DNA from: Eledone cirrhosa | Lineage: Eukaryota | Length of the DNA stretch: 64,000 nucleotides | Reading direction: 5' to 3' | Assembly: GCA_964016885.1 (NCBI GenBank) | Contig: OZ024742.1 | Coordinates: 140,182,001 to 140,246,000, forward strand | Shown: positions 1 to 64,000 of the stretch, one piece after another | Layout of the letters: every line of letters starts with the position of its first letter | Position numbering within the stretch: position 1 is the stretch's first letter | Translations under genes and position numbers: made by a program | Notes under the pieces: model-generated | Seen by the model: the letters and a program-made list of their open reading frames with translations, nothing else | Databases searched by the model: none | What the model was told of the DNA's origin: nothing

Positions 1-39
1 ATATATATAATTTTTTCTAATATTGGGATATGTAGATTT

Positions 40-412
40 TTTTTGTATGGAAATGAGAATGGTCCAATGGATGAGTGGAGTATTGTTGAGAGGAAGACAC
101 AGTGAAATGCTGAGGATGATAGGAATAGAACCAATGATGAATGTTGTGAAAAGAAATGGAATAAAGTGGTTGCATCATGTGTTGAAGAAGGATGAAAGTA
201 ACTTAATGCAAGGAGGGATTAAAATGAATATGGAAGGAAGTAGTGGAAGATGAAGAAAGACATGACTGGAGGTGAAGGAAGAGGAAATTAAAGCAAGGGA
301 TTTGATGAGGAGTAATGTCGACTATAGGGCAAAATGGGAAAGCTTGTCACATGGCTCACAGGGCTAACTCCTTCTTTAGCAATAAAAAGGGCCTTAAAAT
401 GATTGCTGTTGT
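40..412 (+). mobile_element. Old RTE-clade LINE 3' fragment
   Basis: ORF 23..253 EMRMVQWMSG...WLHHVLKKDES...MEGSSGR matches the RTE C-terminus (W.GHV.R...EG.RGRGRP). Related degenerate copies at ~33660-33970(-), ~38340-38675(+), ~43290-43650(+), ~51140-51465(-). Confidence 0.75.
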
Positions 413-424
413 AACTCTTCTGTA

Positions 425-740
425 AAATGGTGCAATCATGACAGTGAGGTTAAGAACTTTGTTTTTCAATCACATGATTTCAAGTCCAGTATCTAGCACC
501 TTGAGTGTCTACTACTATAGGGTTGGGTTGACCAAGCCTCGAGTAAAATTTGCTGTGTGTTTGTGTCTATATCTACACAGCCTAATGACTAGTACTGTTT
601 TGGTTATATCAAGTAATTTAGCAGTTTGACAAATAGAGATTGATGAAATAAATCCCAGACTTAAAGATAAGTACTCGGGTTTATATAATTGACTAAAATC
701 TTTGAAGGCTCCAGCATAGTCGCAGTCAAAAGAATAAAAA
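425..740 (+). mobile_element. tRNA-derived SINE, degenerate (MIR/CORE-like family)
   Basis: Head remnant ggttaagaactt...tttcaagtcc...accttgag...ctactatag...ggttgaccaagcc, tail ccagcatagtcgcagtc...aagaataaaa. Related pieces at ~13480-13715(-), 14740-15085(-), 32390-32570(+), 42920-43170(-), 49170-49570(-), 60860-61100(-), 63235-63340(-). Confidence 0.6.
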
Positions 741-3109
741 ACACATTTAAAATTTTCTGTCTTTGTTTACATATCCCAAAGTAATAAATAATGCATTTCA
801 TATTTTATGTCAGAATGAAAACTCCCAAAATGAAACAAGAATAGTACCGTCATTAAACTGAATTCTTTCTCAACTATGAAAAGAAAACTGGAGCCCATCT
901 TGTGTTTTTCTATTTAACATATTGGAAATTTGTTTATGTTAATATTGTTGCAAATTTAGATAACATACAAAACAGTTTTGAACAGCTGGTAGCCTTGGTG
1001 AAGCTTTAAAGAAAACAGTCGCTATTAATAATAAATAATATATTGGCTCTATACACAGTATTTGAGTCCTTTATTCAGGGCTTGTTTAGTGTGTTTATTA
1101 CATAAATCCATAAAACAAACATTTATACAACATACAAAACAGCACAATATGAACACATAATATTCATATTATGAGAGAATATTATTAAAAAAAGTGTCAA
1201 TCAGCATTTTTTATCTATTCACAATGAAAATGTTATTATAATCAAATAGAATTAAAAAGTAGTTAAAATTAAGAAAAGCAGCTATTGCCAACAAATACAT
1301 TACCCTAAAGAGAAGAGAAGAACTTAAAAACAAGAAATAACTGTTTTATTAATATTTTTTAATACTTCAGGCAATATTTATTTGGAAACTATTATATTAT
1401 GTTTTCATATTTCAATTATACCAATGAATGTATTGAATAAACAATAATAATAAATACAGTAATTTTAGGCAATGTTTTCACTTTTTTGTTGTTTATCAAC
1501 AAAGAATATTTCAAAAATTAATCATGTAGTTGTTAAAGTTGTTTTAATTAAAAGAATGTCAAGAAATATAGTGAAGATACAGAATATCTTTCAGATATTG
1601 ATTTCTTCAAACATATTACAAAATTATCATCATCACCACCACCATTTTACATATTTTTTCCTCCTGCTGGTATGAGTTGGATGGGTCATTCATTACTAAC
1701 AAACTCATTACTTTATCAGAGCCATTGTCCTCATAGATAGGTTGGCAAATCACATCTTGCCTGAATATGTACCTTTTTTGGCATTGTTTTATGGCTGGAT
1801 ATCCTTCCTAACACTAACCACCTTACAGAGTGCATTTTATCATGTCACCAGCACTAGAGACAGAAATTACTATGTCTTTGATGTGATGTGACTGAAAATT
1901 ACGGAAGAAATTAGATATGATTCTGACTCTGAATTTTGTCTTTTAGAAGAACTTTTTTGTCTACGAAAAGTTATTTGGAAAGAATATCAATGAAATATTT
2001 GATGTTAAAGACTTTTGTCCAATCTTCTTCCTTCTCAATCTATTTTAGCAAGAAATAAATCACATCATATTCATTTCCAGTTTTCACCTTACCTTCCACC
2101 ACTTACCAAGATGTAAACCACATCTTGTTCCTTTTTGAAGGAAAAGAACCTGTCATCTTCTATCTATAGTCCACCACCACAGTCATCGCTATGCCCTATC
2201 TCCCAACTTCACACTGAAAAGTGGCATCTGCGCATCAATAGTATCCATTCTTTCTTACCTAGATTTCAACAACAAAGACAATAACTTTAATTCAGTTGCT
2301 GTCTGCATTCCTCTAAATTCATCTCCTATGGCTACTGTTCTCCAAACACTTCCCACCATATATTGTCTTACATTGAAAACATCTATCTGGGGGTCTTTTT
2401 GTTGACTGCAATGCAAATAACTTTTCTTTTTTTTTTTTTCTTTTTTTTTGCTCTTGTAGTTCTCTCAGCCTGACATTACTGGTCTAGAGGCTAAATCATC
2501 TGTTATTCTGAACTGTTTGTACCAGTTAGCAGGTCCATGCAAAGCTCAGACTAGGCCTTAGCCAGATATAAAAAGTAAAACCTCAAAGTTTGCATTAGGC
2601 TCAGACCAGATGTGAAATGTAAAATTGCTTATTAATTATTTTAGTAATCAGTGTTAAATATATATGATTTATGTTTGGATTACATAATATATTCACAATT
2701 AATAAAACAATAAAAGAACCAGAACTTGACAAAAATTGTATATCCTTGCCTAGTGCTTCCTCCTGATACATTATTCCTAATTTATATACTGAACATCCTT
2801 GGATTTGTTTTTACCACTCAACACAAAACTGCATACAAAACTCAAGCTACATCAAACAATTAGTTTTAGAGAAAATATTATTTGTTGAGAAGGTTAGGAT
2901 TTTCCTGGCCTCAGCAATGAAAATCATGCAAACGATTAGGAATGTTTTATCACTAAATTCAAGGCTTTCAATGACCATAGATCAATATATTGATTTAATT
3001 ATCAATATCAAAATAGTGGACCTTAAGGCTATGCAAAATGTACTCTACTATGAAGTTATTGATTCTTTCTATTCTTTTTGTTATTTGCAAGTTAAGTAAA
3101 GTAGTCGAT

Positions 3110-3270
3110 GCTACTGGGTTGCTAATGTTAGTAGAGTCTATAGCTAATGTTAGTACAGTGTATTGCTATGGTTAGTACAGTGCCTTGCTGTGTAAGTAGA
3201 GTGCCTTGCCAAGGTTAATGAAGTGTTTTGCTAATGTTAGTGGAGTGTCTTGCTTAGGTTAGTACAATAT
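3110..3270. repeat. ~22-bp minisatellite, about 7 diverged units
   Basis: Recurring gctaatgttagtagagtgtctt-like unit. Confidence 0.7.
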
Positions 3271-3449
3271 TAGGAACCTAAGCTCACAAAATTTCAAATT
3301 TTCACTGTAAATCCTTTTTGAAGATTTGTTACCTGGAAAGGAAAAAAAAATACAAAAACGCTCATTCTTCGTCGCTAAACATTTTTTTAAATAAAAACAA
3401 TTTTTAAAAGGAAACATTATTGACAACAAATTATATTATTATTTTGTAA

Positions 3450-3872
3450 AGTAGTTGACATTAGGAAGGGCATCCAGGTGTAGAAATCATGCCAAAATGG
3501 AGTTGAGAATTCTTCAGTCATCTCAAGAACACATCTTTAATGCTGAATAGACCCCAAATACTCTGTAAAGTAGTTGGTTCTAGGAAGGGCATCAAGCCAT
3601 ACACACTATACCAAAAGAAGTGATAGAGGGGACTTTTCAGAAGTGTCAAGGATATGGCAACATCCTTAATGTTGGTGCCATGATAAGATGTACCCAGTAT
3701 ACTTTATAAGGTAGTTGGTGATAGGAAGGGCATCCAGCTTTAGAAACCCTGTCAAAACTGAACATTATGTGGTCTCCTGGCCTATCTGTGAAGACAGTAG
3801 TTCAGATTAAGTACTGACTCTACATATTCAACACATGCCTCCACGGAAAAGTGAATGTAAAATGATGATGAT
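3450..3872 (+). repeat. Degenerate tandem copies of the RTE 3'UTR / RTE-tail SINE module
   Basis: Three copies of gtaaagtagttgg..taggaagggcatc..g, ending in tccacggaaaag...gtaaaatgatgatg. The same module ends the young RTE at 54800-54965. Similar arrays at ~33005-33310, 45930-46270, 46910-47320 and 49980-50290 (all minus). Confidence 0.65.
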
Positions 3873-4325
3873 CTCTTTAAGTTTTTTCATTTATAACATA
3901 TATTTTATGAACGAAATAACTAATATTTGGTTTCTTCACCAAACTCTAGCGTGCATTATGTATGTGTACACGGTCATTATACCTGTTCCTGAGCCTTAAG
4001 CCCCTTTTCCAGTTTTCATTTTAATGTTTAATTTATTTTGTTGCCTTATTATTGTTTATTTTATTCTGCTGTCTGCCAAGAAGCATTCCATTTGTTCACC
4101 TACATACTGTTCTGTTCCTCTGTTTATTTTCTGTATGTCTACTGTGTTGTCTTACATAAATTCTTCCTGAGGATGGGGAATTTTTTTCCCCTATCTTCTG
4201 ATCTCCTGGGAAGGACCATTGATATTGTCAGCAAATCAGTTGAATTCACAGTGTTCATTCCAGTCTGATGGCTGATGAACAAAGATTTGTTCATGTCTTA
4301 GTTCATTTGTGCAGATATTTTAGCA

Positions 4326-4357
<32 letters not shown>

Positions 4358-4361
4358 ATAC

Positions 4362-4535
4362 ACGCATATCCAAGATGTGGGAAGAAGCAAAAGAGTCACT
4401 AACTGTAACATCCCAAACAAGGCATCTGCTTCTTGACCAGGAGTACAGGTTAAGACAACCAGGTCTTTTTCCATCAATTCTGGACAACCCAGATGGTTCT
4501 AAAATTGAGGGGATGTTTGCCCGGGCCAAAGCTCT
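4362..4535 (-). mobile_element. CRE-like non-LTR retrotransposon fragment (RLE domain)
   Basis: ORF 4320..4529 EPSGLSRIDGKRP..L..WSRSRCLVWDVT resembles the restriction-like endonuclease region (DGKRPDG...WD.T) of CRE-type elements. Confidence 0.6.
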
Positions 4536-4539
4536 TAAG

Positions 4540-5155
4540 ATGGAGAGAAGTCAAACAAATTTATATACATGTGAATGGAGTTTCACTGAAGCAGGTAGAG
4601 AAGTTCAAGTATCTCTGGGCCGTGTTCATGAGTGATGGAAAGCAGGAGGCTGAATTAAGTGCAAGAATTGCAAAAGCTGATGCAGTAATGCGTCAGCTTC
4701 AGCATTCAGAAGAAAGGAGGTAGGTGTAAAAGCCAAACTTGCTATCTTCAATTCGGTATTTCCGCCAGCCCTTACCTATGGTCATGCATCTTGGGTAATA
4801 ACCGAAAGAATACAATCGCGAATACAAGTGACTGAAATGGGATTCCTCCAAAGGGTCTTTGGAGTAATGTTACTCGATAAAGAGCATAGCTCAGAGATCA
4901 GAGAGTCACTCCAGGTAGAGCCACTACATCTCCGAATCACAGCTCCGATACTATAGGAATGTGGTTAGAATCTCTCGGGAAAGAATCACTGGACAAAATT
5001 TACAGGCAAAACCAACCAGCAGGAGACCCTGAGCAAAATAGTTGGATAAGATCCATGAGCTTGACTGTCACACTTTTGGATCCAGCCGGATCAGTTAGTG
5101 TGGGAGGGAGTGTTTAAGGACTCTTCCCCCGCGACCCTCTCAGAAATAAGTGGGC
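4540..5155 (+). mobile_element. RTE-clade LINE 3' fragment, family without PHD insert
   Basis: IHVNGVSLKQVEKFKYL..VFMSDGKQEAELSARIAKA, followed in shifted frames by LTYGH.SWV and EMGFLQRVFGV motifs. Frameshifted. Confidence 0.8.
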
Positions 5156-5523
5156 GAAGATATTGTCAATTAATTTTTAAATTTATGTATCATGTATATT
5201 TGCTTATAATACCAATATGCATACTACATATGCAGGCAGAAAACCCCACAGAGGGCGGTTTTTCTGCTAGTAATGATAATAATAATTGATTGGTAAGGAC
5301 TTCAGAAAGCTAGTACAATGCAGTAGAAATATATAAAGAGCAAGGATTGACAAATAAAACAAAACAAAATAATGTTTTTTACCCAGTATTTTTCAAAATA
5401 TTTAAGGAAGAACATATTATTCATTCTTGTTTAGCATTTGAAAAGAGGGTACTAACTGTAAAATATGTGGAAATATGCTGGGTAAAAACATTACTTTATT
5501 TTGTTTCATTTGTCATCCTTTAC

Positions 5524-5725
5524 CCTTTATATATTTTTACTGCATTGTACTGGTTTTCTGAAGTTCTAACCAAGCAATTATTACATATCTCACAATGCTT
5601 CATATTAACTACATTATAGAAGTCATATGCATATAGTTAATATGAAGCATTGTGAGATATATAATAATTGATTGGTAAGGACTTCAAAAAGCCGGTACAA
5701 TGCAGTATATATATATATAAAGGAT
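5524..5725. repeat. Long inverted repeat (~90-bp arms, ~20-bp spacer) with an extra direct copy at 5278-5338
   Basis: tactgcattgtactgg...cacaatgcttcatattaacta is the reverse complement of tagttaatatgaagcattgtg...ccggtacaatgcagta. Confidence 0.9.
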
Positions 5726-5728
5726 AAA

Positions 5729-6060
5729 GACCCCCTTCGGTCATGAATGACCATGGGATTTGCACCTAGGAAGTTCCCCTCTGAGGCACAAGTCCAGGCA
5801 AGGTTGTTTGTGAAAGACCAGCAGTTGCCCATGCATACCAGTCTCCCCTCTCTACACTACTGATGTCTCCAAGGGAAAGGCAAATGCCAATACAGCTTGG
5901 ACCCGGTGACGTTGCAACTCATTTTTACAGCTTAGTGAACTGGAGCAATATGAAATAAAGTGTCTTGTTCAAGAACACAACACAAAGCCCAGTCCGAGAA
6001 TCGAATTCACAACCTCGTGATTGTAAACCTGATACTCTAACCACTAAGCCATGCATCTTC
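5729..6060 (-). mobile_element. tRNA-derived SINE, long family
   Basis: The minus strand starts gcatggcttagtggttagagtatcagg...gttgtgaattcgattctcgg (A and B boxes) and ends at cccatggtcattcatgaccgaaggggg. Confidence 0.8.
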
Positions 6061-6846
6061 ACACACACATACACACACTGATGATGACGATGATGCATAT
6101 ATGAATAAACAGACAGCCACCACCATTGACAGAGAATGCATTTTATATAGATCCTACATAATACTTGCACAAACTTTTTGACGTTTTTGTAAAATTTTAG
6201 TGTTTTTGTTACAGATGGACAAACAATCTAGTGAAATAATTATTATAGAATTTTGCTGTAATTTTTCTCACATAATTATAGAATATTTGTATATATTAGT
6301 GATTTGTTTTCTTAAATTACTTCAATACATCTATTTAAGGGCATCACATTTGACACAGATAAATGGTATCTCATTTCTGTAATATGAAGAGAAGTTAACT
6401 ACAGCAGTATGTAAACTCACACTCTTGTTTTGATTTCATATAACTATTGATTTATTTATTATGTTGATTATCTTCCAGGGGACATTAGTAATATAACACT
6501 CTATACTTTTGTGTTTAACTAAGGTATCTTGATTATATTACTCGATTCAGGTGGCAAATATTGACAGAGTCATTAGAGTGTCAGATTAAATGCTTTGCAG
6601 CATTTACTCTAGCTCTCTGTGCTTTGAGTTCAAATCCTGCTGAGATCAATTTTGATTTTCCTCATTTTGGGTCCAATAAATATATTAAATTTCTGATTCA
6701 GAATGGAAGATTGGTATAATGTAATAAAAGATGTTTTGCATTATATCTGAGTTCAAACCCTGCCTCCTATCAGAAAAATAAAATAAAATAAAATATGGCT
6801 TCATTAGGATTTGGAAAAAAACAGTGATAGGTCTTGGAAAGTCAGT

Positions 6847-7108
6847 AACCCTTTCATTACCATATTTCTAATGAAATATGTTGTCTATATGGTACAATTA
6901 ATTTTGAAAATAACTAAACACTTGGAGGAGTTTAATAAAATAATTAAGTTTTTATTAGTAAGCTGATATTTAGAATACCACTAGAGAAAAAATTCTTAAA
7001 TAAAATTGTGAACAAAGGTTTTAATATAAGGATAAACAATTTTTAAATAAGTAGTTTTGTGTTGTACATCTGAGGCGGTTTCAGGTGATTTGTTATCAAA
7101 AGAGTTAA
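6847..7108. mobile_element. TTAA-flanked (piggyBac-like) MITE family, ~230-260 bp
   Basis: Ends (t)taaccctttcattacc...tatcaaaagagttaa. Copies at 7809-8036, ~14053-14499, ~42230-42511, 45514-45740, 48166-49053 (interrupted by a Helitron); fragments near 13000-13170, 32600-32785, 34040-34263. Confidence 0.65.
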
Positions 7109-8221
7109 GAAGGTCCTCTAGTGAGATCCACTGAACTTATCAACAGGCAGGAGAGAGAATGCAAAAGGATGTTTGATGCCTGAATTCTGGTTGGGAATTC
7201 TTTAAAATAAAAGAAAGTAAAGGCTAATAAGGGATTTGTTTATTGGGTGTAGTGGTTGGTGATAGGAAGAGCATCCAGCTGTAGAAACAATGTTAAAATG
7301 GGTCAGGAGGATGCTTGAGTGGTGTCAAGGGTGTGACAAGTTCTTAATCCCTCATAGCATTCAGGAGGTCAGAGGACAATATCCCATGTCCATACAAAGT
7401 TGGTTGGTGAAAGTTATTGTTGGACAGCCAATCCATGTATATTCATGTGTTGTCCATAGGGGTGTATTACTAATGAGTACTTGCTATGCTATACAAAGTA
7501 AATGTCTCCCTCAAATGACATCAGTGGTTACAAAAAAATTGTTGTACAGTCTTACAGTATATTAAAAATATATAGACAATTAATTATATATATGATTTTA
7601 ACTGGTGTTGACCAATGCCTTGTCAGTAATAAACCCAATTCTTAGATATGAATGGATGTGTTAAACCATGAGCAAGACATCAGGAACAGCAATGTCATAG
7701 ATAGTGTGAGTATGGAGATGTCTAATTTAGATGGATATTAAGTTAACTTTGTCTTTAATCCTTCCAGTGGGTTGATAAAATATAGTACCATTTAAGTACT
7801 GGGTTGATTTAATTCTTTCGTTATCATATTTCTAATTCTTTTGAAAATAATGAAGAATTTGGGAAGGGTTTAGTAATATAATTAACTTTCTCGTTATTAT
7901 CTGGGTGTTTGGAACATATTTTAACAAAGATGCTTACATAAAATCGTGATGGAAGGTTTTGAGATAAATAGTTTTGTATTGCAGAACTAGGAACCAAAGG
8001 CAATTTTGGCAGGTGGTTTGGAATCAAAAGGGTTAATTGATTTTCTCCTTCACCCCCAAATTGCTGGCCATGTATCTAAATTAGAAACAGTTATTATAGT
8101 GTTGTGTGTAGATGTTAACATCATCCATGTTGCATCTACAACATGATTTTGATTGTTGGTTGTTATAACTATTATATTTCTCCTAGGCTACTAATTCCCT
8201 GGGAAAAGAAATAATTGAATA

Positions 8222-8246
8222 TCTATATATATATATAAAACTAAGG

Positions 8247-8285
<39 letters not shown>

Positions 8286-8795
8286 TGTGAATCCCTAAAA
8301 CTCGAGAAGTACCCAACCGATTTTTTTCAAACTTTACATGTGTATTACTTATGTTTCAGGGCTCGCATTAGGTGAAAAACTGCGTTTTTTCAGCTTTTTA
8401 GGGGTCTTTTGAGGTGTTACGCCAGACCGATTTCCTTGAAATTGTAACTATGTATTAGTCAGTCTCTTCTTCATACCGTGAGCAAAGAAAATCCAACTTT
8501 TCAGCTTTTTAGGGCTTTTTTGAGGTGTTACATCTAGCCGATTTCCCCAAAATTTCAAGGCATATTATGCACATAAAAAAAGTTAATTTTCTTGATCCCC
8601 TAGGGCCTGCATTAGGTGAAAACCTGCATTTTTCCTGCTTCATCAAGGAAAATCTTGAAGATTATCCAGCCATCAGAGTATTCGGTTTATTTTCTTTACA
8701 TATTGTCCAGGCATGCAGTTTTTCCACGATTAGGTCTGTTGGCGGCCCGCGTTCCAAAATACCTTAACCCGTGCAACGCCGGGTACCACTGCTAG
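8222..8795 (+). mobile_element. Non-autonomous Helitron
   Basis: 5' TC(TATA..), internal (GT)n, subterminal hairpin cccgtgcaacgccggg, 3' CTAG; inserted between A and T with no TSD. Confidence 0.85.
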
Positions 8796-9429
8796 TTATA
8801 AATAAAACCACTGTAAAAATGGTGGCATTAGTGTTGAAAGTATTTAAGATTTGGAGTCAGGGATTGCTATGCTGGATATATGAACTGGGAAATTTGTATT
8901 TTGATAAACTCTATAATTTATGTTGATTACTGACATGTGGAAGTGATTAAAGATAAGAATAATATTTTAATAATTTATTTTTAGGATATAATTATATAAA
9001 TGTTCAGCATACATATACAAATGACATAAAGGATTAAATGTATGAGTAATTTTGTAGAAATAACTATTTACAGTGACAAATGTAGGGTGAGAACTCACAA
9101 ACTTGTGATTGGAAAGCAAATTTCTTAATACGAATGTTTTAGTTTCTGTAAATTTTAAAGAGTTACAGACACACACACATTTTCAAAATAGAGAGCACAC
9201 CGGAAAAACAGACAGTCCCATTGCCTCAGTCAACCTCTGGGAATCACTATGGTTTTGGTGCATTAGGGTTGATATCATTCATTCCAATACATTGGGACAT
9301 GACAAAACAGGTAGAGACAAAGTCAGAAGTTATACCTTTTGGCGAATTACACAAATAAGATGAAAATGTATTCCAAGTGCATCAACTAACAAAGAATGGA
9401 AAGAACGGTGCAGGAGGGCTTAATCAAAG

Positions 9430-11420
9430 GAGAAAAGAATATAGAAAGGAGAGAAATAAAGAAACAGGAAAGAATAATATAGACTCCAGTCCAAGTGTAG
9501 AAAAAGTGAGAAGGGAGAATAGAGGAAGACAGATTAGGTGGTGTGATGTCTATTGTATGACAATTTCAAAAAAGCCCACATAGCTAAGTTAGAATATGAA
9601 TTCAAAATAGGGGTGGAGGTGCACAGGACAAAGACAATGGAAAGAACAAAAGAAAAATGATCAGTGATCTCCTCAGTCAACCTCTAGAAATCTCTACATA
9701 GTGGTTTCCAAAGGTTGACTGAGGAGATGGGAATGTTCCTCATTCTGTTGTTTTTTCCATTGTCGTTGTCTTGTGCACTCCTCCCCCTATATTGAATTTA
9801 TATTCTAAAGACTTAGCCATGCTTTTTTTGAAACTATCATATAGATGTCACTCCACCCAGTCTGTCTTCCTCTATTCTCCCTTCTTACCTTTTCTACTTA
9901 TTTCCTGGTTGCAATAGAGTGGATGCCTGGGATCGTCTTGTTGTTTGTACCGGTCAGTTTTTGCGTTGACCTCTCGTCGTATGTGGGGTGGTGGAATGCC
10001 GGCAAGAGTGTATACGGCTGGAAGGAGAGTTGCTTTTAATGTTCCGGTGATCATCCGGCATGATTTGTTCAACTCTGAGTCAACTCTGTTTGCATGGCAC
10101 GACCTTGCCCATACTGGTGAACAATATTCTGTAGTGGAGTAGCAGAGTGCCAGTGCTGTTTGCCTCAGTGTTATGGGATCTGCACCCCAGCTGGTGTTGG
10201 TTAGTTTGCTGAGGAGATTATTTCTAGTTGCCAGTATACTTTTAAGTTTGTCTATGTGTTGTTTGAAGGAGAGCGTTCTATCAAGGGAAACTCCAAGGTA
10301 AACTGGATGAGAGTGTCTTTCCAGTTCATTGTTGCCCCATCTGATTTTTAGTTTCCTGTTTGCTTGGTGGTTGTTAAGATGGAAGGCACATACCTGCGTA
10401 CCATTTTTTTGTAGTATGCAGAGAGAGTTGTCAGGGCATTTGATAGTCTTTCCTCGATTGTGTCAAAGGAGCCTGACTGTGTTGCGATGCAGAGATCATC
10501 CGCATATATGAATCTATGAATATTGTGGAACTGCGGCTGGTCATTTGTGTAAATGTTAAACAGCATAGGAGCTAGCACAGAGTCCTGTAGGAGTCCGTTG
10601 TTCTGGACCCTCCACCTACTTCGCCTGCCATCCATCTCAACAAAGAATCGCTGATTGATGAACAGTGACTCAATTATGCGGACTGCAGTGGTGTTCCGAA
10701 CTGTTTGGGCCACCTTTAAAAGAAGTGCTCTGTGGTTCACAGTGTCATAGGCAGCTGTGAGGTCAACAAAGACTGCTCCAGTAATTTGTTTGGCCTCAAA
10801 TCCATCCTCGATGTATTGAGTCAGGTTCAGTACTTGACCGCAGCATGATTGGCCGGGTCGGAAGCCAGTCTGGTCTGGAGATAGTTGTTCTTCTACAGTA
10901 GGGGACAAGCGAGCCATGATCATGCATCCACTCTATGGCCACCAGGAAATAAGAAGACGATTAAAATCTCGAAAAAGCTTCTTAACCGTGGATAGCTTGG
11001 AGCATGCACAATCGGCGGCTTACAGGTTGGAAAAGTGGAGGGAGAGTGACCGCCGCCCACCCAATGCGGCCTTACCAAACCCAAATGAAAGCCTCCCCAA
11101 TGGAACATCTCTTAGCAGAAAGGACTGGGTAACCCTAAACAGGGCCAGAGCCAAAACAGGCAAAACTGGAGACAACCTCCACAAGTGGGGATTAGCCACC
11201 TGCGCTGAGTGCCCCTGCGGCGAGACCTCCCAGACCATAGCCCACATCCTCCGGGGGTACTCACTGGGACCCACATGCTCCGACCAAGACCTGATGGAAG
11301 CAAATGACGCTGCACTCAATGGATACAGTACTGGCGCGGCAAGATATGATGATGACCTTTTCTATACCTCAGTACCATTATTCTTTTAGTTTTTTCTATT
11401 TCTTTTCTTTCTATATTCTT
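9430..11420. repeat. Diverged long palindrome (arms ~260 bp, centre ~9698), right arm split by the Vingi-like insertion
   Basis: atctcctcagtcaacct / aggttgactgaggagat; agaagggagaatagaggaagacaga / tctgtcttcctctattctcccttct; aagaatatagaaag / ctttctatattctt resumes after 11364. Confidence 0.8.
9897..11354 (+). mobile_element. Vingi/Ingi-like LINE, 5'-truncated and 5'-inverted
   Basis: RT on minus 9897-10923 (QTGFRPG, FVDLTAAYDTV, YADD). C-terminus on plus 10924-11354 (WVTLNRAR...LHKWG..CAECPCG..QT..HI). (TGA)n tail; TSD ACCTTTTCTA at 9887-9896 and 11355-11364. Confidence 0.85.
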
Positions 11421-11434
11421 ATATATATACATAT

Positions 11435-12543
11435 ATCATCATCATCACTGTTTTACATCCGCTCTTCCACGCTAGCATGGTTTAGACGGGTTGTCTTGTT
11501 GTGGGCAGTGTCCAGTCAGCTGATCTTGTCTTGCTCATACGGGAACTGATTCTGGCTTGATTTCTACAGCTAGATGCCCTTCCTAACACCAACCTCATTT
11601 ACAGTGAGTGCTGGGTGCTTTTTTTCCGTGGTGCCTACACGTCCACTTTACAGTATGGGCTGGGTGCTTTTTTGCCGTGACACCTCCACGACCACTTTGG
11701 AGGGGGTTGGGGCATATTGTCTATATGCTTCAGCTTCAGCTTGTACCCATGGGAAGTTGGGTCTTCTGTATTACTGCGTGATGCCAGAGATAACGGTCGT
11801 ATGTCATCGCCCTTAAGAGGTGCAATTGGGTAAGGTCGGCTTTTATCACCTCACCCCAGGTCTTCTTGGGTCTCCCCACTCCGCAGCTTCCATCGACTTC
11901 TAGTGCTCTGCACCTTTTTATGCAGCTGTCATCCTTCATACGCATCACATGTCCATACCAATCAACCTCTTCTTTTGCACACATTTGATTCCTCTTATGT
12001 TCAGTCTCTCTCTCAATTTGTTTATGCTTTGCTGTTCGCGTATATTACTATTATACATCCATCGGAGCATGCAAGCTTCATTTCTTTCTAATCTACGCAA
12101 GTCTTCTACAGACAGCGCCCAGGTCTCACTACCATATAACATTGCTGTTCGTATACACGCATCATACAGTTTGCCTTTCATTTTGAGGGAAAAGCGTTTT
12201 GCAGCTAGCAGTCGCAGTAGCTCCCTGAACTTCTTCCATCCCGTTCTTACCCTAGTTATTGTACTTTCCGAAAACCCACCTCTACTGCTAATTCAGTCAC
12301 CTAGGTAGCAGAAGCTGTCTACTGTTTCTACAGAGCTCTCCCAGAGTTTGGTGGTGCTTGTTTCCTGTGGCCGTTTGCTGCTTGCTGTCCCAGCACAGCT
12401 GCTACATATGAAGCCTACATTCTTAGTTAAGCTTCCTGAGATCCCACTACATCTCTTGTGTATCCATTGTTTGCATTTGGGGCAGAGGATGGAGTTTTTA
12501 CCTACACCTTTCCTACTTACTGAGCAAGGCCATTTCCCTGAGG
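11435..12543 (-). mobile_element. RTE LINE (PHD-containing family), 5'-truncated
   Basis: KGKLYDACIRTAMLYGSETW...WYGHVMRM...GRPKKTW, long 3'UTR, (GAT)n tail. Closely similar to 53500-54968 and 59708-60860. Confidence 0.92.
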
Positions 12544-15315
12544 ATATATATATATATTAAATAATGATGATAATAATTAAAAGCAGCATTTTGCTTATGT
12601 AAAAAAACGTAAAAAAATTAAACATATCAATAATCTTAAGTAAGCTAGAAACTAGCTTACTAAAGATTATTGATTTTTCAGGGGAAGATTATTTTAAGTA
12701 AAATTCTGTGAACAATGGAGCTCCCAAATTAGATGTTGACATTTCAAACAGTCTTATTTTAAGTGTTCTACAAATGGACTAGTTTTCTAACACATGCAAA
12801 ACTGTTATTGTATTCTTTTTTTTCATCAAGATTTGATTTAGATGTGTGTGTGTTTGCATGTTTATAGTTAGCATTCTCCAACTCTATAAAATGTAATTAT
12901 ATATAAAAATTACACTTATGAATTGTATTATGAAGAGCCAGATCCTGAGAGATTTACAGAATATCAAGTGTTAATGTTGCCTTTGCAAGTTAACGCATTT
13001 ATTACCTTATTTCCAATGAAAGACACTGTTTATGATTTTCAAATAATCTTGGAAATAATCAATAATTTAGATGGGTTTAGTAATATCATTAACCTTTTCA
13101 TTATTAAGCTGCTGTTTGGAACATAATTTAAAGGTTCTTACATAAAATTATGATAGGTTTTTAAATAAATATTATCATCATCATTGTCATTTAACATTTG
13201 TTTTCCTTATTTGCAAGGATTGGACAGGTTGTCACAGACCAAGTCAGTACTCTAGCAGAGTTACTGATCTCATTTTGATTTCATATTTTCCCACACTCTA
13301 TAGAGTTCACCATGCATTTTATCATGGCACCAGCAGTAGGGAGGTAATTATGTCCTTGAGACAAATTAAGAGTCCTCTACCTTTTATTTGGCATTTTTTC
13401 TATGGCTGGATGTCCTTTCTAATGCTAACCTATACTATATTTTATACAGCTCATCTTCATCAACCACTATACTGCAGGATGTATTGTTTATGCAGGACAT
13501 AAACAAATCTCACTACTTGCTGTAAACGTTGTCAATATGAAAACACCTGTGGTAAACTGACACACACAGAAGACTTTCTTACAGTTTCTGTCTACCAAAG
13601 TTTTAGTCAGCTTTAGGCTATAGTAGAAGATACTTGCCAAAGATGTTACACAGTGTGATGGTATTCAAAACCATGGGGTTGCAATGTGAACTTCTTAATC
13701 ATACAGCCCTACACCTATGAATATAGTACCTAATTATATGCTTAATGTCATACTTAAATATTTGCAATATTGAGGTCAAATACCCCCAATATCAACATTA
13801 CTATATATCCTTCCAGGTCAGGAAAATAAGTGTCAGTATTTTAATGGAGTTAACTCAATTAACATCCCTTCGCAAATTTCATCACGTCTCAGAAAAAAAT
13901 CAATATTCTATTTATATACTAGAAATGTATCACTTCAACTGCATGCATGAATACATTTGCAATAAATAGCATTCACATCAGAGGAGATGTATGTCCAGAA
14001 TAGCTTCAGTATATTTGCTCTCAGTGATATTGAAAAGAAGTAGAAAAATCACTTAACCTTTTCATTACTATATTTTTGATAAAAAACACTGACTATGATT
14101 TACAAATAATTTTGAAAATATTAAGAAATTTTAAGAGATTTAGTGAAAAAAATAACTTTCTCATTATTAGACTGGTGTTTAAAACAGCATAGAAAGCAGA
14201 CATAAATGCAATGACGATGAGATCATGGTGATTGCATTTTTATGAAAAGGAGATCTTTTAAAATTTCCTGTTTTTTAATCCAAATACCTTCTGATATCAA
14301 ACTGCTTGAAATTCCCACAGGTTCTATGATACAAAACCATTATAATTTTATGTGAGAACTTTTGTTGTTTCAAAAACCAACTAGATAATGAGAAAGTTAA
14401 TTATATAATAAAATCCCTCCAAATTCTGGATTACTTCCAAAATTATTCGAAAATCATAAGCTATACCTTTCATTAGAAATATTGTAATGAAAGGATTAAG
14501 GTATTTTCAGGTATTATTAGGCAGGTGAGGTCGACTTGGTTGATTTTTAGGTTGAATTTCTATAGGTACCTTTAGGGAAAATGTGAACAGGGAGTCAATT
14601 CAAAATTGGTTACAATTTTGTGAAGAAAGGTGGTGGGGGGGTATACATGGTTTTTGGTATTAAATACAGTTGATATTGAGGACAGGAGATTTGGATGGGG
14701 TTGGTATACAGATTACTAGTCAAGAATAGAAGTAAAAGTAATATGAAATGAATCTCCGTCAGTTCCAATAATGAGTGTCTTAGCTCGATCAACAGAACAG
14801 CTTGCTCTTGAAATTAATGTGTAAGTGACTGACCATGACACTGATGCACATATTCTTTATGTAATTCTCAAAGAGATTCAATGACACAGTGTGACCCTTT
14901 GAATTACAATTCTAGCCAACCTGATGGGTTTCCAAACAGTTTTAATCAATCTAATCTCGGTTACAAGGCGTAGGTTGGACTGATGCTATTGTAAATGACA
15001 CTTGCACAAGAAGCCACATAGTGGGATTGAACCCAGGACTAAATAATTGCGAAACAAACATGTTAACCATTAACCCATGCTGCATCAGAAACTACTAGTA
15101 TTCTACTAAATAACAATGCACCCTTTTAAACATATTTATGTATATTAATATTCAACCACATATAATATACCAATTTATACACACACACATACACATTCAC
15201 ACACACACACACATACACACCCACAAACAACAATAAAAAAAAAAGTTGCTCTTAAAATTACATAGTATCTAAAAAATACCTGCAACACAATAGACCCTTT
15301 AATTGACCTTATATT

Positions 15316-15529
15316 TAACCCTTTAGCATTTACATTACTCTATATTTACAATTGTATTTTCACAGTAAACATTTCATCTCATATAATTATCTCTCAATAT
15401 CGAATCTACAAGATTTTGATATTATTTATTTTGAGAACAATACCTTAACATCAGTATGAGTAGCCAGTTATAGCTAGTTTAAACAGAAAGAGGTGAGAGA
15501 GTTCTGGCCGGTATAAATGCTAAAGGGGG
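15316..15529. mobile_element. MITE with ccctttagcattta terminal inverted repeats
   Basis: ttaaccctttagcattta ... taaatgctaaaggg. Confidence 0.65.
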
Positions 15530-15589
15530 AAAAATTAGAAAAAAATGAAAAGTGAAAGGACTCTCACTGACCACTCTCCTTTGAAACTA

Positions 15590-15735
15590 GGTGAAGAACT
15601 GGCAGAGTTCTTAAAATGTTGGATTAAATTCTTTGCAGCATTTATTCTACTTCTTTGTGCTCTGAGTTTAAATCTTGCTAGGGATAACTTTGCCTTTCAT
15701 CCTTTCGAAGTCAATAAATAAAGTGCCAGTCCAGA
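15590..15735 (+). mobile_element. Degenerate short tRNA-SINE
   Basis: ctggcagagt...ctgagtttaaatc...actttgcctttcatcctttcgaagtcaataaataaagtgccagt. Similar old copies at ~6550-6690(+), 44320-44418 plus 45364-45405(-), 49790-49970(-). Confidence 0.65.
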
Positions 15736-15852
15736 GTGATGGATTTGTGGAATTGTTAAAGTGTCAAGCAGGATGTCTGTTCTGAGTTCATATTCTACTT
15801 TCTGTCACTAGAAAAGCAGTACTGCACATGCTAGGAGTTGCATCTGACAGAC

Positions 15853-16112
15853 AGATAGTATCAATAATGGAAAGAATAATAGAAACATAATTTCCTTGGT
15901 CCAATAAAATAGTATCAGCAATGAAAAAACTATTAGATGCATAATTTGCTTGGTCCAATAAGATAGTATCAGTAATGGAAAGACGAATGGAAACATAATT
16001 TCTTTGGTCCAATAAGATAGTGTCAGCCATGAAAAGTCCATTGGAAACAATTTCTTTGGTTTGATAAGATAGTATCAGCAATGAAAAGACCAATAGAAAC
16101 ATAAATTCTTTG
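15853..16112. repeat. 54-bp minisatellite, about 5 units
   Basis: Unit aagatagtatcag.aatggaaag...gaaacataatttc.ttggtccaat; shows as an 18-aa period (DTILLDQ.NY) in ORF 15788..16102. Confidence 0.85.
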
Positions 16113-16491
16113 GTCTGATCTAAGGATTGGCCTTTTCCTTTCCTTTTAAACTACATATGACCATTGACCTTGATTTTATTTCTCTTACTTTAAAGATATA
16201 TATATATCAATTTGCAGGAAAATACATTTTATTCAAATTGATTGTATTTGTCTTTAAAAAAAATGTGCAAACTTTATATTTGGGTAGCACCATATAGTTT
16301 ATGGTGCCCCTCTTTCCTTGATACCCTGAGAGGAGAGGGGGTATAAAGAAAGCATGAGAAATATAATCCATGTCTATGGTCATATGCAGTTTAAAAGGAA
16401 AGGAAATGGCCAAGCTTTAGAGCAGACCAAGAAAACTGTTTCCATTGCTCTTTCCATTGTTTTACTATCTCATCGGACCAAGGAAACTATG
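16030..16491. repeat. Inverted repeat, arms ~16030-16183 and 16356-16491
   Basis: ttggccttttcctttccttttaaactacatatgaccat is the reverse complement of atggtcatatgcagtttaaaaggaaaggaaatggccaa. Confidence 0.85.
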
Positions 16492-17114
16492 GTGCTTAGA
16501 GCCTTAAAATGACTTAATCTGACCCTTCTCCCAGATGATGCCTGTTTCACTACCATCAAATATACCACACCTTATTCCTTCTACACCCTAATTTTCCTTT
16601 TATGTTATTTTTTACGCTACTCACCTGCAATTTAAAATCATTGAGGTAACTAGGATTGCATATATGTATATATAAATTTACACATTTTTCACTATATAGA
16701 CATAAAAACATGCTAAATATATGTATTTCCTTATAAATAGGTGGTAATTATATATACAGATATAACTTTATAATATACTTCAGCTGCTTACTGCACAACT
16801 TAATATTTATCTTAATTAACTACCAACACAAGTGCTATATGCAAATTAGTACTTCCATATCAGGATACTACTATTATAAGCCCCCTCAGTTATGTATTTC
16901 ATTGTGGTTGTTTAGCTGATATATATACCATTTGATGAGGAACCCAACTAGGTTCAAGAACTGATTCAAGGTATTTATTATTTTTTCAATTTATAGGGAA
17001 ATAAATATTTGGTATGTTTTTATTTCTATATACTAAAAATGTATACATTTATTTACACATTTTTGCAGTCTTAGTTACTTTTATTCTGTTCTTCTTGTCA
17101 TATGACATATGCAC

Positions 17115-17600
17115 TATAGTTAGAGAGGCAGGTGAGGCAGACAAAGGCATCATTTGCAGCATTATGGATTGCCACCAGGCGGCTGGGAAAACATCTAAAG
17201 GGGCAATCCCGAACAACATGCAGCACTGTCTGGTCAGGGTGTCCGCAGTCATATGCAGGGCTGTCTTTCATTTTTCATTGATGGAGATGATGGGCTGCCC
17301 TGATTAAGGGGCACCCATTGCTTTCTGGGAAGATCAAAGCCAGTTGGTTTAGATGTGTGGTCCTGGATGAGGTTTTATTTAGCAAATTTGGATTCATTCC
17401 ATGATCTTCAGCACTCTTCCAAAGTTATTGCTTCGAAGGGCGTTCATTGATTCCCAGAATAGTTAGTGTGATTTCAAGCAAATGTTGGGAATGTTTTCCA
17501 GGTCTTCATGGTTGGGAAAGTTGGGCTTAGACTTGGTAAAAAGTGTGCTTTGCAGATCATCTGACGCCGCATGTGAGAAGGAGCTATATGAGAAAGGGTA
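17115..17600 (-). mobile_element. Vingi/Ingi-like LINE 3' fragment, old
   Basis: Manual translation of the minus strand gives GFDLPRKQWVPLN and YDCGHPDQTVLHVVRDCP, the same C-terminal motifs as 11120-11280. Confidence 0.7.
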
Positions 17601-17661
17601 GGCAGCCACTGAGTAAATAGACAGATATAACTTTATCTTATATATATATATATATATGTAT

Positions 17662-18378
17662 ATTCTTCTGGTTTTATAATTTCACAAAGTTTTACCAATA
17701 GAGAGAGAGTCGGTTTCTAACATAGACACAAGACTCTCTCATTGGAATTTACACATCAACAACTAGGTAGATATGTATGTATGCATGCATATGTAGATAT
17801 GGATGTTATTGTATGTGTGGATGTGGATGTTTTGAGTTGTATGTGTGCATGTGTATATGCTTTGTATCTGTACATGTGTACATGCAGTTATTAGATGCAA
17901 CATTTTTGGAATGTTTTACATATTTTTTGTTGGATTGTAATTGTAGTTTCCTAACTAATTGTGTTCTTTCTGTTCCTGTGAAGCCCAGCTTCTCAAGATT
18001 TGTATTGAGGCAGTTACTAACATACCCCAGTGCCCCAATAATCACAGGCATAAATCTGAAGGTGTAATCAGGGTGGAGTATCTGCAGATTTCTCATCAGT
18101 TCTGCATAAATACTCTCCTTTTCACTAATCTTTGATATTATATTGGCATCTGCTGGGCAGCTAATTTCCACTACTGTGCATGCTTTCTTCTCCCTGTCCC
18201 ATATCATAATATCTGGTATGTTATGCCTACATTTTATTGGGGTTCTTACTGGAACATTCCAGCAGTACTCTTTCATATTATGTACATGGATGTCTTCCAC
18301 ATTGTTGTAGCTTTTAATGTTTATTATCGGGGCTACCTTTTTTACGAACTGCATTGTACAGTGTTTTGGCCACTACAT
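17662..18378 (-). mobile_element. R4/Dong-like RLE LINE, family A, short 3' copy (A1)
   Basis: KCRHNIPDIMIWD...VVEISCP...PVIIGALG; 3'UTR hairpin gagagagtc/gactctctc; near-identical to the 3' part of 26233-29322. Confidence 0.88.
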
Positions 18379-18404
18379 TGTATGTATGTGTGTGTGTGTG
18401 TGTG

Positions 18405-21400
18405 CTATCTCTTTCTCTTAATTTCGAGTATATTTTTTTGACCGGCCACCTTCCTGGTGGCAAGGTTGTAAATGAAAAGAAATTGTCATCCCTTGAATCG
18501 CAAGAATGTTTTGCAAATTTTGAAGGTGCCAGCTATCGCAGCCATTTGCAGACTATGAATTAGAGAGCTGTGCTTTTTGTCTGCAAATCCAAGTTCAGTC
18601 ATACTTTGGTCCAAGCGGGTTGGTATATAACCCGTAGCTCCAATAATGATGGGTATGAAGCTAAAGGTGTATCTTGGATACTGGATTTGTAAACTCCTCA
18701 TCAATGGTCCGTAGATGTCCTGACAACGTTTACATCAAGTGGGCAGCTGATCTCTACAACAGAACACGTTTTCAATGTGTGGTCCCAAACAACAATATCA
18801 GGCTGGTTGTGCTTTAATTTGGTGGCAGTTTTTATTTTCAGGTTCCACCAGTATTCCTTAGTGCCATCTGTCTCAATATATTCTTCCTTGTTTGTTGTTA
18901 ATTTTGTTTTCCGAAGTGCGTTCCAGATGGTTCTAGCTATCCCATCATGTCTCATGGGGAGGTAGTAGCGAGATGACATTCTTTCGCAGCTGGCAACAAT
19001 GTGGCTTACATCCTCGATCTTTGTTTTACATAGCCTACATTTATTGTCAGCTGGCCCTCCTCTTTTGTGCAGCAGATATTTGGTAGGGAGTTCTTGTTCC
19101 TGTATTGCATAGAGATATCCCTCAAGGTGTGATGTCATAAACTTGTCGGAACTCCATGCCAGGCTTTTTGAGTGGTTTATCCCCTCTATGGTCTGTGTTT
19201 TACGTCTCAAGTATCCATGCACAACTTTTTCTGTAAATTGGTCAATTTTTTTATCTTGTTTGAACATTGAATAGGATCTTCCGATTTCTCTGGGTCTCGT
19301 ATGTTGTTAATATTGATTTTAGATGCTGGCCACCTTCCTTGCGTGAGAAGTATAGCCTATCCACATCACCATTGATGTTAAAGTTCCCAGTAACACTGAG
19401 AAGTTTGCGAGTTCTAACATCCATCTCACTTAGTTCTTGCATTGACCAGTTCAGCAGGCCAAATGTTGGCGTTAGAATTGGCACAGCATAAGTATTGTGG
19501 GCAATGTATTTGTTGTACGCTGACACTTCTGATGACAATATTTTCTTCTGAGGTATTCAGTTCTGGTTCTCTCCTTATTTATGGGTCCATCATATCTGAC
19601 ATTCTCATCCTGGCCAAGATATCTGTAGTTGTCACCTGACTGTAGAGGTTGTATTGTCAGGCCGTTCATCTCTAGATTTCTAGAGGAGGGCACAGCTCTT
19701 CCACGTTTTACTGCCAAATAGGCACACTTGGACTCACCAAATTTCATTTTGATGTCGGTTGAAAATTGTGTAATGAGGTCCAATTGTTTCTTGATGTCAT
19801 TGATATTTGGCCCATACAACTTCAGGTCATCAACAAAGAAAAGATGGGAGATACTTCTGGACCCACTTCTTTGTCCACCTTGTTTCCTGAGTAGGTAAGA
19901 TAGTGGATTCAGTGAGAGAACGAAGAGTAGCATTGACAAGCTATCACCCTGAAAGATGCCCTTCTGGTAATGTATCTTATCAGTCTTAATTTGCTCCTTC
20001 TCACCTCTAAGGATCAAATTGGTGTACCAGTTCTTGGTCAGGCGTTCAACAGCAGCTACCAATGGTTGTGGGACTTTGGCTAACTGTAAAGCCTTAATAA
20101 TCCACCCATGAGGTATACTATCAAATGCATTTTGATAGTCCAGCCACACCACAGTCATGTTTCTGCGATTCTTTGTTGTTTTTTCCTGAATCATTTTATT
20201 AGTTAGTAGGTGATCTATGCAACCCCACACCTCCCTCTTTCCACCAGCTTGCTCAGGTGTTATGATGTTGTTGGTAGCACAGTGATCCTGTAAGAACTGG
20301 TTAAGGCACTCAGTATATAATTTATACATGATGTTTTGGCAGGCTATTGGGCGGTAATTTTTAGCAAGGGTGGTTTGGCTATTTTGGGGAATGAGGAGAG
20401 TAGTGGCAGTTGATAACCATCTGGGCAGTTCTTGTATGCCTTTAATGGTTTCTGTAAACAGCCGTATGAGATCTTGCTGATAGAAAGTGAAATTCTTCAA
20501 CCAGTATCCTGTAATGAGGTCTGGGCCTGGCGATTTCCTATTCAACATTTTCTGTAGAGCTGTTTCCAGTATTGACTCATCTATGTCATATTGTTTAGTC
20601 TGGACATGTTGGCAGTAGTCCTGTTCCAGTTCTTTTAGCCAATTAGTTTGTCTGTTGAATCCGTCATCCGTTTCCCATACAAATCTCCAGTAGCTCTCAA
20701 CCTGTTCTTTTGAAGGGGTGTCATTTACAGGGATTGAGCTTTTGCCACCGAAGCTGCGATAAACTGATTTAGGATCTCTGGCAAACAATCTATTTAACAC
20801 TTGTCGTTTATGTGCTGTTGAAGCTGTGAGTTGTTGTTTCAACTGGTGTAATTTGGAGTTCAAAGTTTTAAATTTTGTATCTCCAAATCGTCTCTCTAAC
20901 TTTTTTTTAGGTCTTCCTGGTGTCGTGTGAAGTTGCTTTCTATGTTGCATTTCATAACGACTGCGATGTGTGAGATACTTCGTCTCAGGGACAAAATTTT
21001 GGTTTTTAAATTTCACATCCACGCTGGTTCAGGCTTTCTGTTTGTATCTTGATTGCGTGGTTTTAGATGTGTGTTATATGATAGCAATGTGACAGCTGAA
21101 ACATATAACAAAATATTAAGCGTTTCAAATGTCGTTTCTACACCTTTAGATCGTATAGCCTTCAGATAATTGCCAGCTATTTCGTTCACCGCTTCCAATT
21201 CCAATTTAGTGGGTTCTTTACTGATTCAGCAATGAAATCATATCCGCTCTCTTGCTCTGGAACCATGACTCCAGCCTGACTAGGAGTAGGAAGCTGTCAT
21301 TCCCTGATGTTATCTCTAGGGATACGGGAATCAGTAGACAGGACCTGGGGGCAGCGATGGGGGACAGGGAATTCTGGGACATGAGAGTGAGATCCATCGT

Positions 21401-22620
21401 CTCAACAGTAGTCGACGAATGATGATGACTGATTCTGGTGTTGTATGGTCTGTCACTCACATTAAGGCTGTGTATCTCTTGAAACATATCGTTCCATATC
21501 ACTTGTAAGGTGTCCACAAGTTTTTGGTGTTCTGTTTGTTCAGTAGAGTCATGAATTTCAGCCTCGTTGTTGATGTGGTGACAATTACTACTAGAGTTAG
21601 CTGACCTTTCTCGCTGTTCTTCAGTGGAAGTGGGATGGATTTCAGCAAAATTGTTGGTGAGCTGTTCACTGTTAGATTTAGCTGGCCAGTCTCTTTGTCT
21701 GCCAGTGGAGGTGGGGTGGTTGTCTACAAGGGCTATATTTGTAGTATCACTCAATTCCGTTAGATGTATCAATTTACATCTAATGATACGTTTTGCCTGT
21801 TCATTTAAATGCTTTGGAGAAAAGTCTAATTCTGGGTGTTTGGAGTTCCATAAAGTTTTTAGCCTTTGCATAAAACCGAACTTTTGGGATTCAGATCGTT
21901 TCTATGCATCATATAATTCTTTGTTAAGCTCGTAACTCCACTGTATACACAACGGTTGTAGTTGCGATTTGGTCGAAGGAGACTTGTACTTTTTGCCATG
22001 ATGAGTTCGTCTATTCACTAATATTTCGTATTTATTTTTCAAAATAGTCGATGATCTTCTTTAAAATTTTCGACAAAGTTCTGTCGGAATCAAATTTAAA
22101 GTTATTCACAGCTTGGGTAATATTTCTTTTCAGTTAGTTTTTAATTCTACAACGTTGTTCTTGAATCGTTTGAATCGAGAACAAAAAGAACCGTTACTTA
22201 GTATATTTCTTTATGAATGTAATATAATATAACAACGCTGTATTTATATGTTAAAGTTTATGTATCATTCATATAAATAGGTGTTCTACAACTTATTCAC
22301 AGTTCAAACACTTATGTTTTTGTTTCTGAATCGAAAACGTTACTTGTATGATGATGAACGTTTCTTTATAAATGTAATATAACAACGTTGCATTTATATG
22401 TTAAAGTGTATGTATCGTTCATATATCATAAGTGTATGTATCGTTCATATAAATAGGTGTTTTACAACACACTTACAGTTCAAACACTTATGTAGAATTA
22501 TTGTATGTAATCTTACCGCGTAATGTAGCTCAACTTTTTCCAATATATGATATGTTGCCTTCATGTAGGCCGTAATTACACACGTCCGATTATCGGACAC
22601 TAACCACAACGGTCGCCATT
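18405..22620 (-). mobile_element. R4/Dong-like RLE LINE, family B, near full-length and disrupted (B1)
   Basis: N-terminal W..E.N..L...GFMQRL..LW...P motif (~21780-21950); RT (NYRPIAC, LDYQNAFDS, GIFQGDSLS, FVDD) in ORF 19472..21022; CCHC finger CRLC..EDVSHIVASC; RHD and PD..EISCP RLE. The 5' boundary (putative UTR 21980-22620, with an internal ~150-bp direct repeat) is uncertain. Confidence 0.88.
21228..21427 (+). mobile_element. RTE 3' stub nested in B1
   Basis: Encodes ..LLLWN...KLSFPDVISRDTG...AMGDREFW; (TGA)n tail; TSD ACTGATTC at 21220-21227 and 21428-21435. Confidence 0.85.
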
Positions 22621-22636
22621 AGATATATATATGAGG

Positions 22637-22826
22637 GCCGTGGATTGGCAGTATCGGTAGAGAGTCGGACACCATGCTTTGAAGCATAGAGTTACGTCCC
22701 TTTATGATCTGAGTTCAAATCCCGCCGAGGTTAACTTTGCCTTTCATCCTTACGGGGTCGATAAAATAAAGTACTAGTAATGTACTGGGTAATTGCTGGC
22801 CTTGTGCCTAAAATAGAAACAATTAT
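22637..22826 (+). mobile_element. Young short tRNA-derived SINE (~190 bp)
   Basis: gtggattggcagtatcggtagag...gagttcaaatcccgcc (B box)...gcctttcatccttacggggtcgataaaataaagta...agaaacaattat. Confidence 0.9.
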
Positions 22827-23157
22827 ATGTATGTATGTATTCGATCGCAGCGCTGTTAGTTGCTATCGTGTGTGTGTGTATAGATATGTTTATGTGTGTG
22901 CGTGTATGTGTATATATATATGTATATGTATATCATTATTGTTGTTGTCGTTATTATTATTGTTATTATTATTATTATTATTGTTATTTATGTATGTGTG
23001 TGTGTATATATGTGTGTGTGTGTGTGTATGTACATATATATATATATATGTATACATATATATATATATTTCTTTTTTTTTTTCTCCTCGTGCAATGGCC
23101 ATACTCGATAACGAGGGGGCAGCCATCATCATGTATGTATGTATGTATGTATGCATG
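22826..23157. repeat. Compound microsatellite (TATG, TG, TA, TTA) with embedded hairpin stubs
   Basis: Direct reading; GC-rich stubs at 22842-22868 and 23082-23127. Confidence 0.9.
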
Positions 23158-23570
23158 TCCGGGAGAGATGACCCCTTAGCCTTTGTCAAGGCAGAATTCT
23201 AGGAGAAGGAAAACTCTGATATAACACCTGCAACCCTGATGGTATCCGATGATGTTGACTTGTTCTTCTTTTTGGTAAATATCATCTTGGTTAAGAGAGT
23301 GGGACTGGCTTTGTGCAGTGCCTTTGCTCACTATAAAAGCTTCACGGCACAGGCATTGCTTTATATCTGGAGATCTCTTTGCACTTGTCGTCACATGGTA
23401 CCATGGGCCCAGCACTATGTGTCAATAATTGTTACAAGTGTAGTGTTTGTACCAGAGTTTTCATGTCGCAGGCTGGACTAAAAAGTCACACTCGTTCAGC
23501 GCATCGGTAGGGGTTCTCCTACATGGATATAAGGTAGTGGCCGTACTCGAAAACGAGTTGGCAGCCACCA
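23158..23570 (+). mobile_element. Non-coding non-autonomous retroelement N, 5'-truncated copy (N1)
   Basis: Near-identical to 24552-24962; ends in a hairpin followed by ATGT-type repeats. Confidence 0.8.
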
Positions 23571-23775
23571 TGTGTGTATATATATATATATGTATGTATG
23601 TATATGTACATACGTACGTGCATACATGTATGTGTGTATGTATGTATGTATGTATGTATGTGTATGTATGTATGTATGTGTATGTGCATATATGTATGTG
23701 TGTGTGTATATACATATATGTGTATGTATGTATGTATGTATATGTGTATATGTATGTATGTATATATATATATAT

Positions 23776-23850
23776 GTCAGGTCACCAGTTGGTGCTACTG
23801 GTAACATGTATTCCAGTACAACCTGTCCCATGTTGACTTGTTCTTCTTTT

Positions 23851-23893
<43 letters not shown>

Positions 23894-24312
23894 ATGTATC
23901 TATGTATGTATGTGTATATGTATCTATGTATGTATGTATGTATGTGTATATGTATGTATGTATGTAGGTGTGTATATGTATGTATGTATATATGTGTATA
24001 TATATGTATGTTCTTTTTAGTAATTATCATCTTGGTTAAGAGAGTGGGACTGGCTTTGTGCAGTGCCTTTGCTCACTATAAAAGCTTCATGGCACAGGCA
24101 TTGCTTTATATCTGGAGATCTCTCTGCCCTTGTCGTCAAATGGTACCTTGGGCCCAGCAGTAAATGTCAATAATTGTCAAGTGTAGTGTTTGTACCAGAG
24201 TTTTCAAGTCGCTGGCTGGACTAAAAAGTCACACTCGTTCAGCACATCGGAAGGGGTTCTCCTACATGGATATAAAGTAGTGGCCGTACTCGAAAACAAG
24301 TTGGCAGCCACC
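23776..24312 (+). mobile_element. Element N, internally deleted copy (N2) interrupted by microsatellite
   Basis: Same 5' start gtcaggtcaccagttgg as N3; jumps at atg to atgttgacttgttcttc; TA/TATG run at 23851-24010; same 3' hairpin. Confidence 0.8.
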
Positions 24313-24353
24313 ATATATGTATGTATATATGTATGTATATATGTATATATTAT

Positions 24354-24962
24354 GTCAGGTCACCAGTTGGTGCTACTGGTAACATGTATCCCAGTACAAC
24401 CTGTCTCATGGTCGGGTCGTTGGCGACTAAACTGGCAACCCCATCAAGGTTTCTTGTTGAGGAGGGTGACTTTGGACATCCTGCGGGACTAAAAACAAAA
24501 CCTGTCAAAGGGCAAAGGAGCTCTTAAGAGTCAATGGCCATCCAAAAATCACCGGGAGAGATGACCCCTTAGCCTTTGTCAAGGCAGAATTCTAGGAGAA
24601 AGAAAACTCTAATATAACACCTGCAACCCTGATGGTATCCAATGATGTTGACTTGTTCTTCTTTTTGATAAATATCATCTTGGTTAAGAGAGTGGGACTG
24701 GCTTTGTGCAGTGCCTTTGCTCACTATAAAAGCTTCACGGCACAGGCATTGCTTTATATCTGGAGATCTCTCTGCACTTGTCGTCACATGGTACCTTGGG
24801 CCCAGCAGTAAGTGTCAATAATTGTCGCAAGTGTAGTGTTTGTACCAGAGTTTTCAAGTCGCTGGCTGGACTAAAAAGTCACACTCGTTTAGCACATCGG
24901 TAGGGGTTCTCCTACATGGATATAAATTAGTGGCCGTACTCGAAAACGAGTTGGCAGCCACC
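24354..24962 (+). mobile_element. Element N, apparently full-length copy (N3, ~610 bp)
   Basis: No credible ORF; structured 5' end; RTE-5'UTR-like motif ctaggagaa(g/a)gaaaactct; 3' hairpin gtggc..actcgaaaacgagt..gccac; pure (ATGT)n tail at 24963-25018. Confidence 0.8.
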
Positions 24963-25017
24963 ATGTATGTATGTATGTATGTATGTATGTATGTATGTAT
25001 GTATGTATGTATGTATG

Positions 25018-26180
25018 TCTTTCTTTCTCTTAATTTCATGTATATTTTTTTTGACCAGCCACCTTCCTGGTGGCAAGGTTGTAAATGAAAAGAAATTGTC
25101 ATCCCTTGAATCGCAAGAATGTTTTGCAAATTTTGAAGGTGCCAGCTATCGCAGCCATTTGTAGACTATGAATTAGGGAGCTGCGCTTTTTGTCCACAAA
25201 TCCAAGTTCAGTCATACTTTGGTCCAAGCGGGTTGGTATATAACCCGTAGCTCCAATAATGATGGGTATGAAGCTAAAGGTGTATCTTGGATACTGGATT
25301 TGTAAACTCCTCATCAATGGTCCGTAGATGTCCTCCTTCTCCTGTATTTTTCTGACAACGTTTACATCAAGTGGGCAGCTGATCTCCACAACAGAACACG
25401 TTTTCAATGTGTGGTCCCAAACAACAACATCAGGCCGGTTGTGCTTTAATTTGGTGGCAGTTTTTATTTTCAGGTTCCACCAGTATTCCTTAGTGCCATC
25501 TGTCTCAATATATTCTTCCTCATTTGTTGTTAATTTTGTTTTCCGAAGTGCATTCCAGATGGTTCTAGCTATCCCATCGTGTCTCATGGGGAGGTAGTAG
25601 TGAGATGACATTCTTTCGCAGTTGGCCACAATGTGGCTTACATCCTCGATCTTTGTTTTACATAGCCTACATTTATTGTTTGCTGCTGGCCCTCCCCTTT
25701 TGTGCAGCAGATATTTGGTAGGGAGTTCTTGTTCCTGTATTGCATAGAGATATCCCTCAAGGTGTGATGTCAATTATTTGTCGGAACTCCATGCCAGGCT
25801 TTTTGAGTGGTTTATCCCCTCTATGGTCTGTGTTTTACGTCTCAAGTATCCATGCACAACTTTTTCTGTAAATTGGTCAATTTTTTCATCTTGTTTGAAC
25901 ATTGAATAGGATATTCCGATTTCTCTGGGTGAGAGATTTATATCAGGCTTTATTCCATATCTCTCCTCCAGATCAGTCGCTATTCTAATGATATTTTTTC
26001 TTTCATGCTCATAAACCTGGGCAAGATGGTTGCCAACCTTTTTCCTCTGTTAAAGGTGTTGCTTCAGTGTTACTTTCCCGGTCTCATATGTTGTTAATAT
26101 GGATTTTAGACCCCGGCCACCTTCCTTGCGTGAGAAGTATAGCCTATCCACATCACCATTGATGTTAAAGTTCCCAGTAA
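25018..26180 (-). mobile_element. R4/Dong-like LINE family B, 5'-truncated copy (B2)
   Basis: ORF 25099..25773 carries an intact CCHC, RHD and PD..EISCP RLE; near-identical to B1; 3'UTR hairpin gccacc/ggtggc. Confidence 0.9.
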
Positions 26181-26232
26181 TGTATGTATGGATGGATGTA
26201 TGGATGTATGGATGTATGGATGGATGGATGGA

Positions 26233-29200
26233 TGTTCTTTCTTTCTTTCTTTCTTTCTTCCTTCTGATTTTATAATTTCAGAAAGTTTTACCAATAGAGA
26301 GAGAGTCGGTTTCTAACATAGACACAAGACTCTCTCATTGGAATTTACACAACATCAACTAGGTAGATATGTATGGATGTTATTGTATGTGTGGATGTGG
26401 ATGTTTTGAGTTGTATGTGTGCATGTGTATATGCTTTGTATCTGTACATGTGTATATGCAGTTATTAGATGCAAAATTTTTGGAATGTTTTACATATTTT
26501 TACTGTTCCATTAATGGATTGTACTTGTAGTTTCCTAACTAGTTGTGTTCTTTCTGTTCCTGTGAAGCCTAGCTTCTCAAGATTTGTATTGAGGCAGTTA
26601 CTAACATACCCCAGTGCCCCAATAATCACAGGCATAAATCTGAAGGTGTAATCAGGGTGGAGTATCTGCAGATTTCTCATCAGTTCTGCATAAATATTCT
26701 CTTTTTCACTAATCTTTGATATTATATTGGCATCTGCTGGGCAGCTAATTTCCACTACTGTGCATGTTTTCTTCTCCCTGTCCCATATCATAATATCTGC
26801 TCTGTTATGCCTGCATTTTATTGGGGTTCTTACTGGAACATTCCAGCAGTACTCTTTCATATTATGTACATGGATGTCTTCCACATTGTTGTAGCTTTTA
26901 ATGTGTTTATTATCGGGGCTATCTTTTTTACGAACTGCATTGTACAGTGTTTTGGCCACTACATCATGCCTCATAGGTAGATAGTACCGCGATGACATCT
27001 TTGGACAGCTGCTGATGACATGGGTGATATCCTCGATGTTAGTTCTGCAGAGTCTGCACTTGTTATCACATCTAGGTGTTTTGCCTGCATCCCTATCTCT
27101 TTTGTGAATCAGGTATTTCGTGCTAATCTTCTGATCTTGGATTGCAAAAGCATATCCTTCAAAGTGGGAGCCAATATAGCGGTTGTTGGTCCAAGATAGA
27201 CTACTTTCCTTATCTATATTACTCTCACTCTTGAGCTTCCTGGCAACATATCCATGCATGATTTTTTGCTGATAAGCATGCAGTTTTTCATCCATGGATT
27301 CACTGCGATATTGCTGAGCGACATCCCTGGGTGTGAGTTTTTGATTATCACACAGGGAATATCTCTCAAGGAGTTTCTTCCCAACTCTCATGATCCTATC
27401 TGTTTCATGCAGATAGACTTGCTCGAGAAGCAGGCTCCTGATGTTAGGCCTCTGCCTCCCTGCTTACGTTTCAAGTAAAGGCGGTCTATGTCACTGTTGA
27501 TGTGGAAGTTTCCGGTGTTGTTCAGTATTTTTCGAGTTCCAACATCAACTGCTCGGATTTCGTCTATCGTCCAATTGAGTATTCCAAACGTTGGTGTTAG
27601 GACAGGCACAGCAAACACATTGTGAGCCACTGTTTTGTTTTGCGCAGAGAGTTACGATGACCAGATCTTTCTTAATCGGGTGTCGTATTCCCTGGTTACG
27701 CGTTCTTTATTACAGATACCATTTTAGGATATGTTCTCATCTATCCCCAGGTATCTGTAACAGTCCTCATCAGATATCAGTGAAACAGTTAGACCATTGA
27801 TGACAATGTTGCTAGATTGGGTTGTTGTTTTCCCCCGCTTTACAGTCATGTATGAGCATTTATCTTTGCCAAACTCCATTCCTATATCCTTTGAGAACGT
27901 TGTAACCAGGTCAAGATTTTTCTTCATCCCATCCATGTTCTTGGCATAGAGTTTCAGATCGTCCACAAAGAAGTTATGGGTTAGGTTCGTATTTCTGTCC
28001 TCCTGTGAGCCAATGATGTATCCCTCACATTTCTTGAGCAGAAAGGACAAGGGGTTTAATGACAAGATGAACAATATCACGGAGAGACTGTCTCCCTGAA
28101 ATATACCCCTGCAATATTTTATTTTATCAGTGAAAATAGAGTCCTCCCTCTCTGTCTTTAACCTTAGGATAGTAGCCCAAGAAGAAGACAGCTTCTCTAT
28201 GGCTCTGACAATAATGTCTGGGACTTTAGCAAGTTGGAGGGCCTCTATCATCCAAGAGTGGGGAACAGAATCGAAAGCTTTCTTGTAGTCAGTCCAGCCA
28301 GACTGTAGTCATATTCCTCCTAAGTTGTCTCACCTCCGACATCGTAGTTTTGTTGATTAGGAGTTGTTCAGCACATCCCCAAACCCTTTTCTTTCCAGCT
28401 GTTTGTTCATCTGTGATGATGTTATTATTTTCACAGTGATCTTAGAAGAATAGGTTCAGGCAGGCTGTATACATCTTATACATCAGGTTCTGGCATGCAA
28501 TGGGTCGGTAGTTTTTTGCCAAGTCGGTGTCTTTGTTCTTGGGGACCAGTAACGTTTGTGCTAATGTCAACCATTCTGGTATAAGTGTATCTCCCTTAAG
28601 AACTTGTTGGTAGAGGTCAGTAAGATACCTCCGATAGAATATTAGTTTTTTGTACCAGTAGCCGACAATCATGTCTCTTCCTGGTGTTTTCTTATCTTGG
28701 AGTTTTCCTATCACAGTCTCAAGGGTATCCTCACTTATTTTGTATGTTTTTGTTGTAGTGTAGGAGCAATAGTTCTTTCGGATTTCTCTTAGCCACACTG
28801 CATCTTGGTTGAAATTCTTCTTTTCACCCCATATTTTTCTCCAAAAGGAATCTATGTCTTTCTAGGATGGGGCCTCAGTGACACTTATTATTTTGCCCTT
28901 CATATCTCTATAGACTGATGTTTGGTCTCGTCTGAATCTTTTATTAAGCATTTCTCTCTCATCTACCTTCTTCAGGTATCGGCGTTTTTCGCTAACAGCT
29001 CTCAATTCTTGTTTGAGGGTGATCAGTTTATATTGGAGAGTTCTGGTTCTACTGTTACCAAACATCGTCTCTATTTTATTTTTCACTCTTTGTTGGTGAG
29101 GAGTGAGGTTTTTTTGTGTTTGTTTGCATGTAAGGAGCATTGTCACATGTCCTATGTTTTTTCGTAGGTCAGCACTCTTTTTTTCTATTTTAGTTATATA

Positions 29201-29322
29201 TGATGGTATTTTTGGTGGTGTTTTGTTCTTATTAATATCTCTGCTATCACCAAGATAATGCTTCACTGTCATTGCTAAGGCATATAAACAGGCGTTGATT
29301 TGCCAAAATGTTGGGGTTTTTA
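26233..29322 (-). mobile_element. R4/Dong-like LINE family A, 5'-truncated and frameshifted (A2)
   Basis: RT pieces (NYRPIAC; GIFQGDSLS; FFVDD) and C-terminal CRLC..HVISSC, RHD, EISCP in ORFs 26465..27391, 27724..28251 and 28442..28798. Confidence 0.9.
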
Positions 29323-29426
29323 TACATATGCATGCATGCATGCATGCATGTATGTATGTATGTATGTATGTATGTATGTATGTATGCATGCATGCATGCA
29401 TGCATGCATGCATGCATGTATGTATG
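29323..29426. repeat. (CATG)n-(TATG)n-(CATG)n compound microsatellite
   Basis: Direct reading. Confidence 0.95.
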
Positions 29427-29560
29427 ATAACATATTGTTCAAATCTATATTTATGAGAAGTAGAGTGTGGATCATATAAGGTTTTCTGCTTTACACTTAA
29501 GCTTTTACTATTATAATACCATATTTGTGTGTATACCATCATCATTATTTTTCTGTTAGA

Positions 29561-29752
29561 AAGGCGGTGGATTGGCAGTATCGGTAGAGGGTCGGACGCC
29601 ATGCTTTGAAGCATAGAGTTACCTCCCTGTAAGATCTGAGTTCAAATCCCACCGTGGTTAACTTTGCCTTTCATCCTTACGGGGTCGATAAAATAAAGTA
29701 CCAGTAATGCACTGGGTAATTGATGGCCTTGTGTCAAAAGTAGAAACAATTA
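29561..29752 (+). mobile_element. Young short tRNA-SINE with TSD
   Basis: Same family as 22637; flanking direct repeat ATTATTTTTCTGTTAGA. Confidence 0.92.
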
Positions 29753-29764
29753 TTTTTCTGTTAG

Positions 29765-30835
29765 ATGAATCTTTTCCAGCACAGCCTCCCTTCATGCATT
29801 ACATTCCTTCATCAGTGTCTTACAATTGCTGTCCAGATCTTCACAGCAGCTTCCCTCCACTGGAATTTCTTGTCATTTCTTCATCCAGTGATTATCTTCT
29901 CTTCTGCACATTATATCTGATTCCTCTTATACCCAGCTTTTCTCTAAGCTCATCCATGCTTTGTTGTTCATACAGTTTAACAGTGTACATTCATTGGAGC
30001 AAGCTTGCTTGCTTCATTACTCTGCAGTCACTGCTCATGTCTCATTACCATGCAACAGCCAGCTTTTCATTTGTAGAGAGAAACCTTTTGTTGTCACCAG
30101 AAGTTGACACTGAACTCTTCCATCCTGTTCTTATTCTAGCTCCAATGCTCTCAGAGCAGCCTCTTCCATGACGAATTAGATTAGCTAGGGAGCAGAAGTT
30201 ATCAACTACTTTTATGGATCTTGGAATTGGAAACATTTTCTTTGACTGATGCTCTTACTACCAACTATCCTTGTGCATTTGCCACACACAAAGTTACGTT
30301 TTCTGTTAGTTTACCTCCTATCTCACAACATCTCTTGTGTACACAAGATTTACATAGACTTTCAACCTACTCGAGCAAAGCTTCTTCCATCATGGGATCA
30401 AGGTCCTGTCTTCTTTCCTAATTTCTAAAACTTAAATTTTTCTTTAGTTTACTCTTTGCCTCTTTGATTCTAATTTCTCTTTCTAAAGCTGGAATTTCTT
30501 CTCTAGCTCTTTCACAGTTTCAACAATAGCAACCAGGTTCTCAGCATACTGAAATTCACATGAACAGCCAGTCTTAAACTCATCCTATTAGTGTCTGGAT
30601 TACTATAAATAACTATAAATAAACAGGAGTGGATTGTAAACTGAGCTTTGATGAACACCTACCTGCACATTGAATTCCTCACTTTACTAACAGCTCTTCT
30701 GTACATGGCTTGCACTGTTCTCACAAGCCATTCTTCTATGCCTATTTTTGTTAAGGACCACCAGATGACAGGTCGCGGTACTCTGTCACAGGTCTTTTCT
30801 AGATGAAGAAAACCTAAATTTAGTGGCATAGGTAA
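29765..30835 (-). mobile_element. Older RTE (PHD family) internal fragment
   Basis: KVVDNFCSL.NLI..G.GCSESI.ARIRTGWK; upstream degenerate QVGVHQSS and EWLVRTVQAMY motifs. Confidence 0.75.
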
Positions 30836-30837
30836 AT

Positions 30838-30840
<3 letters not shown>

Positions 30841-30919
<79 letters not shown>
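30841..30919. repeat. (CT)n microsatellite
   Basis: Pure CT run. Confidence 0.98.
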
Positions 30920-30922
<3 letters not shown>

Positions 30923-31427
30923 TTAAATTTGCTGGTTTACCACTGGGTAGAATTGGTCATTCTGCAATGTTAATCATGATGTAATATGAGAAAAGGACTT
31001 GACGTTATGCTGCAACTCATCCATTTTCAATGTTGGATCATGTTCGTGGTGCAAGAATGGAGTAAATGTATTATAAAATGAAATGACAGGAGACCAAATA
31101 TGTTGAATTTTCCTTACTTTTTTTTTTATTACTGTAAACACAATGGTAAGCTGTCACATTGCTTGCCCACCTCAGGGGTGGGTGAGAAATGTGGTAGCAT
31201 GCTACTACGTCCGTCTCTGGGTCAAAAACATAGCATACACTTTTTCCTCTCTGTTTTTTTCTTTGCTTGTTTCCTTAAAGCTCCGTTGGTATACATCTAT
31301 TACGCAATTTACACCTAATGAGATCACCGGGTTCTTATGCAACCTGACTATTGAAATGTGCATAATCTTTACAGTAATAAACAAAATTAAAGAAATTCAG
31401 CCTATTTGGCCTCCTGTCATTTCATTT

Positions 31428-31437
31428 TATATATATA

Positions 31438-31495
<58 letters not shown>

Positions 31496-31525
31496 TGCAC
31501 GCACGCACGCGCGCGCGCGCGCGCA
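31428..31525. repeat. (TA)n-(CA)n-(CG)n alternating purine-pyrimidine tract
   Basis: Direct reading. Confidence 0.95.
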
Positions 31526-31744
31526 TGTCCACTCATACTATACGATTACTATACGATTAATGAATTAGTTTTTGGTTTCAAGGGAGGTAACTCATGAGTC
31601 GTTATTGAACTTATTTCTGGACTGCTTTAGTAAATGCGTGTATTATAGCTGGGAAGGCAATGAACAAATTTACAAAAATATTTGATTTATTTCTAATTAA
31701 TAATTATTTGTAATTAAAAACATTTCCTGGCTACTGTATTTTTG

Positions 31745-32127
31745 GAACACCAACCTCCACTGTTAATTTGTTCACTCAGATAACAGAAGCCATCAACTAT
31801 TTCTACAGAGCCCTCTTGGCATTTGAAGGAGCTAGTATCCTGTGAGCTCTTGCTTCTTACTGTACCTGTGCATCAACCACATATAAAACCTACGTTCTTT
31901 GCTAGCCTGCCTGAGATCTCACTACATCTCTTGTGTACACATAGTTTGTATTTGGACACAGAATGGAATTTTTTCCTTATCCTTTCCTGCACATTGAACA
32001 AGGCCATTTCCCTGAGGGAATCGGGGCCCTATTTTCCTTTCTACATGCTAGGACTTTAGTCAAGTTTACTTTAAGGTCTTTTGATTCTAGGCCATGCTTC
32101 CAGGTTTGGAATTTCTTCACTAATTTT
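31745..32127 (-). mobile_element. RTE (PHD family) internal fragment
   Basis: Reverse complement matches 53750-54130 (KFQTWK.GLE, GKWPCS.CRK, VHKRCS). Confidence 0.8.
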
Positions 32128-34929
32128 GACACACACACAATGTGTGTGTTATTTTGGTAAAAGGCATATTATTACATGCAATTATGAGTAAGCACTTTAT
32201 TATTCATTCGCCTATATGCATTGCAATCCCCCCACACACTTACATGCATACACACATACACGGCTATTGATTTTCATTCTTGATTGATTTTGATTCACTT
32301 ATGGTATCAATGCCCTTGGGAAAGACTTCTCTTTACTTACTCTGTTGAAATATTTGTATAGTGCTATGGTTATTAGTGAATATGTGTTATTATTGATGGA
32401 TGCAGTATGGCCAAATGTTTAAAAGATTTACTTTGCAATGATTATGAACCAGGTTCAATCTCACTGTATGCCATCTTGGGAAAGAATCATTTACTATAGC
32501 TTTGGGTTGACCAATGTGATGTAAGTGAAACAGTGGTTGACAAAAACCTTTTGGAAGCCTATCAGATGGACTGTACCTGTAAAAAAAAATGAAGGTGGAG
32601 GGATTTTGTAATATTGTATAACTAACTTTTTCATTATTAAGTTGACATTTAGACCATAACTAATAAAGATTCTTACATGAAATTATGATGGAAAGTTTTT
32701 AGATAAATATAAATATATTTTAGAACAAATAGTTTTGCATTATAAAACCAGGAGCATTTTCAGGCAGTTTGGTATCAAAAGGTTTCGTTCTAAAATTCAA
32801 CTAGTTTTCTTTATTTTCTACTTTATATCTTAAATGTCATTAAAAAAAAAGTTAGAAATCATTTTATTAGACTAAGCAAGTGGATAATAACAAAAAAATG
32901 AGTCAGATAGAAAAAAAAACTTGCACACCCCTTCAGTTACACACAACAGGGATGGGTTGAAAATAATTGTGGTTTGATGTCTTAATCATAAAGACAGCAT
33001 GACTGACATATATCATCATGACCATTTTAAGTATATGTTCTATGCTTGCATAGGTTAAGATGAGCTGTCACATACTGAGGCTAGATTAGTCAAGTGACTA
33101 CATTATGATCTGCTCATATGTTCTGTTTTTGGCTTGGTTTTTCCAGCTGGATTTCCTTCCTATAACCAACAATTTTGCAGTGTGTACTGTGAGCATTTTA
33201 TTGTGACCTTAGAAGGTGGAGTGGGCATTTTTTGTCGTGGAACCAGCACTATTACCTTATGGTGTGGACTGGGTGTTTTTTATCATGGCACCAGCACTAC
33301 CTCATTGTAACGCTAGGGCATTTGGTGTGTCAGGCTGACAAGGCATTGATAGGAATGGTGGTAGTGTAAAAAAGTGAGTGTGCTGCAGGCTATATGCTGC
33401 TTGCCAGGGAGGGAGATATCCCACCATAGGAGAGGAAGCACCATGTCTTTGAGCTGACCCAGAAGTTTGTGGGTGGTATCTGACATATTATGGAATGTGC
33501 CTGGCTTTCCATTGGTTTGGACAGGAAAGTTGAGTCAGGGATATGTTTTATGTGTGTGGATATAAAAATTATAATTATTTAAGGTGAAAAAAGTTAGTGA
33601 CTTTTGATGTAGTCTTGAGGATAAATATGGAAGAAATGTAAAAATTAGTTTCTTTTGATGTTTTCAGAATAGCATTTTAAGGCCAGTTTCTCTGCTAAAG
33701 TAAGAGTTAGTCTTTCTGGGAGCCATGACACATTTTTATATTTTGCTCTATCTTCTCTATTTCCCTTTACTAACTCTCTGGTTTTCATTTCCTCCTTCAT
33801 AATCTTTAGCCATATATTTCTTGGTCTTCTATTTCCACTATTTCTTTCCACATTCATTTCCATCACACTTCTCACCCAGTCACTTTCATCCTTCATCTCA
33901 TTCCCTTTCTCTTCATAGCATTTACAACTGGTTCTGTTCACATCATCCTCTGCAATTCTTCTTTTTCAGAATAGCAACTCTACTTTCAAATGTAAAATAA
34001 GACACATTTTAAGTGTAAATAATACAAGTAGTATTAGAAATTATACCTGGTATATTATACTAATGAAAGACACTGTTTATAATTTCTAATCATTTTGAAA
34101 ATAATCAAAAATTTAGAGGGTAAAAAGTTTCTCATTATTCAGTTAGTGCTTTGAACATAAGAAAATTATGATTAAAAAAAAAAAAAAATAAACCCAATAT
34201 AATGAACAATTTTGTATTGTGGAACCAGAAGTAGAATTGGGAAGTTTAGTAATAAAAGGATTAAAAATATATTTACAATTTCTTAAATTTATTATCACTA
34301 AATATTCTTTCAAATTATTCTATAATATTCAATATTCTTGTCTAAAAATATTTTTCTAACTATAAAATAAATTTAATGCAAACAAATGTGAAAGCATTTA
34401 GTTCTCTTTATATAAATATAGTCATCATGCGGTCCTTTTTGAGGCAATGTTTGATGGCTGGATGCCTTTTCTGATACCAGCTCTTCTAGTCACCTCTTAT
34501 GATACACAGAGATACAGGGCACCTATTATATACCAGACACACATGGTAGTGACATGGGCATTAAGAGAGTCAAGAGTGGAGGTATAGTTGGTTAGAGTAG
34601 ATGATAATGTATGAGAACTTGCAAACAGATATAAAGACAAACAATGATGAGTTTGAGGTTAAGGTTTGAGTACATCAGGTGTTGCCCACTACTATTTGTA
34701 GTTGTGATGGAGGTACTAGCCTGAATCATAAAGGAGGATATTTTGTGGAAGTTGCAATATCTACATAATCTTTTAATATCAGAGAGTATGTATGGATTGA
34801 GACAGAAGATGAATAGGTGGAAAGAATCTATTGAGGTAAACAGTATGAAGGTGAATATCAGAAAAAAAAAACTGAAAAAAACTCTGGGAAACTAAATCAG
34901 AACAACCTGCCATCCCCTGCACATAATCA

Positions 34930-37840
34930 TAGACTGGAATCAAGGTACAAATTGTTGTCCTTGAATGCATGTAGTCTATGCAATAAGATACATCTTTTTG
35001 ACTCCTACGTCAAAAGTATCAACTCTGACTTCATTACATTCATGGAAACATGGGCACATTCCTTACTCTGTGATGGGGTTTTCAGCCTAACTGGCTACAA
35101 CTTGTTTCGTAAAGACCGCATTAATCGTGGTGGTGGTGGTGTAATTGTCTACGTTCGGTCAAATTTTTCGGCAATTCCTTATGTTGATTTGAACCAATCA
35201 CAGCAAGAAGTATTTTTCTGCGATATACGTATGACCATGTCAACACTGCTACTTGGAGTCATTTACCATCCCCCAAATTACCATCAGGACACTCAACTTT
35301 GTGATATTCTCAGAGTTGCTGCCAAGAAAACAGCCACTTATATTTTTATTGCAGGAGACTTCGATCACCCTGAGATTGACTGGGAAACCTTTCGTTGGCC
35401 GCAAAGTGCAAATGACTTCCTTGAGCTAGTGCTGGACTCGAACTGGTCCCAAGTAGTCACCTCCCCAACAAGAGGTGACAACACTTTGGATCTACTCTTC
35501 ACCACTATTCCTGAAATGGTTATTAGTGTTACGACTGAGGAACCTTTAGATGACTCTGATCATGCTATGATCATTGCCAATCTATCCCTCATGGGCAGTA
35601 ACAAAAACCACAACCATCTCCAAACTGCTCACTTCGACTGGAACTGTTACTGCACCGAGTTGCAACGTCCAAACTGGCTTGAGTTCTACGACTCTGGAGA
35701 TGTCAACACTGTACTCCAGAACATCCTGAACTCAATATGGACAGCATGTGCAGCATCGGTGCCACGTAAGCCGAAAAAACATCCCAAAAGTGCAATTTGG
35801 GAGACTACAGCAGTCCGTCTTGCTAGAAAAGAACGTTGTAATGCTGAGCGTGAGTACAAACTGCATAAATCAGATATCAATAGGAAAAAGCGAAATAAAT
35901 CATCCAACCATCTCAAACAGGTGACAAAAAAGGCAGTGCTTCAATTTGAGCAGCGCATAGCAACCAGCTCTGACAGTAAGGCGTTCTGGAAGTATGTTCA
36001 TTCAAAGCAGAGGCCTCACTCTCCAGTTGGTCCTCTTCGCAATCCCCACACAAACCAGGTTACTGACAACCCCAAGTAATGCGCAGAACTGATTGCTGAA
36101 TGCTATGCAGGCATTTTCACTATTGAAGACCAGAGTGTACCGTCTCCACCACCTCTGACATCGGATTCTATTACAACTATGGAATTTACACCTACAATGC
36201 TGCGACATCACCTTAAAAATAAACTCAACCATGTCTCTCCTGGTCTTGGTGTTACATACCTGATTCTCAAACGTGGTGGGTACTTCCTTCTTCCAATTCT
36301 GTCTGAACAACGGTGCTACTCCAGAACAGTGGAAAACTGCCAGTGTCATTTCTCTGTTCAAAAATGGTGACCGCACATCACCTGTGAACTATCGTCCAGT
36401 CAGTCTTACTAGCTGCTTTGCGAAACTGTTGGAATCCTGTGTCAGAGAAACGCTTTGGAACTTCTGGAACTCTCACAGTCTTATCCGGCCCTCGCAATTT
36501 GGATTTATCCCTAACTCCAGCTGCTATGATCAACTTATTGAGTTTCTTGAAGACATCACCTGGATCACTGATGGCGGCTCATGGATGGATGTTGTTTAGC
36601 TTGACTTTGCTAAAGCTATCAATTCTGTGTCACACTTATGGCAAAACTCTCTGCAATGGGTGTGAAGGATGATCTTTTTTAACTGGTTGAAGTCCTTCAT
36701 TCTCAGTTGAAGAGAAGTAGTCACGGTTCTAGGACAGCATTCCTCACCATATGAGATGTCATCTGCTGTACCACAGGGATCTGTTCTTGGCCCCCTTTTG
36801 TTTGTGGCATATATTAATGACATAGATGCCAACTTAAAGAATGCCCAGTACTGAAATATGCAGATGACATCAAGCTGTACCTTGAGATAAAAAGGACAGA
36901 TCCTGAACACTATAGATCTTGCCTGCAATCTGACCTGGACACAATGCAACAATTGATCACAGACTGGCAACTCAAGCTGGCTGTGGACAAGTGTACCACC
37001 ATGCATTTTGGGAGTAAAAACCCAGCGTCCACATACTCCCTCCACAAAACTAATATCAAGAAGTCTTCTTGTGAACGTGACCTGGGCATTACGGTCAGCA
37101 GCGATTTGCGATGGACGAAGCACGTCTCTAAAATTGTCAAGAAGGCCGAGGGTGTCTTAGCATCACTCAGCAAGACCTTTGTCAGCAGCTCTCCAGCTAT
37201 CTATTTAAGGCTGTATATAGCTATGGTGCGGCCACACTTAGAATTTGCATCACCAGTCTGGAACCCCTATGTTGCTCAGAACATTGACCACCTGGAAACT
37301 GTTCAGAGACATGCAACCAAGCGAATACCCTCCATCAGGCATCTACCATACTCTGAACGTCTTGCTTCCCTGGGCATGGATACATTGAAGCTCCGACGTC
37401 TGGCAACTGACTTGGTAAACACCCACAAAATTATTAACCATGTTGCCAACAACAACCCTGAGTACCTTTTTGATTTCCATGTGTCTAACACACGTGGGCA
37501 TGCCCACAAAGTCAGAAAACAGCACAGCTCCCATGACCTTCGGAAACATTTTTTCACGCTCAGAGTTGCTGAAGCATGGAACAAACTACCTGCATCAGTT
37601 ATTAGCTGTCTAGACACTGCATCCTTTAAAACTTCCATGCTTCCTGAGATTCGCCAACACTACACCTAATATTCCCCCTCCATACACACGCACACATGTA
37701 TATCATGACTCATACACTATTCACTTCCCTGACATTTGTATATTATTCTATATACTATACATGCACCTTTGACGAGTTGTAGTGCACCTGAGCACTATAC
37801 ACAATAATTTCATTATTATTCATTATTATTATTATTATTA
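34930..37840 (+). mobile_element. CR1-clade LINE ORF2 pseudogene (APE + RT) with 3'UTR
   Basis: APE motifs ETW, GGGV..YV, GDFDHPEIDW, DNTLDLLFT, SDH; RT motifs NYRPVSLTS, VPQGSVLGP, YADD; C-terminus VRPHLE..SPVWNP, VQR.ATK, TRGH..K; 3' hairpin and (ATT)n tail; several stops and frameshifts. Confidence 0.92.
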
Positions 37841-37859
37841 TGAAGGTGATAGCAACCCG

Positions 37860-38050
37860 AAATTTGCCAATGCTACACCTGATATTCTTCTTCCATACAT
37901 ACGCATGTATGTATTGGTGTGTATATTAGGACTCGTACACTGTTCACTTTCCTGACATTTGTACATTATTCTATGTACTATACATGCACCTTTGATGAGT
38001 TGTAGTGCACCTGAGCACTGTACACAATAATTTTCATTATTATTATTATT
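37860..38050 (+). mobile_element. Second CR1 3'-end stub, in tandem
   Basis: Diverged repeat of 37648-37840 including the tgtagtgcacctgagcactgtac hairpin and (ATT)n. Confidence 0.85.
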
Positions 38051-38054
38051 TTAT

Positions 38055-38340
38055 ATAAAGCATGTGATGCGGTGGAAAAAAACAGGAAGGTGACTGTGTT
38101 CAGTGTTCAGGAAGGGTATTGGAGTAAACTCTGTTAAATTTATAATATGCACTGGGTGGGTACATCGAAAATGTAGTGGGATGAAAGGATTATTTGTTAG
38201 TGTGGCAGCTACATTTACATATAAAGAATTTATAGAGGTAGTTACAGATGAAGATGTTGAACTGAATCTTGGGAATGGTGTGAAGACAATAGGTGTGAAA
38301 ACATTTTGTTGCTTTAGACACATGTTTAGAGAAGACTGGA
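38055..38340 (+). mobile_element. Old RTE fragment with PHD remnant
   Basis: RKGIGVNSV..IICTGWVHRKCSGMKG...VKTFCCF. Confidence 0.6.
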
Positions 38341-38691
38341 AATAACAAAAATGAGATGGTTCAATGGATCAGTTAAGTACCACTGAGAGAGAGGAAGACA
38401 ATAGCTTGTAGAGTATGGGAATGGAATGAGATAGTTCGATCACGTGTTGAGGAAGGATGACAGTGACTGGGTGGAAGAAGAAATGGAAATGAATGTGAAA
38501 GGAAATAGAGGAAGGAGAAAACCAAGAAAGAGATAGCTAAAGATGATGGTGGAGGAAATGATAGCCAGGGTGTTGGTAAACGGGGTGTACAGAGGATAGT
38601 GCAAAATGGAGAGGCCTGTCATGGGACTTGCAAGGCTAACAACTGTTTTAGTGGGGAAAATCGCCTTAAAATGATTGTCATGTATTCTCTT

Positions 38692-39065
38692 TGTACAAAG
38701 AAAAACACACGAGATATTTATACATACATACATTATCATCATCATCATCATTTTTACATCTGCTTTTCCATGCTTTCAGGGGTTGGACAGGTCCTTCTCA
38801 GCACAGCATTTCTCCACATGTCACGAGCCTTTGTCATCGCCTCTCTGAGACTCAGTGATTTGCGGTCAGCTCTCATATGTACAAAGAAAAACACACGAGA
38901 TATTTATACATACATACATACATTATCATCATCATCATCATTTTTACGTCTGCTTTTCCATGCTTTCAGGGGTTGGACAGGTCCTTCTCAGCACAGCATC
39001 TCTCCACATATCACGAGCCTTTGTCATCGCCTCTCTGAGTCTCAGTGATTTGCGGTCAGCTCTCA
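38692..39065. repeat. ~186-bp tandem duplication spanning an RTE 3' junction
   Basis: tgtacaaagaaaaacacacgag...tgatttgcggtcagctctca occurs twice head-to-tail (38692-38876 and 38878-39065). Confidence 0.92.
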
Positions 39066-40701
39066 CAACCTCTACCCAGGTCTTTCTTGGTCTAGCTCTA
39101 CCGTGACTTCCTTCCACTGGCTTTCCCTGGCACTTCACACACTGATCATCATCCATGTGCATCACATGTCCAAACTAATGCAGTCTTCTCTCCTGCCCAC
39201 CACATTGAATTCCTCTTAAACCCAGCTTCTCTTTCAACTCGTCCAAGCTCTGCCTTTCTCTCACACTTACATTGCACATCTAATGGAGCATGGTTGCTTC
39301 ATTTCTCTCCAATCTGTGCATGTCCCCTGTGGTTAGAAAAAGCTATCTCACTTACTGCTTTTCATAGGCGCCGCTAAATCCCATGGCTGGTTTCTCCTCT
39401 TCCACGTGCGTCCAACTCATTAACACCCGGGAGCTGCCAAACTCGCATCCAAACCGTTCCTGGTCACCACTTGAGAGAGACCGATCTGCTGGCCCTTCCG
39501 GTCGAGCACCCTTCTGGCCAAGCACCCTTCCGGCCAAGCACCCTTCCGGCCAAGCACCCTTCTAGTCGAGCACCCTTCCGGCCAAGCACCCTTCTGGTCA
39601 AGCACTCTTCTGGTCGAGCACTCCCCAGCTTCCGGCCACCGCACACCATACCCACAATCATCATCCATGTGCATCACATGTCCAAACCGATGCAGTCTTC
39701 TCTCCTACCCACCACCTTAAATTCCTCTTAAACCCAGCTTCTCTTTCAACTCGTCCAAGCTCTGCCTTTCTCTCACACTTACATTGCACATCTAACGGAG
39801 CATGGTTGCTTCATTTCTCTCCAATCTGTGCATGTCCCCTACAGTCACAGCTCATATTTTACTACCATGCAGTATCACACTTCGCCCACAGGACTCATAC
39901 AGTTATCCTTTTATATGTAGGGAGAAACCTTTTGTGGTCAACAGCGGCAGTAACTCTCTGAACTTTTTCCATCTTATTCTTATTCTAGCTATTTTGTTCT
40001 AATCTTCCATTGCTAATTATGTTGCCTAGATAGCAGAAGATACCAACCACTTCTATGGGTCCTTCCTGTGACAGGAATAGGCTTACATTACTGGTTATCT
40101 TCCCCTCGGTTACTCCTATGTATCTTCTACAAAGTCTTCCCTTCTTGTTAGTTTACTTGTTATCCCAGTACATCTCTTGTGTACCCAAGATTTACATTGT
40201 GTACATTGCAGGGAATTTATGCATACTTCCTTTCTACATATTGAGCAGGGCCACTTCCCTGAAGGGATCAGGGTCCTATCTTGTCTCCTAGTCACAAGCA
40301 CTTTAGTTTTGGCTAAATTTACTCTCAGCCCTTTTGATTCTAAATTCTGTTTCCATAGTCGGAACTTATTTTCTAGGTTTTTAATGGATTCGGTTATAAA
40401 GACCAGATCTTCTGCATAGAAAAGTTCCCATAGGCAGCCGGTCTTAAACTCCTGTTATAGCCTGGAAGACTATAATGAATAGTAGTGGGCTAAGAACTGA
40501 ACCTTGATGAACTTCTACTTGTACCTTAAATTCCTCACTAAACTCATTTCCTACTCTCACTTTGCTGACAGCTTCTCTGTACATAGCTTGCACTGCTCTC
40601 ACAAGCCATTCTACACATAATTTCCTTAAGGACCACCAGATAATAGATCAAGGCACTCTGTCAAATGGTTTTTCTATGTCAACAAAAGCTAGGTAACGTG
40701 G

Positions 40702-40704
<3 letters not shown>
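38733..40704 (-). mobile_element. RTE LINE (PHD-type, short 3'UTR subfamily), rearranged
   Basis: GRARPRKTW, GKWPCSICRK...WVHKRC, VQVEVHQGSVLSPLLF; (GAT)n tail; internal duplication 39145-39328 / 39657-39840 around a foreign segment. Confidence 0.85.
39493..39625. repeat. 16-bp GC-rich tandem repeat, about 8 units
   Basis: Unit ccttccggccaagcac with variants ccttctggtcgagcac. Confidence 0.92.
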
Positions 40705-40740
<36 letters not shown>

Positions 40741-40799
40741 TCTCCTCTTTGCTCTTGCCTGATGGAATTGAGGTCATCCTAGGTCAGCAATCCCAGAAA

Positions 40800-41105
40800 C
40801 ATCATTTGTGCCAGTAGAAGTGGGCAGTTGAATGTTTGTAAGTCATTCTCTTCTAATAGCCTACAGAACCTTGGGCATTATGAGGGTGGGCAGGAGAGAA
40901 GCTATTAAGAAAACTATGGAAGCAACACAGAGGGCATCTAGATGACTATGGCTGAAAAGAAGTGTCTTGTGGAATTAGTAGTATGTATTCCATTTCAACA
41001 CAGGCTGAACTTTGATCTACTCTGACTGGGTCACAAGGATGAGAGTGTATATTTTAAGATCTGGAACACCTAGTGATTTTTAGATACAATACGAATGATG
41101 TATGC
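40800..41105 (+). mobile_element. HERO-like RLE LINE 3' fragment, degenerate
   Basis: Manual translation gives PVEVG...LGI...RREAIKKTMEATQRASR*LWLKR..LW, typical of the HERO C-terminus. Confidence 0.6.
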
Positions 41106-41265
41106 ATCTGTAGATGTGTATGAAGAACTTTTCATTTCTTCACCATCATTGTTTTTATATCTGTTTTTCTATGGATTTGACACATCTTCTCCAGCACAAC
41201 TTTCTTCTACTTGTTATGTTCCTCCATGATCTCTGTAAAGACCAGCTGTCATTATTTCAGTCCAG

Positions 41266-41464
41266 TGGCGGTGGATTGGCAGTATTGGTAGAGGGTCGGA
41301 CGCCATGCTTTGACGCATAGAGTTACGGCCCTTGCCATTCTGAGTTCAAATCCCGCCGAGGTTAACTTTGCCTTTCATCCTTACGGGGTCAATGGTCGAT
41401 AAAATAAAGTACCAGTAATACACTGGGTAATTGCTGGCCTTGTGCCTAACGTAGAAACAATTAT
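41266..41464 (+). mobile_element. Young short tRNA-SINE with TSD
   Basis: Family consensus as at 22637; TSD ATTATTTCAGTCCA(G). Confidence 0.92.
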
Positions 41465-42349
41465 TTCAGTCCAGCCTTTTCTCGGTCTTCTACATCTTCC
41501 ATCCACTTGGAATTTGATAAAACTATTGTGCACAAAAAACATATGCAGATACAGAAATTAAATGTTTTCTGTTAATTAGACAAATATTCATTCCCATGAT
41601 TTACTCCAATGACTTATAACCATGCTTGAATAGGTTCACCATATCCCTGCATGCTGTAAGAAGTGACTAAAATGATTAGCATTAGGAAGGGCTTCTATCT
41701 GTGATACATTGCCCCCCCCCCCCCCCCCCAAAAAAAAAAAACCCATGATGAGTATGAAGCCTGTCATTGAGGCTGCAGATCTAACCATTGCTTTAATAGG
41801 TAAAATGGCCTTAAAATACTTCTGTGTGTCTTTCTGGAATGTTAGAGGCAGTGTTCTACAGTTGACTGCATATGTGTGTGTTGTACCTCTGTTTGTTCTG
41901 ACAATCAGTGTTCCAATTGTTCAAACAATGGAACAGCCTACTTGTAAAATTAATGGGCAAACGATTAAGCAGTTCACAGATGCATGCACCTTTAGTGCAG
42001 CTCTCAAGGAGATTCAGCTTGATGCAGTGTGTGACAAGGTTGGGCCTTTGAATTATAGGTACAATCCATTTTTGTCAGCTAAAAAAAAAAAAGAAGCCAA
42101 GTGTTATGATATATATTTGGGCCTCAATTAATTATTTTGTACAGGCAAACTTTAAATGTGTAAATTTGTTAAAAACGAATTGATTAACTCTTTTCATGAT
42201 TTTTTTTGCATTGTTTGGACTTAATTTATTACCATATTTCTAATGAAATACACTGCCTATGGTTTTCAAATAATTTTGAAAATAGTCAACAATTTGGAGG
42301 ATTTAGTAAAGGAAGGCGGAGTTAGGAACATAGATTTTTGCATAAAATT

Positions 42350-42412
42350 ATAATTGTTTCTACTTTAGGCACAAGGCCAGCAATTACCCAGTGCATTACT
42401 GGTACTTTATTT
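42350..42412 (-). mobile_element. 5'-truncated short SINE (3' ~60 bp) nested in a MITE
   Basis: Reverse complement of aaataaagtaccagtaatgcactgggtaattgctggccttgtgcctaaagtagaaacaattat; TSD TTTTTGCATAAAATTATAAT. Confidence 0.85.
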
Positions 42413-44418
42413 TTGCATAAAATTATAATGAAAGGTTTTTAGATAAATATATAAACAAATTAAAATAAACAGCAAACGTAGTTTTAGGTGGTTTTGTGTC
42501 TAAAGTGTTAAACATTAAAATTTTTGTATTTCATTTTATATATAACAGTATAAACTAAGAAGCCTGTGTTTTAAGTAGATTATTTATAATATATGGAAGG
42601 GAATTTATTATATTCAAATAAAATTCCTGACATTTGCATTTGTTACTAAGCAACGTGTTAAATATGTAGGTGTGCTCTCGAACAATTTCTTGCAATGTTA
42701 GTGGAATTGAAATAAGTGGACACTTAGAAGCAATCTAATAAACTATCTTAACCAGGTAAATGTGAGTAGTTTTCATCATTTTATATCTGAAAATCTAATA
42801 GTATTTCTTAGCAATTGTTATGTTGATCAAATTTACTGATAAAGGTAAAGTTAAAAAAATATATATATATACACTGATAATTTACACTAAATATGTTTTA
42901 TAAGGAAAATCAGCATAGTTGTCTATTCTCTTGTTGGTTTCGGTCATTAGACTGTGGCCATGCTGGCATATTATCTTAAAAAGATTTAGTTGATTGTATA
43001 GACCCCAGCACTTATTTTTTCAAGTTTGGTGCCTGTTCTATCAATCACTTTTTGTCAAACCGCTAGTTCACAGGATATAAACACCAATAGATACAAACAT
43101 AAAAGCATGCTCACAAATATGCACACACAGATACATACACACAGACACACATACTACAAATTTCTGTGAAGCAGGGTTTAGTCATGCAGGGTCCCATGAC
43201 AGGCTGCATACTCTTTAGAGGAGCCTTTTTTGATGCAATGTTTTACAGCCCTTCCTGGTGCCAACACTTTTAGTAGCTTCTTACTAGAATGAACTGAAAT
43301 TAGAATGGTTCAGTGGATGAGCAGAGAATCCTTTCAGACAAAAGAAGTCAAACAATGAATTGCAGAGAATGATAGGAATAGAGTCAGTGATGAATGCTGT
43401 GAATAAAAATAAAAATAAATGGTTGGGTCATGTGTTGAGGAAGGATGAAAGTGACTGGGTGAAAAAAGTGATGGAAATGAATCTGGATGGAAGTAGAGGG
43501 GAGAGCAAGAAAGACGTGGTTAAAAATGGAGGAGGAAATGAAAGTGAGTGGGGACTGTAGCTATATACAGACAAATAGAGAAGCTTGCTCCTTCTTCCTT
43601 GGCTAACCCCTACTTTAGTTGGTAAGATGGCCTTAAAATGCTTGTTGTAGTTGTCATATCCTGAAGCATGTAGCTAGCTTGAATTATAATTCAACAAGCC
43701 TTTTAACAACAACTATATGTGATATGTAATTTTAGTTACTAGAAGTGTCCTCTCACTGAAGTCCTTAAATTTATGATATTGACTTAATAGTTGCTGTTGG
43801 CAACAAACTGATAGTGGTTGTTGTATTGATCTCCTCCTCTCTGTTGCTTTTTGATATTGTTGGCTGTGATATAATGGATAGTCTGCATTAAGATATTAAT
43901 GTTTATCTTTATTTTGTTTTGTTGTTGGTTTTTTTAAATTACAATCAGAGTGGGTCATTTTATTGAAGTCTCATATGTGGTGTACTTTATCATCATCATC
44001 ATCACTACAACCACCACCAGCACCACCAAAAGCAACATCATCAATATCACCACAGCCACCAACCTCCTCTTCATCATCATCACCACAGCAAGCTGTAGCT
44101 ATTGTGGCAACACCACCACTATCACCACCATCAGTAACATTGGTGCATGTTTCATTGGCCTCCTATAAGGTTGCATTTCAAAACTGATTTCTTGGGTCTT
44201 TTAATGGGAGGTCTCAGGTCTATCGTGTCACTATTTTTTTTATAACTTGAACTCCAAACACACACACACACACATAGCCCAAACAGACCCTGCCAGATGC
44301 TCTAAAAATTCTGCAAACCTTGGACAGGGTACTATATTTACCGACTCTAAAAGGATAGTTGGCAAAGTTGACCATAACAAGATTTAAACACAGAGTGCAA
44401 AAATCAGAACAAATTCAG

Positions 44419-45363
44419 TGTAGAAGATCACGCCATCTAGCGTCGACTGTGAAGGCAGTCGATTAACTGCCCTTAGTTCTGACATCAGTAGCTGAAACAA
44501 TATTTATTAAACGATGATCACGTCGGGGTCACCACTTTAGGCGAGAGATGGTCGTCAGTCATCCCGTCTAATTGGATACATACACCCCCATCTTTCTCTT
44601 TTGCACACACCCGTTTCATTGCCCCCCCCCCCCCCCCCCATCACCAAGATATAAGACTACGACCCGTTCCGGTCGGAGGGTTCATTGGTCCAAAAAACTG
44701 TGTAGCATGGTATATTTTTAAACTGCTATTGTGCGGTGCTTTAATCCTGTAGTGACTTTTGGAACTTTTAGGAAATTGTATTTACATTTTATTACATTTG
44801 TTTTTTTATTCCTTTCACGTTCTTGCATGCTTGTTTAATATGCTTTTTTTGAAATTTGTTGTGCCCTTCATGCTCGGTTGGGCTGATTGCTCCTTGGTTT
44901 GGGATTTTTGATGGTTGCTAATCGGTTTTTCTACATACATGATTCGATGAACCGATTTTTATTTAATTTTCTAAAAATCTGGTGGGAAGCCATGTAGAAG
45001 ATCACGCCATCTAGTGTCGACTGTGAAGGCAGTCGATTAACTGCCCTTAGTTCTGAAGTCAGTAGCTGAAACAATATTTATTAAACGATGATCTCCTCGG
45101 GGTAAATAGACGTGCTATCTCTATTGTGCTACCTCCTTTCAGTGATCCAAAGGATGACATCACACCATGCGGCAGTATACGACGACTTAAATATATCCCA
45201 ACCTAGGAGCACTAATGTATTTGTATATATTCTGTAATTGCTCCTATATAAAAGATGTTTTTATAACATAAAATTGAGGTATGTTCCTTATTCCTTCTTT
45301 GACTATGTGCCAGTAAACAATATCCAATTAGACGGGATGACTGACGACCATCTCCCGCCTAAA
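44419..45363 (+). mobile_element. Gypsy-type LTR retrotransposon remnant with rearranged left end
   Basis: 3' LTR at 44993-45363 (starts TGTAG, TATA box ~45244), preceded by purine-rich ggtgggaag. Pol C-terminus TTRSGRRVHW near 44659. A tRNA-Trp-type PBS lies on minus at 44517-44534. Imperfect 4-bp TSD tcag/acag within an old SINE. Confidence 0.8.
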
Positions 45364-48272
45364 ACAGCAAGACATTTAATCTGACTCTGCCACCAATTTG
45401 CCATCTTTTTAATGCTTTTTTATAGTTTTGTCAATGATATTTGCTATCACTATGTCTCTGGAATATCTCTGGTATTTAAAGATGCTTATCACTGTATAAC
45501 AATATCAAGCATTTTAACACTTTTGTTAGTAAACTGCCTGAAACCATTTCTGGTTCTGTGATACAAAACTGTTTATTTTAAAGTGTTTATATTTATCTAA
45601 AAACCTTCCGTCCTAATTTTATGTGAGAACCTTTTGTTTAGTTATATTATTAAATTTCTTAAAATTCTTGATTATTTTCAGAATTATTTGACAAACATAG
45701 GCAGTATCTTTCATTAGGAATATGGTAACGAAAGGGTTAAGTCTATTTTCTCTACTTAAGCAGGGGTTAGCCATGCAGGCTCCTTGAAAGCCTTCATAGT
45801 CATTGTTTGGGGTCAGATGCCCTTCCTGATATCAACCTTTTTAGTTGCCTCTTACAACATGCAGTGATATTGTGTACCTATTGCAAACCAGATATACATA
45901 GATGTTTACTACTGTCAATATCACTATTATCATTATTTTATGTCTTCCTTTCTCTGCTGACATGGATTTGACAAGTTGTTACAGACCAAGTCAGTACATA
46001 ATCAGAGGTACTGTCCTAGATGGACAGTGTCACACTCAGATACATTCCATTTTGGCATGGTTTTTATGGTTGGATGCCTTTCCTTAAATCAGCTACTTTA
46101 TAGAATGTACTGCATACATATTATCATGGCAACAGCACTTAGGAAGTTGTTGTCTCCTTGAAACAACTGAAGTGTCCCTTCTATACATTTGGCATGGTTT
46201 ATACAGCAGAATGCTCTTCATAAGGCTAATTGCTTCACTGGGTGCATTTTATCTTGGCATTAGCATTAAAGAGGTTGTTGTGCTTTCAGTTTCTTATTCG
46301 TATTTTAAATAACTTCAGACTGGATATTACTGTTATTTTCATGACTAGGTCAAACATGAATAAATATGCTCCAAACATTATAGTCTGTCTTAAATCCACT
46401 CTGTTGCACAATTGTTCATATGTCCTGGATTATTATGTAAAAACCTCATTGGCTTCAATATTGATCAGAAGATAACATTTCAAATCCTGTTGTTCTCTCA
46501 TTGTAATGGATTGTTGCTATTGCTCAACTGCTACTACCATCACTGCTGCCACCATCGCCATCATCATCATCGAGTAGTATTTCTACACCTGGGATGATGC
46601 TGTTGCCACACATACAATCTGCAACAATAAAAATTGAACATCAACAGCTTCAATCACACAAATCTCAAGTCATAGGCGTAGACTCTTCTTCCAGAAAAAA
46701 AAAAAAAAATGTATGTAAATTTGCTACTTGAAAGTGAATTTAAACAAAAAATTGTGTGTGTGTGTGAGTGAGAATGTTTGATATTATGTGTACCCACTCT
46801 GCACCATACACACACATACACATGTGTGTATCATGTTGACATGGGCAAGTGGGCACTTAATCACAGCTCTCTTTGATGGGTAAGAGAACCATGTCTCACT
46901 TAATATGTTCCACTTTTTCTATGGTTTCTAAAGCTGGATGTTCTTTCTAAAACCACCCACTTTTCACAGTGTACTGGGTGCCAGTTATTGTGGCACTAGA
47001 AAGGTTGTTATGTCACTAAAGAGCCCTCTTGACCCCTTTGGTTTCTACTGTCGGATGCCCATCACTCTACAGAGTGTACTGGGTGCCATGTCATTGACAT
47101 GGTTGAAGAGCCCTCTCAACCCTCATTGCATGGTTTCTACAGCTGTATGCTCTTCCTAATGCCAAACAGTTTAGAGTGTACTGGGTGTATTTTATTATGG
47201 CACTAGCACTAGAGGGGTTACCATGACTTTGACATGGCTGAAGAACCCTCTTAACTCTTTTTGCATGCTTTTTACAGCTGGATGCTTTTCCTAACGCCAA
47301 ATAATAGAGTGTACCATTTAGGGATGAGGGAACCAGGATAAGCTCTGACTCGAAGAGCTTCTGGGTATAACACAGACTTTAACTAAAAACAATGTAAAAT
47401 ATTGTTGATAATGATTGGAGAAAAAAACCTTGATAAAATAGTTCCATTATTTTCCATAGACTGTCTGTCTAATGGGAGCAGATGTGTCTGTTTGGAATTA
47501 ATGACTAATAAAATATGTTCAATGTTAAACAAGTGGATAGTGACAAGTTTGATATTGTCTCAGTATATGTTTTGTCTCTGTCTTACCATAGCGAATAGAC
47601 TAAAAATATTGAAGTGCAATTATGACCAAAAACAAACCATTTTTTTGTATTTCATTCTTTTTGTTTGTGTGTGTATATCTGCATGTATTTCTCTCTTTGC
47701 TCTATCTCTGTGTATGTTGTTTGTGTGTGTATGTGTGTACACATTTATCTCTCTGTATTTGTATGTATTTCTATATGATTGTGTCAATGTATTTCTATAT
47801 GTATGTGGCTGTGTACATATTTCTATGTTTGTGTGTCTATGAATGTCTATATGTATCTGTGTATGTATGTATTTCGATATGTGTGTGTATGTGTAATATA
47901 TTCTTGCCAATTCATACAGATAGTTACATGTATGGAAAAGTTGATTGCCTTCCTAGTTGATTATAATCAATAAACATCCCACAATAAAGACAGCTGTTCC
48001 CCCAGAATAATCTACAGTTGTTTGTTGTTACTCATAGGATAACATCAGTTTTTTACCTATTAGAACATTAGCTACTATATCTGGGACCTAATTAGCTGCA
48101 TATCAATAATATCTTGAGGGTAAGTCTCACTCCTATATCTAAACTATCAAAATTAAATTACTAATTTAACCTTTCTGATACTATCCTCCCGAAACCACCT
48201 CTCTTTCTTTGAAACCAAACCACCCATTTTAAAGGGTTTCTATGGTATTTCAATTAATATCTTCCAGCATAA

Positions 48273-48898
48273 TCTGTATATATATAAAATTAAGTATGTG
48301 TGTGTCTGTGTATTACCTATAGGGGCCTACATCTTACGACCGATTTTCATGAAACTGTACAGGCTGATAGATTAGTCATTGGGGAGTGTTTTCTATATAT
48401 CAGCGTATCGTTTTTTTTATTCTGGTGTCATTCTGCAGATAAAAATTGATATGGGGGGGGCACCTTTTTTTAGGTATCGCAAAATAAGATTTTTGGCTCT
48501 AGCTCCCACATTTTGCCACCGATTTCGTTCAAATTTTAAAGCAAAATATAATTTATCATTGCACATCCTGTAATGTCTTTATATTTTGCATTTGCTGTTC
48601 AGGGACGGCGTGGCAGCCGCTTAAATATTCGAAAATACCACCTTTTCGCTCAAATTTCCGCCTTTTCAGCTCTAGCTCCCACATTTTTCAACTGATTTCG
48701 TTCAAATTTGAAACTCCCTCCCCCAGCATGCCCCAGTCACCCACGTTTCTCAGTGATAGAGGTCATCACCACCCTCCCCCCGCATGGCCTGTGTGTGGCC
48801 ATAGATGAGTAATCGAGAAGCAGTCACTAAGATCAACACCTTTTCATCAAAGCAGATATTATTTTACCTACCCAGGCAACACTGGGTACTGCTGCTAG
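48273..48898 (+). mobile_element. Non-autonomous Helitron nested in a MITE
   Basis: 5' TC, (GT)n, ccgattttcatgaaact motif shared with the 8222 copy, hairpin cccaggcaacactggg, 3' CTAG, A|T target. Confidence 0.85.
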
Positions 48899-49977
48899 TT
48901 TTATATAAAAACCTTTTAAGGTTTTTATATAAAATATAATCTAGATAATTTGATGTAAAATGATGATGATTTGGTTTTAGTAAATCCCTCCAATTTTTTT
49001 TTGTTAATTAAAATACACTGTATTTCATAAGAAATATGGTAACAAAAGGGATAATGAAATGTTTCAAATATCTTAACATTCTCAGTTTTGCCTTAACTGC
49101 TTTATTATTATATTTGAATTAATTAGATTAGTCTGAATAATATAATGAAAATATATTCTTATATTTATTCTTTTATTCCTTTACTAATTTTACTCATTAG
49201 ATTGCAACCATGCTAGGGCAACTTTTTTAAAGGGATTTAGTTGATCATATCCACTTCAGGTTTATTTATTTTATTGATCTCATTCCTATTGAACTGCTAA
49301 GTTAGGGATATAAACACAGACATGAACATGCACACATACACACATAATGGATTCCTACACTTTTCATCTATCAAATTTCACTTTCTATTTGGAAGGTTGT
49401 TGATAACTACATGTGGGGTAGGTTAACCAAATAGAAATTTCCGTTTTACTCAACAAAAGAAAACAATGTACAAAACTCTCTAGATATTGGTCTGCCTAAG
49501 GCCATGCAATGAGACTGAACCCAAAACTACATAGTTGTGAAGTAAACTCTTTAACCACATTTATGCCTGTGATTATAGCCACAGGTATATATGTATATAT
49601 GTATCATTTTATGTATTATTTTTTAACCCTGGTCAGATTGGATTAAAGAGACTGTGTTTCCATTGGTCTTTCCATTGCTGATAGTATATGCTGATTCTAA
49701 CTCCTGGCAGAAGTGTCACTGCTATTTTGGTAACAGAAGGTGGGATTTGAATGCCAAACAGAGCTAGAACAGATAGTGACAAGTATCACTTCGGATGATG
49801 TTTTAATAACTCTGCCAATCCACCAACACTGAACTAATATTTACTTGTTGACTCTGAAAGAATGAAAAGCAAAGTTGACTGTGACAGGATTTGAACTAAG
49901 CCTGCAGATAGGAGAGCCAGAACAAATACAAAAGCATTTAACACCCAAAAAACTCTGTCAATTTGTCACCATTATAT

Positions 49978-50830
49978 ATCATCGTTTAACATCCATTCTC
50001 CTTGCTAGCATGGGTTAGACGAGTTGTCTCATTTGAGGCAAGTTGGGTCAAGTGACTATGTATTGCTCATATAGAACTGTTTCTGGTTAGGTTTCTATGG
50101 CTGGATACCCTTCCTAATGCCAACCACAATAACAGTGTGTGCTGGGTGCTTTTTGTTGTGACTCCTACACGACCACTTTACATTGTGGGCTGGGTGCTTT
50201 TTGTTGTTACACCCACATGACCACTTTACAGTGTAGGCTAGATGCTTTTTTGTTGTGATACCAACATAACTTTACAGTGTAAGGGTGGTTGGTGTGGACA
50301 GAAGTGGGTAGGTGGGTGTTTGGGAGTGTATGGAAGGGGGTATAGTGGTTAACAGGTGCCTACTAGATGTATGTTCTCTACTTCCCCCACCCCGCCATTC
50401 TTTCCATGTCCGCCTTTTGGCCTTAATTGTCTCCTCTACCCTACTGTTCCACCACCAAGTCACTCTCCTTCTCCCTAGAGACCTGCTCCAGCCACAGATT
50501 TCACTTGTTGCTTTCAGTTGGTTATCTTTCAGGAATTCCCACTGTTCCCCTATATTGTATGTCTCTATTTGCTCTTCCTTACTGTCAAAAGCATCAAATA
50601 ACTCTAAATGTGTTACTGGCAGTGGGGTCCTTCAACTTCCACATTCTTCTCCTCAAAGTTGTCATCTGTCAACGAGATCATCTAGCCCTGACTGTAAGGT
50701 CGCTAACTATTAGGTTATGTTGGGAGGTGCATTCTTCACCAGGAAGGGACTTTGTGTTTACAAAAGTCACTCTGTCTCATCTTCTGGTAAGGATAAAATC
50801 TATCTGGCTGGTGTGCTTCCCTGATCAAGT
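49978..50830 (-). mobile_element. RTE remnants: 3'UTR (49978-50290) and endonuclease/linker fragment (50370-50830)
   Basis: 3'UTR matches 54780-54960; TWWWNSRVEETIKAKRRTWKEW linker motif; a DFIL motif near 50790. Confidence 0.75.
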
Positions 50831-50948
50831 GATTATATATATATATATATAAATATATAAATTCACTAAGCTCTTATTCCATTATATCCACAATCATCCT
50901 TCTCTCCCATTCATGACACAATGCAGGGCTCATTATTGAATACAACAA

Positions 50949-51135
50949 CGGTGGATTGGCAGTATTGGTAGAGGGTCGGACGGCATCCTTTCCAGCATAG
51001 TTACGTCCCTTTACGATCTGAGTTCAAATCCCGCCGAGGTTGACTTTGCCTTTCATCCTTACGGGGTCGATAAAATAAAGTACCAGTAATGCACTGGGTA
51101 ATTGCTGGCCTTGTGCCTAAAGTAGAAACAATTAT
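50949..51135 (+). mobile_element. Young short tRNA-SINE with TSD
   Basis: Family consensus; TSD ATTATTGAATACAACAAC. Confidence 0.92.
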
Positions 51136-52380
51136 TGAATACAACAACAAGCGTTTTAAAGCAATTTCCCTGCCATAGTAGGAGTCTGTCTTACAGCCTG
51201 CATGCAAGCTTTCCCATTTTGCTCTATTGGCTGCATCCCCCTCACCAAACTTCTCATTTTCATTTCTTCCATCATGTTTTACTTCCTCTATCTCCTTCCA
51301 CATTAATTTCCATAATTCCTCTCACCTAGTCATTCATCCTCCCTCAACCATCTCATTCCTTTTCTCTTCACAGCATTCATTACTGTCTATTTCTATCACC
51401 CAGTCACTTTAACTTTTCCTCAACACATGACCCAACCATTTCATTCTCATCCTCCTCTGCAGTTCATTATGAAAATAGTTCTGAGGAACCTCCCCCATCT
51501 CTGAAAAGGGCTCTTCGAGCAGGGTCCCCACTTCAGAAAGAGCTCCTGCTACCTTTTAACAACAGGGTCCTGATCACTTAGAGAGTGTTTTTAAAAATGT
51601 AATTGTTGTCACTTTTCTACCAATTTATTAAATTTTTTTTACTTTAGTAACACCAGTTCACAAAAGTAAGTGGAGTGGAGCTGCTGTATATGGTCAATAT
51701 CAAAGGTTCTCAACCCCTCGAAATCACGAAACGCCCCCTTACCCTATTTTTCCATTTTTCAATATACTACTGATTTTGATATCGGTAGATTACTGGGCCA
51801 AATCAAGTTATGTTAGAATCTTTAAAAAAATCTTTAAAAAATACTCGTACGAATTAAATACCAAAAAGTTTCAGTCCAAAACAAAAGCAAGCTATTTCAA
51901 ATTATATATTTAAAAAAAATAGACGTGAATGTTTTCAAAGATTTGATCTCAGTCGAAAAAGCTTTCTTTTTAAATTCTATATTTCACTGTTAGCTGTTAT
52001 AATATTTTGAGTGGATAGACAATTCTACAATTCAAATTGTAAAGTCAAAATACAAAAGATGCAAAATATGAAAAATTTCTTACCTTTTTCTTGAATCACA
52101 AACTCAAGGGAAAAATAGTACCTTGCAAATTAAAGTGCCTCGATCACAAACTTAGTTGCAACGAATGAATTGAGATGCTTCGTAACAGAGCAAACAATAT
52201 CTCTATCCCTTATATATATATACATAGATAGATACACACACACACACATACATGCGTGCGCGCACACTAACACACACACAAACAAACTTGTGTGTGTTTG
52301 TGTGTGCCTTGTTTTTGGTACAGAAAGAATTTTGTCTCCAGTTTTTATTGCCACTGCTCTTTTCAACAACGTCAAATAAC

Positions 52381-52383
<3 letters not shown>

Positions 52384-52454
<71 letters not shown>
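52384..52454. repeat. (TA)n microsatellite
   Basis: Pure TA run. Others at 40705-40738, 56797-56847, 61375-61461. Confidence 0.97.
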
Positions 52455-52457
<3 letters not shown>

Positions 52458-52535
52458 AAGCTTCTACAGGACTAGAACTGTTTCATTCGTGAGAAATCAT
52501 CAGGAAGTTCTAGTCCTGTAGAAGATTTTCTATAT
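52450..52535 (-). other. Hairpin with perfect 19-bp arms enclosing a partial hammerhead-like core
   Basis: cttctacaggactagaact / agttctagtcctgtagaag; the minus-strand loop reads CTGATGA-tttctcacgaat-GAAAC. Confidence 0.5.
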
Positions 52536-53009
52536 TAAAACATTTATACTCTGCTATGTATTGAGTACCTTACTTACTGTGGTTACCCCCGATTGAACCT
52601 GGAATAACTTATATATATATATATATCAATGATATTAATAAATGGAAACTATATTTATAAAACCATATTTATTCTATTATATATATTTCAAGGGTACCAA
52701 AACTTTGGTACACTCTCATCAGATAAAATACAAACTTTGTTTTATAAATAGTGACATACCCAGGAACGAGACCTTAATGGTTCAAGTTCAGTCTGGATAG
52801 TGAAAGGAAAAGAGGAAGAAAGGAAAAGACAAATATTTCAAATTATTTTGATGAATATCCAAATGAAGTTGAAGCATAGGACTGAAAAAATCCCTTTGCT
52901 TATATATATATATATTCATTAGTTAAGCAAAACAAGACCACAAATTTCACAAGGAAGACATTATTAAAAGATTGTCAACATATTTTAGTTTGATGTAAGG
53001 AATATAGAG

Positions 53010-53498
53010 AATAATAATAATAATATTAATAATGATAATAATGTCCATTTACAATTGTTTCACTACTCCATATAATATTTTTGGATCAAATGATTATATA
53101 TCATTATTGATCTGGTTCAGTTGAAAATAATTAACATAAGTAAAGATAGAGCAGCTCATCAGAACTTCAAAAGGAATATATTGGCGGCCATCTTGTTACC
53201 CATAGGCAGATCTCACACAATGCAGCCTCGACAGAAGAATACTGCTCGACTATGGCAGACAATTGATATACCAAGGACAACATAGTGAAATACCAATATA
53301 TGGAACATTACATTTATGTAATACTCTTTCCTTATTTTAATTTATATTTCTTTTGAAGTTCCGATGAGCTGCTCTATCTTTACCTATGTTAATTATTTTC
53401 AACTGAACCAGATCAATAATGATATATAATCATTTGATCCAGAAATATTATATGGAGTAGCGAAACAATTGTAAATGGACATTATTATTATTATTATT
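53010..53498. repeat. Foldback/MITE-like unit: ~140-bp inverted arms, ~160-bp spacer, (AAT)n/(ATT)n ends
   Basis: 53041-53180 is the reverse complement of 53343-53482 with only a handful of mismatches. Confidence 0.88.
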
Positions 53499-54968
53499 AA
53501 AAAACTAGGAGTAGATGAATGGCTTGTGAAAGCTGTACAAGCCATGTATAGGGGAGCAGTCAACAAAGTTAGGATTAGCAATGAGTATAGTGAGGAATTT
53601 AGCGTACAGGTTGGTGTCCACCAGGGCTCTGTTCTTAGCCCTCTCCTGTTCATCATAGTCCTGCAGGCAATAACGGAGGAGTTTAAGACCCATGGGAACT
53701 CCTGTATGCAGATGACCTCGCACTTATAGCTGAATCTATGGTAGAACTAGAGAAGAAATTCCAAACTTGGAAGCAGGGACTAGAAAGAAAGGGTCTCAAA
53801 GTCAACATGACAAAGACTAAGGTCCTTGTAAGTAGAGGAGAAAACAGAACCCAGATCCCCTCAGGGAAATGGCCTTGCTCAGTATGTAGGAAAGGTGTAG
53901 GTAGGAACTCCATTCTCTGCCCCAAATGCAAACAATGGGTACACAAGAGATGTAGCGGGATCTCAGGAAGCTTAATTAAGAATGTAGGCTTCACATGTAG
54001 CAGCTGTGCTAGGACAGCAAGCAGCAAACAGCCACAGGAAACAAGTACCACCAATCTCTGGGAGGGCTCAGTAGACAGCTTCTGCTACCTAGGTGACCGA
54101 ATTAGCAGCGGAGGTGGGTGTTCAGAAAGTACAATAACTAGAGTAAGAACGAGATGGAAGAAGTTCAGGGAACTACTGCCACTGCTAACTGCAAAAGGCT
54201 TCTCCCTCAAAATGAAAGGCAGACTGTATGATGCGTGTATCCGAACAGCAACATTACATGGTAGTGAGACCTGGGCGCTGAAGGTGGAAGACTTACGTAG
54301 ATTAGAAAGAAACGAAGCCTGCATGCTCCGATGGATGTGTAATAGTAATATACTCGAACGGCAAAGCATAAATGAATTGAGAGAGAGACTGAGCATAAGA
54401 GGAATCAAATGCTGTGTGCAGGAGAGGCAGATGCGTTGGTATGGACATGTGATGCGTATGAAGGATGACAGCTGCATAAAAAGGTGCAGAGCACTAGAAG
54501 CCAATGGAAGCCGCGGAGTGGGGAGACCCAAGAAGACCTGGGATGAGGTGATAAAAGGTGACCTTACCCAGTTGCACCTCTCAAAGGCGATGACACACGA
54601 CCGTGACCTCTGGCGTCACGCAGTAATACAGAGTACCCGACCTCCCATGGGTACAAGCTGAAGACAAAAAGCTATAGACAATATGCTCCCACACCTTCCC
54701 ACTGCAAAGTGGTCGTGGAGGTGCCACGGCAAAAAAGCACCCAGCCCACACTGTAAAGTGGACGTGTAGGCGCCACGGAAAAAAGCACCCAGCACTCACT
54801 GTAAATGAGGTTGGTGTTAGGAAGGGCATCCAGCTGTAGAAACCAAGCCAAAATCGGTTCCTGTATGAGCAAGGCATGGTCAGCCGACCAGACACTGCCC
54901 ACAACAGGACAACCCGTCTAACCCATGCTAGCATGGAAGAACGGACGTAAAACGGTGATGATGATGAT
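53499..54968 (+). mobile_element. RTE LINE (PHD family), 5'-truncated
   Basis: GVHQGSVLSPLLF, YADD region (frameshifted); ORF 53738..54661 with PHD, FCYLG, WYGHV, GRPKKTW; 3'UTR; (GAT)n; flanked by (ATT)n on both sides. Confidence 0.93.
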
Positions 54969-55270
54969 TAATATTATTATTATTCTCCACATTCCTTATA
55001 TCAAACTAAAATATGTTGACAATCTTTTAAATAATGTCTTCCTTGTGACATTTGTGGTCTTGTTTTGCTTAACTAATGAATATTTCCAGCTCTGTGCACC
55101 TAACCTCTGCATGAACCCAGCCACCTAGCTGCTTTCCACTTCATATTGCACATTGAGCACATGCCTTTACGCTTTGGCTTCTAACTAATTCACCAATCTC
55201 TCCTCTCCTATCTCCATCTCTCTGTTTAAGATTGGTTACTCTTGAACTGTGTGTGTATATATATATATAT

Positions 55271-56794
55271 ATGAAGAGGCGGATTTTCAGGTCTTTATGA
55301 AGGTCCGACTTCCACACCGATCTCAAGCTGTAGCACGCCGCTCAGGCTTTGCTCTTCCTCTCAACCACATCATCTTCCGTATTCCCAATCTTTGCTCCCA
55401 AATACAGGAAGTCCTCAACCAATTCTAGCGGCGTCCCGCCTACATTAATGATCCCCTCTGGCTTCTCAACATTCTCTACCAGATATTTTGTTTTAGTCTC
55501 ATTCATTCTCAGCCCCACACTCATCAACACAGTCTCAACCTTCTGCCTCCTTCACTGTATTTGTCACCAAAACTATGTCGTCGGCAAATTCAGCATCTGA
55601 TATCTTTTTCGCCTTAACTCTCCTGCTCTGAGCCGGTGCTACAGTAAAGCCAGAGTCCTGGTGTTTCTCCAGTGCAAGGCGCATACAATAGTCCACTACG
55701 ATGATAAAAAGGTAGGGAGCCAATGTATCTCCCTGGAGCACTCCAGCCAGTATTTCAAAGAACTCTGTCATCCCATTAGGTGTAATGACTTGGGCTTTGG
55801 TGTTGGTGTAGAGCAGTGATATCAGGTCCACTATCCTCTTGGGGATTCCATAAGCCTATAAGATCTTCATCAGGCAGTGACGGTCCACAGAATCAAAGGC
55901 CTTCCTAAAGTCAATGAAAACCATGATCGCAGGAAGGCACTTTGCTCTACCTCCCTCTAATATCCTCCTCAGCATCAGGATGTGACTGGTGGTTGATCTT
56001 CTGGTTGTCCCTGAGCTTCTTCTCCATCTCAGGCTGGATCCTGTTAAGAATCATCCTGTTGAGTGTCTTTGCCACAAGTGACGTCAGTGAGATCCCCCTG
56101 TAGTTGTTGGTGTTAGAGAGATCTCCCTTCTTCGGCACTGGGACGATGTTACTGATCCACTGATTCGAGGCAACTCTTTTATCCAGTGTCTGGTTACAGA
56201 ACCCCAAGATGATATCATCAAAATAACACCTCTTCATCACCTCTGATGCCACTCCATCTTCTCCATGAGCCTTGCCATCCTTGAGCCTCTTCTTGGCTCT
56301 CTGAAGCTCCTCCCTTGTGAAGGGCTCTGTCTCAATATCAAGTTCTTCAAACAGCCGCCTGATCTATTCATTGCTGTAGTGGAGTCTGTACTGCTGTACG
56401 GGTCTGCGATTTGGACACTGACCAAGAAACTCACTCAGATGGCGGATGGGTGCTACACGAGAATGCTGAGGATGGCTCTGAACATTAATCAGTATACACT
56501 GAGGATGAAAAACTCAGAGCTGTATGGGAGCCTCCCAAAAGTCAGCTCAAAAGTGACACAGAGGAGACTGAGGTTAGCTGGATATGCTCACCGACATCCA
56601 GAGTTGACATTGCACTCAGTGCTTCTGTGGGAGCCCCTACATGGACACACTGGAAGAGGAAGACCAAGGTTAACGTATGTTGATGCCCTAAGGACAGACA
56701 CTGGTCTGTTGGAGGCGCAGGACATGGCAGCGATAATGAGGGACAGAGACCGCTGGAGAGAACTCGTCCATGGATCTCGGGAATTTATGTCCTA

Positions 56795-56795
<1 letters not shown>
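55271..56795 (+). mobile_element. RTE-clade LINE, 5'-inverted, inserted in (TA)n
   Basis: RT on minus 55271-~56355 (NYRGISL, GVLQGDTLAP, FADD, FLYLG, ...KIRLFI). C-terminus on plus from 56364 (LFIAVVESVLLYG...GRGRPR...DRDRWR). Confidence 0.88.
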
Positions 56796-56845
<50 letters not shown>

Positions 56846-56851
<6 letters not shown>

Positions 56852-57555
56852 GTGTAATGAGTTCAAATCTCAAGCATTCCTTTACAATGAAAATAGCTCA
56901 AAGAAAAGAATATTTCTGAGCCGTGTAATAAATATAAATCAATATATATGATGAAACACAGATACCAACATATCTTTGTTTATATTGCAAAAGGAATTAA
57001 GTTAGCTAGAATGAAATATACTAATTATAATATTACAGCGTGCCTACATCGATTTAAAATAATAAATCAACACAAACAAACAGTATTGGCAAATGGCCAT
57101 GGTGTTTAGACAAATTTAAATTTCAAAATCAAACCTGTTCCGTAGATAAGTTTAAACTTTAAAATCCAAATATGTTTCGAGATAAATAAGTGTAAGGATA
57201 TCATGTCCCGCTCTCTTCAGTAAACACCCAGAACAAATTGATATGCTTCACTTCCAAATATTTTAAAAGACTGTTTAACGCACATGGTTTTACAGTTTCT
57301 AGCCAGCCTCATATGCGTACTGCTAGAAATAACAGCCGTATATATGGGGCTACTATCAGCTCAACCTAAGGAGCAATTTTATTAAGTGTAATGAGTTCAA
57401 ATCTCAAGCATTCCTTTACAATGAAAATAGCTCAAAGAAACAGGCTGTAATATTATAATTAGTATATTTCATTCTAGCTAACTTAATTCCTTTTGCAATA
57501 TAAACAAAGATATGTTGGTATCTGTGTTTCATCATATATATTGATTTATATTTAT
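56846..57555. repeat. Local duplication with partial inversion
   Basis: 56846-56907 recurs directly at 57380-57440; 56927-57039 recurs inverted at 57444-57555; both essentially identical. Confidence 0.9.
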
Positions 57556-57569
57556 ATATATATAGAGAT

Positions 57570-59183
57570 ATGTTTCTTTAGCCACAGGGACACAAAAGAA
57601 GGGGATAAATACAAAGGGGGAAGTTTACATACAATAAAAATGTGTAAAATATTATCACAAATGCAATTAAAAAGTTAATCGATTTTCCCCAATAGGGGGA
57701 GACATTTCATATGGGTAACACATACCCCCGAAAAAATGTGCAACCCTCATCTCCAGGAGTACGATGAGTTTGTACCCCTTTCCTCTCTTCCTCCTTTTCC
57801 TCAACCTACAGGCTGATATAGAGAGAAGGCCCATTCACTCGGGCCATTCTCGCCACTTTCACCCACCTTTCATAAAACTTGCTGGGGTACAGCACCTCTC
57901 TCTCCATCCTGATTCTTCTTCCAAAGTGGTATTTGAAAAAAAGAATTAGTTGTTGGCCGGAAAGAAAGGTGTCTGACCTCAGTCTTTTTAACCTCGTCCA
58001 CCATACAACCTCTTTCGCCATAGCTATCACACAAAGGAAAACCGCCTCTCCTTCGTTTTTGAAGGAGGGTGGTGGTTTGATCATGACAATGGACTCGGTG
58101 GTCAACCGGATTGGTCCCACCAGTGACAATAGTCGTTCTACATAGCCCCACAGGTCGGTAACGCCCGGGCAGTGTATGAATGCGTGTGCAACGGTTTCTT
58201 CGTCTCGCACGCACCTCGGACAGATCTTTTTTGCAGGGTCCCTGCCCGGGCGCCCATGTCTGTAGAGCTTGTCTCGAACTGGTAGAGCTCCTCGGTAGCA
58301 CTGCCAGGCCAGGGACTTTTGGAAGTTGTCCATCAGTCCCGGGCGGAAGGTCCTACTGAACAGACTGGCCAGTTCATCTTCCTCTACGTCTAGAGTTTCA
58401 CCGAGCGCGTTGTCGCACTTGCTGCGGGTCAACCCTCTATAGAATGACGAAGTGGAGTCTCCACTGATCGCCGGGTCCACCTGCCAGAGGGCTGTGAGCG
58501 CCTGAGCGCATTCGATGTGCCAGTCGCCCATTTTTCTCGGTCTTTGCTTGACCCAGGACTGCAGCTTGGTCAGCGAGACGAGTCGTGGGAAGGCTCGCCT
58601 CATGAACGGGGCCCACACCGGTTGTCTGGTGAGGAATAAGTAGAGATGCCGCAGCCTGAGCGCGTGTTTGCGCATCGTCAGCCACGGCATTCCCAGCCCT
58701 CCGTTGGAAGGGTGTTGGCAGCAGATGGATCTTCTCACCAAAGGAGCCCGCCTCTTCCAAAGGAATTGGAAGAGCGCGCGCTCCATTTTGGTGAGCATTT
58801 TGGCTGGACAAGGCACGACGGTCAAGCGGTAGTAGATGGCGGACGCTATAAAAGTGTTCGCCACCTCCGCTCGACCTTTCAAGGATAGTTTGCACTCGGC
58901 GGCCCACTTCTGGGTGAGCGCAAACACCTTGGCCGTCACCTCGTTCCAGTTCTTCTCCACCTGGAGGTCCGGACCAAACCAGACCCTGAGCAGCTTTACC
59001 GGTCCTTCCGATGGACTTGTCTGGTTCAGCTTCGTTCCTGTGAACCTTTCGTATTCCTTCAGTAAGGTGTCGACTTCCTCGATTTGCGAGGCGCTCGACA
59101 TCATTACTGTCACGTCGTCAGCATAGGCCGACGCCGCTTTCCACAGACCCGGTTCTAGAGGGATGCCCTGCAATAGCTCCAAC
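57570..59183 (-). mobile_element. L1/Tx1-type LINE, 5'-truncated, open C-terminal ORF2 (458 aa)
   Basis: AYADD, LSLKGR, FLW, GGLGMP, zf-RVT-like W...GALPVR..L...CPRC..DEET..HAFIHC; GC-rich; (TA)n on both flanks. Confidence 0.88.
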
Positions 59184-59271
59184 TATATATACATATATAT
59201 AGATAGATAGGGAGAGAGAGCAAGAAATGTATGTGTGTGTTTGATACACGTCTATCTATCTATCTCTCCAA

Positions 59272-59675
59272 CAGGGGGCTCAAACATGCGGCCCATGAGC
59301 TACTTTTCTATGGCCAGTGGTAGAACCAATATTTTAGATTCCATTATAACTGGTGAAAATAAGGCGGTGAGCTGGTGGAATCGTTAGCACATCTGGCGAA
59401 ATGCTTAGCAGTACTTCTTCCATTTTTACGTTCCGAGTTCAAATTCCGCTGATCTCAACTTTGCATTTCATCCTTTTGGGGTCGATAAATTAAGTACCAG
59501 TTGTGAACTGGGACCGATGTAATCGACGGGACCCTAAACCCTAAATTTCATGCCTTGTGCCTATAGTAGAAATGATTATAACTGGTGAAAATCATCACCC
59601 ACCACCACATTTGGCTCAGTGCCTCTCCTCCAGGATGTAATGGCCCTTTTATGTCCTTGAGTTTGAGACCCCTCT
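59272..59675. mobile_element. hAT (Charlie-like) MITE carrying a nested SINE
   Basis: TIRs cagggggctcaaac...gtttgagacccct; subterminal gcggccc/tggccc motifs; degenerate 8-bp TSD ctctccaa/ttctacat. Confidence 0.65.
59361..59579 (+). mobile_element. Short tRNA-SINE (related subfamily) with TSD
   Basis: aggcggtgagctgg...gagttcaaattccg...tttcatccttttggggtcgataaattaagtaccag; TSD ATTATAACTGGTGAAAAT. Confidence 0.88.
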
Positions 59676-59707
59676 TCTACATACACACACACACGCATAT
59701 ATATATA

Positions 59708-60861
59708 CTAAGGTCCTTATAAGTAGACGAGAAAACAGAACCCAGATCCCCTCAGGGAAATGGCCTTGCTCAGTATGTAGGAAAGGTGTAGGTAGGAACT
59801 CCATTCTTTGCCCCAAATGCAAACAATGGGTACACAAGAGATGTAGCGGGATCTCAGGAAGCTTAATTAAGAATGTAGGATTCACATGCAGCAGCTGTAC
59901 TGAAACAGCAAGCAAACAGCCACAGGAAACAAGTACCACCAATCTCTGGGAGGGCCCTGTAGAAACAGTAGACAGCTTCTGCTACCTAGGTGACCGAATT
60001 AGCAACGGAGGTGGGTGCTCAGAAAGTACAATAACTAGGGTAAGAACGGGATGGAAGAAGTTTAGGGAACTACTACCACTGCTAGCTGCAAAAGGCTTCT
60101 CCCTCAGAATGAAAGGCAGACTGTATGATGCGTGTATCCGAACAGCGATGTTGCATGGTAGTGAGACCTGGGCGCTGAAGGTGGAAGACCTACGTAGATT
60201 AGAGAGAAACGAAGCCTGCATGCTCCGATGGATGTGTAACAGTAATATACGTGAACGACAAAGCATAAATGAATTGAGAGAGAGACTGAGCATAAGAGGA
60301 ATCAAATGCTGCGTGCAGGAGAGGCGGTTACGCTGGTATGGGCATGTGATGCGTATGAAGGATGACAGCTGCATAAAAAGGTGCAGAGCACTAGAAGTTG
60401 ATGGAAACCGCGGAGTGGGGAGACCCAAGATGACTTGGGATGAGGTGATAAAAGCCGACCTTACCCAACTACACCTCTCAAAGTCAATGACACACGACCG
60501 TGACTTCTGGCGTCACGCAGTAATACAGGGTACCCGACCTCCCATGGGTACATGCTGAAGCATATAAACAATATGCCCCCCCCCCCCCCCTACCGCAAGG
60601 TGGTCGTGGAGGTGCCACGGCAAAAAAGCACCCAGCCCACACTGTAAAGTGGACGTGTAGGCGCCACGAAAAAGCACCCAGCACTCACTGTAAATGAGGT
60701 TGGTGTTAGGAAGGGCATCCAGCTGTAGAAATCAAGCCAGATCAGTTCCTGTATGAGCAAGGCATGGTCAGCCGACCAGACACTGCCCACAACAGGACAA
60801 CCCGTCTAACCCATGCTAGCGTGGAAGAACGGACGTAAAACGGTGATGATGATGATGATGA
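59708..60861 (+). mobile_element. RTE LINE (PHD family), 5'-truncated
   Basis: ORF 60109..60558 and the upstream PHD are nearly identical to 53738..54661; same 3'UTR; (GAT)n tail. Confidence 0.93.
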
Positions 60862-61370
60862 TTTTACTCTTTTTCTGTCTCTGGACTACGCCCATGCTGG
60901 AGCATCACCTTTGTAAGTTATGGGGACGTCAACAAACCAACAAGCATTGGTGAGAGGGCAAACACAAACGCAAAGACACACACAGACAAATATATATATA
61001 TGACGCGCTTCTTTTAGTTTCGGTCTATCAAATCGACTCACAGGGTTTGGTCGGCCCGAGCAGTGGGACTGAACCCGGAAACATGTGATTGGGAAGCAAG
61101 CTTCTTGTCATACTGCGTATGTATATGTGTGTGTGTGTGTGTGTGTGTATGTGTGTTATCAAGTTAACATTGAAAATAAAAAGAACAAAGTCAAGTTACT
61201 TTATAACTTTGTTTTTATTTTTATTGTTAATTTAATACCTAATATCTGGCTCTGTATCTAAAGAATTAATTCAGCGAAACACAGAACTTTTCTATGGATT
61301 TTACAAGATTACATTGAGTCCTATCTACGGTACGGACCCTACCACCAGAGGTAGACCAGACTGAAAAAAG

Positions 61371-61407
<37 letters not shown>

Positions 61408-61422
61408 CTGTGTGTGTGTGTG

Positions 61423-61466
<44 letters not shown>

Positions 61467-64000
61467 GGTAACAAATAATAGTTATATGCAGTCCACTTAG
61501 GTGTAGTCCAGTTATGGTATTCCGGATGATATCAACGCTTGGCTTGGTTTGACTCAACAAGGCGTTTTCATAGTGATGTTGCGAGTATGCTGTAATTCCT
61601 ATGTTGTAAACACTTGGAGTAATAATAAATCAGGAAAGAAGATTGACATGGTTTGCTATACAAAAAAGGTTTTTAATCTCATTGCTGACAATTGTTTCTC
61701 TGAACTGGTAGGTCTAGAGATCGCTATTCGCTTGTTTTCACATTACTCGATCGCCAATACAAAATTATAACCAGTCAGTTCTTCGGAGCATGCGAGAATG
61801 AAGAGAATATACAGGCATGAAAGGAATATACAGGCTACTATATGAAGTAGTAATGGCATTCAGTTAGAACAATAACAACAATTACAACAATGCTATTAAT
61901 AAATTATTTGAGGAGGCCCTGACATTACATTAGGTGGGGGGTATAGTGTATCTAATATTTCGGCGTGTAAAACTAGCTGACATGAAGCAGAAGTATAAGT
62001 TTGGCATGTACGGAGTGTCGTAGGGTGTATTGTATCAATTTTAAAAAAAGAAAGACTAAACACCGGCTTATCTTTAAAATTGATACAATACATTATTATA
62101 TGAGGGGCATACCAAACCTGAACTACCTCAGGTCCCTGAAGGACTAAATCTGGTCCTGATCATATTCTAGATACTGTTTGGCTAAGTTTAACTTGTCTTC
62201 TAGGTAACAAAATGCTTTTGCAACTTCCATCTTCACACCATTCCCTAAATCCGACTCAACATCTTCTCCATCTGTAGCTCTTGCCATTCACATTTTACAT
62301 TTAAATGTATCTGCCACATTATTTAATAATTCCTTCACACTGCTACATTTTCAGTGTACAAACTCATTGCTTATTATACATTTAATGGAGTTCCCTCTAA
62401 CACCCTTACTGCTCACTACACCCTGCACACAGCCACCTTCCTCTTCTTTCCACTTCCTCACCACATGCTTTATCAATTGCCATCTTCATTTTTCTGACAT
62501 TTACCTTCATACTTTTTGTCTTTATTTGTTTCTTCCATTTATTCATCTTCTCCCTCAGTCCAGTTATATTCTCTTATATTAATGCTAGATCATCTGTATA
62601 TAATGACCCTCATGGTGAACCCTCCTTCACACTTTGACTCAGGAATTGTTCAAGAGTTTTTATTAAAAAGATGTGCAGAAAGCTGGAACAAATATTCAGG
62701 CATTTAATCTGTATGTTCTAACAGATTTGATATATATTTTACTGTGAATGTTATGGGTTTGTTTATGAATGAATTTTGATTAATATATTTGCCGCTGCAA
62801 AAAGGAAAATTTGACCTCAGCAGGATTTGAGCTAAGATTGCTGAGAGTTGAAACAAATACTAAAGCATTTACTTGAATGCTCATAACTCTTATAGTTATT
62901 TTACTGTGAATGATATAGGACTGTTCATAAATTTAATATCATTACACTATATGACACATATCTTTTCACTGATAAGATGAAATCATGCTCTAGTTGAAAT
63001 CAATGCTTTCACCCCCACCATTGCAGTCCAACATTTTGTTGGGAGGGACAAATATTTAGGAAAGATTTTGATAGTAAGGCATGTTAAATGTGAAGAAAAT
63101 ATAGGTAGATTAAGTTATTTATTAAGAGTTAAAAGGAAGAGTTAACTTATACAATTGGTTCCACCTGAATAATTGTTTGTACCTGTATTTTAGTAATGTG
63201 TACCAAATTTAGTAATGTGAACCAGAAAAATAGTTTTTCTTATTCTTTTTACTGGTTTCACTCATATGACTGTGGTCATACTTTTGTTGATTTTGTTGAT
63301 CATATTGATCCCAGTTCTTATTTTTTCAAATCTGTTATTTTACCAATCTCTTTTTTGTTGAATTACTAAGATCTAAGACATAAAAACAGACACATACATG
63401 CACACACAACTCATCATCATCATCATTTAACATGTTTTCCTTGCTGAAAAGAATATACATGTGTATATACACATGGAGAGTGTTGAGAGGATTCAAGAGT
63501 GCAACAACCTTTCTAGTGTTGGTAAAATGATAAACCATAGCCCCTGCTCATTTGAGAGGTCAGTAGCTTTCATTAAGTAGTGACTTGGTCTTTGACAACC
63601 TGACCAGCCCTTCTTACTGGGGGAATAGTGATGTTAAATGATGATGTGTGTGTGTGTATATAAAAAGGGTATGATAGTTTGCTTGAAGCATTGTGGAATA
63701 TACAAATGGACTTTTCAGTTTTATATATATATGTGTGTGTGTATATAGATATATGATACATATATAAAAGAAAGAAGGCAGTTTTACATATTCAACTTCA
63801 GTTTGTTTTTATTTCATTGTGGTGTTATGTCATTAGATATTATGTAGCTGGGGGCAGGGGTTCCTTATGGTGTGGATATGTTCTGAAAATCACAGAGGAT
63901 GTGTTTGACCCTGCAGTGAAACTAGTGGCATTAGGGTTATAGTAGCTAGAAGTTGCTGCATTAGTGTTGTCCACACTGCATTTGTGTGGGTTGTCCTGGG

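What the first reader, a model, noticed from the sequence alone, without database searches (positions are those of the whole stretch)
17640..29426. 12-kb microsatellite landing pad stacked with co-oriented R4/Dong-type retrotransposons
Seen: the order is A1-B1-[SINE, stubs, N1, N2, N3]-B2-A2. All four RLE elements (two distinct families) are on the minus strand, and every junction between them is TATG/TG/TA/TGGA/CATG repeat, not unique DNA. Known: R4-clade elements such as Dong use a restriction-like endonuclease, and some target microsatellites. Inference: both families target (TACA/TATG)n strand-specifically, and the (ATGT)n tails laid down by element N create fresh targets (the N3 tail abuts the B2 3' end at ~25018). 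That would be a self-amplifying multi-family nest grown from one microsatellite.
Basis: partly seen in the sequence, partly recalled or inferred. Interest (0 to 1): 0.75.

Follow-up and report, generated by a model that had tools for sequence, protein, structure and literature searches.

The report
Jumping genes stacked in CATA repeats
Two families of jumping genes sit almost only inside CATA repeats and always face the same way, while an unrelated family sits in the same repeats facing the other way; each likely cuts its own strand, so stacks like this 12-kb one are common across this likely octopus genome.

Summary
The stack is real, but its reading needs correcting. A1, B1, B2 and A2 are minus-strand R4/Dong-type retrotransposons from two families (45% aa identity). 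Elsewhere in the genome their 3' ends abut (CATA)n in 117 of 133 copies and their 5' junctions in 115 of 131, never the TATG strand. SINE controls: 2 of 83 and 0 of 82. Adjacent A/B copies are co-oriented in 36 of 36 pairs. The middle block is RTE-derived and plus-strand: N is a non-autonomous RTE derivative, and 22837-23128 is one truncated RTE whose own 3' UTR supplies the TG/TA/TTA 'junctions'. N faces A/B in 69 of 69 pairs, but its tail is not preferred (30 tail-side, 39 head-side), so it is a co-tenant, not the target-maker. The A-B...B-A order is not nesting, and origin from one microsatellite is not shown. One of 79 arbitrary 10-kb stretches holds a similar stack. A and B fall in a branch with CTTA-flanked relatives, apart from TAA-flanked Dong. 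Microsatellite-targeting Dong, ACAY-targeting Waldo and opposite-strand TRAS/SART are in print; a CATA target for Dong was not found. This scan already reported the same pattern on other DNA of this genome.

The parts
17089..17615 (.). Left flank: old (about 78% identity) dispersed repeat, truncated; its continuation is not found on the right flank
17639..17664 (.). (TA)n tract with one TATG unit, abutting the A1 3' end
17665..18378 (-). A1: 5'-truncated R4/Dong-type family A copy (positions 3381-4113 of a 4.1-kb element); end of the endonuclease region plus 3' UTR
18379..18408 (.). TATG/TG tract between the A1 5' end and the B1 3' end
18409..22619 (-). B1: family B copy, full-length in extent (1-4220) but broken by stops, frameshifts, a deletion of about 145 bp and an insertion
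21228..21427 (+). 200-bp insertion in the B1 ORF with an (ATG)n end and an 8-bp target-site duplication; the only true element-in-element insertion here; family not identified
   Evidence: (joint 21219>21428)
22636..22826 (+). Very abundant SINE (76 hits in 0.4 Mb); not CATA-associated elsewhere; used as control
22837..23128 (+). 5'-truncated autonomous RTE-clade LINE: last codons, stop, TG/TA/TTA-rich 3' UTR and 3' terminus; flanked by TATG on both sides
23159..23569 (+). N1: 5'-truncated copy (201-611) of the 611-bp non-autonomous RTE derivative N
23570..23773 (.). TATG/TA tract
23774..23861 (+). N stub (1-59 joined to 294-324)
23862..24010 (.). TA/TATG tract; the N sequence on its two sides overlaps by about 17 bp
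24011..24312 (+). N2 (308-611); shares 4 rare variants with N3
24352..24962 (+). N3: full-length N
24963..25021 (.). Perfect (ATGT)14 tract between the N3 3' end and the B2 3' end (tail to tail)
25022..26180 (-). B2: 5'-truncated family B copy (3063-4219)
26181..26260 (.). TATG/TGGA tract, then (TTCT)n, between the B2 5' end and the A2 3' end
26261..29323 (-). A2: 5'-truncated family A copy (964-4113) with RT and endonuclease, broken by stops, frameshifts and a deletion of about 60 bp
29324..29426 (.). TATG/CATG tract at the A2 5' junction

Best explanation
The 12 kb is a pile of retrotransposon copies separated by CATA/TATG repeats, and it likely grew mainly by repeated sequence-specific insertion into those repeats. 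Shown: families A and B always read along the CATA strand and have the repeat on both sides; N and the RTE read along the TATG strand. Inferred: the A/B protein (N-terminal three-helix Myb-like domain, RT, CCHC knuckle, restriction-like endonuclease) binds (CATA)n, nicks the TATG strand and primes reverse transcription there, which fixes orientation. The RTE protein, which likely also moves N, would nick the other strand, possibly helped by pairing of its (ATGT)n tail. Each insertion splits a tract and leaves repeat on both sides, so occupied sites keep offering targets to all families and stacks lengthen. Occasional local tandem duplication adds copies. N is a co-tenant of the repeat, not its maker.
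For: Counts are on de-duplicated copies outside the window. A 3' ends: CATA 61 of 70 (5 other alternating repeats, 4 other). B 3' ends: 56 of 63. Full-length 5' ends: A 22 of 22, B 22 of 23. 5'-truncation junctions, which fall at arbitrary points in the element so the repeat cannot be element sequence: A 35 of 46, B 36 of 40. TATG strand: 0 in every A/B class. N: 3' TATG 65 of 78, 5' TATG 51 of 70, CATA 0. Controls: SINE 2 of 83 (3') and 0 of 82 (5'); a young CR1-like LINE 1 of 17; background 1.3%. Sample not chosen by similarity (79 stretches, 0.79 Mb): A 3' ends 4 of 5, B 5 of 5. Neighbour pairs: A/B with A/B co-oriented 36 of 36, A/B with N opposite 69 of 69. Tract lengths are symmetric 5' vs 3' (A 69/80, B 104/65, N 57/74 bp, p 0.14-0.73), as expected for insertion into existing tracts. 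No A/B copy up to 3 kb was seen interrupting another element's body in the held loci. The fold matches R2 proteins best (E 1e-34). Other Dong-type copies in the same genome sit in (AAT)n instead, so repeat choice follows lineage.
Against: No enzyme assay and no empty-site allele was seen, so nicking is inferred. 15 of 86 truncated A/B 5' junctions are not CATA. Most loci were the best matches to window copies, so they lean young; nearby loci and tandem arrays are not fully independent. N2/N3 share 4 rare variants, and A1/A2 share 2 variants absent from 42 other copies, within 18 bp of each other. L430 holds two B copies with the same truncation point and C28 holds a four-unit A-B-N array. So part of the stacking is likely duplication or conversion, not new insertion. 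One tract inside an N copy (23862-24010, about 17-bp overlap) could be a repeat laid down de novo; it was the only such case found. The tract-length measure was loose (any alternating dinucleotide). The 5' ends of autonomous RTE copies were not mapped.
Confidence: 0.8

Rival explanations
1. One reading: N (RTE) tails manufacture the TATG tracts, and A/B then target those tails.
For: N and the RTE end directly in (ATGT)n (12 of 15 RTE 3' ends). RTE elements are reported to add microsatellites at insertion (PMC2887409, passages). One tract inside an N copy has a short overlap on both sides. About 10 of 28 tract clusters in 0.4 Mb touch an A, N or RTE-family end (my reading).
Against: A/B lie at N's head as often as at its tail (39 vs 30). 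N's 5' junctions are TATG too (51 of 70). 3' tracts are not longer than 5' tracts. Most tract clusters have no element next to them.
Confidence: 0.1
2. Targeting comes from base pairing between a (CATA)n tail on the A/B RNA and breaks in the repeat, not from a sequence-reading endonuclease.
For: A/B 3' ends run into the repeat in a fixed phase (A: 31 of 52, B: 33 of 48 in one or two 8-mers). Where the 5' junction is not CATA, the 3' side often still is.
Against: Most RLE-encoding clades are target-specific, and Dong relatives are described as TAA-specific with an N-terminal Myb-like domain (PMC4640811, PMC7998251 passages). A fixed phase is also expected from a defined nick. The two mechanisms can act together.
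Confidence: 0.15
3. The stack arose mostly by local duplication, gene conversion or misassembly through the microsatellites.
For: Shared rare variants in N2/N3 and A1/A2. Tandem arrays exist elsewhere (L048-L051, L430). No read or contig could be shown to bridge the junctions.
Against: Window copies differ by 3-6% from each other, while B1, B2, A2, N1 and N3 have 98-99% matches elsewhere in the genome. All 5' truncation points differ. A1 carries 20 private changes against 2 for A2, and B1/B2 share no rare variant. The same junction grammar holds on many chromosomes.
Confidence: 0.1
4. Passive accumulation: elements insert anywhere and persist near microsatellites, as proposed for Drosophila Waldo-A/B.
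For: Published precedent (PMC3812793 passage).
Against: Junctions abut the repeat directly. The strand bias is complete (no TATG-strand A/B junction). SINE and CR1-like controls show no such association.
Confidence: 0.02

Closest known systems
Dong (R4 clade): Bombyx Dong, DongAg, snail DongBg, ostracod Dong1/2 (PMC3812793, PMC7998251, passages)
   Same: Single ORF with RT and C-terminal restriction-like endonuclease, no N-terminal zinc fingers seen, helical Myb-like N-terminal domain, microsatellite on both flanks, fixed orientation.
   Different: Those target (TAA)n. A and B sit in (CATA)n and fall in a separate, well-supported branch (SH-aLRT 99-100) that also holds CTTA-flanked elements. 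TAA-flanked Dong copies of the same genome fall outside it.
Waldo (WaldoAg1/2, WaldoFs1): ACAY microsatellite-specific (PMC3812793 passage)
   Same: ACAY includes ACAT, a rotation of CATA, so this repeat is already a known retrotransposon target.
   Different: Waldo uses an AP-type endonuclease (R1 clade per the cited title); A/B use a restriction-like endonuclease.
TRAS and SART in Bombyx telomeric repeats (PMC10088271 passage)
   Same: Two families share one repeat in opposite orientation and form arrays.
   Different: Both are R1-clade and telomeric. Here the partners belong to unrelated clades (R4 and RTE) and the repeat is dispersed through the chromosomes.
Bipartite non-autonomous RTE elements (PMC5786205 passages); lepidopteran RTEs that generate microsatellites (PMC2887409 passages); octopus RTE-2_OV (PMC9115989 passages)
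   Same: N joins RTE 5' UTR-like and 3'-end sequence. The RTE has a 3' UTR made largely of microsatellite, as described for RTE-2_OV.
   Different: RTE insertion is described as not sequence-specific, whereas N has TATG or related repeat at both junctions. Identity with RTE-2_OV was not tested.
Octopus 'Dong-R4' annotation class (PMC13282606: first third of the text plus passages; PMC9115989 passages)
   Same: Dong-R4 is an abundant, recently active LINE class in octopus (5 families, 1,129 recent insertions in O. vulgaris).
   Different: Neither text gives a target sequence (0 hits for 'target' in PMC13282606, 0 for 'target site' in PMC9115989). Supplements and the repeat libraries were not seen.

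Membership tests
R4/Dong clade | Single ORF with non-LTR RT | tested here: met
   RVT_1 above cut-off; natural genomic copies with open frames of 1118 aa (A) and 1052 aa (B), each covering most but not all of the ORF
R4/Dong clade | C-terminal CCHC knuckle and restriction-like endonuclease, no AP endonuclease | tested here: met
   C-x2-C..H..C and PD..E motifs read directly; best fold matches are R2 proteins, E 1e-34, TM about 0.56; no Exo_endo_phos hit
R4/Dong clade | N-terminal SANT/Myb-like domain without zinc fingers | tested here: inconclusive
   Confident three-helix domain. Top Foldseek hit is a Myb-like domain but E 0.32. VIA Z up to 6.3 with many Myb/SANT/trihelix rows, below the tool's trust level. 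Pfam gives nothing relevant.
R4/Dong clade | RT phylogeny with R4/Dong references | tested here: inconclusive
   A/B group with insect and TAA-flanked homologues apart from RTE, CR1-like and Tx1-like outgroups (support 96; quick tree only). No sequence named Dong, R4, R2, NeSL or Hero was in the tree. The Bombyx and Pediculus rows are unnamed RT proteins (33% identity).
R4/Dong clade | Target-specific insertion in a repeated sequence | tested here: met
   CATA at both junctions, one strand only
Dong in the narrow sense | (TAA)n target | tested here: not met
   A/B flanks are CATA; (AAT)n-flanked relatives form a different branch
R4/Dong clade | Endonuclease nicks the target strand (biochemistry) | not testable with these tools
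   needs an enzyme assay
R4/Dong clade | Target-site duplication | tested here: inconclusive
   Flanks are the same repeat. Imperfect tracts read by eye showed no clear duplication for A/B, and 5' junction phase is spread over all four phases.
Bipartite non-autonomous RTE (element N) | 5' and 3' parts of an autonomous RTE without the ORF | tested here: met
   N 195-401 about 68% to the RTE 5' UTR, N 580-609 87% to its 3' end, N 490-536 77% to the ORF end. The partner has an AP endonuclease (PF03372). The clade label RTE rests on recalled motifs and architecture, not on a named reference. The 3' match is short, and a closer partner may exist.
Nested insertion (A split by B split by N) | Outer pieces are the two halves of one element | tested here: not met
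   A1 and A2 both end at 4113; B1 and B2 both end at 4220

The most novel reading that the evidence does not exclude
A and B belong to an old, undescribed branch of the R4/Dong clade that moved from the three-letter TAA target to four-letter C-(A/T)-T-A repeats: CATA here, and CTTA in two metagenome contigs (L328 on both flanks, L330 on the 3' flank). In this genome that branch shares its repeat, on the opposite strand, with an RTE lineage that has itself become repeat-specific. TAA-, CATA- and CTTA-targeting relatives would form a natural series for mapping how these proteins read a short repeat.
Probability: 0.5. Interest if true: 0.6.

Novelty: new variant of a known kind. Interest (0 to 1): 0.4.

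Why it matters
R2-type proteins are being developed as site-specific gene-insertion tools (own knowledge), and what sets their target is still being worked out. Close relatives with TAA, CATA and CTTA targets, two of them in one genome, would make that question testable by comparing their N-terminal and endonuclease domains. For octopus genomics, A, B and N together cover about 2.7% of the sampled bases, and a few strand rules explain their stacking. The locus itself is not special: it is one of many such stacks, and every concept involved (microsatellite targeting, opposite-strand sharing, arrays) has a published precedent.

Tried and rejected
Rfam scan of 17-30.5 kb: only microsatellite artefacts, all below gathering scores. 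No tRNA genes. Fold of the N 5' end showed no unusual structure (z -0.79); a ribozyme was considered from memory and not pursued. Joining of left and right flanks: not found. Short-read contigs and RAD reads cannot bridge the repeat junctions, so neither the order nor an empty allele could be checked; no RNA holder was listed. The first search for N's partner by endonuclease family returned Tx1-like and CR1-like elements, not RTE; the CR1-like copies were reused as a control. The partner was then found through an ORF scan of held loci. Search for CATA tracts born inside element bodies gave only the window's own case. The 200-bp insertion in B1 had no match in held loci. The careful ML tree did not finish; both trees are quick trees without bootstrap, and two metagenome rows were dropped for short coverage. 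Rows dropped before the counts: six loci overlapping the window and three tandem repeats of L048. The original Dong paper was not held; Kojima and Fujiwara 2004 and Repbase were not available, so a prior record of a CATA-targeting Dong there is not excluded. Literature searches that found no CATA-targeting R4/Dong.
Full report
Setting. The window is G000:C3:140182001-140246000 in a 3.0-Gb genome. The closest named homologue of family B is from the octopod Argonauta hians, so the host is likely an octopus; this is an inference.

Anatomy. Self-comparison and annotation with natural full-length copies give, left to right: A1 (minus, 3381-4113 of 4.1 kb), B1 (minus, 1-4220), a SINE (plus), a plus-strand block, B2 (minus, 3063-4219) and A2 (minus, 964-4113). 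Both families carry RVT_1 and a C-terminal CCHC knuckle with PD..E endonuclease motifs. They are 45% identical in protein. A predicted model of B (pLDDT 83) matches R2 retrotransposon structures best (E 1e-34). All four window copies are broken. A1 and A2 both contain the 3' end, as do B1 and B2, so the mirror order A-B...B-A is not nesting. The one real insertion into an element body is a 200-bp piece in B1 with an 8-bp duplication.

The middle block. N is a 611-bp element with a fixed right end and variable left truncation, so it reads on the plus strand. An ORF scan of held loci found an AP-endonuclease LINE whose upstream region resembles N. Twenty copies of it show that it ends in the window's 'stub' 23083-23128 (95-100%) followed by (ATGT)n. 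N shares 195-401 with its 5' UTR (about 68%) and 580-609 with its 3' end (87%). Window 22837-23128 aligns with the end of its ORF and its microsatellite-rich 3' UTR. So the TG/TA/TTA repeats there are element sequence, and N is a bipartite non-autonomous derivative of the kind described in PMC5786205 (passages). The label RTE rests on recalled motifs and architecture.

Targeting test. I collected the best 30 genomic matches for each of five queries (A 3', B 3', N, B 5', A 5'), 40 extended copies and 40 arbitrary 10-kb stretches. I removed six window loci and three tandem repeats, de-duplicated, and classified 25 nt at each junction. A 3': CATA 61 of 70. B 3': 56 of 63. Full-length 5': 22 of 22 and 22 of 23. 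Truncated 5': 35 of 46 and 36 of 40. None was on the TATG strand. N is the mirror image: 3' TATG 65 of 78, 5' TATG 51 of 70, none CATA. SINE: 2 of 83 and 0 of 82. A young CR1-like LINE had CATA after its tail in 1 of 17 copies with a readable flank. In 79 stretches at round-number positions (0.79 Mb) background is 1.3%, and 4 of 5 A and 5 of 5 B 3' ends abut CATA. The truncated junctions carry most weight, because the repeat there cannot be part of the element.

Orientation and the role of N. Among neighbours within 400 bp, A/B pairs are co-oriented in 36 of 36 and A/B-N pairs are opposite in 69 of 69; N-N pairs are tandem in 10 of 13. A few pairs may be near-duplicate loci. A/B lie at N's head in 39 and at its tail in 30 (p=0.34). 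Tract lengths do not differ between 5' and 3' sides for A, B or N (loose measure). Most of 28 tract clusters in 0.4 Mb have no such element beside them. This favours insertion of all families into existing tracts over manufacture of targets by N. One tract inside an N copy with a 17-bp overlap could be tail-made, but it was the only case.

How special is the locus? A, B and N cover 0.94%, 0.71% and 1.0% of the 0.79 Mb sampled. That suggests on the order of 10^4 copies each of A and B (rough: five ends each, clustered). One of the 79 stretches (L432) holds A, three B pieces, six N pieces and an RTE under the same strand rules, and another (L430) holds three tandem B copies. Eight of 29 B anchors and 14 of 26 A anchors have another such element within 400 bp downstream. 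Stacks are therefore common. Growth from one microsatellite is plausible but not shown: the left-flank repeat is cut at 17615 and does not resume on the right. Window copies mostly have closer matches elsewhere (98-99%) than to each other (94-97%). However, N2/N3 share four rare variants and A1/A2 share two unseen in 42 other copies, so local duplication or conversion likely contributed. Reads could not bridge the junctions.

Relatives. The same genome has Dong-type copies at 34-37% identity (over RT) flanked by (AAT)n. A metagenome scan kept 80 of 407 relatives; I read flanks for 37 of them. The closest (L328, 43%) has (CTTA)n on both sides, L330 ends in (CTTA)n, and many distant ones end in (AAT)n. 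In quick ML trees the CATA and CTTA elements form one branch (support 99-100) apart from the 13 AAT-flanked rows. A and B are not sisters within it, and most rows in that branch have unknown flanks. The N-terminal region of A folds into three helices with weak Myb/SANT-type matches, consistent with but not proving the domain reported for R4/Dong (PMC7998251 passages).

Mechanism. Shown: strand-specific placement in the repeat, 5' truncation, and repeat on both sides. Inferred from R2-type chemistry (established knowledge): the A/B protein nicks the TATG strand and primes reverse transcription; the RTE protein nicks the CATA strand and also mobilises N. Each insertion leaves two tracts, so occupied sites stay open. 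Whether endonuclease specificity or tail pairing does the choosing is untested.

Comparison with print. Dong targets (TAA)n; Waldo targets ACAY, which includes this repeat; Mino, Kibi, Koshi and Togen target other microsatellites (PMC3812793 and PMC4640811 passages). TRAS and SART share telomeric repeats in opposite orientation (PMC10088271 passages). Octopus Dong-R4 is annotated as abundant and recently active, without target data in the main texts (PMC13282606 part 1 of 3 and passages; PMC9115989 passages). PMC12988792 has no mention of Dong or microsatellites (find). RTEs are described as not sequence-specific (PMC2887409 passages). Eight searches found no CATA-targeting R4/Dong. Repbase, supplements and Kojima and Fujiwara 2004 were not seen and could hold such a record. 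Earlier notes of this scan report the same Dong/RTE pattern at other loci of this genome. My targeting counts and the N result were made before reading them; the RTE-partner and CTTA leads came from them and were then tested here.

Verdict. Real and well supported as strand-specific CATA targeting by two R4/Dong-type families, with an RTE lineage on the other strand. It is a new variant of a known kind. The locus is a typical example rather than a rarity, and the 'N builds the target' and 'nest' parts are not supported. Interest 0.4.

Noticed in passing
L209:1-3800, L213:4000-7900, L046:2039-3292, L052:23-360: Canonical (AAT)n-flanked Dong-type copies in the same genome, also stacked in tandem (L209, L213); 34-37% aa identity to A/B over RT.
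   Followed up: partly
L328 (whole contig), L330 3' end: Metagenome contigs holding relatives of A/B flanked by (CTTA)n; L328 is a full-length element with the repeat on both sides.
   Followed up: partly
L048-L051 (G000:C28:61.402-61.412 Mb): Tandem array of four near-identical A-B-N units, 2.2-2.7 kb apart: a retrotransposon stack amplified like a satellite.
   Followed up: no
window:21228-21427: 200-bp insertion in B1 with (ATG)n end and 8-bp duplication; no match in held loci.
   Followed up: partly
L068:2742-3280, L196:3765-4295: At least two further N-like families share N's 5' part and similar 3' ends and also sit in TATG tracts.
   Followed up: partly
window:34835-37669, 53687-54661, 59641-60558: CR1-like LINE pieces (PHD, endonuclease, RT); the genome holds many young copies with open frames of about 957 aa.
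   Followed up: partly
window:57806-59182: Tx1/L1-like LINE 3' region (zf-RVT), 89% to a 1150-aa frame in L207.
   Followed up: no
window:9872-10932 and 17089-17615: Older LINE fragments; relatives of the left-flank repeat continue into RT sequence 35-48% similar to the 9.9-10.9 kb element.
   Followed up: partly
window:22189-22493: Internal repeats of about 130-150 bp in the AT-rich 5' UTR of family B.
   Followed up: no
L200:1-942 and 8074-9999: Protocadherin-like open frames in an arbitrary stretch (by recalled motifs; not tested), in line with an octopus host.
   Followed up: no
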